Below, in pieces: positions 1 to 64,000 of a stretch of 64,000 bases of DNA. The DNA lies in contig OZ242008.1 in NCBI GenBank assembly GCA_965204735.1, positions 1,248,001 through 1,312,000 on the forward strand, in the 5' to 3' direction. Position 1 is the first letter of the stretch, and the number at the start of each line of letters is the position of its first letter. A model generated the notes under the pieces. It worked only from the letters and a program-made list of their open reading frames with translations. It searched no databases and was not told the DNA's origin. Position numbers and translations under genes: made by a program. Origin of the DNA: Longimicrobiales bacterium (GTDB lineage Bacteria; Gemmatimonadota; Gemmatimonadetes; Longimicrobiales; Gaopeijiaceae).

Positions 1-568
1 CTCGATCTGGCTGTCCGAGCCCAGAGACCGATAGTCGTCCGAGTACTGCACCTCGCCGTCGCGCAGCACGTACAGCACCGCGTCCACATCGCTCGACCGA
101 GCCCGCACCACGACCCGCTTGCCCGAATCCGCCTCGACAGTCCACCTGCTCAGACGATGTCCCCGGATCGGATCGACGAAGCTGGACCTGTCGGCCGAAG
201 ACAGAGAGTCAGACACCAAGTCCGGAACGGACAGGGGGGTGTCTCTGGACTCAGGCGGCGCCTCTTGGAGCAACCGCGAGTAGTCCGACTCAGCTTCCTC
301 CACGACCAGCGAGTACTCCCCTCCGGTGTCGGCGGAGTAGCTCCCCGCGAGCACCGTCACCTTTCCCGAGTCGGGCATGACGAACTCGATCTGGCTGTCC
401 GAGCCCAGAGACCGATAGTCGTCCGAGTACTGCACCTCGCCGTCGCGCAGCACGTACAGCACCGCGTCCACATCGCTCGACCGAACCCGCACCACGACCC
501 ACTTGCCCGAATCCGCCTCGACAGTCCACCTGCTCAGACGATGTCCCCGGATCGGATCGACGAAGCTG
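1..568. repeat. 384-bp-period tandem repeat encoding the PPC-like domains
   Basis: 1-184 matches 385-568 with 2 mismatches. Confidence 0.95.
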
Positions 569-1524
569 CTGTCGTTTGACAATACTGCCGTAGTATCAAC
601 ACTGCCTTCAACCCGTTCCGGTGAGTTAAGTAGTGCATTCATGTATGAATTCTCTCGTTGTAATCGGTACGTGCCGTATCCGTTGCTGGCGACGCTGGTA
701 TCCATCCCCACAATGAGTGGAAGATAACCAGATGGAGGCATAACGCCGCGAACGATAGCAGATTGCCGACCTAGGTCGCTAACCGTTAGGTCAAATTGCG
801 GCAAGCTATAGACTATCGGACGAAAAACTTCTGACCACGTAACGAGTGACAGTCGTTCTCCTCCATCACCTTTTACTGCCCACAGATCAAAATGATATCC
901 CCTAAGTGAGTCTAAAGGGTCACTGCGGCTAATCTCACCGTCCCATATCGTGTCTGGGTCCCATATCGTGTCTGAGCCAGGGCTATGGTCCTTGGAGTCA
1001 GAGGGGCTAAGGTTGATAAAGTTATCGTCGCATTTGGAGCATGGAGCCGGACAGCTGGGCACGGCGGCTACTAAGTCCAAGCTACACAGTCTGGAGGGCA
1101 GCACGAGAAGGCTTCCCAATTTATCCAACATGTTGTTGACCGGAATATCCAGTTCACGCTTGAACGAGTCCGGATCCCCAAGATCAAACACGATGTCGCC
1201 GCCGTTCTCTCGCCTGTGCTCGTAAATCTTGTCGAGCGTCACCATATCGAGTTCTGGACTCTCGTGATCAATGGTTATTTTTACCCTATCCTGATTTGTA
1301 TCAATACTTTCGCAAGGACGTTTGGTCAACTTCTTCTTTAGTTTGCAGATGTCTTTCTGGTGAGCGCGATTTTTTAACCAAGACTCGATACTATGATCGA
1401 ACGTAACGGCCGCCAGAGCGCCCACCAGAGTGCTCACCAGCACAAGCATTAGCGGCGACCTGAGGAACCGGAACACGGTCGGTTTTGGGCGCACCGATTC
1501 TTCGGGTGTGGATGAGTCGCTCAT
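1..1524 (-). CDS. Partial (runs off left edge) membrane-anchored protein with tandem PPC-like (pre-peptidase C-terminal) beta-sandwich domains
   Basis: Manual translation is open from ATG 1524 (MSDSSTPEESVRPKPTVFRFLRSPLMLVLVSTLVGALAAVTF, hydrophobic anchor) to position 1. It contains DAVLYVLRDGEVQYSDDYRSLGSDSQIEFVMPDSGKVTVLAGSYSADTGGEYSLVV (PPC-like). Not in the ORF track, presumably because no stop lies in the window. Confidence 0.8.
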   Translation of the reverse strand, partial: MSDSSTPEESVRPKPTVFRFLRSPLMLVLVSTLVGALAAVTFDHSIESWLKNRAHQKDICKLKKKLTKRPCESIDTNQDRVKITIDHESPELDMVTLDKIYEHRRENGGDIVFDLGDPDSFKRELDIPVNNMLDKLGSLLVLPSRLCSLDLVAAVPSCPAPCSKCDDNFINLSPSDSKDHSPGSDTIWDPDTIWDGEISRSDPLDSLRGYHFDLWAVKGDGGERLSLVTWSEVFRPIVYSLPQFDLTVSDLGRQSAIVRGVMPPSGYLPLIVGMDTSVASNGYGTYRLQRENSYMNALLNSPERVEGSVDTTAVLSNDSSFVDPIRGHRLSRWTVEADSGKWVVVRVRSSDVDAVLYVLRDGEVQYSDDYRSLGSDSQIEFVMPDSGKVTVLAGSYSADTGGEYSLVVEEAESDYSRLLQEAPPESRDTPLSVPDLVSDSLSSADRSSFVDPIRGHRLSRWTVEADSGKRVVVRARSSDVDAVLYVLRDGEVQYSDDYRSLGSDSQIE

Positions 1525-1869
1525 CCGAAACGGCCGTGGCAAAGCGTGCCAATGTAACCGTGGAGTTGCCTCGGTTCGTGGAACATGTCCATTCCAGTCT
1601 TCCAGACAAGGATGAGGTGCCCGTGGCGAGGCGGTCGGGCGATCCTATTCGCCCTTTCGGTGCTTGCTCGGCGGCTCAACATTTGACGAGGCCAGCCATG
1701 GCGGCACCGTGGCTCCCAGAGCGGGACCGGCGTCATCCGGTCCTCCGGGTTCCGCGGGTGGCGGACGGGACGGCTACGAGGGGACCGAACGGACGAGACA
1801 CGGCAAGGGAGAGCGGCTGTTCGAGCAGGTGCTGGGGATCAAGCGGCCATGGTCGAGCTTCCCTCGTCC

Positions 1870-2340
1870 CTTCTCGCGCCACGTCGGGCTCCAGGCGAAC
1901 AGCGAGCGGCCGTCTTCGGCCTCGCCCGCTATCCCCAGCCTTTCGGTTTGGGTGTCAGCAATCATGATGAATGAAAGGTGGCTACAGAGGGGCGACACAA
2001 CAACGTCAATATTCGGTCAATATGCGACGTTCTGCCCAAATTCGACTCCCCCTTGCGTCGCATCCACACACGCGCCCACCCACAACACACTTCCCACCGA
2101 GTCTGATGCTCTCGCTGTGAACGTCGCAACGCCGTTCGCCGACTCACCCGCGCTCAGCGCCTGCACGTCCGACGCCTCTCCAATCTCCTCGTCCGATGTC
2201 GCGATCACCGAGTTCAACGACTTGAATGTCCTCGCCTTCGTCGCAACAGACGCCGCGTCACTCCGGTTCCGAACCACCACCGCGTACTCGAAGCTGCCAC
2301 CCGGCGTGACCACCACGCTGTCAGCAACTGTTGCCTGCGT
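1870..2340 (-). pseudogene. Fragments of a CARDB-domain paralogue (about 2017-2340) and of an LRR-peptidase C-terminal domain (about 1870-1945)
   Basis: DSVVVTPGGSFEYAVVVRNRSDAASVATKART...VLWVGACVD parallels the CARDB repeats of 11676-13475. IAGEAEDGRSLF parallels LAGEAEDGRVLF in 7726-11643. No proper start. Confidence 0.7.
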
Positions 2341-2366
2341 CCGGCGGCTTGCTCCTCGTATGACAA

Positions 2367-2894
2367 CTACCGCCGCGGCAGGCCCCTGCGGACCACCACG
2401 CCGCCGTCCCCCAGTCGGACTGCGCTGGCGCCTCTCTCTGGCCAGTCTCTCACGATGCTTCGGACGCGGCCCGTGGACTCGTCGACCAGTATTGCCGCGC
2501 GGCCTCCGGCGTCCCGGTCCACCGAGGTCGTTCCCTCCGGTCCGGAAAGTTCGATCCGGCCCAACGCTTCGGTCCACTCGTCTTCGAAAGGCAAGGCGAA
2601 CAGGAAACTCGCGCCGCCGTGGTCGATCGGGTCCGAGGAGAAGTCAAGTCGGAAGAGCGTTTTGCCGCTTCTGCCACGCCTGTCAGGCGATAGGGACCAG
2701 GGCGAGCTGGCAGCTTTACAGGCGCCTCCATTGCGAACGCAGGTTCCATTCGCAACGAGCCGTCTCGAACGCTACCCCAGAGCAACAGCATCTTGCGAGG
2801 CTCCCCCAGGGCGGACGTGACGACGCCGGGAGCCGCCCGGGCAAGTTCCAGCCGGTGGCTCATGGCCTTCTTGAAGTGATAGTCGCTGATCCAC
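2367..2894 (-). pseudogene. 3' remnant of an LRR/metallopeptidase surface-protein paralogue, frameshifted and truncated by the IS
   Basis: WISDYHFKKAM..LLLWG..EPAFAMEAP, then in another frame FALPFEDEWTEALGRIELSGPEG..TGRVRSIVRDW..VVVRRGLP. Collinear with the C-terminus of 7726-11643 (ISDYHFANAL..LLLWG..SRIVLTGPDG..TGRVRGILRDW). Confidence 0.85.
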
Positions 2895-2898
2895 TTAG

Positions 2899-4653
2899 CC
2901 CGCATTTCTCACAACTCGTTGGAGCGCCGGCTTGGGTGGCCATGAGAAGGGCAAGGGAAGGCTGAGATGGGAGGATTTGCAGGTCGCGGGGCGAGAAGAG
3001 GGGCGCAGGGACGCCCGTGGGGTGCGCGTGGGCGGAGTCCGAAGGCCCATTTTCGGGCAGCGCAGGCACTCCGTGCACGAAGCGGCCCGGGGCCGGGTAT
3101 CGGCGGGAGACCGTGCCGCGGCGGCTAGGTCTGGAGCCGGGTGTAGGCCAGGGCGAACTCGTGGTGGCGAGGGTGGTTCGAGTCCATTGCGACCTTCACG
3201 CGCCGGACCGAGACCAGCACGCGCGCTCCGATCTTGAGCAGCTGCGCCCGCAGCGTGGCGGCCGTGGCGCGGGCCAGGCGCGTGTTGTGCAGCGCTTCGC
3301 GCAGCTGCTCGATCAGCGCGCCGGCCAGCGCGGAGAAGATGAGCCGCAGCTGGTTGGCCGCCATGGCGGAGGCGGAGAGCCGCTCGCCGAAGAGGTCCAG
3401 CTGCTGCTCCTTGATCACGTTCTCCATGCGCCCCCGCCCACAGTAGAGGTGCTCGTAGAGAGTCCGTGCGCGGACCATCGAGCGGGGCAGCGAAGTGGCG
3501 ACGAACCGGGGGTTCGCCTTGCCCGGCAGCCACTCGGCCTTGCCCACGACCCGGCGCTTCTTCGACCAGGTCTTCCGCGTCGCGTACTCGAAGTCCACGT
3601 ATCGGCGCGCCGCCCGGCCCTTCGCATCGCACTCGGCCTCGGCGTCGGCCAGCTCCCAGCCGACGGCCTCCGCGAGCCGCTCGTTCTTGGCCAGTCCGAG
3701 GATGTAGTGCACGCCTCGGGCCTCGCACCAACTCATGAGTTCGTCCTTGCCGTATCCGGCGTCCGCCCGCACCACGAACTCGGTGGCCGGCCACCGTGCG
3801 CGGATCCGCGAGACGATGCGCTCGAGCTCGTCCACGGCGCCCTCCAGGGGACCCGCGTTGCCCGCGCGCAGCGCCACGCCCAGCGTGTGCCGCCCGCAGA
3901 CCACGTACAGCGGCAGGCAGCAGTGGTGGCCGTAGTAGCCGTGCCAGCGCCGACCCTCCTGGGTGCCGTGCATCTCGACGTCGGTGGGATCGATGTCCAG
4001 CACGATCCGACTCGGCGGCTTGCGCCGCGACGGTCGCCGACGGCGCGGACGCGCGGCTCGGCGGCGCCTGGCACGCCGTGTGGTCGCCCGCTCCATGAAG
4101 CGGTCCACCAGCAGGTTCGACAGCGCCTCCAGATCGGCGGTGATCTTGTGGTACCGCCCCGGCGCGCCGGCCGACTGTCCGTTCTCGAGCCGGTTCAGCG
4201 TGGCCTTGCCCGCCAGGACGGCGCATCCCTTGCGCCGCGGTCCGCGCTTCTCGGCGAGCAGCGCCAGCACGGGGTCGTGGCGCAGCTGGTCGTGGTCGGC
4301 CACGTCCTCGTGTCCCAGGGCGATGCCCGTGATGCGCTGGCTCACCAGCGTCCGCACCGAGTGCTCGACGCGCCTCGGGTCCCGGTGGTCCTGGAAGCAG
4401 GCGGCGACCTGGTCGAAGAACTTTCCCGCCTCGGCCGCCTGGCGCAGCAGCAGTGCGCCGGCGTTGGACGAGACGGCCCCGCCGTCGAAGGCGGCCACCA
4501 CCTTGCGTCCGCCCAAGGCTTGCTTCGAGAACGGGAACTGGGTATGCTGTGTCGGCATCGGTCTCTCGGGGTCGAGGTCGGGAATCCCTTTCACGACCTA
4601 ACATAACGACCTTCGAGAGGCCGATGCCTGCCCCCACTTGTGAGAAATCCGGG
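2899..4653 (-). mobile_element. IS1380-family insertion sequence (~1755 bp)
   Basis: Terminal inverted repeats CCCGCATTTCTCACAA (2899-2914) and TTGTGAGAAATCCGGG (4638-4653), 1 mismatch, enclosing the transposase. Confidence 0.9.
3125..4594 (-). CDS. IS1380-family DDE transposase
   Basis: Family motifs VAAFDGGAVSSNAGALLL, LDIDPTD..HGTQEG..HGYY..CCLPLY, VRADAGY, NPRFVATSL, YCGRGRMENVIKEQQLDLF, ANQLRL. Start could be the later ATG (MPTQHT). Confidence 0.95.
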   Translation of the reverse strand: MKGIPDLDPERPMPTQHTQFPFSKQALGGRKVVAAFDGGAVSSNAGALLLRQAAEAGKFFDQVAACFQDHRDPRRVEHSVRTLVSQRITGIALGHEDVADHDQLRHDPVLALLAEKRGPRRKGCAVLAGKATLNRLENGQSAGAPGRYHKITADLEALSNLLVDRFMERATTRRARRRRAARPRRRRPSRRKPPSRIVLDIDPTDVEMHGTQEGRRWHGYYGHHCCLPLYVVCGRHTLGVALRAGNAGPLEGAVDELERIVSRIRARWPATEFVVRADAGYGKDELMSWCEARGVHYILGLAKNERLAEAVGWELADAEAECDAKGRAARRYVDFEYATRKTWSKKRRVVGKAEWLPGKANPRFVATSLPRSMVRARTLYEHLYCGRGRMENVIKEQQLDLFGERLSASAMAANQLRLIFSALAGALIEQLREALHNTRLARATAATLRAQLLKIGARVLVSVRRVKVAMDSNHPRHHEFALAYTRLQT

Positions 4654-4660
4654 CTAACAA

Positions 4661-5968
4661 TTACCGTGGCCATGGCCACTTCCGCTTTTTGCCAGGCCGT
4701 TCCAAGTCGAAGGGCAAATTCCAGCCCTCGGCAGCAGGATGCCATCGACCCCACGTGTTCTTGTGAATGTCATCTTTGTCGCCAAAAAACCGCACAAGAA
4801 GGCGAATCACCAAATTCATTCTCGGCATGAATTCGTGAAATCCTGTGAGCATCACGAGTCCCCGATCTCTCACCTCGTGAACACCGAAATCCTCAGGCGA
4901 GACACACACCACTGGTGGTTTGATCTGATCGACAAATGGTGGAATAGAACTCTTTGATGGCACAGTGCCGTCGCCGTCGCCTGTTCTTTCGTCTTTTCCA
5001 AGAAATGAGAATCGCTTGTTGTTGGCTCGGCCTTCCCTATTGACGCGAACGGATGTACGTGTTTGTTCTTCAATTCCCGCTATCACAAGAACCTTCTTTT
5101 CGTCGATTTGCCAATTGTCAATTCTCTTTCTGTATTCCTTGGCGTCTTCAAGATATTGACGAAGCCTTTCCTTGCCTCTCATGAGATTGACTTCGTCTTC
5201 ATTTCCTTCCATTCCTTTCACGTGAGCTATCGCTTCTCCTATCGTTCGTGGTACGCTTTCTTGCCAGCCATCGTCGTTGAAGATGTCAGACATTTCTCCG
5301 AGCACGGCATTCTCATAAGTCGGTAGCAAATAGTACAGGGATGGCGTCAATCGCGCCGTCCTTCGTTCACGGCTTGCCTGCGAACGGCTGCCAAGCGTAC
5401 CGCTACCCGCCACAAGTTTAGTTATCGCGTCGCAACTTCCGCGCCAGGGCGTGCCAATGGTCGCAATTTTGTCGACGCATTTCGCGATGTCGTCGCCTTT
5501 GCGTGACGGCAGAGTCAACGCACCGGCAATAACAAGGCCGCCCATGCTGTGTCCCACCAAGTTCACCTGCGGTTTGCTCTCCCGATATGCGGGCATGAGC
5601 TCTGTTCGCTGGATCACTTCCGATATGAATTCTTGCAACGTGCGTGCCGTCACCTCCAGCGGCTGTCGCCAGTCATAGCTGAACGGATAGACAGGTGTGC
5701 CCAACTCTTCTCGTAACTCTTCTACCATTTCTTCGTAGACCAAAGGAAATGGTCCCCCCGGCCGAATCAGGGCAGGCTCCCGCAACTCGTAGAGGCGATC
5801 GGACTCGGAAGACGGAAGCGAAGGGGCGAGCGCCAAGCGATTGTGTTCACGCCGCATTTTTGTTGTCCACACTTTCTCCGGCGGCAATGAGTAGTCGTCC
5901 TGCATGTCGGTCGCAGTGATTCCCGGTACCACAATCACGGGATTTGGCATGGAGCTGGCTGTGCTCAT
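4661..5968 (-). CDS. Alpha/beta-hydrolase, lipase/acyltransferase (LCAT/PGAP1-like)
   Basis: PVIVVPGI, FSYDWRQ, nucleophile elbow GHSMGG, IGTPWRGS, GDGTVP; RBS GAGGAG upstream; lower GC than flanks. Confidence 0.85.
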   Translation of the reverse strand: MSTASSMPNPVIVVPGITATDMQDDYSLPPEKVWTTKMRREHNRLALAPSLPSSESDRLYELREPALIRPGGPFPLVYEEMVEELREELGTPVYPFSYDWRQPLEVTARTLQEFISEVIQRTELMPAYRESKPQVNLVGHSMGGLVIAGALTLPSRKGDDIAKCVDKIATIGTPWRGSCDAITKLVAGSGTLGSRSQASRERRTARLTPSLYYLLPTYENAVLGEMSDIFNDDGWQESVPRTIGEAIAHVKGMEGNEDEVNLMRGKERLRQYLEDAKEYRKRIDNWQIDEKKVLVIAGIEEQTRTSVRVNREGRANNKRFSFLGKDERTGDGDGTVPSKSSIPPFVDQIKPPVVCVSPEDFGVHEVRDRGLVMLTGFHEFMPRMNLVIRLLVRFFGDKDDIHKNTWGRWHPAAEGWNLPFDLERPGKKRKWPWPR

Positions 5969-6007
5969 TTCTCTCCTCGGTCGAAAGACGTAGTGGTCAT
6001 TGTGCTC

Positions 6008-7720
6008 CTACCACGCCGCGAGCTTCAGCTTCGCGTCCAGGCGGACCTGGCCCCCCCGGCCGTCGTCCTCGTCCACGGGATTGCCGCGCTTGTCGTACAC
6101 GCGGACGCGGAGTTCGGCCGCTTCGCGGTCCACCGTCACGTGCGAGAAGTTGTCGTCCTGGGAGAAGTTCCAGGCTCTGTAGTCCATTGCGACCTCCTGG
6201 TCCCGCGAGTCCAGGAAGCGAAACGTGTCTTTTTGGCCCTTGGCACGGGAGTCGTGGACGAAGTCGGAGGGTTCTCCGTCGGCGAACGGGAACGGCCAGT
6301 AGAACGCCGACGAGGTGACCGAGAACGCCTTGATCCGCTCGGCGTCCGGCGTGCCCGTCAGAACGATCTCCGCCACGTTGCAGCAGTGGATGTCGCCCGA
6401 CAGGAAGACGACGTTCTGCACGCCGGCGTCCACGATGCGGCGCAGCACCGCGGCGCGGGTGGCGGGGAACGCGGGCCAGCCGTCGCTCCGCTCCAGCGCC
6501 TCCGGCTCGGTCTCGGCCAGGGCCGTGCGGGCCGAGACGGGGTTGGGCACGAACACGCCCGACGTCACCACGAACTTGGGCGCGTTGCCGCGTGCGGCCT
6601 GCTGCTCGGCCAGCCAGTCGAGCAGCCGCCGCAGCTGGCCGGGAGGCGCGTCGGGCGGGGCCGGACGGCCGAGCAGGTTGTTGCGCGACAAGTCGCCCTT
6701 GGGTCCTTCGATGAACCGCTGCGTGCGCGTGTCGAGCACGAAGAACGGCAGGCCGCCGCAATCGAAGCGGTAGTAGAGATGACGGCCCCATGTCCGCGGT
6801 CCGTGGCTCCACTGGTAGCTCAGGTAGGCGTCCACGGCGATCGTGAACAGCTGGTGCTTGGCCCGGTGGAGGCGGTCCTGGGACCAGTTGTCCTCGATCT
6901 CGTGGTCGTCCAGGATCATGTACGTCGGCAACCGCTGCATGAGCCGCCGAATCCGGGGCGACCCGAACGCGGTCAGGTAGCGGTCCCGGAACTCGCGGTA
7001 CGTGTCGGCCCGCCCGAACGGCACGAACGTGCCGAGCATGTCGGCGTAGATCTGGTCGCCCACCATCAGCACGAAGCGGGGGCGGTCGGCGCGCCCGGGC
7101 GCGGCCTCGTCGGGGTCCGGGTTGGCCGCCTTTCCCTCGGCCAAGCGGGCCATCGGCGCGAAGATACGGTCCGAGTGGCGCACCTTCCACAGCAGACCCG
7201 GATAGCGGCAGGAGCCCAGCAGAAAGCTGACCCGGCCTCCGTCCCGGCCTTCCGCCGGGAACGTGCGGACGACCGCGCCGGCCTTGACGGGGTCCAGGCG
7301 GCGCAGGTCGTCGCGCCAAGCGCTCGAGTGCGTGAGCCGGCGCAGCAGCGCGTCGTCCTCGAACTCGTCGTCGTCGTCCAGCGCGTCGTCGAGTACGAGG
7401 CATCCGACCCGGACCTCGTACTCCGAGTCGGGCTCCAGGGCGAACAGCGTCTTGTCCTCCGGCAACCGGATGTCGTGCTCGCCCAGGTTGATGCTGCCGC
7501 TGCGGTCGAACTCGCGGCGGAGCCGGAAGTACGCCGTCGGCATCGGGTCGAGCGCCGCGCCGTCCTTCGACAGGACGCCGATGACCGCCATCGTCCGGCG
7601 GGCAGAGTCCGGGTGGTCCCCGCCGTCGGTCGCCGGGTCGGCGCGCACCCAGATGCGGCTGGTCGTCGCCGTCGTGTGCCCGACGATGGGGCCGAGTCCG
7701 GGAAGGCGAAGCGCGGACAC
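6008..7720 (-). CDS. phoD: Alkaline phosphatase D (PhoD) family metallophosphatase
   Basis: GPIVGHTT, GSCRY, GDQIYAD, MILDDHEIEDNW, LDTRTQR, LSGDIH. GTG start at 7720, just after the LRR gene stop. Confidence 0.9.
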   Translation of the reverse strand: MSALRLPGLGPIVGHTTATTSRIWVRADPATDGGDHPDSARRTMAVIGVLSKDGAALDPMPTAYFRLRREFDRSGSINLGEHDIRLPEDKTLFALEPDSEYEVRVGCLVLDDALDDDDEFEDDALLRRLTHSSAWRDDLRRLDPVKAGAVVRTFPAEGRDGGRVSFLLGSCRYPGLLWKVRHSDRIFAPMARLAEGKAANPDPDEAAPGRADRPRFVLMVGDQIYADMLGTFVPFGRADTYREFRDRYLTAFGSPRIRRLMQRLPTYMILDDHEIEDNWSQDRLHRAKHQLFTIAVDAYLSYQWSHGPRTWGRHLYYRFDCGGLPFFVLDTRTQRFIEGPKGDLSRNNLLGRPAPPDAPPGQLRRLLDWLAEQQAARGNAPKFVVTSGVFVPNPVSARTALAETEPEALERSDGWPAFPATRAAVLRRIVDAGVQNVVFLSGDIHCCNVAEIVLTGTPDAERIKAFSVTSSAFYWPFPFADGEPSDFVHDSRAKGQKDTFRFLDSRDQEVAMDYRAWNFSQDDNFSHVTVDREAAELRVRVYDKRGNPVDEDDGRGGQVRLDAKLKLAAW

Positions 7721-7725
7721 GGGCT

Positions 7726-10700
7726 CTACCGCCGCCAAGCGGCCGGCGCGGGCACGCCGCGGCTCACCTGGACCTCCAGTCCCGGCTCTGGAAGCCCCCG
7801 CGCCCCGTCCGTCCCGGCTGGGCCGCGGACTCCCGAACCGGACCAGTCGCGCAGGATGCCGCGTACCCTGCCAGTGGCCGGGTCCCGCAGCAGTGCCGCC
7901 GCTGGGCCGGACTGCGCGTCCATGGCCACCGAGCCGTCTGGACCCGTCAGCACGATTCGCGACAGCGCGTCCGCCCAGCTCGACTCCGTCGGAAGCGCGA
8001 GCGCGAACGACTGTCGGCCGTCTCCGTCCGCCGTCTCGGCCATCTCGAAGCGCCGGGTGAAGAGCACGCGGCCGTCTTCGGCCTCGCCGGCGAGCTGCCA
8101 AGCACCGGTACCGTCCAGCGGGGTCGGCGGCGCTTCGACCACGAACGCCGGGTTCAGGAACGGGCGCCCGTCGGCGCCGGCACCGCCCCAGAGCAGAAGG
8201 GCGCGCACCGGCAGTGCGGCCCCGATTCCGGTTTCGTCCTGCAGGCGCCACCGCAACGCGTTTGCAAAGTGGTAGTCGCTGATTCCGCCCCAGTTGCAGT
8301 AACCCATCACGTCGCGAGCATTCGGAGGCACCAAGCTGCGGGAACGATGATCCCAGCCCCACGCACCACTGCGCCCTTTGGCGTGCGGATACCCAGGATC
8401 AGGGCCTCCTGCGCCTCCGCAGGGTGCATGCCATAGGTGCATGTTGTGTCCGAATTCGTGTGCAACGACCCCTCCGTCCGGTGTAGAAAACATGACTCGG
8501 CCGGGAACATACGCAACTCCACCCCCAACACCCCCCATGGTGCCCATGTAGTAGCCTGCTCCACCCTCCATGACCCGAATCGCTTCGGTCTCACCCAGCT
8601 GCCATCCCTTGGTAGAAGTCCAAACGGGCTCGTGAACGGTTACTCTCATGCGCCCCACGGGAAGCCAGCTGCGAGTCTCCTTGAAGAGTGGGGCCTCGGG
8701 CGAAAGACCCCGGGTCACGTTCAGAATCGACGAGTCCGGCACCGTCTCCCAAAGAAAAGGCACCACCGTCACGTCGAACGTCGGCATCTCGTACACGTCC
8801 AGCGTCGTCCGCCCTACCTCCGGGACACGTCGCGGGACGCCCAGCTGCGGGTCGAGCGCACCTTCCGGGTCCAACACCACCACGATCTCGACGCCCGGAC
8901 GCAACACTTCTCCCGGAACCGCGGCGTTCGTAGACAGGTCAAGGCTGCGTTCAGCCGCTTCGGTCTGCGCTGGTATCGCTCCAGTTCCCGGCGATAATGG
9001 AACGCTGTGCTTGGAACCGTCCTGCTGATAGAACGTCGCCACGCCAGATGGAACGCGCACACCTTCAGCATCTGGAGCCGCCACCAACACGCGCAGCAAC
9101 CCTGGCCTGCCCGCGACCAGCGGCACGGGAAAGTCCGGCGACTGGACCGTCTGCACGACGTACGCCGTGGCAGTCGCCAAGGCTGTTTCCGTCCGCGTCT
9201 CGCATATGCGAACGTACCGATTCCAGAACGACCTCATCTGCAACCGCGTGGCGAAATCGCCGCCAACACACAGCCTCGTGCCAGTCGCGCTGAGGGAGCT
9301 CAGTCGACGCCAGTTGGCTATTGGCAATAGTCCAACCAGGTCCGCATTGCCCGACAGGTACAGGTGCGTCAAGTTGGCCAAGCCGCCCAGCTCGCGAGGT
9401 ATCTCGCCCGTCAAGTCGTTGCCCGACAGGTACAGGTGCGTCAAGTTGGCCAAGCCGCCCAGCTCGCGAGGTATCTCGCCCGTCAAGTCGTTGCCCCCCA
9501 GGTGCAGCCAGTCCAAGTTGGCCAAGCCGCCCAGCTCGCGAGGTATCTCGCCCGTCAAGTCGTTGCCCGACAGGTACAGGTGCGTCAAGTTGGCCAAGCC
9601 GCCCAGCTCGCGAGGTATCTCGCCCGTCAAGTCGTTGCCCCCCAGGTGCAGCCAGTCCAAGTTGGCCAAGCCGCCCAGCTCGCGAGGTATCTCGCCCGTC
9701 AAGTCGTTGCTCCACAGGTGCAGCACCCTCAAGTTGGCCAAGCCGCCCAGCTCGCGAGGTATCTCGCCCGTCAAGTCGTTGCCCCACAGGAACAGCACCC
9801 TCAAGTTGGCCAAGCCGCCCAGCTCGCGAGGTATCTCGCCCGTCAAGTCGTTGCCCCCCAGGAACAGATCCCTCAAGTTGGCCAAGCCGCCCAGCTCGCG
9901 AGGTATCTCGCCCGTCAAGTCGTTGCCCCCCAGGTGCAGCCAGTCCAAGTTGGCCAAGCCGCCCAGCTCGCGAGGTATCTCGCCCGTCAAGTCGTTGCTC
10001 AACAGGTGCAGCTCCCTCAAGTTGGCCAAGCCGCCCAGCTCGCGAGGTATCTCGCCCGTCAAGTCGTTGCCCCACAGGTCCAGGCTTCTGACGCGACCAC
10101 TTGCGTCCGTTTCGACTCCGTGCCAAACGTCCAGCGGCACGTCGGTCAGCCAGTTGTCGCTCCTGCTCCAGTCTTGGCCGCCTGTCGCATAGAAGAATGT
10201 CTCGAGGATGTCGCGGTCCGTCAGCGGCGGGCACTCGGTGCCCGTGCCGGAATGCGAGCGGACTGATCGCAACCAGGCTCGGAATGCTGGATCGGCCGGT
10301 ATGCACACTTTCGTGCCCTCGTACGACAAAACCCGCAACGGCAACGCAGTCATTCCCGACGCAAGGCGACCGTTCAATCGGCCGTTGCCGCCGAGCCGCA
10401 ACTCCCGGAGTGCCCGAAGAGACGCCCAGTTTCCTGCGAGCACACCGGACAAGTCGTTAGCAGTCAAGTCAATGCCTACGACGCGGCCGGACAAGGAGTC
10501 CGTCTCTATACCGTACCAGTCAGCCAAGGGCCCCGGCTGAAGCCACCCACTGGATGATGCCCACTCGGAACCGCCAGTCGCGTGGTAGAATGAGCGAAGC
10601 GCCGCAGCCTCGGCCTCGTGGCAGAACGGCCCACGGCTTCGTTCAAGTCCTTGCACAAAGTCGATGAAGCTTCGCGTGCCAGGCGCACACAAGCCAGCAT

Positions 10701-11643
10701 TATCTGACCAGAACAAACCTCTCAGGACGCTTGAACGGGCTAGTTCGTGCGGTACCTCACCGCTCAAGTTGCTGTTGGTCACGGCTAGCCACTCCAAGTT
10801 GGCCAACTCACCCAGATCCGACGGGAGGCCGCCGGTGAAATCGTTGCCCTGCAAGTACATTTCTCTCAGACTGGTCAAACTGCCCAATTCTGATGGGACC
10901 TTACCAGTCAAATCGTTCAGGTACAGGTTTTCCAAGTTGGACAAGTTGCCCAGCTCTAGCGGGATCTCGCCGCCAGAGGTCGCGATGGCCAGGGAAATGA
11001 GCCTTGACAAGTTGCCCAATTCTGGTGGTATGTCGCCGCGAAAGTCGTTAAATTGCAGGGACAGCGTCGTCAAGTTGGACAAGTTGCCCAGTTCCCGAGG
11101 TATCGCTCCCGTCAGGTTGTTGTTGTTCAGATCCAGCGTCGTCAAGCTGGACAAGCCGCCCAGTTCCCGAGGTATCTCGCCGGTCAGGTTGTTGTCGCGC
11201 AGAGACAGCGTCGTCAAGCTGGACAAGCCGCCCAGTTCCCGAGGTATCTCGCCGGTCAGGTTGTTGTCGCGCAGAGACAGCGTCGTTAAGTTGGACAAGC
11301 CGCCCAGCTCCCGAGGTATCTCGCCCGTCAGGTTGTTGCCGGAAATCGTTAACTCTAGAACGTGACCACTTTCGGACGCCCTGACTCCGTGCCAAGTGTT
11401 CAGCGATGCGCCGGTCAGCCAGTTGTCGCTGTTGTCCCAGTCCGGGCCGTTAGTCGCCTCGTACAGAGCCACCAGCACGGCGCGGTCGCCAGCCGCCGTC
11501 GCGAAAGCGCTTGCGCCGCCGCCAGCCGGCGCGACCAGGGGCTCGGTCAGCTCGTCGTTGCAGGCCGTCGCCGCGAGCACGAAGGCGAATGCGGCAACCA
11601 CATGCTGGCGTGCAGTCTTGTTGTTGAGGATGTCGCGACGCAT
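7726..11643 (-). CDS. Lipoprotein with two plant-type LRR arrays and a C-terminal M66-like Zn-metallopeptidase domain (~1305 aa)
   Basis: RBS AAGGAG then ATG 11643; signal and lipobox AFAFVLAATAC; LRRNT-like caps (DRAVLVALYEATNGPDW..WHGV); 24-aa LxxLxLxxNxLTGEIPRELGGL repeats; HEFGHNMHLWHAPCG zinc motif. Confidence 0.9.
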   Translation of the reverse strand: MRRDILNNKTARQHVVAAFAFVLAATACNDELTEPLVAPAGGGASAFATAAGDRAVLVALYEATNGPDWDNSDNWLTGASLNTWHGVRASESGHVLELTISGNNLTGEIPRELGGLSNLTTLSLRDNNLTGEIPRELGGLSSLTTLSLRDNNLTGEIPRELGGLSSLTTLDLNNNNLTGAIPRELGNLSNLTTLSLQFNDFRGDIPPELGNLSRLISLAIATSGGEIPLELGNLSNLENLYLNDLTGKVPSELGSLTSLREMYLQGNDFTGGLPSDLGELANLEWLAVTNSNLSGEVPHELARSSVLRGLFWSDNAGLCAPGTRSFIDFVQGLERSRGPFCHEAEAAALRSFYHATGGSEWASSSGWLQPGPLADWYGIETDSLSGRVVGIDLTANDLSGVLAGNWASLRALRELRLGGNGRLNGRLASGMTALPLRVLSYEGTKVCIPADPAFRAWLRSVRSHSGTGTECPPLTDRDILETFFYATGGQDWSRSDNWLTDVPLDVWHGVETDASGRVRSLDLWGNDLTGEIPRELGGLANLRELHLLSNDLTGEIPRELGGLANLDWLHLGGNDLTGEIPRELGGLANLRDLFLGGNDLTGEIPRELGGLANLRVLFLWGNDLTGEIPRELGGLANLRVLHLWSNDLTGEIPRELGGLANLDWLHLGGNDLTGEIPRELGGLANLTHLYLSGNDLTGEIPRELGGLANLDWLHLGGNDLTGEIPRELGGLANLTHLYLSGNDLTGEIPRELGGLANLTHLYLSGNADLVGLLPIANWRRLSSLSATGTRLCVGGDFATRLQMRSFWNRYVRICETRTETALATATAYVVQTVQSPDFPVPLVAGRPGLLRVLVAAPDAEGVRVPSGVATFYQQDGSKHSVPLSPGTGAIPAQTEAAERSLDLSTNAAVPGEVLRPGVEIVVVLDPEGALDPQLGVPRRVPEVGRTTLDVYEMPTFDVTVVPFLWETVPDSSILNVTRGLSPEAPLFKETRSWLPVGRMRVTVHEPVWTSTKGWQLGETEAIRVMEGGAGYYMGTMGGVGGGVAYVPGRVMFSTPDGGVVAHEFGHNMHLWHAPCGGAGGPDPGYPHAKGRSGAWGWDHRSRSLVPPNARDVMGYCNWGGISDYHFANALRWRLQDETGIGAALPVRALLLWGGAGADGRPFLNPAFVVEAPPTPLDGTGAWQLAGEAEDGRVLFTRRFEMAETADGDGRQSFALALPTESSWADALSRIVLTGPDGSVAMDAQSGPAAALLRDPATGRVRGILRDWSGSGVRGPAGTDGARGLPEPGLEVQVSRGVPAPAAWRR
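9350..10090. repeat. 72-bp LRR tandem array: 10 identical 53-bp blocks with 19-bp variable segments
   Basis: caagttggccaagccgcccagctcgcgaggtatctcgcccgtcaagtcgttgc begins at 9370, 9442, 9514, 9586, 9658, 9730, 9802, 9874, 9946 and 10018. Confidence 0.97.
10780..11360. repeat. First LRR array (72-bp units, partly homogenised)
   Basis: Near-identical units encoding LS(N/S)LTTLSLRDNNLTGEIPRELGG at 11060-11345, more diverged toward 10780. Confidence 0.9.
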
Positions 11644-11675
11644 GGCCGTTCTCCTTGGTTTCCTTGCCGGCCGTC

Positions 11676-13475
11676 TCATTGCGGCCGTCGGCTCCCGATC
11701 AGCATGAACTCTCCCGACGACCGGCACAGCGTCGGCCGCGACGATGTGCCCGGGCTCGGCCACGAACGTCCCGGGCACGCGCTCGCTGCACTCGGCTGGG
11801 AGTTTCCAGCGACCGGCCGGAACTCGATTCGGCCGGCCGGCCTGACAACGGCGACAAGGACTGGTGCCGGCGCTTCGGAGCCCGATCCGCCGGGCCGTTG
11901 CGCGACCACCGGTCCCGCTGCCCGGAGGCCGCCCGCTGCAAGAACCCTCACCTTGATCGCCGACGAACAATTGTTGCCCGTGTTCGCCTCCCCCTCCACC
12001 GCGGCCACGCACTCGCCCACCCACAACACGGTCCCCGGCGACGCCGACCGCCTCACGGTCATCGAGGCAATCCCCTGCACCGCCTCGCCCGGGCCGAGGA
12101 CCGGCACGCGAGTGACCTGGCCCACCGGGTCGTCCGACGTCGTGACCACGGAATCGGTCGACAGGAACGCGCCCACCGTCGTCGCAACCGACGCCGCGGC
12201 GCCACGGTTCCGTATTTCCACGACGTACTTGAAGCTGCCCCCCGGAGCGACCACCACGCTGTCCGGCGACACACCCGCCACTAGGTCCGGCCGGCCGGTC
12301 ACCTTCACCTTGATCGCCACCGAACAGTTGTTTCCCGTGTCCGATTCCCCCTCCACCGCGTCCATGCACTCGCCCACCCACAACACCGTCCCCGGCGACA
12401 ACGACGCGCCCACCGTGAACGTCGCGACCCTGCTCGCCGACTCGCCCGCGCCCAGCTCCGGCACGTCCGACGCCTCCCCCACCTCCTCGTCCGACATCGT
12501 GACCACCGAGTCCGGCGACGCGAGCATCCTCGCTTTCGTCGCAGCCGCCGGGCCAGCACCTCGGTTCTGGATTGCCACCACGTACTCGAAGCCGCCCCCA
12601 GGCGCGACCGACACGCTGTCCGGCCACGAACTCACATAGGACAAGTCCGGCCGGCCCGTCACCGTCACCTTGATCGACTCCGAGCAGTTGTTGCCCGTGT
12701 CCGTCTCCCACTGCACCGGGTCGACGCACTCGCCTACATAGAGGACCGTGCCCAGCTCCGCCGCCGAACTCACCGTGAACGAGCCCGTCCTGCTTGCCGA
12801 CTCGCCCGGACCCAGGCTGGGCACGGGGGCCGGGACACCCACCACTTCGTCCGAGGTCGTGATCACGTTGTCGGCCGACACGAACGTTCTCGCTCGGGTC
12901 GCTGCCGCCGTCGTGTCACCCCGGTTGCGTACAATGGCCACGTATTCGAAGCTGCCCCCCGCCCAAGTCGCCGCGTTGCCGGGCGACAGGCTCGCAATCA
13001 AGTCCGGCAGGACCGCGACCGCCGTCGCCCGGACCTCGGTCGACACGCCTTCCCGTACCGTTGCCGCCAGCACTTGCTCGCCGACCGAGTCGCCCAGCGT
13101 CCATGTCGTGGCCGCGAGCCCGGCCGAATTGCTTCTTGTCGCCCACGGATCGGCTGCGCCGTGGCCCTCCGTCGGCACGAACGTGACCGTCGCACCCGCC
13201 ACTGGCGAACCGCCCGCGTCCAAGAGCCGCACGACGACGGGCTCCCGAAGCGGCTCGCCGACTCGGGCCCACTGGTCGGCGCCCGCAAACGGCTCCACTA
13301 CCGCGGTCGCTCCTCCGTCCGGACCCGTGCCCGAGTCGCCCCCGCAAGCGGCAAGCCCCGATGCGACGACGGTAACCGCCAGAGATGGCCACTTGCCACG
13401 ACTTGGGCCATGTCGGCTTGGCTCCAAGGCGGCAAGCCCGCGCTCCGGCTTCCGCAGGACACCGACCGCCTGCAT
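11676..13475 (-). CDS. Lipoprotein with an Ig-like (Big-1) domain and three CARDB-like domains
   Basis: Lipobox VVASGLAAC; VVRLLDAGGSPVAGATVTF..GLAATTWTLG (Big-1-like); three PDL..GGSFEY...RNRG..VGECVD...E.DTGNNCS repeats. Start uncertain. Confidence 0.85.
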   Translation of the reverse strand: MQAVGVLRKPERGLAALEPSRHGPSRGKWPSLAVTVVASGLAACGGDSGTGPDGGATAVVEPFAGADQWARVGEPLREPVVVRLLDAGGSPVAGATVTFVPTEGHGAADPWATRSNSAGLAATTWTLGDSVGEQVLAATVREGVSTEVRATAVAVLPDLIASLSPGNAATWAGGSFEYVAIVRNRGDTTAAATRARTFVSADNVITTSDEVVGVPAPVPSLGPGESASRTGSFTVSSAAELGTVLYVGECVDPVQWETDTGNNCSESIKVTVTGRPDLSYVSSWPDSVSVAPGGGFEYVVAIQNRGAGPAAATKARMLASPDSVVTMSDEEVGEASDVPELGAGESASRVATFTVGASLSPGTVLWVGECMDAVEGESDTGNNCSVAIKVKVTGRPDLVAGVSPDSVVVAPGGSFKYVVEIRNRGAAASVATTVGAFLSTDSVVTTSDDPVGQVTRVPVLGPGEAVQGIASMTVRRSASPGTVLWVGECVAAVEGEANTGNNCSSAIKVRVLAAGGLRAAGPVVAQRPGGSGSEAPAPVLVAVVRPAGRIEFRPVAGNSQPSAASACPGRSWPSPGTSSRPTLCRSSGEFMLIGSRRPQ

Positions 13476-13515
13476 CAGGCTCGCGAGAGGCCACCGAAGC
13501 CGTGACGCTTCTCTG

Positions 13516-14118
13516 CTACGACATCCACAGCGAAGCGATCAGCACGAAGGCACCGAAGGCAAGCATCAGAAGTATCCGAAAGTCTCGTCTGCTCCGCTTC
13601 AATGCCTTGCCTTGCGCATCGGCTAAGTCACGAACTTCCTCACGGGTATCGTCGTGCACTTTTAGGAGTCGCCGGACCTCGTTCTGGAGTTGGTCGACCT
13701 TCTCCCGAGCGTCTTCGTGCTTCGCTAGGAATCGACCAATCTCCTGTCGAGTTTGATCGTGTTCCTCTTGGATTCGGCTGACGGCCTGTTGGTTGTTCTT
13801 GTTCCCTTTCGATATCAGGTTAGGAAACCGCGCCAATAACGCGGACGCGAGGCCCAATAACGCGGACACGAGGCCAATGTTCCACTTCCACCTCTCCGTC
13901 TCCCCCTCCCTTTGAGCCTCGTCGGGGACGCCTCCCTGGTCCGCCGCTCCTTGGTAGCGAGACCACCCCACTGTCTCTCCCGGAAGCGAGATCGTGTTGA
14001 TAAATGGGATTTCGACGATGGCGGTGGCCTCGACGGGTGCCGCCACGCCGCAACCAGTGAAGAAGTATGCGGCGGTGGCGAGGAGGTAGTAGTAGTAGTA
14101 GTAGCGTCGTCCTGCCAT
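13516..14118 (-). CDS. Hypothetical membrane/coiled-coil protein with a poly-Tyr N-terminus
   Basis: 200-aa ORF; possible lipobox FFTGC, central and C-terminal hydrophobic helices, heptad-like region. Confidence 0.55.
   Translation of the reverse strand: MAGRRYYYYYYLLATAAYFFTGCGVAAPVEATAIVEIPFINTISLPGETVGWSRYQGAADQGGVPDEAQREGETERWKWNIGLVSALLGLASALLARFPNLISKGNKNNQQAVSRIQEEHDQTRQEIGRFLAKHEDAREKVDQLQNEVRRLLKVHDDTREEVRDLADAQGKALKRSRRDFRILLMLAFGAFVLIASLWMS
14086..14103. repeat. (GTA)6 / (TAC)6 microsatellite in the coding region
   Basis: gtagtagtagtagtagta encodes YYYYYY. Confidence 0.9.
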
Positions 14119-14489
14119 TGGATTGGCTCCGTGAGTGGGTTGGACGGAGTCACCTTGATTGAATCAATCATAGCCCCTGCGATCGGACACAACTACGTCA
14201 GAAGCAGGTCAATATGCGGCATATTGCGTGAACGGGAGCGATGTGCGGACAGCCAGATGCGATGTGGGCGTTCGCGTGCATGGCGTGCGTCCGCTCTCGC
14301 GACGGCCCGGCCCGCTCCAACATGCGCCGACGAGATACTGGTCCTCCTGATCTGGCGGGGAAAGCCAATCGCCCGAAAGGCTTGACCGGCGCGTTACCCT
14401 GTAGGCCATGCCGACTCCCAGGCCCGGGATCGGCGAGGCACTCGCAGATCCGACTGACCGGCCGACCCCGGGGAAAGGCGAGCAACCCG

Positions 14490-14933
14490 ATGGACTTCCT
14501 CACCAGCGACGCATTCATAACCATCGTTTCCGTCGTCGGCTCCGTCGCGGGGCTTCTGCTGGCGCTGCGGGCCGACATCGGAAGCCGCATCGACCGGCTG
14601 GAGGAGCGCGCCAAGGAGAGGGACCAAGCCCTCGGACAGCGCATCGACCGGCTCGAGGATCGGACTCGGGCCGATCACTTGAAGCTCGTCGCGGAGATCA
14701 ACGAGCTGAAGACGGACATGGGCGCCCAAATCAACGAGCTGAAGACGGCCATGGCCACCCAAATCGCCGAGCTGAAGGCGGCCGTGAGCGCCCAGATCGC
14801 CAAGCTGACGACGGCCGTGAGCGTCGTCGACGCCAAGCTCGACGAGAGATCGGCGCCGCAGGGGCTCGTGGTCAAGGAACCCTCCGGGGACTACGCGGCG
14901 GACGACGAGCCGGAGGGCGGCCCGGAGCCGTGA
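14490..14933 (+). CDS. Small membrane-anchored coiled-coil protein with 11-aa repeats
   Basis: MDFLTSDAFITIVSVVGSVAGLLLAL, then RIDRLE twice and AQINELKT-type repeats. Confidence 0.75.
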   Translation: MDFLTSDAFITIVSVVGSVAGLLLALRADIGSRIDRLEERAKERDQALGQRIDRLEDRTRADHLKLVAEINELKTDMGAQINELKTAMATQIAELKAAVSAQIAKLTTAVSVVDAKLDERSAPQGLVVKEPSGDYAADDEPEGGPEP

Positions 14934-14987
14934 CGCATCCGTCGGGCCTTCCCAAGTGCGGGCCGTGCGACGTTCGCGGCTCGCGGC

Positions 14988-15842
14988 TCACACCAGATAC
15001 CCGCCGTCCACCGGCACCACTGCGCCGGTGACGTGGCGCGCCGCCTCCGAGCAGAGGAAGAGGATCACCGACGCCACGTCCTGGGGGTCGCCCAGGCGGC
15101 CGAGGACGCTGCGCTCCCGGGCCCGGTCCATGATCTCGGCGGGCACCCGCTCGGTGAGCTCGGTGGTGCGGATGTAGCCGGGCGCGACGGCGTTCACGTT
15201 GACGTTGGACGGGCCCAGCTCGGCGGCGGCGCTCCGGGTGAGGCCGAAGAGTCCCGCCTTCGAGGAGCAGTAGTTGGCCAGGCCGAACTCGCTGGAAAGT
15301 CCGTGGACCGACGACACGTTGACGATCTTGCCGAACTCCTGGGCGCGGAAGTGGGGCGCCGCGGCCCGGGTGAAGTAGAAGGCGCCCGACAAGTTGGTGT
15401 CGATCACGGTCCGCCACTCGTCGTCGTCCATCCGCCAGAGGGCGCTGTCCCGACCCACGCCGGCGTTGTTCACCAGGAAGTGGAGGCCGCCCAGCACGGC
15501 CCGGGCCTCGCCGACGAACTCGGTCGCCTCCGCCGGGTCCCGCACGTCGCCGGGCCGCGAGAAGACCTCGACGCCGCACTCGCGCAGCTCGCTCTCCACC
15601 TCGTCGGCCACCCCCCGGCTCGCCGACCCCCGGTCCAGGTAGTTGAAGGCGACGTGGGCGCCGGCCCGGGCGAAGGCGGTCGCCGTGGCGCGGCCGATCC
15701 CGCTCGATGCGCCCGTCACCAGCGCCACCCGCCCCCGCAGCGACGGGTCCGACGCCGCCGGCTCGGGCGCCGGACGGGGAACCGGCCCGGTCAGCGCGTC
15801 GGCCGCCCCCACGGCCTCCACGGCGTCGCCGCTCGTCCTCAC
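14988..15842 (-). CDS. Short-chain dehydrogenase/reductase (FabG-like)
   Basis: TGASSGIG, NNAG, YCSSK, NAVAPG, VDGG. Confidence 0.92.
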   Translation of the reverse strand: MRTSGDAVEAVGAADALTGPVPRPAPEPAASDPSLRGRVALVTGASSGIGRATATAFARAGAHVAFNYLDRGSASRGVADEVESELRECGVEVFSRPGDVRDPAEATEFVGEARAVLGGLHFLVNNAGVGRDSALWRMDDDEWRTVIDTNLSGAFYFTRAAAPHFRAQEFGKIVNVSSVHGLSSEFGLANYCSSKAGLFGLTRSAAAELGPSNVNVNAVAPGYIRTTELTERVPAEIMDRARERSVLGRLGDPQDVASVILFLCSEAARHVTGAVVPVDGGYLV

Positions 15843-16522
15843 CGGCCGCCGCCCGGCTTGGCGTGCTTGATCGACTTGGCCTCGACGAGGAACACCACGT
15901 CCTCCGCGATGTTGGTCGCCAAGTCTCCGATCCGCTCCAGGTTCTGGACCACCAGGATCATCTCCAGGCCCGGGCTGATGTAGCGGGGCTGCTCCAGCAT
16001 GTACGACACGACGATCCGGAAGGCGGAACGCCGCAAGTCGTCCACTCGCTCGTCCGCCGCCACGACGCGACGGGCGACGGCGACGTCCCGGTTCACCAGC
16101 GCGCCCAGCGCGTCGTCCAGCATCGCCAGCGCCTGGTCGCCCATCTCCCGCACCTCCAGGATGTCCGGCAGCGGAGGGTGAGATGCGATCCGCTTCGTCG
16201 CCTTGGCGATGTTCACCGCGTGGTCGCCGATCCGCTCGATGTCGTTGGACGCCTTCAAGGTGACGAACGCCTGCCGCAAGTCGCCCGCGACGGGTCTCTG
16301 AAGCGCCAGGAACTCCAGCACCCGCTCGTCGATCTCCACTTCCAGGGCGTCGATCCCGTCGTCGGAGCGCCTGACCTGCTTCGAGCGGGTCGGGTCGCGT
16401 TCCGCCAAGCCGGTCATCGCCAGCCGCACGAGCTCCTCCGCCCGTCCCGCCATCTCCAGCAGCATCTCGCGGAGGCGGTCCAGCTCGGCTTCGGCCCGGC
16501 TCCTGGGGGGCGGCTCGTTCAT
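15839..16522 (-). CDS. phoU: Phosphate signalling complex protein PhoU
   Basis: LALQRPVAGDLR, DIERIGDHAVNIA, NLERIGDLATNIAEDV. Confidence 0.96.
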   Translation of the reverse strand: MNEPPPRSRAEAELDRLREMLLEMAGRAEELVRLAMTGLAERDPTRSKQVRRSDDGIDALEVEIDERVLEFLALQRPVAGDLRQAFVTLKASNDIERIGDHAVNIAKATKRIASHPPLPDILEVREMGDQALAMLDDALGALVNRDVAVARRVVAADERVDDLRRSAFRIVVSYMLEQPRYISPGLEMILVVQNLERIGDLATNIAEDVVFLVEAKSIKHAKPGGGR

Positions 16523-16538
16523 GGCGGGGGTGGGCGGG

Positions 16539-17354
16539 TCATGCGGGTCTCCCGGTCAGGTAGGACTCGGTGCGCTCGTCCCGAGGGTTGGTGAAGAGGG
16601 TCTCGGTGAGGCCGTACTCGACCAGCTCGCCCCCGTCCAGGTACGCGGTCAGGTCGGAGAGGCGGGCGGCCTGCTGCAGGTCGTGGGTGGCGATGACCAC
16701 GGTGTAGGCGCCCTTGAGGGCGTGGACCAGGGCCTCGATCCGGGCCGTGGCCGCCGGGTCCAGCGCCGACGTGGGCTCGTCCATGAGAAGCACGCTGGGC
16801 TTGACCGCAAGCGTCCGGGCAATGCAGAGCCGCTGCTGCTGACCCGCCGAGAGCCCCAGCGCCGGGGCGTCCAGGTCGCCGGCGACCTCCGGCCACAGGC
16901 CCGCCGCCGAGAGGACTTCCTCGACCAAGGCGTGCAGGTCTCCGTCGAAGCCGCCGGCCCGGGGTCCGAAGGCCACGTTGTCGAAGACGGAAGCGGGGAA
17001 GGGGGTCGGCTGCTGAAGCACCATGCCGATCCTCCGGCGCACCGCCACGGGGTCCACGTGGGCGGCGTAGAGGTCGAGTCCCTCGAAGCGGACTGCGCCC
17101 GTGGTGCGCGCGCCCTGCACCAGTTCGTTCATGCGGTTGAAGCAACGGAGAAGAGTGGTCTTGCCGCAACCGGACGGGCCAATGACGGACACGATCCGGC
17201 CCGGAGGGACCTCCAGGGTGACGTTCGACAGCGCGGTCCGCCCGTCGAAGCTCACCGAGAGGCCGTCGGCGGAGAGGACGGGACCGGAAGCGGCGCCGGG
17301 GTCGCCGGGCGGCCGGACGGGGGCCTTGTCGGGGCCGGAAGCCTGGAGGGTCAC
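16539..17354 (-). CDS. pstB: Phosphate ABC transporter ATP-binding protein PstB
   Basis: GPSGCGKTTLLRCFNRMN, LSAGQQQRLCIAR, LLMDEPTSALDP, FTNPRDERTESYLTGR; GTGA coupling to pstA. Confidence 0.95.
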   Translation of the reverse strand: MTLQASGPDKAPVRPPGDPGAASGPVLSADGLSVSFDGRTALSNVTLEVPPGRIVSVIGPSGCGKTTLLRCFNRMNELVQGARTTGAVRFEGLDLYAAHVDPVAVRRRIGMVLQQPTPFPASVFDNVAFGPRAGGFDGDLHALVEEVLSAAGLWPEVAGDLDAPALGLSAGQQQRLCIARTLAVKPSVLLMDEPTSALDPAATARIEALVHALKGAYTVVIATHDLQQAARLSDLTAYLDGGELVEYGLTETLFTNPRDERTESYLTGRPA

Positions 17355-18193
17355 GGGCGCGCCGTCGGCATCCGCCGGCGCAGGGCCAGGACGGTCAGGT
17401 TGGCCGCCAGGAGGAGCAGCAGAAGGGCGATCGCGGCGCCGGCGGCCAGCGCGCCGAACTCGGGCTGGGAGCGGGCCGTCCAGTCGAAGATGCGGGTCGG
17501 CAGGGAGACGAGCGGATCGCCGGGCGCCGTGGGCGCGAAGGTGACGAAGGACGCGGCGCCGATCACCAGCAGCGGCGCCGCCTCGCCCACCGTGCGGGTG
17601 AAGGCGAGGCAGGCGCCGGCCGCCACCCCGGGCGCCGCCGCCGGGAGGACTTGGTGGCGCACGACCTGCCAGCGGGTCGCGCCCAGCCCGTACGCCGCGT
17701 GCCGAAGGCTCTCCGGAACGGATCGGATCGCGCCTTGCGAGGTGGCGACCACGGCCGGGAGGGCCAGCGTGGCCAGGGTGAGCCCGCCGGCCAAGATGCT
17801 CCGTCCCGCCCCCATCGCGTGAACGAAGACGGCGAGCCCCGCGACCCCGTACACCACCGACGGCACCGCCGCCATGCTTGCGGCCAGCGACCCGCCAAGG
17901 GCCGACCATCGGTTTCTGGGCGCGTACTCCTCCAGGTAGACGGCGGCGCCGACTCCCACGGGAAGCGCGAAGAGGACCGTGAGGAGGGCCAGCCAGAGCG
18001 TGCCCGCCAGCGCGGGGCCGATCCCGGCGCGGCTCGGGTCTCGAGAGGGCGGGGACGCGAAGAAGGCCGGGTCCAGCGCCTCCCAGCCGCGCGCCGCCAG
18101 GACGCCCGCCAGCAGCGCCAGGCCGGCGGCGGCGGTCCAGGCGCCCGCGCCGCACGCCGTCCCGGCCTTGCCGTGGCGACGGAAGAACTTCAC
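17351..18193 (-). CDS. pstA: Phosphate ABC transporter permease PstA
   Basis: AGIGPALAGT, GAAVYLEEY, VPSVVYG, AAYGLGATRWQ, RTVGEAAPL. Confidence 0.93.
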   Translation of the reverse strand: MKFFRRHGKAGTACGAGAWTAAAGLALLAGVLAARGWEALDPAFFASPPSRDPSRAGIGPALAGTLWLALLTVLFALPVGVGAAVYLEEYAPRNRWSALGGSLAASMAAVPSVVYGVAGLAVFVHAMGAGRSILAGGLTLATLALPAVVATSQGAIRSVPESLRHAAYGLGATRWQVVRHQVLPAAAPGVAAGACLAFTRTVGEAAPLLVIGAASFVTFAPTAPGDPLVSLPTRIFDWTARSQPEFGALAAGAAIALLLLLLAANLTVLALRRRMPTARP

Positions 18194-19242
18194 GGGTGCA
18201 GGGCCCCCAAGCGGGCGGCGGCTCCCGGGCCTGCGCCGAAGCCTCGACGGCGGCCGAAGCCTCGACGGCCGCGGGGGGACGGACCGGGCCGTCGGGAGAG
18301 GAGCGCCCTGCCCGCCGCATGGGTTCCGAAGGCGAGAAGGAAGAGGACCGCCGCGGCGGCGAAGACGGCCCGGTAGGCCAGCGTGCCCGGCGCGGCGTCG
18401 CCCATGTTCATCTGGGCGATGAAGGTGGTGAGGGTCCGGAGCCCTTCCAGGGGACTCCACGCCAGACGGGCCTGGTTGCCCGCGGCCATCGTCACGATCA
18501 TCGTCTCGCCGGCGCCCCGGGCCAGGGCGAGAACGACGGCCGCCGCGATCCCCCGGCCCGCGGCCGGCGCGACGACGCGGGCCAGGACCCGGCCCCGGCT
18601 CGCGCCCAGCGCCAGTCCCGCCTCGAGCAGCGAGCGGGGAACCGAGTCCAGCGCCTGCCGCGACACCACCGCCACCGTAGGCAGGATCATGAGCCCGACC
18701 ACCAGGCACGCGGCCAAGCCGTTGAAGGGCTCGACGGTGGGCCAGACGCGCCGGAGCGCGGGCGTGACGAACTCAAGGGCGAGGTAGCCCAGCACCACGG
18801 TGGGCACGCCGGACAGCAGAGTCACCGACGCGGACAGGAAGCGCTCCGTCCGAGCGCCGGCGTAGTAGGCAAGGTAGGCGGCGGTGGCCAGACCGGCGGG
18901 CGCGGCGAAGAGCGCGGCCCCGGCGGCGACCTGCGCCGTGGCGGCCAGCAGGGGGAGCACGCCGAAGCGAGGCTCCTCTGCGAACGGCGCCCACGAGCCT
19001 TCGGTCAGGAACCGCGCCAGAGGGACCTCGGCAAAGAACGACGCCGTCTGCCGGGCCAGCGCCCAGACGACCGTGGCGAAGGCCGCGGCCGCCACCAGGG
19101 CGCATGCGGCGAACGCCCACCGGGCCAGCCGCTCGCCGAGCGCGCGGGACGCCGTGGCCGCCCCCGAGAAGCCGTCGAGGTTGGCCCCGGGGCCGGACTT
19201 CGTCGGAGAGCCGGTCGGCGTCGAGGCGCCCGCGAGCCTCAC
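18190..19242 (-). CDS. pstC: Phosphate ABC transporter permease PstC
   Basis: FLTEGSWAP..FGVLPLL, GVPTVVLG, ARGAGETMIVTMAAG, TLTTFI; GTGA-coupled on both sides. Confidence 0.92.
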   Translation of the reverse strand: MRLAGASTPTGSPTKSGPGANLDGFSGAATASRALGERLARWAFAACALVAAAAFATVVWALARQTASFFAEVPLARFLTEGSWAPFAEEPRFGVLPLLAATAQVAAGAALFAAPAGLATAAYLAYYAGARTERFLSASVTLLSGVPTVVLGYLALEFVTPALRRVWPTVEPFNGLAACLVVGLMILPTVAVVSRQALDSVPRSLLEAGLALGASRGRVLARVVAPAAGRGIAAAVVLALARGAGETMIVTMAAGNQARLAWSPLEGLRTLTTFIAQMNMGDAAPGTLAYRAVFAAAAVLFLLAFGTHAAGRALLSRRPGPSPRGRRGFGRRRGFGAGPGAAARLGALHP

Positions 19243-21923
19243 CAAGCCGTCCGCTCCAGCAGAGCTTCGCTCCGGGCGTGCTCGCCGGCGGGGAGGGGGA
19301 CGTACCCGGCCTCTGCGGCGAGCGCCTGGCCCGCCGCGACGAAGAACGAAGCGAACTCGCGGACCGCCGGCCGCGCCAGGGCGGCTTGGCGGACGTAGAT
19401 GTAGAGGTCGCGCACCAGCGGACTGTAGCGACCGTCGGCAAGGGACTCGCGGGACGGGAGCACGCAGCCGAAGCCCGCGTCCACCGCCACGGCCTTGAGC
19501 GCCCCTCGGTTGGCCTGGTAGTGGGCGTAGCCGAAGTATCCCAGCGCCCACCGGTGCCCGGCCACGCCCCGAGCCACCAAGTGGTCGCTTTCGGTCTGAT
19601 GGTAGTCGGCGCGGCTGGCGCCCGTCCGGCCCGCCACCACCCTGGTGAAGAAGTCGAAGGTGCCCGAGTCGGGACCCGGACCGTAGAGGCGCACTTTCTC
19701 GGCGGGCAGGCCGGGACGCAGGTCGCGCCAAGTGGCCACGCGGCTCGACGGCGCCCAGACGCGCTCCAGCTCGTCCAGCGTCAGGCACTCCACGCCGTGG
19801 TTGCCCGGGTTGACCACCACCGTCAAGCCGTCCCGGGCGACGGGAAGCGCCAGGTAGCGGGCGTCGGTCCTCCGGCAGCGAGCTTCCTCCTCCTCCGTCA
19901 TGAGGCGCGAGGCGCCCGCCACGTCCACTTCGCCCTCGCAGAGCCGCCTGAAGCCGCCTCCCGAGCCCGAGAGGCTCACCGCCACGCGATGCTCGGGGCT
20001 GCGGCGCGCAAACTCCTCCGCCACCGCTTCCGCCAGCGGACCGAGAGTGCTCGACCCTCCGACGGCCACCGCTCGCCCAGGGTCGCCGCTCCCGCCGGGC
20101 GCGCACGCCAGGAGCAGAGCGACGGCCAGACCGGCGCCCGCGGCGACCCCGCGAGCCGCCGGGCGACCGGCTTCCTCGCCGCCCGCCGTTCCCTCCAGCG
20201 GCAAGGTGAAGCCGATCGTCGTGCCCGCGCCCAGCGCGCTCTGCGCAGAGACTTCGCCCCCCATGCTGGAGACCAGGTGTCGGACGATGGCCAGTCCCAG
20301 TCCCGTGCCGCCGCCCGGTCGGGAGCGGGCCGCGTCGATCCGATAGAAGCGCTCGAAGATGCGCGGCAGCGCGGACGCGGGGATGCCGGCCCCGTTGTCG
20401 CGCACGGCGATCCGCAGCCGTTCGTCCTCCTCGTCGATCTCCACGCGGACCCGGCCGCCCTTGTCGGGGACGTGCTTCATGGCGTTCTCGAAGAGGTTGC
20501 GAAGCACCTGATACACCGCCTGTTCGTCCCCCGACGCCACCCCGTCTCCCGAGACGCTGAACTTCACCCCGCGGGCCGCGGCTTCGTCCTCCATCTCCTC
20601 CCAGACGGACCACGCGACTTCGCCGACGAGCACCGGCGCGTGCTGGGGGCGCCAAGCGCCCGACTCGTACCGGGAAAGGTCCAGCAAGTCGTCCACCATG
20701 CGCTGCAGCCGCACGGTGTTGCGCCCGATGGACCGAAGGAACTGGCTGCGAAGCTCCGGGGGCACGTCTTCCTCCAAGACCGTCTCGGCCGCGACGCGAA
20801 TGACGGTCAGCGGCGTCTTCAGCTCGTGGGAAGCGTTGGCCACGAAGTCGGAGCGCACCTCCTCCAGTCGGCGAAGCTCCGTCACGTCCACCAGGACGGC
20901 CACGGACTCCCCCTCCGACCCCCGAGTGGTGCGCACGTCCAGCTTCCGCCCGCCCAGATCGATCTCCAGGCGGCCCTCGCGCCGGTCCACCGACTTCTCG
21001 AGCAAGTCGCGGAGGACCGGGTCCCGCACGACCGAGCCCACGGGGGCCAGCCTGGGCACGTCCGCTACGCCGAGCAGCTTCTTCGCCGCCGGGTTGATGC
21101 GCAGGATGCGGGCGTCGGCGGTGAGCGCCACCAGCCCCTCCGCCACCCGGTCCACCAGCCCCGCCAGCTCGTCCCGCTCCCGAGCGGCCCGCGCGGACTG
21201 CACGTCCAGCTGGGTTCGCGCCCGGTTCGCCGCCGAAGCCGTGCGGGCAAGCTCGGCCACGGGCGAGAGCGGCGCCCTGGGACCGGCAGGCCGCCCGGCG
21301 CCGACGCCCGAGAGCAGGCCGCCCACGGCGTTCAGCGACCGGACGACGCCTCCGAGGAACCAGTGCAGCGCCGCGATCGAGACGACGGCGGCGGCCAGCA
21401 CGGCCAGGGCCGCGTTGCGCGCCGCCCGCGCCGCAGCCTCCTCGACGGGCTCGGCCGGGGCGCCGAAGCGGACCACGACGGTCTCGCCGCGCCAGTACGC
21501 CCGGGCCGCGGCGAAGACGTAGGGACGCCCGTCCACCTCCCCCGCGCGCCGGGAGAACGTCACCGCCCGGGCGTCTCGAAGCGCCTCTTCCACTTCGGGG
21601 CGCTGCGTCCCGCCCGCGGCCTCCAGCGCTTCCGCGCCGTCGGCGAGCTGCGGATCCGCCACCAGCTTCATGTCGCCGTCGAAGACGCTGGTCCGGTACC
21701 GGGTCGTGGCGGCCAAGGCGCTGGCCACGCTGTCCAGGGCGAGGTCCTGGGACGCCCGCAGCCGTTCGGCCCCCAGCCGCACCGCGCGGCCCAGGTGCTC
21801 CCGGACCTCCTCCGTCAGGGCCCGCTCGGTGGTGGCGCGGGTCGCCGCCCAGGCCGCCGCCGCCGCGAGCACGGCCGCCCCGGCCGCTCCCGCCAGGGCG
21901 GCAGGCCGCAGCGCAACCCTCAC
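19239..21923 (-). CDS. phoR: PhoR-like sensor histidine kinase fused in frame to a C-terminal PstS phosphate-binding domain
   Basis: TM, periplasmic domain, TM, PAS, DFVANASHELKTPL, NLFENAMK, FERFYRID..GGTGLGLAIV; then AVALLLAC and PstS motifs GSSTLGP, GSGGGFRRLC, YGPGPDSGTFDFF, GYFGYAHY, YSPLVRDLYIYV. Confidence 0.9.
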   Translation of the reverse strand: MRVALRPAALAGAAGAAVLAAAAAWAATRATTERALTEEVREHLGRAVRLGAERLRASQDLALDSVASALAATTRYRTSVFDGDMKLVADPQLADGAEALEAAGGTQRPEVEEALRDARAVTFSRRAGEVDGRPYVFAAARAYWRGETVVVRFGAPAEPVEEAAARAARNAALAVLAAAVVSIAALHWFLGGVVRSLNAVGGLLSGVGAGRPAGPRAPLSPVAELARTASAANRARTQLDVQSARAARERDELAGLVDRVAEGLVALTADARILRINPAAKKLLGVADVPRLAPVGSVVRDPVLRDLLEKSVDRREGRLEIDLGGRKLDVRTTRGSEGESVAVLVDVTELRRLEEVRSDFVANASHELKTPLTVIRVAAETVLEEDVPPELRSQFLRSIGRNTVRLQRMVDDLLDLSRYESGAWRPQHAPVLVGEVAWSVWEEMEDEAAARGVKFSVSGDGVASGDEQAVYQVLRNLFENAMKHVPDKGGRVRVEIDEEDERLRIAVRDNGAGIPASALPRIFERFYRIDAARSRPGGGTGLGLAIVRHLVSSMGGEVSAQSALGAGTTIGFTLPLEGTAGGEEAGRPAARGVAAGAGLAVALLLACAPGGSGDPGRAVAVGGSSTLGPLAEAVAEEFARRSPEHRVAVSLSGSGGGFRRLCEGEVDVAGASRLMTEEEEARCRRTDARYLALPVARDGLTVVVNPGNHGVECLTLDELERVWAPSSRVATWRDLRPGLPAEKVRLYGPGPDSGTFDFFTRVVAGRTGASRADYHQTESDHLVARGVAGHRWALGYFGYAHYQANRGALKAVAVDAGFGCVLPSRESLADGRYSPLVRDLYIYVRQAALARPAVREFASFFVAAGQALAAEAGYVPLPAGEHARSEALLERTAW

Positions 21924-21956
21924 GCGCGCCTTCCCCGCTCGGCGGCCACGGCCCGG

Positions 21957-22706
21957 CTACCGTCCTCGGAACCGATACCCGAACCCTCGGACCGTCTCGA
22001 TCCAGCCGCCCGCCTCGCCCAGCTTGGCGCGCAGGCGGCGAACGTGCATGTCCACGGTTCGGGTTCCGCGCCTGCCGCCCAGCCGGTGCTTCGCGTCCTG
22101 GTCCCAGGCTTCGCCCAGGAGCTCTCGGCGGCTCTGGGTCCGCCCCCGGCGCTCCATCAGCGTCTTCAGCAGCCGGAACTCGGTCGGCGTGAGCTGGACG
22201 CGCTTTCCATCCACCGTGACGGCGTTCGACCCCAGGTCGACCCTGAGAGGACCCCTGGAGAGGACGCGGGCGCCGGCCGCGGGCGCCACCCCCTCGCCCT
22301 GGGCCCGTCGCAGGATCGCCTCGATCCGGAGCATCAGCTCTCGGGAGCTGAAGGGCTTGGAAAGGTAGTCGTCCGCTCCCAGCTCCAGTCCCTCGATCCG
22401 GTCGTCGCGGTCGTCCTTGGCGGTGAGCATCAGCACGGGCAAGCCCTTGGTCGCGGGCTCTTCCCGGATCGCCCGGAGCACGTCGTCGCCCGACGCGCCG
22501 GGAAGCATCCGGTCGAGCACCACGAAGTCGGGGATCTCGCGGCGGAGCGAGAAGAGCCCCTCGACGCCGTCGGCCGCCGTCTCCACCCGATACCCGGCCT
22601 TGGCGAGCTGGTAGGCGACGAGACCGGCGATCTCCGCGTCGTCCTCGACCACCAGCACTCGGGACCGGGGCTTGGGCACGCGGGCGCGGGCGATGCCGCC
22701 GCTCAC
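21957..22706 (-). CDS. phoB: PhoB-like OmpR-family response regulator
   Basis: VLVVEDD, LDRMLPG, LTAK, GADDY.SKPF, LTPTEFRLL, TRTVDMHVRRLR, ETVRGFGY; heads the pho/pst operon. Confidence 0.92.
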   Translation of the reverse strand: MSGGIARARVPKPRSRVLVVEDDAEIAGLVAYQLAKAGYRVETAADGVEGLFSLRREIPDFVVLDRMLPGASGDDVLRAIREEPATKGLPVLMLTAKDDRDDRIEGLELGADDYLSKPFSSRELMLRIEAILRRAQGEGVAPAAGARVLSRGPLRVDLGSNAVTVDGKRVQLTPTEFRLLKTLMERRGRTQSRRELLGEAWDQDAKHRLGGRRGTRTVDMHVRRLRAKLGEAGGWIETVRGFGYRFRGR

Positions 22707-23989
22707 TTGGCCGGCTTCCCGCTCGCGGCCCCGCTCGCCTTCGCCACGGCCAGCACTTCCGCCTCCGACAGTGTGTGGTCCGCCGACTTGGCCTTCTGCA
22801 GGACGCGGGCGGCCAGATCCGGGTGGCTCGGGTCGTACCCCCGCTTCGCGAGCCAGTACTTGACGTTGGAAAGCCCCGACATCGGGCCGATCTCGATCTG
22901 CTGACGACGGCCCACCATCGAGGCGGGCACGCTGGAGTACACCCGGTCCGCGAGCCAGCGGGCCCCCTTCGCTTCGGCCTTGACGATGGCGGCCGCGTGG
23001 ACGCCGGTGGCGGTGCGGAAGGCGTCGGCGCCCAGGACGGGGTAGTTGGGCGGAAGAGGCACGCCGCACTCCTGCGCGACAAGCTCGCAGTACTCGGCCA
23101 GGCGGGTCAGGTCGGCGTCGTGAACGCCGGCCATGGCCAAGTTCACCAGCAGCAGGTCCATCTCGACGTTGCCCACCCGCTCGCCGATTCCCATCGCCGT
23201 GCCATGGATCCGGTCGGCGCCGGCGTCGATCGCGGCCAGGGCGCCGGCCAAGCCCAGTCCCCGGTCTCGGTGGCCGTGCCAGTCGAGCTTCACGTTGGCG
23301 CCCGAGGGATCGACGATCTCGCGGCGGACGAAGCGGATCAGCGCTCGAACGCCCGACGGCGTGGCGTGGCCCACGGTGTCCGAGAGGCAGATCCGCCGGG
23401 CGCCCCACTCGATGGCGTGTCCGTAGAGCGCCTTCAGCGTCTCGGGGTCGGCCCGGGTGGTGTCCTCGGTGACGAACATGACCGGCAGCCCCTCCTTCAC
23501 GCAGAACTCCACCGACTCCTCGGCCGTCCGCAGCATCGTGTCCAGCGACCAGTCCTCGGCGTAGAGGCGGATCGGGGAGCTGCCGATGAACACGCACACC
23601 TCCAGGCGAACGCCCGTCTTCTGGGAGATGCGGGCGGCGGGCTCCACGTCGGCCAAGACGGTGCGTGCGGCGCAGTTGGGCGCCACCGCCAGTCGCGAGT
23701 CGCGGATCTCCTCGCAGAGGCGCGTCACGTCGTTCACGGCCCGGGGGCCCGCGCCGGGAAGCCCCACGTCGGCCGCGTGTATGCCGAGCTCGGCCATGAT
23801 GTGGAGCAGGCGGACCTTGGCCTCGATGGGAGGGTCGGTCACCGAGGGCGACTGGAGGCCGTCGCGCAGCGTCTCGTCGTCCAGCTCCACGTGGCGGCCC
23901 CACGACAGCGTGTCGAACTCGGCGACGTTCCAGTCGTGGATCAGCCCTTGGTGCTCGAGCCCCTCGGGCTCCGCTTCGCCGTGCTTCAT
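22703..23989 (-). CDS. LeuA-family (2-isopropylmalate/homocitrate synthase-like) enzyme without regulatory domain
   Basis: DETLRDGLQ, DTVGHATP, WHGHRDRG, GIGERVGN. Confidence 0.88.
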   Translation of the reverse strand: MKHGEAEPEGLEHQGLIHDWNVAEFDTLSWGRHVELDDETLRDGLQSPSVTDPPIEAKVRLLHIMAELGIHAADVGLPGAGPRAVNDVTRLCEEIRDSRLAVAPNCAARTVLADVEPAARISQKTGVRLEVCVFIGSSPIRLYAEDWSLDTMLRTAEESVEFCVKEGLPVMFVTEDTTRADPETLKALYGHAIEWGARRICLSDTVGHATPSGVRALIRFVRREIVDPSGANVKLDWHGHRDRGLGLAGALAAIDAGADRIHGTAMGIGERVGNVEMDLLLVNLAMAGVHDADLTRLAEYCELVAQECGVPLPPNYPVLGADAFRTATGVHAAAIVKAEAKGARWLADRVYSSVPASMVGRRQQIEIGPMSGLSNVKYWLAKRGYDPSHPDLAARVLQKAKSADHTLSEAEVLAVAKASGAASGKPAK

Positions 23990-24034
23990 CTCGCCTCCGT
24001 CGGTGGCTGGTCCCGTCCCTACAGATTGGTCCTT

Positions 24035-25039
24035 CTACCGGGTCGTGGAAAGCACCTCCGAGTGGGGGGCCGCGTGAAGGGTCCCGCGAAAGCCCCGCAC
24101 CCGTGCCCCTTCGCCCACCACCGAGTCGCGCAGGCGGCTCCCTTCCACGACCGCCTCGGCGCCGACGATCGAGTCGTCCAGGTCGGAGCCCGCGACCCGG
24201 GCGCCCGCCTCCACCGTGACGTTGGCCCCGATCCGCGAACCGGTCACCACCGCGCCCGCCTCGATCCTCGCCACGGGCGACACCTCCGAGTCCGCCACCG
24301 ACGCGCCCTCCTGCGCGCCCCCTCGGCAACGGCGCAGCAGGTGGCCGTTGGTGGCCAGCAGCGTCTCGGGCTTGCCCGCGTCGTGCCATCCGTCCACGGG
24401 GGCCGTGGCCAGCTTCGCGCCCTGGTCCACCATGTACTGGAACGCGTCGGTCAGGTAGCGCTCGCCGGAGGGACCGGAAGGCGAGGCCGCGACGTGGTCG
24501 ATTCCCTCGAAGAGCAGGGCGTGGTCGCGGACGTAGTACAGCCCGACGTTGGCCAGCCGGGAGACGGGCTCCCGGGGCTTCTCCACGATCCGCGCCAGGT
24601 CCCCCGCCTCGTCGGCGACGACGACGCCGTAGCGCCGCCAGTCCTCCACCTCCGCGACCCAGATCGCCCCCGCCTTCTCCGCCGGCAGCGTCCGGATCGC
24701 TCCCCACTCCACTTCGAAGACGGCGTCCGCCAGGACGATCAGCAGCTCCTCGTCGGCCCAGGAGCGGGCAAGGGCCACGGCGCCGGCGGTCCCGTCCTGC
24801 ACTTCCTGGACCAGGTAGCGGGGACGCAGGTCCGGGTGGCGGCGGGCCACGTGGGACCGGATCGCGTTCTGAAGGTGGCCCACGATCAGCGCCACTTCGG
24901 CGACGCCGATCTTCCGCAGGTCGTCCAGCAGGTAGTCGAGCACGGGCTTGCCCGCGACCCGGAGAAGGGGCTTGGGCACGACGTGGGTGTGGGGCCGGAG
25001 GCGGGTGCCCTTCCCGGCCAAGGGGATGACGGCTTTCAT
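24035..25039 (-). CDS. Sugar-phosphate nucleotidyltransferase with C-terminal hexapeptide repeats
   Basis: MKAVIPLAGKGTRLRPHT..PKPLL, VEKP, WHDAGKPETLL. Confidence 0.92.
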   Translation of the reverse strand: MKAVIPLAGKGTRLRPHTHVVPKPLLRVAGKPVLDYLLDDLRKIGVAEVALIVGHLQNAIRSHVARRHPDLRPRYLVQEVQDGTAGAVALARSWADEELLIVLADAVFEVEWGAIRTLPAEKAGAIWVAEVEDWRRYGVVVADEAGDLARIVEKPREPVSRLANVGLYYVRDHALLFEGIDHVAASPSGPSGERYLTDAFQYMVDQGAKLATAPVDGWHDAGKPETLLATNGHLLRRCRGGAQEGASVADSEVSPVARIEAGAVVTGSRIGANVTVEAGARVAGSDLDDSIVGAEAVVEGSRLRDSVVGEGARVRGFRGTLHAAPHSEVLSTTR

Positions 25040-25285
25040 CGGCGGGCGAACCTTCGAGCGTGGCGGGAGAGGGCGACGACGGCCAGCGGCGCGGCGACGC
25101 CTGCGACGGGACGGAGCGTGAGCGCTCGACCCAAAGGCCAGCGGTCGACCCGAAGGCCGCGGGCGGTTGACCCAAGGCCACGGGCGTGGACAGCTTAAGT
25201 TGGGGAAGCAGTCCGGGCGGCCCCGTTGAAGATCGGCCGCTTGCCGAAAAGGTCCAGGACCTGGAAGGAGGAGCCGGCACGTCGG

Positions 25286-26710
25286 ATGGGAGTGGCGAAG
25301 GTGCTTTTCATTCGGCGCGCTCGGACCTGCCCCGGTGCGCGGGACCCCGAGATGAGGGGGCGCACCTATGCGATTCCGTTCGTTGCAGTGTGGAATGCGG
25401 CGCTGTCCCTGGCGGACGGGGGGCTGAAGGGATGGGAGATCGTGGGTTCGGACGACTTGGCCGGGGTGATCGAAGTCGACGCGACGAGCAGGGCGCTTTC
25501 CTTGCCGGCCAGGATCGTCGTCTCCGTCGGCCTGGACGCCGACGCCCAGACCCGAGTGGACCTGGAGGCGGAGGGGCGCCACATGGGAGGCGACCTGGGC
25601 GTCAACGTTCGACGGATCAAGCGCTTCGTGCGCGCGCTGGACGAGCTGCTGAGCGCTCGACCTGGACAGACTCCGCGCGCGGTCCTCGCCGCCCCTGCGG
25701 AACCGACCCGCAGGGAGTCGGCCGTCCTTGCGCCAACCCTGGCGGCGGCTCTTCTCCTGTTGCCTGCGGGCTGCTACCCCGGCGAGGACGCCGGCGGCCC
25801 GGCCGACCGGCGCGAGGGAGACGGCGACGCCGCTGTCGCACCCGTCATCGAGTCCGGCGAGACCTACCTGCGCACCGTCCTCTTCATGGACACGTCCCGC
25901 GACACCTCCATGTTCGTGCAGTGGGAGTGGGAAGCGCGCCTCGACTCGGGGGGCGTCCGGCGAACGATCCGGGGATGGCTCGGTCGAGTTTGGAGCACGC
26001 CGGCGCTCGGCGACGACGTTCGCGACGGCGGAAGCTGGGACCACTTCGCCACGGACGCCTGGACTTCCCGCCACGTCGGGCGGGAGTGGTGGCGCATCCG
26101 GCCCAGGGGCTGGGCGCGCCTCGTCATGGGCCCCGGCAACGTCCTTCAGGAAGTCTACTACCGCCAGCCGGACGAGGACCGGTTCCTTTCCGTCGCCTTG
26201 GGCGAGGCCGTCGCCGAGTGGCGCGGCCGGCGGGGAGAGCGCTATCAGGTTCTCCGGGGCAAGGCCGTGCTCGCGGACATGGAGATGGACGGGCTGGCGC
26301 TGGACGTGTCCGTTTCCCGATCCGCCAGTGCCGAAGGGCCGGCGGAGTGGGCACTTCTGGCCGGCGCGGACAGCCTCGTCGTGCTGCTCGTCGATCCCGA
26401 GGGTCCCGGTCCCCACCGCGCCTGGGCCCTTCGCGGGCTTCAGGAGATGTCCTGGTCGGAGGTGAGCGCCGAGTGGACGGAGGCGACGGCGTTGGACGGG
26501 AACCGGCGGATGGTTCCCGTGAAGTGGCAGCTCGCTTCGGACGACGGCGAGCTTCGGGGACACCTGGAGTCCACCAAGTCGTCGATCTTGTCGTTGGCGG
26601 GCGCCGGCCTCCTCTCGACCCTCGTGAGCGTCCAGGAAGTAGCCGGCGAAGTGACGGTCGAAGGGGCGCAGATCCCGGTCCGGGGCTTCCTGCGGCACGC
26701 CCAGCGATGA
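25286..26710 (+). CDS. DUF1499-like N-terminal domain fused through an internal lipobox to a large extracytoplasmic domain
   Basis: RBS AGGAGG; RGRTY..RVDL..GDLGVNVRRIKRF (DUF1499-like), then LAAALLLLPAGC. Confidence 0.65.
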   Translation: MGVAKVLFIRRARTCPGARDPEMRGRTYAIPFVAVWNAALSLADGGLKGWEIVGSDDLAGVIEVDATSRALSLPARIVVSVGLDADAQTRVDLEAEGRHMGGDLGVNVRRIKRFVRALDELLSARPGQTPRAVLAAPAEPTRRESAVLAPTLAAALLLLPAGCYPGEDAGGPADRREGDGDAAVAPVIESGETYLRTVLFMDTSRDTSMFVQWEWEARLDSGGVRRTIRGWLGRVWSTPALGDDVRDGGSWDHFATDAWTSRHVGREWWRIRPRGWARLVMGPGNVLQEVYYRQPDEDRFLSVALGEAVAEWRGRRGERYQVLRGKAVLADMEMDGLALDVSVSRSASAEGPAEWALLAGADSLVVLLVDPEGPGPHRAWALRGLQEMSWSEVSAEWTEATALDGNRRMVPVKWQLASDDGELRGHLESTKSSILSLAGAGLLSTLVSVQEVAGEVTVEGAQIPVRGFLRHAQR

Positions 26711-26765
26711 CCCCTCTTCCGGCGGCACGCCCGGCGGCGGCGGCCTCCCGTCGGACGGCGGTCCG

Positions 26766-28322
26766 GTGAGCGAGGAGCTGCTGCGGGGGATCGTCACCGT
26801 GGTCGGCGGCGCGGTTGCTGGCGGGCTCACCAACACGGTGGCGATCTGGATGCTCTTCCACCCGACGCGCCCTCCAGCCGTGCTGGGCCGGTCGATCCGG
26901 GCGCTCCAGGGGGCGATCCCGAAGAACCAGCCGCGACTGGCCAAGGCGATCGGCAATACCGTGGGGCGCCGTCTCCTGACCCAAGACGACCTTGCCCGCG
27001 TCTTCGGCGAACCCGCCTTCCGATCGGCCTTCGACCAGAAGCTGGACGACTTTCTCCGCCAGTTGCTGGAGGTGGAACGGGGCTCGTTGCGCGAGATCCT
27101 GGGTCCCGAGGGCGCGGCCAAGGCCGACCGGATCGCCGGCAAGGCGCTCGACCATGCGCTGCCCCGGCTGCGCGAGTACGTGGCGTCGGCCGCCTTCGAG
27201 TCCGCCGTCCAGGCCAAGGCGGGGGCTCTGGCCGCGTTCGTGGCCGACGCCTCGGCGGGCGACGTGCTGACCAGCGACCGACTGACCCGGATCGAGGACG
27301 CCGCGGCCGCGTGGATGGAACGGGCGGTCTCCGGCGACGGCTTTCGGGACGTCGTGGACGACTACGTCCGCCAAGGCGCCGGGAAGCTGCTGGCGTCGGA
27401 GGCGACCTTGGGGGAAGTGCTGCCGCCCAGCGTGCGGGACGCGCTGGCCAGGGCGGTGGCGGGGTACCTGCCGGCGGTCGTCCAGCAGCTGGGAAAGATG
27501 CTGGAGAGCCCGGCTTCCAGAACGCGCTTCGAGACGACCGTGCGCGAGATGCTGGGGCGGTTCAAGGACGACTTGAAGCTGCACCAGAAGGTGATGGCCA
27601 AGCTGGTCTTGAAGGACGACATGGTGGGGCGCGCGCTCGACGCCCTGGAGGCCGACGGCGTGAACCGGATCGCCGAGCTCCTTCGGGAGCGCGCCGTTCA
27701 GAGGGACACGGCGAAGTGGATTCGCGAAGCCTTGGACCGGCCCCTGAACCAGATCCTGGGCGACCCGGAGGACCCGTCGCTGGCCGGCTCCCTGGACACG
27801 GCGGTGGAGTGGATCGTGGACTTGGCCCGGGCGCCCGCGACCCGGGCGTTCGTCGCCGAGAGGCTCGCGGCTTTCCTGGAACGCGCTTCGGAGCGCACTT
27901 GGGGCGAACTCGCCGGCGGCATCTCGCCGCAACGCGCGTCGGCGCTGGTGGTGGAGGCGGCCCGCAGCGAGATGGCGGACTCGCTCTGCCGGGAAGGTGC
28001 CCAGCGACTGGCGGCCTTCGCGCTCGATCGACCCATCGGCCGACCCGCCCGCCTTCTCCCCGGCAACACGGTCGAGCGCGTCCGGCAGGCTGCCGGCGAC
28101 CCCATGTGGAGCTGGATGCAGGGCCAGGTCCCGAAGGTCGTGGCCAAGGTGGACGTGGCCAAGCAGGTCGAGGACAAGGTCAGGGAGTTCCCCGTCAAGG
28201 ACCTGGAGACCCTGGTGCGCCGAGTGACGGAGCGGGAGCTGAAGATGATCGTGTGGCTGGGCTACGGCCTAGGCGCGTTCGTCGGCGCATTCCTGGTCGG
28301 CGTCAACTGGCTTTGGGGCTGA
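26766..28322 (+). CDS. DUF445 family membrane protein
   Basis: GGLTNTVAIWMLFHP..QGAIPK..RLAKAIG; C-terminal RELKMIVWLGYGLG. Confidence 0.88.
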   Translation: MSEELLRGIVTVVGGAVAGGLTNTVAIWMLFHPTRPPAVLGRSIRALQGAIPKNQPRLAKAIGNTVGRRLLTQDDLARVFGEPAFRSAFDQKLDDFLRQLLEVERGSLREILGPEGAAKADRIAGKALDHALPRLREYVASAAFESAVQAKAGALAAFVADASAGDVLTSDRLTRIEDAAAAWMERAVSGDGFRDVVDDYVRQGAGKLLASEATLGEVLPPSVRDALARAVAGYLPAVVQQLGKMLESPASRTRFETTVREMLGRFKDDLKLHQKVMAKLVLKDDMVGRALDALEADGVNRIAELLRERAVQRDTAKWIREALDRPLNQILGDPEDPSLAGSLDTAVEWIVDLARAPATRAFVAERLAAFLERASERTWGELAGGISPQRASALVVEAARSEMADSLCREGAQRLAAFALDRPIGRPARLLPGNTVERVRQAAGDPMWSWMQGQVPKVVAKVDVAKQVEDKVREFPVKDLETLVRRVTERELKMIVWLGYGLGAFVGAFLVGVNWLWG

Positions 28323-28637
28323 CGAAGGAGCCCGGTCCCGCTCCCTCCGCGCGGCCTCGACGGCGCCGAAGGCGGTCTGGAAAGGAGCTCGTCCCCCGCG
28401 ACGACGCACCGAAGCGCGCTGCGCCGCCGAGAGGAGCCCGTCGACGAGGGTGAAGTGCCGCTTCACGGACTTGCTTTCCGCGCTTCTCGCCAGCGCTCCC
28501 TCCAGCTCCGCCAAGTGGCGCGGGTCGTGGGCGCCGGTGCGGGTCCGGCGACGGCCCGTCCCGTGCTTCCCGGGCAGGCCCAGCCACACCCCGAGCAGGA
28601 AGGCGACCACGGCGCCGAGAACGAAGTAGACGGTCAT
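28269..28637 (-). CDS. Small hypothetical membrane protein
   Basis: MTVYFVLGAVVAFLLGVWLGLPG; ATGA-coupled to the TerB-family stop. Confidence 0.6.
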   Translation of the reverse strand: MTVYFVLGAVVAFLLGVWLGLPGKHGTGRRRTRTGAHDPRHLAELEGALARSAESKSVKRHFTLVDGLLSAAQRASVRRRGGRAPFQTAFGAVEAARRERDRAPSSAPKPVDADQECADERA

Positions 28638-29311
28638 GCGGGCCGCCGCTCCGCGCCGCCGCGCGCCGGGTCGCTGCCGCGCGCGGGACCGGAGCCGGCG
28701 TCGGCGTTCGCGTCGGGGCCGGCGGCAGAGGCGCCGTTCGGGCCGGCGGGCGAGGCGTTCGCGTCCGGTCCGGCGGCAGATGCATTCGCGTCGGGTCCGG
28801 CGGCAGATGTGTTCGCGTCCGGTCCGGCCAAGGGCGCCGCCTCTTTCCCCCGCGCCGACTCGTGACGCTTGCGCGCTTCGGAGAGGTAGCCGGGCTTGAG
28901 CGCCAGCAGACCCGACAGCTTCCGCATGATGTAGTCCTCCCGACCGACCAGGTCGCCGTCGGCCAGCACCAGTCCCCACATCGCCTCCGCCAACACCATC
29001 TTCTGGCCCACCGAGTAGTGGTCCCGGATCAGGGCAGTGAAGCCCCAAAGGTCCACCCTCCTCCGGCGCTCGTCGTCGGCCAGGGCGATCAGCTCCTCCG
29101 CCTCCTCCGGCTTGAGCCCGAAGTGGCGTCTCACCAAGCTGCGCAGATGTCGCCGCTCGTCGGCGCTGAAGTAGTCGTCGGCGTACGCCACCTCCAGAAG
29201 CAGGGCGCACGCTGCGATCCGCAGCTCCTCCGGGCCGACGCCCTCGGAGAACTCCGCCTCGGGCGCCGAAGCCACTCCCCCGTGGAGAAAGGCCCTGAGC
29301 CGCTCGATCAT
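28634..29311 (-). CDS. TerB family protein with a repetitive C-terminal tail
   Basis: IAACALLLEVAYADDYFSADER..FGL..DLWGFT..MWGLVLADG; tail of AGPDANASA repeats. Confidence 0.85.
   Translation of the reverse strand: MIERLRAFLHGGVASAPEAEFSEGVGPEELRIAACALLLEVAYADDYFSADERRHLRSLVRRHFGLKPEEAEELIALADDERRRRVDLWGFTALIRDHYSVGQKMVLAEAMWGLVLADGDLVGREDYIMRKLSGLLALKPGYLSEARKRHESARGKEAAPLAGPDANTSAAGPDANASAAGPDANASPAGPNGASAAGPDANADAGSGPARGSDPARGGAERRPA
28703..28830. repeat. ~27-bp tandem repeat (about 5 degenerate copies; AGPDAN(T/A)SA)
   Basis: ttcgcgtc(c/g)gg(t/g)ccggc repeated. Confidence 0.85.
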
Positions 29312-29685
29312 CGGGACCGCTCCCCGTCCGGGGCGCGCCGGCACTCGTCGCGCACCCACGCCAAGTAAGCCGCGGAGCCCCCCGCCACGTCGTGGACCAG
29401 TAGCTCGGGCACCTCGTACGGATGCAGCTCCTCCGCCCGTTCCAAGAGCCGTGCCGCCGACTCCCGCGCGCTCTTCATCACCACGACGACCTCTTCGTCG
29501 CGCTGCACCTTCCCCTCCCACCGGTAGAGGCTGGTGGCCCCCGGCAGGACGTTCCCGCACGCCACCAGCCCCTCGTCCAGCAGCCGGCGCACGATCCTTT
29601 CGGCCGTGGGCGCGTCGGGCGCCGTCATGAGAACCGTGACGACGCCGACAGACTCGGCGGCGGTCCCGTCGCGACGTCCGGTCAA
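29308..29685 (-). CDS. cutA: Divalent-cation tolerance protein CutA
   Basis: TAPD..AERI...LL..GLVACGN..SLYRWEGKV..E..K..HPYEVPE...YLAW; start approximate. Confidence 0.9.
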   Translation of the reverse strand: MTGRRDGTAAESVGVVTVLMTAPDAPTAERIVRRLLDEGLVACGNVLPGATSLYRWEGKVQRDEEVVVVMKSARESAARLLERAEELHPYEVPELLVHDVAGGSAAYLAWVRDECRRAPDGERSR

Positions 29686-29723
29686 GGCGTGCCCGGCGGC
29701 GCAGCCCGGCTCCGCGCTTCTCG

Positions 29724-31571
<1,848 letters not shown>

Positions 31572-31576
31572 GGCGC

Positions 31577-32011
31577 CTACACTCCCTCCAGGACGATCTC
31601 CACCGGAACGTCCCGCCTCAGGGAAAACAGAACGGAGCAGTACTTCTGCCGGGACAGCTCGATCGCGCGCTCCACCTTGGAGCGGTCGTCGGGAGCGACC
31701 CCGGCCACCCGAACCACCAGGCGCAGGGCGGTGTAGCATCGCGGCGGCTCGTCCGCGCGCTCTCCTTGGGCCTCCACGTCGAGGGCGTCGAGGGGCACCC
31801 TGCCCTTCTCCAGGATCGCCCTCACGTCGATGGCCATGCAGCCCGCCACCGCCATCAGCACCAAGTCCATGGGAGACGGTCCGACGGCGGCGTCGCCGTC
31901 CACGACGAGCTGGGGTCCGCCGACCGGGCCGCCGTCGAACGTCGTCCCCGACCCCGTCCACGACAGTCGGACCTCCTTGTCGAACTTCGCGTCCGGGCGC
32001 GTGGAGCTCAT
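31577..32011 (-). CDS. OsmC/YhfA family protein
   Basis: GPSPMDLVL.AVAGC..DV..IL.KGR; RAIELS..KYCSV. Confidence 0.9.
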   Translation of the reverse strand: MSSTRPDAKFDKEVRLSWTGSGTTFDGGPVGGPQLVVDGDAAVGPSPMDLVLMAVAGCMAIDVRAILEKGRVPLDALDVEAQGERADEPPRCYTALRLVVRVAGVAPDDRSKVERAIELSRQKYCSVLFSLRRDVPVEIVLEGV

Positions 32012-32090
32012 GGGGCCGGTCGTCTCGTGGAAGGTCTCACCCGACCTGCGCGTCTGCGCGCGGAACTTGTCATCGTTGCTCCTCCTGCGG

Positions 32091-32531
32091 TCAGGCCTCG
32101 TGGGGAGCGGCTTCGTCGCGGACCGCGCCCTGGAGCTCCTGCAGCGTGGTGCGGGCGTGGTCCACGTGATCCGACGCGCCCGGAGGGGGACTTCCGGCCA
32201 GAAACGCTTCCAGATGGCGAACCGCGTTGTCGCGCTGGCCGTGGCGGAGAAGAAGGAACGCCAAGCCGTAGTGGGCGCCCGGCGACTCCGGGTTCCGGTT
32301 GAGGACGTGGCGGTAGGTCTTGATGGCTTCGTCCTCCATGCCCATGCGGGTGTAGGCGATGGCGATCTGCTGCAGGACGATGGGGTCTCCCGGAGATTCC
32401 TTGAGCGCAAGGCGAAACGACGTCAGGGCCTCGTGAAACTTCCCCTCTCGGGCAAGGGCGAGCCCTTCCTCGTAGTAGTCGATCCGCTCGGCGCGGCTTG
32501 GACTGCCGAAAAACTTGTTCCACAACGACAT
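32091..32531 (-). CDS. Tetratricopeptide repeat protein
   Basis: YYEEGLALAREGKFHEALTSFRLAL..P.D..AYTRMG..EAI..Y..AHYGLA. Confidence 0.85.
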   Translation of the reverse strand: MSLWNKFFGSPSRAERIDYYEEGLALAREGKFHEALTSFRLALKESPGDPIVLQQIAIAYTRMGMEDEAIKTYRHVLNRNPESPGAHYGLAFLLLRHGQRDNAVRHLEAFLAGSPPPGASDHVDHARTTLQELQGAVRDEAAPHEA

Positions 32532-32867
32532 GTACGAAGGCCACCGTCTCTGCTTCGAGGTACTCTGAGGACGACGAACCGGCGCCCCGGCGCCGAATCT
32601 TCCAAGGTACCGGATTCTACGAGTCGGACAAGTCGGCGGACCGCTCGGCGGACCGCGGCCGGCCGAGACCCGTCGATGCCGGTGGAACTTTCGCGCATGT
32701 CGCGGCGTATGAGTACGTATCCGGCTCGTTGCCCCAGGGGCGAGCGGGGTTCGTTGCCCAGGGGCGAGCGGCGAGCCGGGAGTTTGCGCCACGACCGAAC
32801 AGCGCACCCGCCGGCGCTTGGCGAGACCCGCCCGCCGGCGCGTGCGCAGGACCGCAAGGAGGCGGAG

Positions 32868-34154
32868 ATGACCCGAGCGCCCAGACTCCGAGAAGACGTC
32901 AGAAACATCCTCGTGATCGGAGGATCGGCGCTGGCCGGCGTCGTCCTCCTGACCGCGGTTTCGCTGGCGGGCCGGTCCTTCTCGCCCCGCTCGCCGTGGT
33001 CCGCGGCCTCGACCCCTGCCGAGGCGCCCTCCGACGCCGTCGGCTTTCCGACCGACGGCTACGAAGTGGTGGAGCCCCTTTCGGGCAGCAACCGCCTCTA
33101 CGGGACCGTCCGTTCCAAGCGGGGCGAGGTGTACGAAGGCTTCCTTCGGTGGGATCGGAACGAAGGGAGCTGGGGCGACTTGCTGGACGGGACGAAGCTG
33201 GCCGACGGCCGCACCGCGCTCTCCGGCGTCCGCTTCGGTCACGTGCGCTCGATTCAGCCCGTGGGCCACGACCAGGCGATCCTGGCCCTGCGTTCCGGCC
33301 AAACGGTCGACATGAGCGCCCGCGGCACCGACTTGGGCAGCAGGTTCCGGGGTCTCGTGGTCACGGACTTCCGCGACGGCGCCGTCCACAGGGGCGACGT
33401 GGAGCTGGAGTGGGACGAGGTCGCCGAGGTGGAGTTCGCTGCGGCGCCCGCCGGGATCGACCCGCCGGGAAGCAGGCTCCACGGCACTCTCGTCACCCGC
33501 TCCGGGATGACGGTCACCGGCTACGTGACGTGGGACGTGGACGAGATCCACTCGGCGGACGAGCTGGACGGAGACGCCGGAGGCCGTCGCTTCGAGGTGC
33601 CCTTCGGCGCAATCGCTTCGATTCGGCAGGCCGGCTCCCGGGGCGCCGAGGTGACGCTCCACACAGGCGAAGCCGTCGTGCTGCATGGGACGAACGACGT
33701 CAACGCCGAGAACCGGGGGATCGCGGTTTCGGACCCGGGGCTGGGAGCGGTCTCGGTCGAGTGGAGCGAGTTCGAGAGCGTGCGCTTCCACGCCCCCGAG
33801 AACGAGGAGTCCTACGGCGACTTCGACGGCGGACGGCCGCTGCGGGGCGTCGTGCTCACGGTTTCCGGGGACGAGCTCTCCGGCAACGTCCGATGGGACC
33901 GGGACGAGGCGCGCAGCTGGGAGGTGCTCAACGGCCGCGCGGCCGGCGCGGAGTTCTTCGTCGAGTTCTCGAAGATCGCCCGGATCGAGCGTGTCGGCGA
34001 CGGCGCCGAGGTGACGCTGCGCGACGGAAGGCGCCTCCACTTGAAGGGCTCCAACGACGTGGACGACGGCAACCGGGGCATTGTGGTGGAGTCCGACGGC
34101 CGGAGCAGGACCGTGGCGTGGGGCGACTTCGTGGGGCTTCGGCTGGAGCGGTAG
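32868..34154 (+). CDS. Membrane-anchored or secreted protein with three internal ~130-140-aa repeats
   Basis: RBS AAGGAGG; N-terminal TM; L(Y/H/R)G..G....G...WD..E.....L(D/N)G repeated 3 times. Confidence 0.8.
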   Translation: MTRAPRLREDVRNILVIGGSALAGVVLLTAVSLAGRSFSPRSPWSAASTPAEAPSDAVGFPTDGYEVVEPLSGSNRLYGTVRSKRGEVYEGFLRWDRNEGSWGDLLDGTKLADGRTALSGVRFGHVRSIQPVGHDQAILALRSGQTVDMSARGTDLGSRFRGLVVTDFRDGAVHRGDVELEWDEVAEVEFAAAPAGIDPPGSRLHGTLVTRSGMTVTGYVTWDVDEIHSADELDGDAGGRRFEVPFGAIASIRQAGSRGAEVTLHTGEAVVLHGTNDVNAENRGIAVSDPGLGAVSVEWSEFESVRFHAPENEESYGDFDGGRPLRGVVLTVSGDELSGNVRWDRDEARSWEVLNGRAAGAEFFVEFSKIARIERVGDGAEVTLRDGRRLHLKGSNDVDDGNRGIVVESDGRSRTVAWGDFVGLRLER

Positions 34155-34227
34155 GCGGGCTTCCTTCCGGTCGGTCGAGGACTGCGGGCCGGTCCCGGCC
34201 GACCTTCGCCGCCGGAGCGGCCTGCGC

Positions 34228-35700
34228 CTACTTCACGTCGCCCATCAGCCGCTTGAAGACGGGGCTTGCGGCCAGCGCCACGATCCCTGCGCCGCCGATG
34301 ATCATGGCGACCGCGCTGAAGAGCGGCGCCGGCGCGAGGGATTCGAGCCTGCCGGCCACCAGTCCCGCCACCACGTTGCCGAGCGAGGTGGCCACGAACC
34401 ACAGCCCCATCATCTGGCTGAGGCGGCGGGCCGGAGCCAGCTTCGTGACGGCCGAGAGGCCGATGGGGGAGAGGGCCAGCTCGCCCACCGTGTGGAAGAA
34501 GTACATGACGACCAGCCACGACGCCGAGGCCGGGTTCTCCGCCGTGGCATTGGCCGCGCCCCAGGCGACGACCAGGAACCCGGCCGCGAGCCAAAGAAGC
34601 CCCAGGGCGAACTTGACCGGAGTGGACGGGTTGGCGTTGCGCTTGGCCAGCCACACCCACAGCCACCCGAAGACCGGCGCGAAGACCACGATGAAGAAGG
34701 CGTTGACCGACTGGAGGTAGGACGCCGGGTACTCCCATCTGCCGATCGTGCGGTCGGTGAAGTCGCGGGCGAAGAGGTTCAGCGACGATCCGGCCTGCTC
34801 GAAGCCGGACCAGAAGACCGTGGCCAGGATCGCGAACCAGAAGATCGTCACGATCTTCCTCTTCTCGGCGCCGTCGTGTCCGCCCCAGAAGATCAAGTAC
34901 AGGAAGTACGTCACGATCACGCCCCCGACGACCCAGACGAAGCTCGCCGCAATGTCGGGCAGCGTCGCTTCGACCACGCCCCGCCGGACGAGCAGCCCGA
35001 AGGCCGTCAGAGCCATGACGACGCCGACGCAGCCGCCGAAGAACCGCCGGCTCAGGCGCTTGAGCTGCTCCGGCGTCCGGTCGCTGCGAAAGACGCCCGC
35101 GTCGCCGAGGGCGCGATAGCCCAGGCGGAACTGAATCACTCCCAGCACCATGCCGACCCCCGCCGCGGAGAAGCCCCAGTGCCAGTTGACGTCCTCGCCG
35201 AGGAAGCCGCAGACGATCGGGCCGGCCAAGGCGCCCAGGTTGATCCCCATGTAGAAGATCGAGAACCCGGCGTCGCGCCGCGTCCCGCCCTCCGGGTAGA
35301 GGTCGGCGACCACCGAGCTCACGTTGGGCTTCAGCAGGCCCGTGCCGACGATGATCAGCCCCAGTCCCAGGAAGAACGCGAAGGCATGGGGCACCGCCAT
35401 GCTGAAGTGCCCGGCCGCAATGACGCAGCCCCCGACGAAGACGGCCTTTCGCTGCCCCCAGAGCTGGTCCGCCACCCAGCCACCCGGCAGTCCCAGCAAG
35501 TACACCAAGCCGGTGTAGAGCCCGTAGACCGCCGTGGCGGTGGGGACGTCCATGCCCATCCCCGGGTTCTCCGCGACGGTCGCGCCGGTCATGAAGAGGA
35601 CCAGGAGCGCGCGCATTCCGTAGTAGGAGAAGCGCTCCCACATCTCCGTGAAGAAGAGCGTGTAGAGCCCGCGGGGGTGGCGGGCGGATGCTGCGGTCAT
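34228..35700 (-). CDS. POT/PTR family proton-dependent oligopeptide transporter
   Basis: FFTEMWERFSYYGMR, GTGLLKPN, FYMGINLG, FEQAGSSL, QSVN, GELALSPIGLS. Confidence 0.96.
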   Translation of the reverse strand: MTAASARHPRGLYTLFFTEMWERFSYYGMRALLVLFMTGATVAENPGMGMDVPTATAVYGLYTGLVYLLGLPGGWVADQLWGQRKAVFVGGCVIAAGHFSMAVPHAFAFFLGLGLIIVGTGLLKPNVSSVVADLYPEGGTRRDAGFSIFYMGINLGALAGPIVCGFLGEDVNWHWGFSAAGVGMVLGVIQFRLGYRALGDAGVFRSDRTPEQLKRLSRRFFGGCVGVVMALTAFGLLVRRGVVEATLPDIAASFVWVVGGVIVTYFLYLIFWGGHDGAEKRKIVTIFWFAILATVFWSGFEQAGSSLNLFARDFTDRTIGRWEYPASYLQSVNAFFIVVFAPVFGWLWVWLAKRNANPSTPVKFALGLLWLAAGFLVVAWGAANATAENPASASWLVVMYFFHTVGELALSPIGLSAVTKLAPARRLSQMMGLWFVATSLGNVVAGLVAGRLESLAPAPLFSAVAMIIGGAGIVALAASPVFKRLMGDVK

Positions 35701-35862
35701 GTCGCCTCCTGGGCGAGGTAGCGGCCGGGCTCGGGCCGCACGGAAGTGAGGGCAAGATAGGCCACGAGCCCCGGCGCTGCGAACGGCGTTGGCCCGGCGC
35801 TGCGAACGGCGTGCCCGCCTATGGTCCTGTCCCAGCGTTGTGCAGCGCGCTGCGCTCCCGCG

Positions 35863-36888
35863 TCAGGCCGCGCGAGGGCCCCTTGGCGTTCGGCCTTCCA
35901 GGACCGCGCCGAGGACGTGGGCGTCGATGTTGCCGCCGGAGACGACCGCGACTACCGGCCCCTGGACCGGCGCGGGCAGTCCCTTCAGGACGGCCGCCAC
36001 GGCGGCGGCGCCCGCGCCCTCGGCGACGACACGGGCCTTCTCGGCCAGTCCGCGCAGCGCCGCGCACACGTCGCGAAGGGAGACCACCAGAGAGCCGGCC
36101 AGGACCGAGCGCGCCATCGGCCACATCTCCGGCAGCACGCACTTGGCGCCGATCCCGTCCACGAACGACGGCAGGTGGCGCACTCTCGTCGGTCGGCCCG
36201 CCCTGAGCGACGCGGCGAAGGGCGCCGCCGTCTCCACCTCGGCCGCGTACACGGGCACCCCTGGGCGAAGTTGGCGCACGGCGGACGCGATCCCGCACGA
36301 CAGACCGCCGCCGCCGTAGGGAACCACGACGGCGCCCACGTCCGGCAGCTCCTCGACGATCTCGAGCCCGGCGGTGCCGTTGCCCGCGATCACGGCCGCG
36401 TCGCTCACCGGGTGGACGAAGTATCCCCGCTCGCCTTCGCGCCCGTGCTGCTCGAGCACGGCCCACCACTCGTCGAACGGCAGGGGCACGGCGGTGGCGC
36501 CGAGCCGCGCCACGGCGTCCAGCTTGGCCCGGGGCGCGGTCTCGGGCACGACCACCCGACAGGGCACGTTCATTCGTCGGGCGGCGAACGCCACTCCCTG
36601 CGCCATGTTCCCCGCGCTGCCGGTGTAGACGCCGTCCGCGAGCTTGTCGGGACCGGCCAGGGCCATCGCGTTGGCTGCTCCTCGGACCTTGAACGACCCG
36701 GTGGGCTGAAGGCACTCCAGCTTGATCCACAGCCCCCCGGGAGGCAGGCCGGGCAGGTCCAGCCGCAGAAGAGGGGAGCGGATCGCGGTCCCGTCGATCC
36801 GTTCCCGGGCGGCCCGAACGGACGTCATCGAGGCCGGCGCCAGAGGGGCAGGTGGTCCGGGCGCTCCGCCCACGGCCTGCGTGGTCAC
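35863..36888 (-). CDS. PLP-dependent threonine/serine dehydratase-like enzyme
   Basis: KLECLQPTGSFKVRGA, SAGN, PYGGGGL, VAEGAGAAAVAA, VSGGNID. Confidence 0.9.
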   Translation of the reverse strand: MTTQAVGGAPGPPAPLAPASMTSVRAARERIDGTAIRSPLLRLDLPGLPPGGLWIKLECLQPTGSFKVRGAANAMALAGPDKLADGVYTGSAGNMAQGVAFAARRMNVPCRVVVPETAPRAKLDAVARLGATAVPLPFDEWWAVLEQHGREGERGYFVHPVSDAAVIAGNGTAGLEIVEELPDVGAVVVPYGGGGLSCGIASAVRQLRPGVPVYAAEVETAAPFAASLRAGRPTRVRHLPSFVDGIGAKCVLPEMWPMARSVLAGSLVVSLRDVCAALRGLAEKARVVAEGAGAAAVAAVLKGLPAPVQGPVVAVVSGGNIDAHVLGAVLEGRTPRGPRAA

Positions 36889-37661
36889 GGCGACGCCCGA
36901 CGCGGGTCCCGCAGCGCCTCCGCCATGCGGTCGGCCGCGGCGGCAATGCACCGCTCGCCGATCCGGCGGCTCATTCCCCGCGGGTCGCCCAGGACGCCGT
37001 TGGGGGCGACGGCCCTGAAGCCCTCGCGGAAGAGCCGTTCGGCCAGCTCCTGGTCGAATCCGCCTGCGTAGCCCGGCTCCGCCCGCGCCCGGCGAACCAG
37101 TTCGGGGCGGATGCACAGCATCTCCGAGCTCTCGGCGATGTCGGCGTGGCCGCCGACCCTCTCCCGCTTCCCCGGTGCGGCCTCCTCCACCGCCGCCTCC
37201 CAGGTGGCGACGAACTCGGCCAAGTCGGTGTACGCCCGCACGTCGCAGCAGGAACCGACGGCGGCGCGGACGCGGTCCAGCATCTCTGCCAGGGGGGCGA
37301 AGTTGCCGCCGTGGGAGGGCACGAAGCAGGTCGCGCGGAAGCCGTGTCGCGCCAAGCTGGTGGCGTAGTCCGTGCAGACGGCCTCCAGGGTGGCGGGCCT
37401 CAGGGAGATCGTGCCCGCAAAGCCCATGTGGTGCTCGGAGCATCCGATTCGCACCGTGGGGGCGACCAGCGCCCGCTCGAGCCGGCGGGCGACCTCCAGG
37501 GCCAGCCGGTCTCCCCGGGCCGCGTCGACCAGCAGGGGCAGGTGCGGACCGTGCTGCTCCACCGCGCCGACCGCGACCACCGCCGTGTCGTAGCCGTTGG
37601 ACAGCGCTCGCTGCACCTCGGGCCACGTCATCTCTTCAAGCAGCAGGTTGGGTTCGACCAT
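36885..37661 (-). CDS. Creatininase / amidohydrolase family protein
   Basis: MTWPEV, GAVEQHGPHLPL..D, SEHH.GFAGT, SHGGN, GHA...ESS, NGVLGDP. Confidence 0.92.
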   Translation of the reverse strand: MVEPNLLLEEMTWPEVQRALSNGYDTAVVAVGAVEQHGPHLPLLVDAARGDRLALEVARRLERALVAPTVRIGCSEHHMGFAGTISLRPATLEAVCTDYATSLARHGFRATCFVPSHGGNFAPLAEMLDRVRAAVGSCCDVRAYTDLAEFVATWEAAVEEAAPGKRERVGGHADIAESSEMLCIRPELVRRARAEPGYAGGFDQELAERLFREGFRAVAPNGVLGDPRGMSRRIGERCIAAAADRMAEALRDPRRASP

Positions 37662-37764
37662 GGGGCGCAAGGTATCTTTGGAACCGCGCTTCGCCCAGTA
37701 GGAGCGTCCTCCCCTCCAGCCCCGGCACGCACCCGGCCGGCTCCCGAGGAGCGTCGTTGGCCCT

Positions 37765-38556
37765 ATGTCGTTGGCCCGTCCCGTGTCGTTGGCCCGCCCT
37801 GCGCCGTCGCAGCAGTTGGCGGAGCGCGCCCTCTCGCCCGGACTCGGCCCGGAGGAGATCGAAGCTCTCCGGCGGGAGACGCGCGACGGCCTGCTGGCCG
37901 AGTCCAAGTGGATCCGCGAGCCCGACTTCAAGTCGATCCACGCCGACGACTTGCGCTTCCTCTTCCGCTCCTACGACGAACGCTTCCTCGGCGGCCTCTG
38001 CGCGCGGGCCGTCGCGCCGGGGAAGCTCTCGTTCCGGCTTTCCCAGAGGATGACCCGCGCTGCCGGGAAGGCGGCCCGCTTCGCCCACGCCTCCGGGAGC
38101 GTGGACTACGAGGTCGTGGTGTCGGCAACGCTCCTCTTCGACGGGTTCGGGCCGTTCGACCGGGACGTGACCGTGGCGGGCCTGCCGTGCGCGAGTCGCC
38201 TGGAGGCGCTGCAGCGGATATTCGAGCACGAGCTGGTCCACCTGATCGAGTTCGTCGCATGGAAGAGGAGCGACTGCCGGGCGGCGCGCTTCCAAGCAAT
38301 CGCGACCCGTCTCTTCGGGCACCGCGAGTACACTCACCAGCTGATCACGAGGCAAGAGCGGGCGGCAGCCGTGGGGATCGTGGTCGGTTCGCGCGTCTCC
38401 TTCGCGATCGACGGCAAGCAGCTTGAGGGGCGCGTCAACCGCGTCACGAAGCGCGCCACCGTGCTCGTGCCCGACCCGCAGGGCATCGAGTACAGCGACG
38501 GGAAGCGCTACGCCAAGTACTACGTTCCTCTCACGGCGATCACGCTGCTGCCATAG
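37765..38556 (+). CDS. SprT-like metalloprotease
   Basis: SQRMTRAAGK, FEHELVHL (HExxH), GRVNRVTKRATVLV; start uncertain. Confidence 0.75.
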   Translation: MSLARPVSLARPAPSQQLAERALSPGLGPEEIEALRRETRDGLLAESKWIREPDFKSIHADDLRFLFRSYDERFLGGLCARAVAPGKLSFRLSQRMTRAAGKAARFAHASGSVDYEVVVSATLLFDGFGPFDRDVTVAGLPCASRLEALQRIFEHELVHLIEFVAWKRSDCRAARFQAIATRLFGHREYTHQLITRQERAAAVGIVVGSRVSFAIDGKQLEGRVNRVTKRATVLVPDPQGIEYSDGKRYAKYYVPLTAITLLP

Positions 38557-38579
38557 GACCGGACGCCGACCCGGTGCAT

Positions 38580-38609
38580 TTGACGGTGCCGCCGTCCCTC
38601 GGATAGGAT
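38580..38609 (+). promoter_or_regulatory. Candidate sigma70-type promoter upstream of the type III RM remnant
   Basis: TTGACG (38580-38585), 18-nt spacer, TAGGAT (38604-38609). Confidence 0.3.
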
Positions 38610-38680
38610 GGGCGCGCCACGACCGTCCGTCTTTTGCGCTGTTCCACTCTCCCCGCGCGCCCGCTGCCTTTACGTGAACC

Positions 38681-39745
38681 CGTCGGCAGGCCGAGAACCT
38701 CTCCGACTCCGACATCCTGCGCGAGGTCATGAACACGGTCGGCAAGGCGGGCCGGCTGGGCGGCGGCATCCGATGCGTGGTGTCGGTGTCGATGCTCATG
38801 TGCTGGGCATCCCCTTCGACTTCACCGCCGAGCCCGTGGTGGCGCCGCCCCAGCCGCCGATGGAGACCGTGGAGGTGCGGGCGGTCGTGCCCGAGCGCGA
38901 CGCCTGCGAACTCCGCTTCCCCCGCGTGCAGGGCTACCGCGTGGAGCTTCCCGAGGAGCGGCTGTCCGCCACCTTCAGCGAAGACTCGACGTTGGAGCTC
39001 ACCCCGGAGCTGGTCGGTCCCACCCGCACCCGCAACCAGGGCATCATCGGCCAGGGGGTGGACCTGACGTTGGAAGGGCCGAAGAATGTGCGCACGAACA
39101 CGCTCGTGTACGAACTCGCCTGGAGGCTGCTCGAAAACCGAGTGGCGGGACGCCGACGAGGAGCCCAAGCTGTACCTGTTCGGCCAGCTCAAGCAGATCA
39201 CCCGTCGCTGGCTGGGCAGCCATCTGGCGTGCACCGGCGGCGCCTTTCCCGCCCAGCTCATGTACCGGGAGCTGGCCGACAGGGCCTGCGAGCGCATTCA
39301 CCAGGGCATCGTGTCGCGCCACGAGGGCGACCGCCCGGTCAAGGCGATGCTGGACCCCTACAACCCCTGGGGCTCCACCGCCGCCGTGCGCTTCACCACG
39401 TCCAAGACCCACCGATGGAAGACCGCCGCCGACCTCTGTCACGTGAATTGGGCCGTCTGCGACAGCGACTGGGAGCTGGAGTTCTGCCGCGTGGCCGAGT
39501 CCGACCCCCGAGTCCGCGCCTACGTGAAGAACCAGGGGCTGAGCCTGGAGGTCCCCTACCGCGACGGCTCGGTGTCGCGCATCTACGTCCCCGACTTTAT
39601 CTTGCAGGTGGACGACGGCCGCGGCGCCGGCGATCTTCTGAACCTGATCGTCGAGATCAAGGGCCGTCGCCGAGAGGACGCCAACGCCAAGAGGAACGCC
39701 ATGACGCCTGCGCTGGACGCGGCGATCGAGGGAGGACTCGGATGA
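38681..39745 (+). pseudogene. Type III restriction (Res) helicase/endonuclease remnant: 5'-truncated, internally deleted and frameshifted
   Basis: [25 protein letters not shown]; frame change at ~38797 to [20 protein letters not shown]; frameshift at ~39135; WELEFCRVAE..AYVKNQGL.LEVPY..Y.PDFI..LIVEIKG (PD-(D/E)XK). Confidence 0.85.
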
Positions 39746-40371
39746 CGAGAGACGACATCGTGTTGGCCGGGATGGCCGCCGCCGGGCCAAGCACCAAGTT
39801 CGATGCGGTGCAGCTGCAAGAGCTCTTCTTTCTCATCGATCGGGAGGTACCGCAGCTGATCGACGGCCCGCACTTCGACTTCAGGCCCTGTCACTACGGT
39901 CCCTTCGACGGAGCCGTCTACGACGTACTCGACGGCCTGCTGGAATCCAGCGATGCAGCCGTTGACACCTCCTCCCGATATCCGCGGTATTCTCTAACGG
40001 CTTCTGGTGTGCAGAAGGGCGTCCACTTCCTCGAGGAGATGCACGACAGCGCGTCCGCCTACATGAGGGAGGCCAGCGACTGGATTGTGGCTACGCCCTT
40101 CCCGCCTCTGCTGGCGGCTATCTATCGGCAATACCCCGACATGGCCAGAAACAGCGCCGTTCCCCACTTGGCCAAGCCATACCCGAGAGCCACATTCCGC
40201 TACCCAACACCTTCGCTCGCGTCTGGGATGGCAAGGGCGCTTGACCTCTTCGGCACGCTGGATGACCTTGAGGCCACTATCGGCGACCCGGAGGTTGATG
40301 CGTTGGCAACCTGCAACGACTGGCGTGCCGTCGCTGAAGACATCGAGGCGGCGATGGGGCGAACAGACTAG
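39742..40371 (+). CDS. Winged-helix protein, Panacea/SocA(DUF4065)/YwgA-like, with a C-terminal extension
   Basis: RBS GGAGG with ATGA overlap; VQLQELFFLID..FDFRPCHYGPF..VY..L..L; YSLTASG; AIYRQYP. Confidence 0.65.
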   Translation: MTRDDIVLAGMAAAGPSTKFDAVQLQELFFLIDREVPQLIDGPHFDFRPCHYGPFDGAVYDVLDGLLESSDAAVDTSSRYPRYSLTASGVQKGVHFLEEMHDSASAYMREASDWIVATPFPPLLAAIYRQYPDMARNSAVPHLAKPYPRATFRYPTPSLASGMARALDLFGTLDDLEATIGDPEVDALATCNDWRAVAEDIEAAMGRTD

Positions 40372-40373
40372 CC

Positions 40374-40844
40374 GTGGCCAGGCGACTCTACACCGACGCG
40401 GAGTTGGACGCCCTGCGAACGATGCGGAAGCGTGTCACGAATCCCGGAGCACGCTGGGTCCCCAAGCCCAAGAAGAAACCTGGTCACCGCCAGCGAATCT
40501 TTCGTGCTTCGGCGGTCGACGAGGACCTGGAGTTCTTGATCTTCCAGAGGGAAGGTCTCCTGGACAAGCTTGACTATTCCTGTGGACTTGTCTGCGTTTC
40601 ACGTGGCGACCGGCTGATACTGGTACGATACAATGGCCCGGGACATGAGCATGGCGACATCACGTTTCGCCCACACATCCATCGTGCTACCGAGCATGTC
40701 ATCGCTGACGGTTTACGACCGGATTCCCATGCGCAAGAAACCGATCGCTTTGACTCACTTCAGGGGGCTCTCGCTTGCTTGATCGCCGACTGCGCCGTAA
40801 GTGGTCTACCTGCACCGCCTGGCCAATCCGTTGTTCTGACATGA
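40374..40844 (+). CDS. DUF6978-like hypothetical protein with a His-rich motif
   Basis: DYSCGL..LILVRYNGPGHEH..PHIH.ATE..AL.CLI.DC; lower GC; coupled to the next gene. Confidence 0.6.
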   Translation: MARRLYTDAELDALRTMRKRVTNPGARWVPKPKKKPGHRQRIFRASAVDEDLEFLIFQREGLLDKLDYSCGLVCVSRGDRLILVRYNGPGHEHGDITFRPHIHRATEHVIADGLRPDSHAQETDRFDSLQGALACLIADCAVSGLPAPPGQSVVLT

Positions 40845-41620
40845 CCTTCGATACCGTCGCACTGGAAAAGCTGCTCTGCGAGCGTCTATGTCACGACGTG
40901 AAGGTTATCGAGCGCTTTGACGGTGCCCTGATGGTCAGTACGCATTTTCGGTTTCCAGACGGCGATAACTTCCCCATTCATCTTACGGCTTCGTCTTCCG
41001 GTGGACTGACGTTGTCCGACCGAGGACATACAATGATGCACATGAGTTACGAACACGATGTTGATTCTTTTTTGGAAGGTACTCGCGGCATGCTGTTGGA
41101 GCGAATAATGACAGAATCAGGTTTGCAATGGGATGGTGGCGCCCTGAGTCTTGATACGTCTCCCGAGAAGCTGTCCGAAGCCGTCTTTGTGTTTGGCCAG
41201 GCACTGACGAGGATTTACGATCTTACCATGCTGTCGCGGTCGAACGTCGGCTCCACCTTCTACGACGATCTGGCAGATGTCCTGAACGATCTAGTTGATG
41301 AATCGAAACTCCAGAAGGATTATGAACCATCAGTGCCAAACTCGGCTGCATATCCGGTGGATTATCTGATCAACGGTAGGAACGACAACCGAATCTTCCT
41401 ATATGGCGTGCCCAATCGAGACAAGGCACGACTGACGACAATTATGTTGTCGTATTTTCATCGAAACAACCTCCTCTTCGATTCCATCATCGTCTTCGAG
41501 AACCAGACCGAGATTCCCAGACTTGACCTCGCCCGACTGACAGATGTCGCAGGAGACATGATCTCGTCCCTTGCAGCACGAGACGACCTGACGCGGAAGC
41601 TCCGTCGGCTGGCATCGTGA
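40841..41620 (+). CDS. DUF1828(/DUF1829)-like protein
   Basis: VSTHFRFPDGDNFPIHL..LTLSDRGHT; STFYDDL; YPVDYLI; ATGA coupling; lower GC. Confidence 0.75.
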   Translation: MTFDTVALEKLLCERLCHDVKVIERFDGALMVSTHFRFPDGDNFPIHLTASSSGGLTLSDRGHTMMHMSYEHDVDSFLEGTRGMLLERIMTESGLQWDGGALSLDTSPEKLSEAVFVFGQALTRIYDLTMLSRSNVGSTFYDDLADVLNDLVDESKLQKDYEPSVPNSAAYPVDYLINGRNDNRIFLYGVPNRDKARLTTIMLSYFHRNNLLFDSIIVFENQTEIPRLDLARLTDVAGDMISSLAARDDLTRKLRRLAS

Positions 41621-41622
41621 TA

Positions 41623-42417
41623 ATGAGCAAACGACGCCGTCCGCCGAAGCGAGTCGAGACGATCACCCACGACGAGGCGTCCCGCAAGAACATCCCGACG
41701 GCCAAGCACCAGCCCGTCATGTTCGAAGGCGACCGGACGCCCATTCAGGTCGCCTACGAGCGCCGCAACGCCGACCTCGACCCCCAGCTGGTGTGGCGTG
41801 GCAAGGACATGCAGGACTGGTCCGACCTCGTGGTGCCCGACTTAGCGCGCGCCGCCCGAGAGGCCGCCGAGGCCGGGTTCGACCTGTTGATCGCCTGCGC
41901 CTTCAACTTCGGCCCCCACACGACCGATTTCAACAAGCTGGGCCGCATTCGCGTGTTGAAGCCGCGGATCAACGCCGACCTTCACATGGCCGACGACCTC
42001 AAGAACACGGGCAAGGGCAACCTGTTCGTGATCTTTGGGGAGCCGGACATAGACATTATTCGGGTCGGCGACGACGGGTCCGAAGACGACAGGGTTCAGG
42101 TCAAGATTCGAGGCGTGGACGTCTTCCATCCGGGCAGCGGCGAGATTCGCAGCGACGACACCGACGGCATCGCCTGCTGGTTCATCGACACGGACTACAG
42201 CGAAGAGAGCTTTTTCGTCCGTCACGCCTACTTCCTTGGCGCGAGCGACCCCTACAAGTCCCTCAAGACCAGCCTGAAGGCCGAGATCAACCCCGACGCC
42301 TGGGCTACGCTCCATAGCGACACCTCCCGTCCCTTCCACCGGCCCGAGACGGGTCGCATCGCGGTCAAGGTGATCAACCACCTGGGCGATGAGGTCATGA
42401 AGGTGTTTCGGGCGTGA
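41623..42417 (+). pseudogene. Type III RM Mod DNA methyltransferase with a large in-frame internal deletion
   Basis: N-terminus RKNIPTA..RRN.DLDPQLVWRGKD.QDWSDLVV joins directly at ~41835 to the C-terminus PDLARAAREA..LFVIFGEPDI..CWFIDTDY..SFFVRHAYF..IAVKVINHLGDEVMKVF. No DPPY or SAM-binding motif. Confidence 0.85.
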
Positions 42418-42452
42418 GTGCCGTTCCGCCGCCTTCGCCCACGCGCACCGGG

Positions 42453-42776
42453 ATGACCCGCAACGACGTCCTCGACTTCCTGCGTGCTCACAAGGCCGAG
42501 TTGGCACGCCGGTTCGGTGTCGGGGATATTGCTCTCTTTGGTTCCTTCAGCCGCGACGACGCCACGGAGGACAGCGACATCGACATCTTGGTCCACTTCG
42601 ACCGTCCAGCGACGCTCAGGTCGTTCTTCGGTGCCCAGTTCTATCTGGAGGACAGGCTGGGCCGGCGAGTCGACCTGGTTACCCACAGGGCCTTGCGGTC
42701 GGAGTTCCGACCCTACGTGGAGGCAGAGGCGATCCACGTGGTCGAGCCCTTGGACGGGGAAGAGGGCGGACCGTGA
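42453..42776 (+). CDS. Minimal nucleotidyltransferase (MNT) without an adjacent HEPN partner
   Basis: FGV..IALFGSFSRDDATEDSDIDILV..LE..LGRRVDLVT; alternative GTG start at 42414. Confidence 0.9.
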   Translation: MTRNDVLDFLRAHKAELARRFGVGDIALFGSFSRDDATEDSDIDILVHFDRPATLRSFFGAQFYLEDRLGRRVDLVTHRALRSEFRPYVEAEAIHVVEPLDGEEGGP

Positions 42777-44104
42777 AGCTGGACGCCTTTCGCCTGGAAG
42801 ACGTGCGGTGCTTCGCCGGACCGCAGACAGTTCGCATTCGGCCCCTGACTTTTTTGGTCGGCGAGAACAGCACCGGCAAGTCCACTGTTCTTGGGTGCAT
42901 GCAGGCAGTGGCGGACTACATGGCCGACACGGACATGGAGGTGGACCTCAATCGTCATCCTTACGAGATGGGGTCTTTTCGGGAGGTCGTGCGCAGGAGC
43001 CGGCCGCTCGTCCAGTCGTTCAAGCTAGGGGTGAAGTGGCGCGGGGACGACGAAGGAGAGGTTGCAAGCTACACGCTTGAGTTGCATGAGCGTGAAGGAG
43101 GAGCACGGGCGACTGTGCGCGAGGCCGTCTGGCGCTTGCCGGATGTCGAGTTTCGGATGCGCCTAGGTCGCCCCGGGAGACTCTCTCCGAGGATGTTTAC
43201 GAGAGCAAAGACCGGCGGCGGCGGATTGTCCGTGGTGTTCGACGTCCCGCAACCGTGGTTCTACCGGTTCCAGGCACGCCCTTGGAGGTGGTCTTTCATG
43301 CTTGATTCTCGGGTGAAAGGTGGTAAGCCCGTGAACAGGGCAGTTCGGTCTGTTGTCGCCAAGTACGCCAACCAGTTCCGAAGCCTCCAGTTCGGACTGT
43401 CGCCAGCAAGGAGCATTGCTCCGGTTCGGTCGAAGCCCGAGCGAACATACAATCCGTTCTCGGACGTGCCCGATCCCGAGGGCTCGGATGTCCCGGCAGA
43501 CCTCGCCGGCATTGCGAGAAGGGGAGGCCGCAAGTGGGACGATCTGAAGGCCTGGCTCGAGCGCTTTGGTCGCGAGTCTGGGCTGTTTTCCGAGCTTGCC
43601 GTAAGGCGGCTCGGAAAATCCGGTAGCGACCCGTTTCAGTTGCAGGTCAGGGCACGCGGTCCAAAAGCCAACATCAAGGACGTCGGCTACGGCGTCAGTC
43701 AGATTCTGCCGATCCTGGTTCGTCTTGTGCATCCAACGGAGAGGGCCGCTACCTTTCTTGTACAGCAACCAGAGGTGCATCTGCACCCACGAGGCCAAGC
43801 CGCACTGTCGTCCATAATGATCGGGCTCCTGGACCCCAATAGCGAACATCGTCGCGGACTGCCTTTGCGTTTCGTGATCGAAACCCACAGCGACTACATG
43901 ATCGACCGCGCCAGAATCGCGATTCGACGCGGACATATCTCGTCGGACGACGTTTCCTTGGTCTACTTCGAGGCGAAATCTCGCGGCGGAGTCGTTGTGC
44001 ACAACATCTGCTTCGACGAAATGGGGCACATGACGGGGGCTCCGGCCGGCTATCGGGATTTCTTTCTGAAGGAGTCCGACGCTCTGCTCGGCTTTGGGGA
44101 GTAG
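42773..44104 (+). CDS. ABC-type ATPase (AAA_15/AAA_21, DUF3696-like C-terminus)
   Basis: Walker A GENSTGKS, signature-like VGYGVSQILP, Walker B variant LVQQPEVHLHP, H-loop IETHS. Confidence 0.9.
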   Translation: MKLDAFRLEDVRCFAGPQTVRIRPLTFLVGENSTGKSTVLGCMQAVADYMADTDMEVDLNRHPYEMGSFREVVRRSRPLVQSFKLGVKWRGDDEGEVASYTLELHEREGGARATVREAVWRLPDVEFRMRLGRPGRLSPRMFTRAKTGGGGLSVVFDVPQPWFYRFQARPWRWSFMLDSRVKGGKPVNRAVRSVVAKYANQFRSLQFGLSPARSIAPVRSKPERTYNPFSDVPDPEGSDVPADLAGIARRGGRKWDDLKAWLERFGRESGLFSELAVRRLGKSGSDPFQLQVRARGPKANIKDVGYGVSQILPILVRLVHPTERAATFLVQQPEVHLHPRGQAALSSIMIGLLDPNSEHRRGLPLRFVIETHSDYMIDRARIAIRRGHISSDDVSLVYFEAKSRGGVVVHNICFDEMGHMTGAPAGYRDFFLKESDALLGFGE

Positions 44105-44108
44105 AGCG

Positions 44109-44537
44109 GTGTGCATCATACTGGACGCGAACCTGTTCAGCGACTACTTGCAGAACACGCCGGACATGAAGCCGGTGCGAAGATGGCTCGAGGGCGGCAG
44201 GGGAACACCAAGCAGGGGCAAGCTTGCCTACTCGCCGACTGCGAAGTTCCGGGCCGAACTCGGACGACATCGCAAGTTCAAGACGAAACTCGACGCACTG
44301 AATCGCGCTGGGCTGCTGAAGATGGTCCCGGAGAGCAAGGTTGCCGAGGAGGAGGGCAAGCTGCCGAACCTGAAGTCCGACGACCCTCACGTGGTCGCGT
44401 TGGCCGTCGCCGGACATGTTTCGCTTCTCGTTTCCAAGGACCAGGCCTTGCACAAGGACTTCAAGAAGGTGGCCGGAGGCAAGGTCTACCAAACGGCGGC
44501 GCACAAGCGTCTTCTGACCCCCGATCTGTGCGCATAG
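44109..44537 (+). CDS. PIN-domain-like protein
   Basis: VCIILDAN at the N-terminus, SDDPHVVALA, LLVSKDQAL..DF. Confidence 0.75.
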   Translation: MCIILDANLFSDYLQNTPDMKPVRRWLEGGRGTPSRGKLAYSPTAKFRAELGRHRKFKTKLDALNRAGLLKMVPESKVAEEEGKLPNLKSDDPHVVALAVAGHVSLLVSKDQALHKDFKKVAGGKVYQTAAHKRLLTPDLCA

Positions 44538-44550
44538 GCGCTTCGGTGAC

Positions 44551-45297
44551 GTGAAGGTCGCGCTCTTCGTTACCTGCCTTGCGGACCACTACTTCGCCGA
44601 GGCGGCGGCGGACGCGGTGCGCCTTCTCCGTCACCTGGGCTGCGAAGTGGACTTTCCGAGCGACCAGACGTGCTGCGGTCAGCCGGCCTACAACGCCGGC
44701 CGAAGGGACGAAGCGTGCCGGATGGCGCGCCACGCCGTGGAAGTGTTCCGGGAAGGGGAGTGCGGGGAAGGGGAGTGCCCGGTGGTCGTGCCCAGCGGCT
44801 CGTGCGCGACGATGGTGAAGAAGTTCTACCCGCGCATTGCGAAGGAGTCGTCGGCGCTCGCGAGCCGCACGTTCGAGCTGGCGGAGTTCGTCGTGCACCG
44901 GCTCGGGGTAGTCGATCTGGGTAGCGGCCTGGCCGGGAAGCGGATCGCGTTCCACCAAGGGTGCCACGCGCTCCGGGAGCTTCGACTCGAGACCGAGCCG
45001 CAGACGCTTCTCGAGGGCGCCGGCGCGGAGGTCGTGCCCTGGGAGGCCGCGGAGGAGTGCTGCGGATTCGGCGGCCTTTTCTCGGTCAAGATGACTGCCG
45101 TGTCGGGCGCGATGGCGGACCGCAAGCTGAAAACACTCCCGGACGGAGTCGACTGGGTGGTGTCCGGCGACGGCGGCTGCCTTCTGCAGCTGGAAGGCCG
45201 GAGCCGAGCGGAGGGAAGGGACGCCAAGCGCATCGACGCCAAGTTCGTGCACTTGGCCACCGCGCTCTGGAGAGGGGTCGGCGGCGCGCACTCTTGA
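44551..45297 (+). CDS. lutA: Lactate utilisation Fe-S (CCG) protein LutA/LldE
   Basis: VALFVTCL.D, QTCCGQPAYN.G, PSGSC, CCGFGGLFSVK, DGGCL. Confidence 0.92.
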   Translation: MKVALFVTCLADHYFAEAAADAVRLLRHLGCEVDFPSDQTCCGQPAYNAGRRDEACRMARHAVEVFREGECGEGECPVVVPSGSCATMVKKFYPRIAKESSALASRTFELAEFVVHRLGVVDLGSGLAGKRIAFHQGCHALRELRLETEPQTLLEGAGAEVVPWEAAEECCGFGGLFSVKMTAVSGAMADRKLKTLPDGVDWVVSGDGGCLLQLEGRSRAEGRDAKRIDAKFVHLATALWRGVGGAHS

Positions 45298-45395
45298 GCC
45301 GGGCCCAGAATCGGTCCCATTCAGCCATGTAGACGCCCATCGCGGGTCGCAATACTTGAGGGGCAACCCCGATCTCCCACTTGCGGAGCGCGTCC

Positions 45396-46535
45396 ATGCC
45401 CGGCACTGGCCCCCGAGACCCCTGCTCCGACTCCGTCGAGCGCGAACCTTCCCCGGATCAGCCTCGCCAGGAGGCGCCTCCACGGGAGGAGGTGCGCCAA
45501 AAGGCGATCCACCAGCCCAAGGACAAGAGCGCCAAGAACTCCTACGGCGATTGGATCATGATGGGGGAGTTCCTCGACAAGCACCTCCCAAGGCGGCTTC
45601 TCGCCGGCCTGGACCTCGACAGGGCCCTCAAGACGTCGACGGAGTACGTCGACCGGAAGCACAGGACCGTTCGTCACGTGGACCTGATGTGGAGAATTCC
45701 CTTCCGCGATTCGTGGCTCTACCTGCTCGTTGTCTTCGAGGCCCAGTCTACCGTGGACTGGCAAATGCCCGTGCGGGTCCTGCTCCGGACTGCCCTGGTC
45801 TACGACGACATCCTTCGCGACCCGGAGGTGAGGAAAAGGCGCACGTTGCCGCTGGTGCTGCCGATCGTCGTCTACGTGGGAACGGAGCCGTGGGACGCGC
45901 CGACCGGCCTGGAGGAGCTCCTGCCGAAAGAGGCCAAGCCCTTCCTGCCGTTCGCCTTGGGGCACGACTTCCTTCTCGTGTCGGAAGCGGAGGAGGCGAA
46001 GGTGCTCGACAAGGCGGACACGCCTCGGACGGCTGCGCTGAAGTTGCGCTACGCCGAGGACCGGACGGAGTTTAGGGAGGCGTTGGCCACGCTGAAGAAG
46101 CTGTTGCCGGAAGAAAGCCCGACGCGGCAAGCACTCGTGGAGTGGGTGCGCACTTCAAGGATCGACGATGGAGCGACGGAGGAAGAGATGGCGGAACTGA
46201 GGACGCTCGAAGACCTGGGGAGCCCGGTGATGGAGACGTGGTGGGCGAAGGAGCGCCGGGAGGCCCGCGAGAAAGGCCACGCGGAAGGCCGTGCGGAAGG
46301 CCACAAGCAGGGTCTCCGGGAAGCCGAGACGCTGTTGCGGCGTCGGCAGCGGGCGACGCTGGTGCGCCTCGCGCGGCGGAAGTTCGGCGCGGAGACGGCG
46401 GAAGCGCTTGCCGCGCTCCTGGAGGGCGTGTCGGACGCCGAGCGCTTCGACGTGGTGGCCGACTTGATCGTCGACTTCGACAGCGGCCGCGATCTGCTGG
46501 CGCAGGTGGAGGACCTGCGTGCAGGTTCGCGCTAG
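45396..46535 (+). CDS. Rpn-family recombination-promoting nuclease (YhgA-like, PD-(D/E)XK)
   Basis: RHVDLMWRI, LLVVFEAQSTVDWQMPVR, LPLVLPIVVYVG..W.AP; C-terminal EKGHAEGRAEG and LARRKFG. Confidence 0.9.
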   Translation: MPGTGPRDPCSDSVEREPSPDQPRQEAPPREEVRQKAIHQPKDKSAKNSYGDWIMMGEFLDKHLPRRLLAGLDLDRALKTSTEYVDRKHRTVRHVDLMWRIPFRDSWLYLLVVFEAQSTVDWQMPVRVLLRTALVYDDILRDPEVRKRRTLPLVLPIVVYVGTEPWDAPTGLEELLPKEAKPFLPFALGHDFLLVSEAEEAKVLDKADTPRTAALKLRYAEDRTEFREALATLKKLLPEESPTRQALVEWVRTSRIDDGATEEEMAELRTLEDLGSPVMETWWAKERREAREKGHAEGRAEGHKQGLREAETLLRRRQRATLVRLARRKFGAETAEALAALLEGVSDAERFDVVADLIVDFDSGRDLLAQVEDLRAGSR

Positions 46536-47910
46536 CGAGTACGCGACCCGCTCGCGGGAGATCATCCGCCACGACCCGCAGGTCCGGGAGGCGGTCACAG
46601 GGGCAACTCTGGCGTTCGACCAGAAGCGGCGCCGCGCCTACGCCGAAGTCGACGCCGACGGCTGGCGCCGGTGGGCCGAAGGCGTGAAGAACCACGTCCT
46701 GACCCACCTGGACCACTACTTGCAGGAGGCCGAGGAGGCGTTCACGGCCAACGGCGCGCAAGTGCACTGGGCCGCCGACGCGGAAGAGGCCCGCAAGATC
46801 GTGGGGAAGCTGGTCGGGGAGTCTTCGGTGGGCACGGTGGTCAAGGGCAAGAGCATGCTGACCGAAGAGATCGGCCTGAACGCCGCGCTCGAAGAGGCCG
46901 GCGCAGAAGTGTACGAGACCGACTTGGGCGAATACGTCCTGCAACTGCTGGACGAGCCGCCGAGCCACATCCTGGGGCCTGCGATCCACAAGTCCCTGGA
47001 GCAGGTCCAGCGACTCTTCGCGGAGCGCCTGGGCGCGACCGAGGACAGCGACCCCGACGCCCTGGCCCAAGCGGCCCGAGGCGTGCTGCGGGAGGCGTTC
47101 ACCAGCGCCGACATGGGCATCACGGGCGCCAACTTCGTGGTGGCGGAGACGGGCACGGTCGCCCTGATCGAGAACGAGGGAAACATTCGCCTGGCCACTT
47201 CCCTGCCTCGCGTGCACGTGGCCCTGGCCGGAATCGAGAAGCTGCTGCCGTGCATGAGCGACCTGGCGGGCTTCCTGCAGCTCACCGCGCGGGCGGCGAC
47301 CGGCCAGCCTGTCGGCTGCTTCGTCACGTTGGTGCAGGGTCCGGCCGCCGCCCCGCAGGACGACGGCCCGGAAGAGGTCCACGTGGTCTTCCTCGACAAC
47401 GGACGGACCGACGTGCTGGCCCACGAGCACGCATGGGAGGCGCTGCGCTGCGTGCGCTGCGGCGCCTGTCTCAACGCCTGCCCCGTGTATCGCCAAACCG
47501 GCGGCCACGCCTACGGCTGGGTGTACTCGGGACCAATCGGCGCAGTGCTGGACCCCGGCCTGCTGGGGCTGCACGAAGCGATGCCCCTGCCCTTTGCGTC
47601 GTCGTTGTGCGGCGCGTGCTACGACGCCTGTCCCGTGCGCATCCCCATCCCCGAGCTGCTGCTGCGCTGGCGCGAAGAGGCCCAAGCGGCGGGACTGACC
47701 TCGCGCACCGAACGCTTCGCCTTGGCCGCGCTGGCGCAGGTCGCAGGACGACCGGGCCTTTACGAGGCCGCCGGGAAGGCCGGGTCGCGGATCGGTGCCG
47801 CCCGAGTCGCCCGCCGCCTTCCCATGCTGGGCGGCTGGACCCAGGAACGAGGAGCCCCCCGCCCCAGCCGTCGAACCTTCCGGGAACTCTGGCGGGACGG
47901 GATCGAGTGA
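46519..47910 (+). CDS. lutB: Lactate utilisation protein LutB/LldF (LUD and 4Fe-4S)
   Basis: KGKSMLTEEI, ETDLGE, PSHI.GPAIHK, ENEGN, CVRCGACLNACPVY, SSLCGAC.DACPV. Confidence 0.95.
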   Translation: MQVRASEYATRSREIIRHDPQVREAVTGATLAFDQKRRRAYAEVDADGWRRWAEGVKNHVLTHLDHYLQEAEEAFTANGAQVHWAADAEEARKIVGKLVGESSVGTVVKGKSMLTEEIGLNAALEEAGAEVYETDLGEYVLQLLDEPPSHILGPAIHKSLEQVQRLFAERLGATEDSDPDALAQAARGVLREAFTSADMGITGANFVVAETGTVALIENEGNIRLATSLPRVHVALAGIEKLLPCMSDLAGFLQLTARAATGQPVGCFVTLVQGPAAAPQDDGPEEVHVVFLDNGRTDVLAHEHAWEALRCVRCGACLNACPVYRQTGGHAYGWVYSGPIGAVLDPGLLGLHEAMPLPFASSLCGACYDACPVRIPIPELLLRWREEAQAAGLTSRTERFALAALAQVAGRPGLYEAAGKAGSRIGAARVARRLPMLGGWTQERGAPRPSRRTFRELWRDGIE

Positions 47911-48626
47911 AGACGAGCGCGCCCGCGTCCGCGACCCGAGACCAGATGCTGGCCCGGGTGTCGGCTGCCCTTCGCGGTAGAGCAAAGGCGGCCCATCCGG
48001 GGCGATTGGAGACCCCAGCGCCGTCCGCCGCCATGGGGCCGTCCGCCGCCGCGGGACAGGGCCTCGCCCGCACCGACGCCGGGCGGCGCCAAGAGCTGGA
48101 GGCTGCGTTCGCGAAGCAGTTCGCGGCCAACGGCGGAGAGAGCGTGACGCCCGATCCGCACCGACCTCGAAACGAGTGGCTGGGCGACTTCATCGTGGGA
48201 GCGGAAGGCGGGCCGGACGGTCGGGCGGCAGCACCGACGGCAGCGCTGGCCCAGGACGTGCCCGCCGAACTGCGGCCCAACCTGCCGGTCGCCCCTCCGG
48301 CCCAAGCGGACGTGGGCGTCGTCCTGGCTTGGGGCGCCGTCGCCGAGACGGGCACGCTGCTGCTGACGCCGGACGGGGGACGAGCAGTTCAGCTGCTTCC
48401 GCCGACGCTCGTTGCATGGGTTCCCGCGGACCGGGTCTTCGCCAAGCTGGGGGACGCGCTGCTCGAACTGCCCGAACGCCTGCCCGCCGTCGTGGGCCTG
48501 CACTCGGGACCCAGCAAGTCGGCGGACATCGGGCGCACCGTGGTGACGGGCGTTCACGGCCCGGGCCGCTGCATCGCCGTGCTGGAAGGGGAACGGCGGG
48601 AAGCCGACTTCAGGCGGTCAGCTTGA
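47907..48626 (+). CDS. lutC: Lactate utilisation protein LutC (LUD domain)
   Basis: GTGA-coupled; RDQMLARV..AL; AVAETGTL, LLPP, SGPSKSADI..VTGVHGP. Confidence 0.9.
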   Translation: MKTSAPASATRDQMLARVSAALRGRAKAAHPGRLETPAPSAAMGPSAAAGQGLARTDAGRRQELEAAFAKQFAANGGESVTPDPHRPRNEWLGDFIVGAEGGPDGRAAAPTAALAQDVPAELRPNLPVAPPAQADVGVVLAWGAVAETGTLLLTPDGGRAVQLLPPTLVAWVPADRVFAKLGDALLELPERLPAVVGLHSGPSKSADIGRTVVTGVHGPGRCIAVLEGERREADFRRSA

Positions 48627-50237
48627 GGGCGAGACGGCGGCTTCCGAAGACTGACCGCCGCCCTCCGCCGCCAGCGCCCTCGCCACGGCGCCACGGTCGG
48701 GCTTGCCCGCGCCGGTCAACGGGATTTCGTCCACCACCACGACCCGCCTGGGATGGGCGTACGCCGGTCCGTTCCGCAACGCATGCGTCTTCAGCGCGTT
48801 GGGCGTCAGGGCGGCGCTGGACGCCAGCACCACCATCGCTGCCGGGACGTGGCCCTTCACCGGATGCGGCACGGGCTGGACCACCGCCGTCAGCACGTCG
48901 GGGTGCGAGACCAGCAGGTCCTCCACTTCCTTCGGGTAGATGTTCTCTCCGCCGGAGTTGAACATGTCGTCGGTGCGGCCCCGGAAGTAGAAGAAGCCGT
49001 CCGCGTCCCGGTGGAAGAGGTCGCCGGTCGCCAGCCATCCGTCCTTGATCCGCTCCGCGGTGACGGCCGGAAGGTTGTGGTAGCCGGGAGCGACGCCCGG
49101 GTTGCGCACCCACAGCTCGCCGTCGCTGGCGTGCTCGACGCCGTCCTGCACGAGCTTCACCTCGCCCTCGGGCCACGCGGCTCCGCAGCTTCCCCTGGGC
49201 ACGGGTCGGCCGTCGACGGGCGGCCCCAGCATCACCGGTCCTCCTTCGGTGAGCCCGTAGCTCTCGCCCACGTCCACGCCGAACGCCCGCTCGACGGCCT
49301 CCAGGAGCTCCGGCTGCACGGGCGCCGAACCCAAGGTGATCGTCCGGAGGGCCGAGAAGTCCAGCTCGCGAATCAGCTCCCGGTGGTTCAGCGCAATGGC
49401 GAACAAGGCCGGAACTCCGCTGACCCGAGTGCACTTGTGCTCGCTCAGCGCCCGGAGGAACGACTTCGGCTCGAAGCCGGGCAGGATCACCACCGAGCCG
49501 CCGGCCTGCAGCAGCGGCTTGACCGCCCCGAGCATCGCGTTCTTGTGGTAAAGGGGAACGGCGACCAGCGCCCGCTCCCAGGGTTCGACCGGCCAGTGCT
49601 CTTGCGCGCACCTCAGCCACCAGAGCTGGCCGGAGTGCGGCAAGACCACGCCCTTGGGCTTGCCCGTGGAGCCCGAGGTGTAGGGGAGGAACGCGAGGTC
49701 GCCGGGCTTGACCCGTGGCGGATCGAACGTCGCGGGAACGTCGGCGAGGGCGGCCTCGTAGTCGCGCCATGCGTGGCGGGGGCCGACCGGATCGGCGTCT
49801 GGGCCGTCGCGCCGCCGACCCACGCTCCAGCAAGGACCGATGCCGGCGTCCTCGACGACCGCCGCCGCGCGTTGTGCCGCCGGATCGACGAACGCCGTCC
49901 TGCAGCCCGAGTCGGCGACCACGTGCGCAAGGGCGTCGAAGCCGAGCTTCAAGTTGAGGGGCACGGGCACGGCACCGGCGCGCATGGCTCCGAACATGAT
50001 CTCGACGAACTCGAAGCGGTTGCCGACGCCCAGCGCCACCCGGTCGCCCCGCCGCACGCACGCCCCGGCCAACAGCCCCGCGACCCGGTCCATCCGCTGG
50101 CCCATCTCGTCGTAGGCTACGATCCGGGGCGCGTCCGCCGAGAGGTCGAGGAGCGCGGTCCGCCGGGGAAACCGGCGGCAGGCGTCGTGGCACCAATAGC
50201 CCAGATTGCCGCGACGCCTGCTGTCGATCGTCGTCAA
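48618..50237 (-). CDS. Class I adenylate-forming enzyme (acyl-CoA synthetase)
   Basis: YTSGSTGKPKG, YGLTEGGP, TGD, GRTDDM..GGENIYP.EVE, GAGK. Confidence 0.92.
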   Translation of the reverse strand: MTTIDSRRRGNLGYWCHDACRRFPRRTALLDLSADAPRIVAYDEMGQRMDRVAGLLAGACVRRGDRVALGVGNRFEFVEIMFGAMRAGAVPVPLNLKLGFDALAHVVADSGCRTAFVDPAAQRAAAVVEDAGIGPCWSVGRRRDGPDADPVGPRHAWRDYEAALADVPATFDPPRVKPGDLAFLPYTSGSTGKPKGVVLPHSGQLWWLRCAQEHWPVEPWERALVAVPLYHKNAMLGAVKPLLQAGGSVVILPGFEPKSFLRALSEHKCTRVSGVPALFAIALNHRELIRELDFSALRTITLGSAPVQPELLEAVERAFGVDVGESYGLTEGGPVMLGPPVDGRPVPRGSCGAAWPEGEVKLVQDGVEHASDGELWVRNPGVAPGYHNLPAVTAERIKDGWLATGDLFHRDADGFFYFRGRTDDMFNSGGENIYPKEVEDLLVSHPDVLTAVVQPVPHPVKGHVPAAMVVLASSAALTPNALKTHALRNGPAYAHPRRVVVVDEIPLTGAGKPDRGAVARALAAEGGGQSSEAAVSPSS

Positions 50238-50253
50238 TCGCCGCCGACCGTCG

Positions 50254-50481
50254 TCAATCGCCCTCTCCCACCGGAACGGCCAGCACGGCGATGCAGAGCA
50301 CGGTCACCGCCCCGCCGCCGATCGCCGTCGCCCATGCCCAGGGCGCGTCGGTCCTGAGGACGTAGGAGATGCCCAGCAGCGTCGCGACGTTGGCCACGAG
50401 GTTGACGACCAGCCCCAAGGTGCGGCCCCGGAAGCGGCCTCCCATGAACTCCCGTTCCAAGAAGCGCCTGATCACGGTCAC
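50254..50481 (-). CDS. Small two-TM membrane protein
   Basis: GTGA-coupled to the transporter; two hydrophobic segments. Confidence 0.6.
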   Translation of the reverse strand: MTVIRRFLEREFMGGRFRGRTLGLVVNLVANVATLLGISYVLRTDAPWAWATAIGGGAVTVLCIAVLAVPVGEGD

Positions 50482-51860
50482 GACCCCCACAGTCCCAGCC
50501 GGTTGAAGACCCAAGTGACGGCCACGCCGTTCAGCAGCGTGACTTGCAGCAAGATGCCCAAGTTCCACAGGTACGACCTGGTCCGGTTCTCGCCCAGCGC
50601 CTTCTTGTCGTTCAAGAGCAGATAGATCGACCAGCCGACGACGGTGTTGAAGATCGACATGGCGGCTGCGACGGCGATGATGAAGAAGAGCGGGTTGCCG
50701 TCCAGCGCTGCCGACAAGAGAGCGACCTGCGGCAGAAGAATGCATGTGCGCCAGCGAGCCGACGAGGTGTCCGGTTCCCACCCGAACGCTTCATGGACCG
50801 CCATGGCGCCGGCGACGCTGAGCATTACGGTGGAGGTGACGGGCACCGCCAGGAATCCGATGTAGAAGACGATCCGGGACCATGTCTCCCCGAGAAGCGG
50901 CTCCAGCGCCGCCGCCAGCTCCGGCGCGCTCCCGGGAACGCCCCCGGGAAACTCGGTTCTGGCGAAGACCGAGATCACAAGGAAGTTGACCACGACGAAG
51001 GGCACGAAGAGGCCGCCCACGATGTCGATACGCGCCAGGCGCTCGTGCTTCGGTCCCCATCCGCGCACAAGTCCGGCGTAGTTGAAGAGGACCCAGTCCA
51101 TCACCACGACCGCTGCGGCGGTCGTTGCGATGAACATGTCCAGTCCCACGCCCCCGCCCGGAAGCCAAGGCACGAAGAAGCCCTTGGCCGCCGCTCGCCA
51201 CTCCACGCCCACCACGAGCAAGACGGCCCCGAAGGCCAGAAACATGACGGCGATCGCGGACTTCATCGCTCCTTCGACGAGCCGCGTTCCCCGGCCGCCC
51301 TTGCGGCCGTAGCTGAGGGACAGCCAAGCCGTCACCGCCCCGAAGAAGAGCCAGTTCCACTTCGCCGGAAACGAGAACCCCGCCATCGGCGCGAGCGACT
51401 CGATCAAGTGCGTGCCCAGGGTGACCTGGGGGAAGTTGAACGCCACGGCGACGACGCCGCACCCCAGCAGCCCGGTGGCGAAGGAGCCGACCAGCCATCC
51501 GTGACGCTCGTTCTGCAGCTTGATGACACGGAATCCGCCTCGGCAGGTGAGACGCGCGCTGGCCGCCATCAGGAATAGGCCCAGGCCGGCGGAGAGCCAG
51601 ACCAGCCAAAGCGTCCGGTATCCGTAGCTGGCGCCCGCCACCATCGACGTCGTGAGGGTGCCCGCGCCCAGGGTCAGCGCCGCCGTCATGACGCCGGGTC
51701 CGACCAGCCGGGCATAGCCGCCGATCTTGCGGGGGAGCGGGGCCGTCGCCAGCGAGTTCAGACGCTCGACCTCCGCGTCCAGCTCGTGTTGCGGAATCCG
51801 TCGGGCGATGGGATAGGGCAACGGGTCGGCGGGGGGACGGCCCGCGTCGCCCGGGCTCAT
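50478..51860 (-). CDS. NRAMP/MntH-like transporter
   Basis: GPGVMTAALTLGAG......AGASYGY..LW; about 11 TM helices. Confidence 0.8.
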   Translation of the reverse strand: MSPGDAGRPPADPLPYPIARRIPQHELDAEVERLNSLATAPLPRKIGGYARLVGPGVMTAALTLGAGTLTTSMVAGASYGYRTLWLVWLSAGLGLFLMAASARLTCRGGFRVIKLQNERHGWLVGSFATGLLGCGVVAVAFNFPQVTLGTHLIESLAPMAGFSFPAKWNWLFFGAVTAWLSLSYGRKGGRGTRLVEGAMKSAIAVMFLAFGAVLLVVGVEWRAAAKGFFVPWLPGGGVGLDMFIATTAAAVVVMDWVLFNYAGLVRGWGPKHERLARIDIVGGLFVPFVVVNFLVISVFARTEFPGGVPGSAPELAAALEPLLGETWSRIVFYIGFLAVPVTSTVMLSVAGAMAVHEAFGWEPDTSSARWRTCILLPQVALLSAALDGNPLFFIIAVAAAMSIFNTVVGWSIYLLLNDKKALGENRTRSYLWNLGILLQVTLLNGVAVTWVFNRLGLWGS

Positions 51861-51931
51861 CCGGGCGGCCTCGCTGGGTCCCCTGTCGGGGGTTCGGCGG
51901 CAGGTCGGCGGGCGTTCATGCGGTTCCCGGA

Positions 51932-52942
51932 TCAGAGGGTCAGGATCGACTTCCCGAACACCTGTCTGGCGACGAGTTCGGCCATCGCTTCGCCCACTTC
52001 TTCCAGCGGGCGCACCGCGTGGACCGCGGGATCGAGCCGGCCCGCGGCCACCATCTCCAGCAGCTGCGCAATGCCGGCGCGGCTCCATCCGTCGGAGCCC
52101 GTGATCGTCTGCTCGTAGCTCCAGATGTAGCGGATGTCGGTCGGCGGGTCGTAGCCGGCGGTGGCGCCGCAGGTGATCATGCGCCCGTGGTAGCGAAGGA
52201 TCTTGAGGCTTGCGGCCCAGGTGTCGCCGCCGATGTAGTTGACCACGGCGTCCACGCCTCCGGCGGCCTTGTCCAGGTAGCGGGGCCGTCCGGCGATCGC
52301 CTTGACTTGGCCCAGCCACTCCTCGGTCCGCGACGGGAACACGTGGTCGGCGCCCAATTCCTTCAGCTTCTCGCGCTTCCACTCGCCGCTGCCCGTCGCG
52401 ATCACCGTGGCGCCCGCGAGCTTGCAGAGCTGAACGCAGCAAACGCCGACGCCCCCGGTCGCTCCCAGCACCAGCACCGTCTCGCCAGGCTCGATGCGAG
52501 CCCGCTCCTCGACCACCCGCTGGGCGGTGCCATAGGCGACCGGGACGGCGGCCGCGGCTTCCAGCGACACGCCGTCGGGCACGGGAACCAAGTTCTTCAG
52601 CGGCACCGCCACGTACTCCCGGGCGACCCCCAGCACCTTCTCGCCCATCATCCCCCGGTTCTCGATCACCGGGTCCAGCGCGGCCCGGTCGCCGACGCGC
52701 CAAGGTCCCGGGTCGGTCCCCGGTCCGAACCCGGCCACCTCGCCCGCCGCGTCGCCGCAGGGCACCATCGGGAACGGTACCCGAATGCCCGTGCTTCCTT
52801 GGAGCATCATGGGGTCGAAGCCGTTGAGGGCCACGGCGCGCACTCGCAGCAGGACCTCCCCGGCAGCGGGCTCGGGACGAGGAAGTTCGCCGACGTAGAG
52901 CTCTTCAACGTCGCCGTGACGGTCGTAGAGGGCGGCTCGCAT
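51932..52942 (-). CDS. MDR-family (zinc-binding dehydrogenase / quinone oxidoreductase-like) protein
   Basis: GDAAGEV, GATGGVG, CGATAG, FGKSIL. Confidence 0.9.
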   Translation of the reverse strand: MRAALYDRHGDVEELYVGELPRPEPAAGEVLLRVRAVALNGFDPMMLQGSTGIRVPFPMVPCGDAAGEVAGFGPGTDPGPWRVGDRAALDPVIENRGMMGEKVLGVAREYVAVPLKNLVPVPDGVSLEAAAAVPVAYGTAQRVVEERARIEPGETVLVLGATGGVGVCCVQLCKLAGATVIATGSGEWKREKLKELGADHVFPSRTEEWLGQVKAIAGRPRYLDKAAGGVDAVVNYIGGDTWAASLKILRYHGRMITCGATAGYDPPTDIRYIWSYEQTITGSDGWSRAGIAQLLEMVAAGRLDPAVHAVRPLEEVGEAMAELVARQVFGKSILTL

Positions 52943-53101
52943 GGCTGGAAACTGCTCGCTGTCGTGAGGACGACAAGTGGGTGGGCGCAGAGCCCATCCA
53001 GCGTACTAGGGCAAGGCAACGAAGCGCGCAAGGGAAGACTTCCCTGCGCTCGGCCCATCAGCCCAGCCGGGCGCGTCGCTCGCGGACCCCCTGCGCTCGG
53101 C

Positions 53102-53872
53102 CTACGACCCCCTGTCCGCCCCCGCCTCCGGCCCCGCCGCCGCCAGCAAGCTCATGACCGCGCCCTCCGCGTCCAGCGGCCCCTCGCGCCCTTCCAGCGC
53201 CCGCGCAAGCATGCCCGTGGCGTTGGCAACGGCAAAGCTGATCCCGTTCAGGTTTCTCTCCGGCGGGACGCCGGGTATGGGGCGGGGGTAGGGGCTTGCG
53301 GCGATCAGGGCCCGCGCTTGGCCCGCGTCGCGCACTTCCACGCACTCCCGGGCGAGGCTCGCATCCACGACCACTCCGACGGCCGCAGGAAGCGAGCCCG
53401 GCCACCACTTCCGCCCCCGGGCCTCGGCCGCGGCCACCACCAGCCCGCCTGCGGCTCCAAGGCGGTCCACCGCCGCCGCCAGCCGCTCCCGGTGCTCCTC
53501 TCGCAGCGTTCCCAGGCTCATGTTCACCAAGCGGATCCCGCGCTCGGCCGCCCAATCGACGGCGGCCACGAGGGCGCGCACGCTGGTCTTGAGCTCTCGC
53601 GGAAAGACGCGCACGGCGTGAAGGTCGGCGTCGGGCGCCTTCTCCTGGATCGCGGCGAAGACCGCCGTGCCGTGGCCCAGCCGGTCCACGTAGTCGCTGG
53701 AGACGACTCCCGAGAGCTCGATTCGCGCGCCGCCCGCCACTCCCGCGACATGGTGATGGTGCGGGTTGACGCCGCTGTCCACGACGGCCACCGTCACGCC
53801 TGCGCCCGTCCGCTCGCGAACGCCCGGCGAGCCCAGGCAAACTCGCCGCGGCGTCGGTCGGCGGGGGTTCAG
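53102..53872 (-). CDS. Small S8 subtilisin-like serine peptidase (start uncertain)
   Basis: TGAGVTVAVVDSG (Asp), DRLGHGTA (His), VNMSLG, GISFA (Ser). Confidence 0.85.
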   Translation of the reverse strand: MNPRRPTPRRVCLGSPGVRERTGAGVTVAVVDSGVNPHHHHVAGVAGGARIELSGVVSSDYVDRLGHGTAVFAAIQEKAPDADLHAVRVFPRELKTSVRALVAAVDWAAERGIRLVNMSLGTLREEHRERLAAAVDRLGAAGGLVVAAAEARGRKWWPGSLPAAVGVVVDASLARECVEVRDAGQARALIAASPYPRPIPGVPPERNLNGISFAVANATGMLARALEGREGPLDAEGAVMSLLAAAGPEAGADRGS

Positions 53873-55422
53873 GACGTGCGGCGCTCCGCTCCGACCTCGC
53901 CGGCCTCGACGGAAGCGCCCACGAGGAACGGAGCGTCGGCGACGTCGGGCCGGGGAACTCGTCCGCACACGGCGGGACGCGGACTGAAGCCGAGGCCGGC
54001 CATTTCGGGCGCCCAGCCGGAGACGACCTTCTCGGCGCCGACGAGGAAGTGGCGGTCGGCCATCTTCCAAGTGTGATGACGCCCGTGGCGAACCAGCACG
54101 AAGTCCACGCCGTGGGTTCGGTACACGCTCCCGCCGCCGCGGATCACGTCTTCCTCCAGTGCCACGTCTTCCTCCCGCGACAGGTCGCGCCAGCCGCCCA
54201 CGTCCTGCAGGTCGAGTCGAGCGATCAGCAGCGTGCCGCCGCACAGGTAGGCGCGGTAAGACTCGCCGCGTCCGTCGCGGCTGGTGAGGGTCTGGTCGGA
54301 CGCGTCCAGATACACGAACTGGTGCCCCTTGCCGACCAGCTGGGCCCGCGAGTACCGGTGGGCCAGGACCAGGTCCCACAAGTGGTCGGCGCCATAGATG
54401 TCGTCGTCGTCCATCTTGGTCAGCAGCGTGCCCTCGGCCGCCGCCGAAGCGGCCTGAAGTGCCCTGCCCAGGCGCACGGTGTCGGGAACCGCCACGACCC
54501 TTGCAGGAAGCGGCAGACGGCCGACTCTCTCCTTGACGGCCGGCAACGCGTGGTCGTTGCCGTGGAGGGCCAGCACAAGCTCGGTGCGGGGATAGCTTTG
54601 CCTTGCCACCGCCGCCAGGGCGGACGGCAGAATCCACGGGCGCTTCGTCGCCATGACGATCGACACGTGCGGCAGGTTGGCGGAGTCCCGCGCCCAAGAC
54701 GAATGACGCCGCATGGCGGCGCGCCGCATTCTCACGCTGTGCAGCTCCCGCTCCGCCAAGTCGAGGCTCCTCGGCGGCGTCGCGATCAAGCCATGGAGCT
54801 CCGAGCCGAGCAGCGTCCGAAGCTCCTCGCCGCCGTCGGCCGCATGAACGACGACTCCGGCGGCGGCCAGCCCGGCCAAGCGCCCGGCCCGGCTCGGCGC
54901 GTCGGCGTGGAACGCCTGCACGTCCACTACGTGCCGATACCGACGAAGCCGAAACGGATCCTCGCGATGCACGGCAACGTCCGCGTGGGTTCGGGCAGGC
55001 AGCAGGTCGAGCCGCCCCAGCGCCGCGACCTCGGGACGGGCGTCTCGCCGCCAGTGAATCGGGTTGCAGACGCTCAGCGGGAACGACGGCGCCGAAGCGT
55101 CGGCCACCAGCCCAACCCGCGTCCGTCCGACGAGCGACCTGCAGCGCACCCGCAAGAACCAACCGGCCCCTCGCCGCTTGTTGACGACGCGGCACGCCAT
55201 CCAGACGGCCCGCGACCCGATCCACTCGAGCACTCCCCAAGCCTGGGCAACGCTGCGGACGGTTCTCGCCCGGATCGTCAGGGAACGCCACCGTCGTCGC
55301 CAGCGGTACCAAAAGACGGCTGCCGGAGGGCGGATCGAGGTCCGCTCGTGGTCGGCGGATTGCGCCATGCGCTCGCTGGCTGGGGGAATTGCTGGCGGCG
55401 AGTGGAAGGTAGGCATGGCCAA
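53869..55422 (-). CDS. Glycosyltransferase family 2 (GT-A) protein
   Basis: VSIVMATKRP, QSYPRTELV, TKMDDDDIYG, GGTL, GGW....ED. Confidence 0.85.
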   Translation of the reverse strand: MAMPTFHSPPAIPPASERMAQSADHERTSIRPPAAVFWYRWRRRWRSLTIRARTVRSVAQAWGVLEWIGSRAVWMACRVVNKRRGAGWFLRVRCRSLVGRTRVGLVADASAPSFPLSVCNPIHWRRDARPEVAALGRLDLLPARTHADVAVHREDPFRLRRYRHVVDVQAFHADAPSRAGRLAGLAAAGVVVHAADGGEELRTLLGSELHGLIATPPRSLDLAERELHSVRMRRAAMRRHSSWARDSANLPHVSIVMATKRPWILPSALAAVARQSYPRTELVLALHGNDHALPAVKERVGRLPLPARVVAVPDTVRLGRALQAASAAAEGTLLTKMDDDDIYGADHLWDLVLAHRYSRAQLVGKGHQFVYLDASDQTLTSRDGRGESYRAYLCGGTLLIARLDLQDVGGWRDLSREEDVALEEDVIRGGGSVYRTHGVDFVLVRHGRHHTWKMADRHFLVGAEKVVSGWAPEMAGLGFSPRPAVCGRVPRPDVADAPFLVGASVEAGEVGAERRTS

Positions 55423-55558
55423 GAGGGACGATCAAGGCAAGGCTTCGCCATCAGCGCGGCTTTCCGGAGAGAGCGGATTGCCCTCGGCCGCGCCACGACC
55501 GAAGTTGACCCGCAGCGCTTCCCGCTCGACCTCGACTCCGACCCTGGAGATGCAGACC

Positions 55559-58500
55559 ATGCGACGCTCTCGCTGCCCCGCCTTCGGTTTCCTGTGGCTG
55601 GCCTCCGCGGCGCTGGCGACCCTTGCCGTCCTGCCGGCCGCGTTCGTCCCGGCGCGCCCCGCCGCGGCCCAGCAGCGTCCCCTGGAGCACGACGACGTGC
55701 TGCGGTGGAACACGATCGCCAGCCCCTCGCTCTCGCCCGACGGGGAGTGGCTGGCCTTCGTCCTCACGGCCATGGAGGGCGACCCCGCGCTGACGATCCG
55801 GCCGGCGCAAGAGGGCAGCTCCGAAGCCGTCGTGCGGGGCGTCAACCCCGTGTTCAGCTCCGACTCCCGGTATCTGGTCTACGACGTTCCTCCGCTGGAA
55901 GCCGTCGTGGACTCCCTCAAGCGAGAAGGGAAGAAGGGCGACGACCTTCCCAACGACTCGCTGGCCATAGTGGAGTTGGCGGCCCTCTTCCAAGGCGGCG
56001 AGTTCCGGCTGGAGGCGATCCGCATGGTGGGGCCGGTCAATGGCCGGAAGATCGCGCCGAAGGGAGAGTGGGCGGCCTACGAACCTGTGCAGGACGAAGG
56101 GGGCTCCGAAGAGGCCGAGGGCGGGGAGGAGGAGCGGCCCTCGGGCGAAGCCGCGGCGGCCGAGGAGCCGAGCGGAGCGGAGGACGAAGGAGACGAAGGC
56201 GACAACGACAAGGAGGACGGCGCGCCGTTGGTTCTCCACGACTTGACCACGGGCGACGAGACCCGGTACGAGCACGTGACGGAGTACGAGTTCGCGGAGG
56301 ACGCTCCGGTCCTGGCCTTCGCCACGGCGACCAAGGACGGGAGCGGCGACGGCGTGCACGTGGTGGCGCTGGACGGCTTGATCAGGCGCGCGGTCGCGGA
56401 AGGCGAGGGACGCTACGAGCAGCTGGCCGTCTCCAAGGACGGAATGCGCGTGGCGTTCCTCTCCGACCGGAAGAGCCGGGCGCAGCGCCGCGAGGCCGAC
56501 GAAGCCGACGAAGCCGACGAGGCCAACGAGAGCGAGGCGGCCGGGCAGCCGGAGGAACCGCCCCAACCCGACGAGCCCTCCCAACCCGTCGAGGCCTCCC
56601 AGTTCGAGTTCGCTCTCTACCAGGGGGCCGCCCCCGATTGGGTGGGCGCGTCGATGGCCGATTCGGAGAGCCCGGGCGTCGCGGAGGGGTGGTGGGTCAG
56701 CCGGAACGGCGAGGTTGTCTTCTCCGAGGGCGGCGGCCGCGTCCTCTTCGGCGTAGTGCCCCGGCCGGCCCCGGAGGAGTCGGACGACGACACCCTGGAA
56801 GAGGACAAGGTCGTCCTCGACGTGTGGAACTGGCGCGACCCCTACCTGCAGCCCATGCAGCTCGTCCGCGCAGAGGAAGAGCGCAAGCGCACCTACGCGG
56901 CGGCGCTTCCCGTGGACGGCGGACGGGTCGTCCATCTCGGCTCGCCGGACGTGCCCACGGTTCGCCACGCGGCGGAGGGCGACGCGACTCACGCCCTGGG
57001 CGTCACCGACGCGCCCTACCGCCAGCTCCTCTCGTGGGACGGGCGCTACAACGACCTCTACGCCCTCGACGCGGCCACCGGGGAGCGGAGGCTCCTCGCC
57101 GAGAAGGTGAAGGGCTTCGGCGGCGGCGCCATCTCGCCCGCAGGGAAGTACGCGACGTGGTGGGACGGCGCCCGGCGCCAGTGGATGGTGGCCCGCCTCG
57201 ACGGACGCGCCGTCGCCGGAGTCGCCGGCCCGGGCGAAGCAATGGCGGCAAGCGCGAAAGTCCCCCACCCGGTCTGGAACGAGCGGGACGACCACCCGGA
57301 CCTGCCTCCCCCCTACGGCGCCGCCGGCTGGACCGAGGACGACGGCGCCTTCCTCTTCTACGACCGCTACGACGTGTGGTGCTTCGACCCGGAGACCGGG
57401 GCCGTCGCCAGCCTCACCGAGGGCGCGGGCCGGGACGCCGGGGTCCGCTTCCGCCATGCCCGGGTCGATCCCGAGCTGGACCACGTGCCCGAAGGCGAGG
57501 CTCTTTGGCAGGCCTTCCACTACACGAACAAGCAGGGCGGGTTCTACAAGGGCAGAACGGACCGTCCCCAGGCGCCGGAGCAGCTCGTCATGTCGGACCA
57601 CGCCTACCGGCTGCGCGGCAAGGCCAAGGAAGCGGACCGCTGGCTGCTCACCCGCGAGGACTTCCGCGAGTTTCCCGACCTCCGGCTGGCGGACCGGATC
57701 ATGGACAGGGGAGGGCTGGCGGAGATGGCCAAGGTGTCCGACGCGAACCCGCAGCAGGCCGAGCACGTCTGGGGGAGCGCGGAGATCGTGGAGTGGAACT
57801 CGAACGACGGGGTCCCGCTGCAAGGCATCCTCTTCACGCCCGACGGATTCGACCCCACGCAGAAGCATCCGATGATGGTGTACTTCTACGAGCGCATGTC
57901 CGACGGGATCCACGCCCATCGCTCGCCCCGCCCCGGCGGTTCGTCGATTTCGATCCCCTTCTACGTCAGCAGGGGGTACGTGGTGTTCGTCCCCGACATC
58001 CCCTACGAGATCGGCTACCCCGGCGAGAGCGCCCTGGACGCGGTGGTTCCCGGAGTGCTGCGGGTGCTGGCCGACGGCTTTGTCGACAAGGACAGGATCG
58101 GCGTGCAGGGGCACTCGTGGGGCGGGTATCAGATCGCCTACATGATCACGAAGACCAACTTGTTCGCGGCGGCGGAGGCCGGAGCGCCGGTCAGCAACAT
58201 GACCAGCGCCTACGGGGGCATCCGCTGGCGGTCGGGCATGAGCCGCATGTTCCAGTACGAGCGCACGCAGAGCCGCATCGGCGGCACGTTGTGGGAAGCC
58301 ACGAACGAGTACCTGCACAACTCGCCCGTGTTCTACGCCGACAAGATATGGACGCCGCTCCTGATGATGCACAACGACGAGGACGGCGCGGTACCATGGT
58401 ATCAGGGGATCGAGATGTTCGTCGCCATGCGGCGGCTGCAAAGACCGGTCTGGATGCTCAACTACAACGGAGAGGCCCACGGACTGCGCAAGGAGGCCAA

Positions 58501-58651
58501 CCGCAAGGACTGGGCCGTGCGGATGCAGCAGTTCTTCGACCACTACCTGAAGGACGCGCCCGCGCCGGTCTGGATGGAAGAGGGGATCCCCGCCGTGGAG
58601 AAGGGCAAGACCTTGGGCACCGAGCCCGCAAGAAGGAAGATTTCCGAGTGA
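55559..58651 (+). CDS. Secreted S9 family (prolyl oligopeptidase / DPP-IV-like) peptidase
   Basis: Signal peptide ..PAAA-QQ; beta-propeller; GHSWGGY, HNDEDGAVPW, GEAHGL; acidic low-complexity inserts. Confidence 0.95.
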   Translation: MRRSRCPAFGFLWLASAALATLAVLPAAFVPARPAAAQQRPLEHDDVLRWNTIASPSLSPDGEWLAFVLTAMEGDPALTIRPAQEGSSEAVVRGVNPVFSSDSRYLVYDVPPLEAVVDSLKREGKKGDDLPNDSLAIVELAALFQGGEFRLEAIRMVGPVNGRKIAPKGEWAAYEPVQDEGGSEEAEGGEEERPSGEAAAAEEPSGAEDEGDEGDNDKEDGAPLVLHDLTTGDETRYEHVTEYEFAEDAPVLAFATATKDGSGDGVHVVALDGLIRRAVAEGEGRYEQLAVSKDGMRVAFLSDRKSRAQRREADEADEADEANESEAAGQPEEPPQPDEPSQPVEASQFEFALYQGAAPDWVGASMADSESPGVAEGWWVSRNGEVVFSEGGGRVLFGVVPRPAPEESDDDTLEEDKVVLDVWNWRDPYLQPMQLVRAEEERKRTYAAALPVDGGRVVHLGSPDVPTVRHAAEGDATHALGVTDAPYRQLLSWDGRYNDLYALDAATGERRLLAEKVKGFGGGAISPAGKYATWWDGARRQWMVARLDGRAVAGVAGPGEAMAASAKVPHPVWNERDDHPDLPPPYGAAGWTEDDGAFLFYDRYDVWCFDPETGAVASLTEGAGRDAGVRFRHARVDPELDHVPEGEALWQAFHYTNKQGGFYKGRTDRPQAPEQLVMSDHAYRLRGKAKEADRWLLTREDFREFPDLRLADRIMDRGGLAEMAKVSDANPQQAEHVWGSAEIVEWNSNDGVPLQGILFTPDGFDPTQKHPMMVYFYERMSDGIHAHRSPRPGGSSISIPFYVSRGYVVFVPDIPYEIGYPGESALDAVVPGVLRVLADGFVDKDRIGVQGHSWGGYQIAYMITKTNLFAAAEAGAPVSNMTSAYGGIRWRSGMSRMFQYERTQSRIGGTLWEATNEYLHNSPVFYADKIWTPLLMMHNDEDGAVPWYQGIEMFVAMRRLQRPVWMLNYNGEAHGLRKEANRKDWAVRMQQFFDHYLKDAPAPVWMEEGIPAVEKGKTLGTEPARRKISE

Positions 58652-59124
58652 CGATACGGGAAAATCCACACCGATGGCCCTCCCGGTGGCCCGCATATGG
58701 GCGATCCGGCAACGACGCAACGACGCCGTCCCTATTGGATTTCGAGGAGGAGAGCGCGTGGGACGCCCTGAAGCGGGAAGCCTTCTTCCCCGTGAGCGAG
58801 CAGCCTCTGCGCCTGCCTAGTAGGATTGCGTTCACCATCGGCGTTCGTCGCAAGATTTGCGCAAATGGCATGATCGGAGAGGACGGGTTCACCTACAGCG
58901 ATCCCCACCGACATCCGCTTGACACTTGGCTCGAGGACATCAAGAGGAACCAGTCCACGGCCTATGGACTTCGCCGCTTTGATCCCGAGTCCCTAAGGAA
59001 GTGTCTTGCGCACCTAGCTCAGGTGCAGGTATCCGAGCAGGATTTCCTAGCTGGCTTGATCATGACGCTAGGGCTGAACCCGCCGGCGATTCCAGAGCCA
59101 CCGCGGGCGTCGGTCGTCTACTAG
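58648..59124 (+). CDS. Hypothetical protein (lower GC)
   Basis: GTGA overlap with the peptidase stop; 158-aa open frame; no recognised motif. Confidence 0.45.
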   Translation: MTIRENPHRWPSRWPAYGRSGNDATTPSLLDFEEESAWDALKREAFFPVSEQPLRLPSRIAFTIGVRRKICANGMIGEDGFTYSDPHRHPLDTWLEDIKRNQSTAYGLRRFDPESLRKCLAHLAQVQVSEQDFLAGLIMTLGLNPPAIPEPPRASVVY

Positions 59125-59216
59125 CCTGGAGCCATCCCCGTCTCTGGGAGCAAGTATCATCGGTGGCCCAGGGTCACGGGCGGCCGACAGGCTCCTAGCC
59201 TGGAGCCATCCCCGTC
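59121..59216. repeat. Perfect 22-bp direct repeat, two copies, 52-bp spacer
   Basis: ctagcctggagccatccccgtc at 59121-59142 and 59195-59216. Confidence 0.9.
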
Positions 59217-59348
59217 CGCTCGAGTCGGCGGGCTGCGTCGCACGCCTGTTCCATCCGGCCAGCGCGGACGCGACGACATGGCGCTCGAACTCAGAACACC
59301 AAGGCCGCCCAGTCGCGCCGACGGCGCACCCGCCGTTACTTTCCGCCT

Positions 59349-59603
59349 ATGCCCATCTACGAATACACGTGCCGCGACTGCGGGCGGGAGTGCGAGCTTC
59401 TGGTCCGAGGCTCCGGCGCCACGCCGACGTGCCCGTCCTGCAAGAGCGAGGAGCTGGAGCGTCGGCTCTCGTTGCCCAGGGTCAAGTCCTCCACCACCCG
59501 AGGCATGGCGATGCGCGCCGCCAAGAAGCGCGACGCCGGCCAGGCCCGGGACCGAATGCACGAGCGCATCCGCTACGAGCAGAGCCACGACCGACATGGC
59601 TAG
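59349..59603 (+). CDS. FmdB-family zinc-ribbon protein
   Basis: MPIYEYTCRDCG..E.LV...CPSC.S..LERRLS. Confidence 0.92.
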   Translation: MPIYEYTCRDCGRECELLVRGSGATPTCPSCKSEELERRLSLPRVKSSTTRGMAMRAAKKRDAGQARDRMHERIRYEQSHDRHG

Positions 59604-59681
59604 CGGCGGCAGGGTCGCGCGCCCTTGCCGGCCCCGTAGCCGGACCCTGAGCTCCGCAGACGCACCGCACCGCCGACGGCC

Positions 59682-61199
59682 ATGACGCAGCCGACAGCCG
59701 GCCCTCCGACCGCCGGGGCGGGGTTGGCTCGGCGCCTGGGGGTCGCGGGACTGGCGGCCACCGGCATCTGCGCGATGCTGGGCGCCGCCGTCAACATCGT
59801 GCCGATCATGCTGCAGCGGAACGTGCCGGGGATCGGCCCCTACGTCCTCCCGGCCTACGTCTTGGGGGCGCTTCCGGCGGCGCTGGCCGCGCTTGCCTAC
59901 GCCAGCTTGGCCTCGGCGATGCCCCGGGCGGGCGGCAGCTACGTGTACGTCAGCCGTTCCCTGAGTCCCTACTGGGGCTTCGCGGCCAGCTTCTCCCAGT
60001 GGTTCGGCCTCTCGATCGCCATCGGCGTGGTGTCCTACGTGCTCGTCCCCTTCCTCCGGGACATCGCCGCCGCCCTGGAGTGGTCCGCCACGGCCGAGGC
60101 GCTGGACCGGGGGCCGGTCCGCGTGGGGGTCGCCCTGACCTTCCTGTGGACGTTCGTCCTGGTCAACCTGCGGGGCCTCGGCGCGTACCAGTGGACCCTG
60201 CTGCCGATGATGTTCCTCATGTTCGCCCTGGGCAGCGTCGCCATCGTGGCGGGGTTCGCCCACGACCACGGCGACTTCGCGGCGGCCCTCATGGCGGCGG
60301 AAGGGAGGACGGTCCCGCCGACTCCCGAGGCGCCGCTGCGTCCGGGCGCGTTCCTCGCGGCTTCGGCGCTCCTCTTCTCCAGCTTCATCGGCTTCGACTC
60401 CATCGCCCAGGCAGGAGGCGAGGCGAAGCGCCCGCACCGGAACCTGCCTCTGGCCGTCGCCCTTGCCGTGGTGACGGTGGGGACCTTCTACCTGCTCTTC
60501 ACCTCCGCCGTCTACCACGCCGTCCCGTGGAGCTTCGTCGCCGAGGAAGCCCAGCGGCGCGACCTGACGGCGCCCGGCCTGCTGGGGTATCTGCTGCCGA
60601 CGGGCTGGACGCTGGCGATCGTGGGCGGAGCGGCGGTGGCCCTGGTGAACGACTTGCCCGCCATGCTGCTGGCGGTCTCCCGGCTGGTCTTCGCGTGGGC
60701 CGAAGACGGGATCTTCCCCAAGAAGGCGGCCGCGGTCCATCCGCGCCGACGGACTCCCCACGTCGCCCTGGTCGCCAGCGGCGTCATGGCATCGGCAGGG
60801 ATTCTGGGAAGCGCCTTCGCGGGCGACTTCTTCCTGGGGATCGACATCCTGGTCACGTCGATGCTGGTGAACTTCGCCCTCGTGTGCCTCTCGCTGCTGA
60901 CGCTGCACCGCCGCAACACGGCCCTGGCCGCCCGGATCAGGGTGCTCGCGAAGCCGTGGCTTCGGAGCGTCGCGGGCATCGCCGGCGTGGTCGTCATGGT
61001 CGGGTTCCTGGCGGTCCACGTCTGGAAGGACCTCTCGGCCTCGGTGGACGCGTGGTACTTCCACTCCACGCCGGTGTGGCTGGCGGTCATGGCCCTGGCG
61101 TCGGCGATCTACTTCTGGGAGACGGCCGCGCTTCGCCGGAGGGGCGGCGAGATGGATCGGCTCTTCCGGGCGCTGCCGCCCGAGCGCCCCGGAGCGTAG
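59682..61199 (+). CDS. APC-family amino acid permease
   Basis: LARRLG, ASAMPRAGGSYVY, FIGFDSI..GGEAK.P.RNLP, SRLVFAWA.DG.FP, TPHVAL. Confidence 0.93.
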   Translation: MTQPTAGPPTAGAGLARRLGVAGLAATGICAMLGAAVNIVPIMLQRNVPGIGPYVLPAYVLGALPAALAALAYASLASAMPRAGGSYVYVSRSLSPYWGFAASFSQWFGLSIAIGVVSYVLVPFLRDIAAALEWSATAEALDRGPVRVGVALTFLWTFVLVNLRGLGAYQWTLLPMMFLMFALGSVAIVAGFAHDHGDFAAALMAAEGRTVPPTPEAPLRPGAFLAASALLFSSFIGFDSIAQAGGEAKRPHRNLPLAVALAVVTVGTFYLLFTSAVYHAVPWSFVAEEAQRRDLTAPGLLGYLLPTGWTLAIVGGAAVALVNDLPAMLLAVSRLVFAWAEDGIFPKKAAAVHPRRRTPHVALVASGVMASAGILGSAFAGDFFLGIDILVTSMLVNFALVCLSLLTLHRRNTALAARIRVLAKPWLRSVAGIAGVVVMVGFLAVHVWKDLSASVDAWYFHSTPVWLAVMALASAIYFWETAALRRRGGEMDRLFRALPPERPGA

Positions 61200-62774
61200 T
61201 TGACGTCGGCGACGCTCGAGCGAGCGCGGCTCGCCCGAGGGCTGGAGGTGCCCCGGGTCGTGGTGGGCCTCTGGCAGGTGGCCGACCAGGAGCGGCTCCT
61301 GGGAGCTCCTCTCGACCCGGAAGCGGGTGCCCGGGCAATGGCCGAACACGCCCAGGCGGGCCTTGCCGCCTTCGACATGGCGGACCACTACGGCTCGGCG
61401 GAAGTCGTGGCCGGCGCCCTGGTCCGGCGGCTGGCGGCGGTCCCGGCGACGGCGCCCCGACTCCAACTCCTCACCAAGTGGGTGCCCGCCCCCGGTCCCG
61501 TCACCCCGCAGATGGCGGGCGACGCCGTGGACCGCGCCCGGGAGCGGATGGGCGTGGACGCCGTCGACCTCCTCCAGTACCACCCGTGGAGCTACGCCGA
61601 TCCCGGCTGGCTGGACGCCCTCTTCCACCTCGCCGAGCAGCGGGAGCGCGGCGCGGTCCGCCACCTGGGCCTCGTCAACTGCGACGCCGTCCACCTGGAC
61701 ATGGCGGTCCGAAGCGGCGTGCCCGTCGCGACCAACCAAGTGTGCTGCTCGCTGCTGGACCGGCGGGCGCTGGGCGCCATGAGCCGCGTCTGCCGCGCCC
61801 ACGACGTCAAGCTGCTGGCCTACGGCGCCTTGGCGGGCGGCTTCCTGACGCGACGGTGGCTGGGGCGTCCGGCGCCGACGGCGGGCCTGGCCCGGACCTG
61901 GTCCCAGATGAAGTACCTGCGCTTCGTCCAGGAAGCAGGCGGATGGGACCGTCTGCAGGAAGTGCTACGGGCGCTGGCCCGCGTCGCCGACCGGCTGGGC
62001 GCGTCCATGGCCAACGCGGCCTGCCGCTGGGCGCTGGACCAGCCAGCGGTGGCGGCGGTGATCGTCGGTGCGCGGCTGGGCGAGCGTTCCCACGTGCAGG
62101 ACAACCTGCGGCTCTTCGGCCTCTCCCTGGACGACGAAGCCCGGGCCGAGCTGGACGAGGCGGCGAACCAGCTGGACGCCATCCCCGGCGACTGCGGCGA
62201 CGAGTACCGAAGGCCGCCCTTCCTGACCGCCTCGGGCGACTTGAGCCATCACTTGGACGGCCCGTTGCCGGCGCCGTACCCGGTGGCGTGGCGAGCAGGC
62301 GGCCCCGCAGGGAAGATCGGTCCCGACGCCGGCGCAGCGACCGACGCCGCCGACGCAGCGCGGGAGGCGCCGCTGCCGGACGGGCGCGTCTCCAGCGGCA
62401 CAGCCTGGGAACGGATGGCGGGCTACTGCCGCGCGGTCAGGCGAGGCGACCGGATCTGGGTGTCCGGCACCACCGCCAGCCACCGCGACCGGCGGATCGG
62501 CGGGGACGACGCCGCTGCCCAGACTCACTTCGTGATCGACAAGATCGAAGGGGCGCTCCACTCCCTGGGCGCCGGCCTGCAAGACGTGGTCCGGACTCGG
62601 GCCTACGTTCCCGACGAGGCCGACTGGGAGGCCGTGGCCCGGGCCCACGGGGCGCGCTTTGGCTCGATCATGCCCGCCAACACGCTGGTCCGGGCGGGGC
62701 TGGTCGGAGAAGGGCTCCTGGTCGAGATCGAGGCCGAGGCGGTCGTGGACCCGGCTCGCGGGCGGCAGCCGTGA
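61200..62774 (+). CDS. Aldo/keto reductase fused to a C-terminal Rid (YjgF/YER057c) domain
   Basis: GLWQ, FDMADHYGSAE, TKW, DLLQYH, YGALAGGFL; then WERMAGYCRAVR..VSGTT..DVVRTR..LVEIEAEA. Confidence 0.9.
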   Translation: MTSATLERARLARGLEVPRVVVGLWQVADQERLLGAPLDPEAGARAMAEHAQAGLAAFDMADHYGSAEVVAGALVRRLAAVPATAPRLQLLTKWVPAPGPVTPQMAGDAVDRARERMGVDAVDLLQYHPWSYADPGWLDALFHLAEQRERGAVRHLGLVNCDAVHLDMAVRSGVPVATNQVCCSLLDRRALGAMSRVCRAHDVKLLAYGALAGGFLTRRWLGRPAPTAGLARTWSQMKYLRFVQEAGGWDRLQEVLRALARVADRLGASMANAACRWALDQPAVAAVIVGARLGERSHVQDNLRLFGLSLDDEARAELDEAANQLDAIPGDCGDEYRRPPFLTASGDLSHHLDGPLPAPYPVAWRAGGPAGKIGPDAGAATDAADAAREAPLPDGRVSSGTAWERMAGYCRAVRRGDRIWVSGTTASHRDRRIGGDDAAAQTHFVIDKIEGALHSLGAGLQDVVRTRAYVPDEADWEAVARAHGARFGSIMPANTLVRAGLVGEGLLVEIEAEAVVDPARGRQP

Positions 62775-63412
62775 AGGTCGTCCTCTTCGACCTGCTCTCG
62801 GCGCTGATCGACTCCTGGTCCCTGTGGGACGAGATCGCCGGCGGCAAGGAGCGCGGGCGGGCATGGCGCATGGACTACCTGCGTCGCACGTACGCCACGG
62901 GCGCCTACGTGCCGTACCTGGAGCTCGTGGGCGCGTCGGCGGAAGCGACCGGGCTCTCTCGGAGGTGCGCGGACGAACTGGAAGCCCGGTGGGGCGAGCT
63001 GCGGCCGTGGCCCGAAGCCGAGCGAGTGCTCGACGAGCTTGCGGCGACGGTTGCCGTGGGGGTGGCGACCAACTGCTCCCAGGCCCTGGGCCGCCGCGCC
63101 GCCGAGATGGTCGGAGCGCCGCCGGCCGCCGTGGTGACCGCCGAGTCCGCCGGGTGCTACAAGCCGTGCCGCCGCATCTACGCCGCCGGCGCGAAGGCCC
63201 TGGGCGCCTGCCCGCAAGACGTGCTCTTCGTGGCAGGGTCGCCGTTCGACGTTCGCGGAGCCGCGGGCGCGGGGATGCGCGTCGCCTGGCACAACCGCGC
63301 GGGCCTGGTGGACGAAGCGGCGGAAGAGCAGGCCTTGGCGGTCTTGCCCGACCTGTCGGAGTTGGCCAACCTTGGCCCCTTGGCCTTGAACGAAGGGAGG
63401 AGCCGTGGCTGA
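62771..63412 (+). CDS. HAD-superfamily hydrolase (haloacid dehalogenase-like)
   Basis: VVLFDLLSALIDSW, ATNCS, AGCYKP, LFVAGSPFDV.GA; GTGA-coupled. Confidence 0.88.
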   Translation: MKVVLFDLLSALIDSWSLWDEIAGGKERGRAWRMDYLRRTYATGAYVPYLELVGASAEATGLSRRCADELEARWGELRPWPEAERVLDELAATVAVGVATNCSQALGRRAAEMVGAPPAAVVTAESAGCYKPCRRIYAAGAKALGACPQDVLFVAGSPFDVRGAAGAGMRVAWHNRAGLVDEAAEEQALAVLPDLSELANLGPLALNEGRSRG

Positions 63413-64000
63413 CCGCAGAGCCGTTCCGATCCTGCTGGCCGGGCTCTCGCTGGCCGGAAGTCCGCTGGCCGCCGCTCCCCCGCCGGCCGCATCCCAGGAA
63501 GTTGCGGGCGAAGAAGGCTCCGCCGAGTCCGCTCGGTCGTGGAAGGTGGGGGTGTGGGTCCAGGCCGGCTATCAGCGCCCGTCGGGCAAGTTCGCCGGGA
63601 ACTCGGCGTCCGACGTGCCCAGGCTCGGGATCGTGGAGACGGTGGCGGAGCTGACAGCGTCGCCGGTGGCCGGCGGCGGCCTGGAGGTGTTCTGGCCGTC
63701 GTCCGACGTCGGCGTGCGGATCGGGTGGGAGACCACCATGGGCGCCGAAGCCGTGGGGCAGATATCCGTCTGCCGCCTCGTGGAGGGGACCCTCTGCCGG
63801 AAGGAAACGGCCCCGGTGGACCTCCGGGGGCTCACTGCCCAGCTGCGGTTGCTCCGCGGCAACCCGGAGCGGTCCCTGCGGGGCGTGATCAGCGGCGGCT
63901 TCGGAGTGCGCCAGTACTCCTTCGCCGTTCCCTCTTGCTCCGACAGGCCGGGGAGCGACGCCAGGATCGTGTGCGACGCGATCACGGACATATACCAAAA
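63405..64000 (+). CDS. Partial secreted / outer-membrane beta-barrel-like protein (runs off right edge)
   Basis: RBS GGAGG then GTG; signal peptide VPILLAGLSLAGSPLAA; amphipathic strands (VGVWVQAGY, GGGLEV, GGFGVRQYSF); open to 64000. Confidence 0.65.
   Translation, partial: MADRRAVPILLAGLSLAGSPLAAAPPPAASQEVAGEEGSAESARSWKVGVWVQAGYQRPSGKFAGNSASDVPRLGIVETVAELTASPVAGGGLEVFWPSSDVGVRIGWETTMGAEAVGQISVCRLVEGTLCRKETAPVDLRGLTAQLRLLRGNPERSLRGVISGGFGVRQYSFAVPSCSDRPGSDARIVCDAITDIYQ

Follow-up and report, generated by a model that had tools for sequence, protein, structure and literature searches.

Proteins made as one long precursor and then cut in two are, to our knowledge, rarely described in bacteria. 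FbcH of Bradyrhizobium japonicum, a cytochrome b-c1 precursor, is cut at an internal signal peptide by signal peptidase I. In BvgS/EvgS-type kinases a solute-binding domain lies at the N-terminus and feeds the transmembrane helix directly. The title of Hayashi et al. (1985, PMID 2985611) reports that internalized prolipoprotein signals undergo modification and processing in both E. coli and B. subtilis. Phosphate signalling by PhoR-PhoB with PstSCAB and PhoU has E. coli as its model, as set out in the available text of three papers (PMC4423584, PMC5775613, PMC12976172). The available text of PMC5381212 provides the ligand map used here for the comparison of PstS, that of C. perfringens PBP-1. 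Mycobacterium tuberculosis possesses several pst systems, and loss of its pstA1 renders RegX3 constitutively active according to the portions available of PMC5513712 and PMC7866108, which implies that one pst system carries the signal.

PhoR and PstS in one reading frame

The window, that is the whole stretch of 64,000 nucleotides of a Longimicrobiales bacterium that we analysed (contig OZ242008.1), encodes a histidine kinase together with phoB, pstSCAB and phoU, and the kinase shares its reading frame with pstS. In the order of transcription, the features are:

22703..23989, minus strand: HMGL-like (isopropylmalate-synthase-like) gene, upstream of phoB and coupled to it (Pfam; stop/start overlap)
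21957..22706, minus strand: phoB-like response regulator; its GTG start overlaps the upstream gene's stop
19239..21923, minus strand: phoR::pstS fused ORF, 894 aa, starting with GTG; its TGA stop overlaps the start of pstC (GTGA)
21840..21905, minus strand: PhoR TM1, about aa 7-28 (hydropathy; helix in the AlphaFold model)
21429..21839, minus strand: PhoR periplasmic domain, about aa 29-165 (no Pfam match; dN/dS 0.25-0.40)
21348..21422, minus strand: PhoR TM2, about aa 168-192 (hydropathy; AlphaFold model)
20886..21155, minus strand: PAS-like domain, about aa 257-346 (AlphaFold model; no Pfam match on this protein)
20658..20855, minus strand: HisKA/DHp, aa 357-422 (Pfam)
20193..20531, minus strand: HATPase_c, aa 465-577 (Pfam; N, G1, F and G2 box residues invariant)
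20151..20192, minus strand: unconserved linker leading to the basic n-region RPAAR, aa 578-591 (sequence; fused-cluster comparison)
20103..20150, minus strand: internal lipoprotein signal, hydrophobic aa 592-606 and lipobox Cys607 (predicted Lgt/LspA site)
19335..20081, minus strand: PstS domain, aa 615-863 (Pfam, TIGR02136; closest solved structure 4JWO)
18190..19242, minus strand: pstC; Arg242/Glu246 (E. coli Arg237/Glu241) kept
17351..18193, minus strand: pstA; Arg200/Glu204 (E. coli Arg220/Glu224) kept
16539..17354, minus strand: pstB; Walker A/B, Q-loop and H-loop kept; signature LSAGQ, not LSGGQ
15839..16522, minus strand: phoU, the only one found in the genome

The phoR::pstS fusion is real. 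A first-pass annotation had claimed a single uninterrupted PhoR-PstS ORF of 894 aa, and the claim is borne out by the frame itself, which runs from 21923 to 19239 on the minus strand without an internal stop, by the Pfam matches (HisKA 357-422, HATPase_c 465-577, PBP_like_2 615-863) and by contigs of other studies. Two single contigs, each from a different study (X3 and X7), cross 19000-22200 with no gap and with 15 and 21 substitutions, respectively; those of two more studies, also gap-free, extend over 19948-20214 and 20112-20510. At the junction itself (20080-20230) these contigs exhibit neither a gap nor a stop, the two substitutions listed there being silent (20142) and Ala to Asp (20170). 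Artefacts of such a type do exist, since in the database proteins P0034 and P0215 the apparent fusion is false, the frame running into pstS out of register and the pstS Met being retained; both were dropped. Against the gap-free contigs, an assembly error is a negligible prospect for the present gene, and so is a private stop-loss, which is excluded by the occurrence of the fusion in all four genomes of the genus, at 65-82% identity and with differing in-frame linkers. The fused lineages belong to a group of marine, sponge-associated bacteria, to judge from the names of unfused homologues.

The kinase half exhibits HisKA and HATPase_c domains with intact H, N, G1, F and G2 boxes, and His366 and Thr370 of HisKA are invariant in the 22 aligned fused proteins. 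Its scores miss the curated PhoR equivalog cut-offs (281 vs 400 bits for PnpS NF046044; 253 vs 334.2 for TIGR02966), and the name PhoR rests on gene order. The helix/strand pattern of the periplasmic domain suggests a Cache/PDC-like sensor. A PAS domain had been proposed as well; Pfam makes no such call on this protein, but the strand pattern at 257-346 of the AlphaFold model, preceded by a low-confidence HAMP-like segment, and PAS_8 matches in 6 of 23 fused clusters speak for it. Hydrophobic stretches lie at about 3-28, 163-197 and 588-613. The last of these had been described as a third transmembrane segment: it is indeed hydrophobic, but the AlphaFold model gives it a helix of about 15 residues (592-606), short and resembling a signal peptide.

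The PstS half passes the TIGR02136 cut-off (224.3 vs 206.6 bits) and keeps 8 of the 9 phosphate-ligand positions of PBP-1: S624, S625, T626, S654, S672, S753, G754 and T755 align to S11, T12, S13, S41, S59, S129, G130 and T131. The position of PBP-1 Arg125 is occupied by a proline, as it is in the fused relatives and in 27/27 spaced ones. Four cysteine residues are invariant in all 25 fused rows, as would be expected if they form disulfides outside the cytoplasm. It is very improbable that this domain is a decaying passenger and that the PstS of a second pst operon (described below) does all the binding. The dN/dS of the fused domain (0.24-0.30) does exceed that of the second PstS (0.14-0.16), and the first PstS motif drifts from GSST to VSAS or VSGS in some fused copies. 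The ratio is nevertheless well below 1, no fused copy contains a stop, and Ser624, Arg673, Ser753, Gly754 and Thr755 are as invariant as the four cysteines (25/25 rows; Ser672, 24/25).

The internal lipoprotein signal

The third hydrophobic stretch ends in the lipobox LLAC, with Cys607 at 20103-20105. LLAC is among the common lipoboxes of 67 ordinary lipoprotein candidates of the same genome, and the segment fits the features of a lipoprotein signal (n-region, h-region, lipobox Cys) but at residue 607 instead of the N-terminus. The lipobox cysteine, at least one K/R before it and a short hydrophobic stretch are present in 22/22 intact fused protein clusters, and the cysteine is kept in 8/8 fused genomes. 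From HATPase to the cysteine, the linker measures 25-126 residues across the intact clusters and its sequence drifts. Genes for Lgt and LspA were found in the genome; lnt was not found with models TIGR00546 and PF20154.

The same genome exhibits a second internal-lipobox fusion, between an ABC permease and a CrtC/lipocalin protein. Three of the four genus members carry it in fused form; in the two other genera that have the pair, the genes are separate and overlap at TGATG. Its lipobox is kept in 23/23 close clusters. The 1733 coding-like ORFs of the genome yielded five internal-lipobox candidates, three of which proved false (an ordinary lipoprotein, an off-frame read-through and an MFS helix).

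We consider it probable, at roughly 0.6, that the fused product is a precursor lipidated by Lgt and cut by LspA into PhoR and lipo-PstS. One gene would give one precursor, whose PhoR part would insert by TM1 and TM2 and fold its kinase domains on the cytoplasmic side. The former signal peptide of PstS, which has become internal, would export the PstS domain through Sec; Lgt would put diacylglycerol on Cys607, and LspA would cleave just before this residue. The products, at 1:1, would be a PhoR of the usual kind, apart from a short relic at its C-terminus, and a PstS anchored by lipid in the usual way, with sensing by the usual route from PstS through PstCAB, PhoU and PhoR to PhoB. Between the two readings offered by the first-pass annotation, this Lgt/LspA polyprotein has gained support from the constant lipobox, the varying linker, the presence of lgt and lspA and the second fusion. 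As a point against cleavage, the kept cysteine also fits lipidation alone.

The chain may instead stay whole, lipidated or not, with a third membrane helix tying PstS to PhoR near PstCA, or with PstS touching the periplasmic domain of PhoR as a one-chain sensor. The topology would be workable (basic residues inside, PstS outside), the repeated origin of the fusion (at least four times, see below) could mean selection for linkage, and a sensor-only complex would accord with the degenerate PstB found in the sister genus. We regard such a tether as unlikely: the hydrophobic stretch is short and signal-peptide-like, the cleavage box is kept in every case, and the linker is constrained neither in length nor in sequence. 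The kinase fold matches 4I5S, and VicK has been described as a rod of nearly 150 Å; by this geometric argument, about 16 residues from the catalytic domain to the helix would be short for a VicK-type kinase. The AlphaFold model does not place the two halves confidently relative to each other (pTM 0.37, linker pLDDT <50), and no positive evidence for the direct sensor emerged. Less likely again is that PstS is also translated alone from an internal non-ATG start, the long fusion being a tolerated by-product. As the first-pass annotation stated, neither ATG nor GTG occurs in frame from the end of the HATPase to Cys607; the one TTG present is Leu574 (33 codons before the cysteine), which sits in the final strand of the HATPase and is not preceded by a purine-rich ribosome site. 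Five of eight fused genomes have possible in-frame internal starts (TTG at -33 in this genome, G000; GTG at -19 in G200 and G181; ATG/GTG in G177; TTG and GTG in G002), but their positions are not conserved, and the other three (G001, G003, G195) have no ATG, GTG or TTG before the hydrophobic stretch. Since phoR has no stop, the cell must produce the long chain and cope with it even under an internal start.

Distribution of the fusion and the second pst operon

Outside the genus, the fusion occurs in 4 of 44 genomes of the sister genus; the remaining 40 are unfused, so that fusion is not required and may be neutral. A single origin is rejected by quick trees (p-AU 1.7e-5; 8 genome-verified fusions among 54 rows), and at least four separate origins appear to have occurred. 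The junctions suggest a path from a spaced pstS with Pho-box-like repeats, through an ATGA/GTGA overlap without repeats, to the in-frame fusion. With spaced junctions defined by at least 145 nt from the phoR stop to the lipobox Cys, 27 of 28 such phoR/pstS junctions carry the repeats; five sister-genus junctions reach this length yet lack them. We propose that overlapping stop/start junctions gave rise to fusion repeatedly because its effect is reversed by the lipoprotein pathway. Such an origin from overlapping genes had not been noted in the first-pass annotation.

Scans of contigs from metagenomes and genomes with the fused alignment returned at least 160 loci, mostly distant kinases; among the matches listed none was fused, and in at least five of these loci a pstS followed the kinase within 1.5 kb. 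Of the 50%-identity representatives, the best 150 include just three proteins that cross the junction, P0007, P0034 and P0035. A phoR::pstS-type fusion or an internal lipobox of this kind is unreported in the literature searched, which consisted of main texts, mostly outside the subscription journals.

The Arg/Glu equivalents of the phosphate site are kept by PstC and PstA in all four fused genomes of this genus. PstC differs at many other positions where charged residues are conserved. PstB also keeps its D loop, and its signature is LSAGQ in 4/4 genus genomes vs LSGGQ in 10/10 spaced relatives. The sister-genus PstB retains the H-loop His in 14/45 and the first Gly of LSGGQ in 0/45. The statement that there is no separate pstS holds for the phoR::pstS operon and fails for the genome, where a second pst operon, overlooked in the first-pass annotation, possesses its own pstS. 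A Pho-box-like site, GTTAC-N6-GTGAC, lies upstream of this second pstS (14.4 bits, under the training median of 25.5 bits), and the fused operon has none (best 2.6 bits). A sigma-70 promoter scan of 14600-27500 gave no promoter, a result that says little at 69% GC. A second pstS is present in 17/22 tight or fused genomes vs 5/28 spaced ones, a contrast overstated by the non-independence of kin.

The loss of the Pho-box-like site, in lineages mostly with a second pst operon, suggests that the fused operon is probably a steadily expressed sensing unit. Together with the altered PstB signature, the missing site may mean that this operon serves mainly for sensing, and the second pst operon would then do inducible uptake. 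In G001 (92% complete) no second pstS was found, and the catalytic residues of PstB are all kept in the genus; the fused operon may thus still import phosphate. More tentatively, and at somewhat less than even odds, we propose that natural polyproteins are cut by Lgt and then LspA at internal lipoboxes at two or more loci, and that the phoR::pstS operon in addition forms a dedicated steady phosphate-sensing complex, distinct from the operon for inducible uptake and holding kinase and binding protein at 1:1.

Comparison with known systems

Cleavage of the precursor would mean that in nature Lgt and LspA act on signals that lie hundreds of residues into a membrane protein, and lipoprotein predictors confined to the N-terminus would miss such proteins. 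Gene fusion across the membrane would then be cheap, which would explain its repeated origin here. If the chain is uncut, a kinase is physically tied to its binding protein, which is stranger still. The clade is also a natural series in which to study signalling from PstSCAB to PhoR; sensing would be separated from transport in an operon with a phosphate path and PhoU, a decaying PstB and no Pho-box-like site.

The locus resembles the E. coli Pho model in having all seven components in one operon, the kinase motifs, the PstS fold, the PstC/PstA Arg/Glu residues and a single phoU. It departs from E. coli in the common reading frame of PhoR and PstS, the second pst operon, the periplasmic domain of PhoR (absent from E. 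coli PhoR), the lack of a Pho-box-like site and the LSAGQ signature of PstB. Several pst systems in one genome are also a feature of M. tuberculosis Pst/SenX3-RegX3; the available text on that organism, which belongs to a different phylum, describes no kinase-PstS fusion. Like the PstS lipoproteins of TIGR02136, the fused domain scores over the cut-off and keeps 8/9 ligand positions, but its signal peptide lies inside the chain (607 residues from the N-terminus) and has no start codon of its own. BvgS/EvgS-type kinases likewise join a solute-binding fold and a kinase in one chain; here the binding domain is C-terminal to HATPase and behind a lipobox, which places the protein outside that type. 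With FbcH it would share the nature of a bacterial polyprotein of two fused neighbours split at a relic signal peptide, although FbcH is not lipidated and is not a signalling protein. The internalized signals of Hayashi et al. were reportedly laboratory constructs; compared with what the title of that work conveys, the internal signal described here is natural, conserved and recurrent, and lies behind a membrane kinase.

The phoR::pstS gene and its conservation

The first-pass annotation described an uninterrupted kinase-PstS frame. This is confirmed by a stop-free ORF exhibiting HisKA, HATPase_c and PBP_like_2 domains in that order:

21923->19239, minus strand, phoR::pstS fused ORF (894 codons)

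The C-terminal part scores over the TIGR02136 PstS cut-off; PhoR-type models are the best for the kinase part, with scores below their cut-offs. At the HATPase-PstS junction, a linker of 14 residues with RPAAR at its end leads into a hydrophobic helix of 15 residues, followed by LLAC, which includes the lipobox Cys607. The ORF is flanked by an HMGL-like gene, phoB, pstC, pstA, pstB, phoU and an SDR-like gene, with GTGA overlaps at most joins. Between pstB and phoU lies a seven-codon frame, MTRPPPP (16519-16542, minus strand), the ATG of which overlaps the pstB stop and the stop of which overlaps the phoU ATG; it may reflect translational coupling or chance. The source genome is a single contig (4.14 Mb, 69% GC). 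Sequencing runs holding this stretch include marine and sponge metagenomes, and unfused close homologues carry Gemmatimonadota names; the host is therefore presumably a sponge-associated Gemmatimonadota.

Thirteen runs contain at least half of the sampled words, and the runs with this stretch come from five studies, one of them possibly the source. The junction was checked in contigs of four runs, one from each of the four other studies. Two exhibit single gap-free contigs spanning 19000-22200, and the remaining two gap-free contigs covering most of the junction, which is thus no artefact. The in-frame fusion is present in all four genomes of the genus, with differing linkers; nothing reported here depends on the unpublished genome G025. 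A protein search (8000 scored candidates) identified 23 clusters (90% identity) in which HisKA, HATPase and PBP domains occur together; one, P0034, proved to be an off-frame artefact, leaving 22 intact clusters. The lipobox cysteine pointed out initially is found in all 22, together with a hydrophobic stretch and one or more upstream basic residues. A distant fusion, P0035 (about 40% identity, 9 member sequences), is documented at the protein level. The fusion is real, conserved and recurrent.

Elsewhere in the databases, PstS also occurs in a PstS-permease fusion (P0036) and as the C-terminal domain of a Ser/Thr protein kinase (P0244). In the same taxonomic order, two genomes from another family (loci L021 and L023) have a porin-like (outer membrane) gene of about 400 codons between phoR and pstS.

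Origin of the fusion

PstS of this type was found (E-value<1e-45) in 51 of the 151 family genomes searched. Junctions were classified for these and three more genomes: 28 are spaced, 18 tight and 4 fused, with 4 lacking phoR in the DNA fetched. The tight junctions comprise 12 ATGA or GTGA overlaps, one TGATG and five others. GTTAC repeats with an 11-base period occur in 27 of the 28 spaced junctions; the same layout is described for the PHO box of Streptomyces (PMC7866108), and we infer that PhoB binds these repeats. The search matched 47 of the 53 genomes of the sister genus g62, and 45 of these were examined (one match lies at a contig end and one was not fetched); 44 were classifiable, 4 of them fused, and none of these 44 junctions exhibits a repeat match of 9/10 or better.

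A PhoR tree was built from 54 genome-verified rows after removal of 11 database proteins and one long-branch genome. On it, the fused state requires five changes, four of them forced by strong branches, and a single fused clade is rejected (p-AU = 1.7e-5). Six changes are required when database proteins are included. Such counts carry no direction; the outgroups are unfused, as are 40 of the 44 g62 genomes, and we therefore interpret the changes as gains. P0037, an unfused protein without context, sits on a long branch within the genus clade, so that a reversal or a second origin is possible there.

Proposed processing of the fused product

Judging from sequence, we favor, with a probability of about 0.6, a precursor processed by the lipoprotein pathway into PhoR and lipo-PstS. 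The internal signal would direct export, Lgt would lipidate the exported precursor, and LspA cleavage would yield PhoR and lipo-PstS, which once separated would work as usual. Both lgt and lspA are present in the source genome. No lnt was found with TIGR00546 or PF20154 in this 98% complete genome, and LolA gives a partial match only; its lipoproteins may remain diacylated. Of the nine ligand positions given for C. perfringens PBP-1 (PMC5381212), the fused PstS domain retains eight in alignment; it also has four invariant cysteines and exhibits a dN/dS of 0.24-0.30.

A permanent PhoR-PstS tether would be compatible with the topology, but appears unlikely, since the cleavage box is kept while the linker is free: the HATPase-to-Cys spacing varies from 25 to 126 residues across the intact clusters, with no common linker sequence. 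The geometry is also poor. The cytoplasmic part resembles VicK, described as a rod of nearly 150 Å (PMC3582566), whereas about 16 residues lead from the catalytic domain to the helix. Production of PstS from an internal start seems more doubtful still. ATG, GTG or TTG codons precede the hydrophobic stretch in five of the eight fused genomes, at unrelated positions; the three genomes lacking any would be left unexplained.

When 1733 ORFs across the genome were screened for internal lipoboxes with no ATG or GTG close by, five candidates emerged: phoR::pstS, three judged false, and the following:

L298:3280-7344 (G000:C1:3280-7344, contig C1 of the source genome G000), minus strand, MacB/FtsX permease::CrtC/Lipocalin_9 fusion (1354 residues)

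Its joint consists of RR, a hydrophobic stretch and LAAC (Cys919). Of 21 genomes searched, 5 were found to have the pair, which is fused in G000 and its congeners G002 and G003 and split, with a TGATG overlap, in G014 and G066 of two other genera. The architecture is found in 30 clusters, with the lipobox in all 23 close ones; by eye, several of the seven distant ones have an apparent Ala-X-Ala signal peptidase I site in its place. As two unrelated fusions both retain a processing site, they point to processing rather than to a special phosphate device. Two further loci, L300:2-3670 (minus strand) and L303 ~4650-8150 (plus strand), encode large lipoproteins that combine Ig-like domains and leucine-rich repeats with a metallopeptidase motif at the C-terminus.

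Possible role of the fused operon and known systems

The first-pass annotation reported no separate pstS in the fused operon. This stands, but the genome has a stand-alone pstS elsewhere:

L205:5078-9392 (G000:C1 ~2900078-2904392, 2.900-2.904 Mb), minus strand, second pst operon (pstS, pstC, pstA, two pstB)

This operon lacks phoU and phoB, and one of its PstBs has the signature LSLEEQ; the sole phoU found in the genome is that of the fused operon. With a Pho-box-like matrix derived from the spaced junctions, a site some 150 bases ahead of the second pstS reaches 14.4 bits, a score attained by 16 sites in the genome; the equivalent site scores 15.9 bits in G003 and 17.4 in G002, and the best score in the fused operon is 2.6 bits. 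The two best genomic sites are L299:1310 (plus strand; C1:296810) and L300:3355 (minus strand; C1:3633355), the former overlapping the start region of an opposite-strand gene that by eye resembles a Tat-exported metallophosphoesterase. Among genomes with a tight or fused junction, 17 of 22 were found to have a second pstS, versus 5 of 28 with a spaced one, these being non-independent kin; none was found in the congener G001.

PstC and PstA of the fused operon retain the phosphate-binding Arg/Glu pairs of the E. coli structure (PMC12976172), with many other conserved positions altered, and their dN/dS (0.18-0.35) exceeds that of the second operon (0.05-0.14). The PstB signature is LSAGQ in all four fused genomes of the genus versus LSGGQ in all ten spaced relatives. 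PstB is degenerate in many g62 genomes: the H-loop His is present in 14 of 45, the Q-loop Gln in 34 and the first signature Gly in none, with the Walker A Lys and Walker B Asp-Glu in all 45. Since non-transporting PstB mutants of E. coli are described as still determining the signalling state (PMC5775613), the fused operon could plausibly serve as a sensing unit that transports only weakly. Within the genus of the source genome this role can only be suggested, because the PstB catalytic residues are kept. There is a precedent in M. tuberculosis, where the signal is carried by one of several pst systems (PMC5513712).

The component parts are textbook. No report matching the kinase-PstS fusion was found in the literature searched, and a phylum survey naming pstSCAB and PhoR-PhoB makes no mention of it in its accessible portion (PMC10581226). 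The fusion is apparently an unreported variant of the Pho/Pst system and stands a fair chance of revealing natural lipobox-cut polyproteins. Processing of internalized lipoprotein signals has a precedent, reportedly described in a 1985 paper (PMID 2985611), and the FbcH polyprotein and BvgS-type kinases offer further comparisons.
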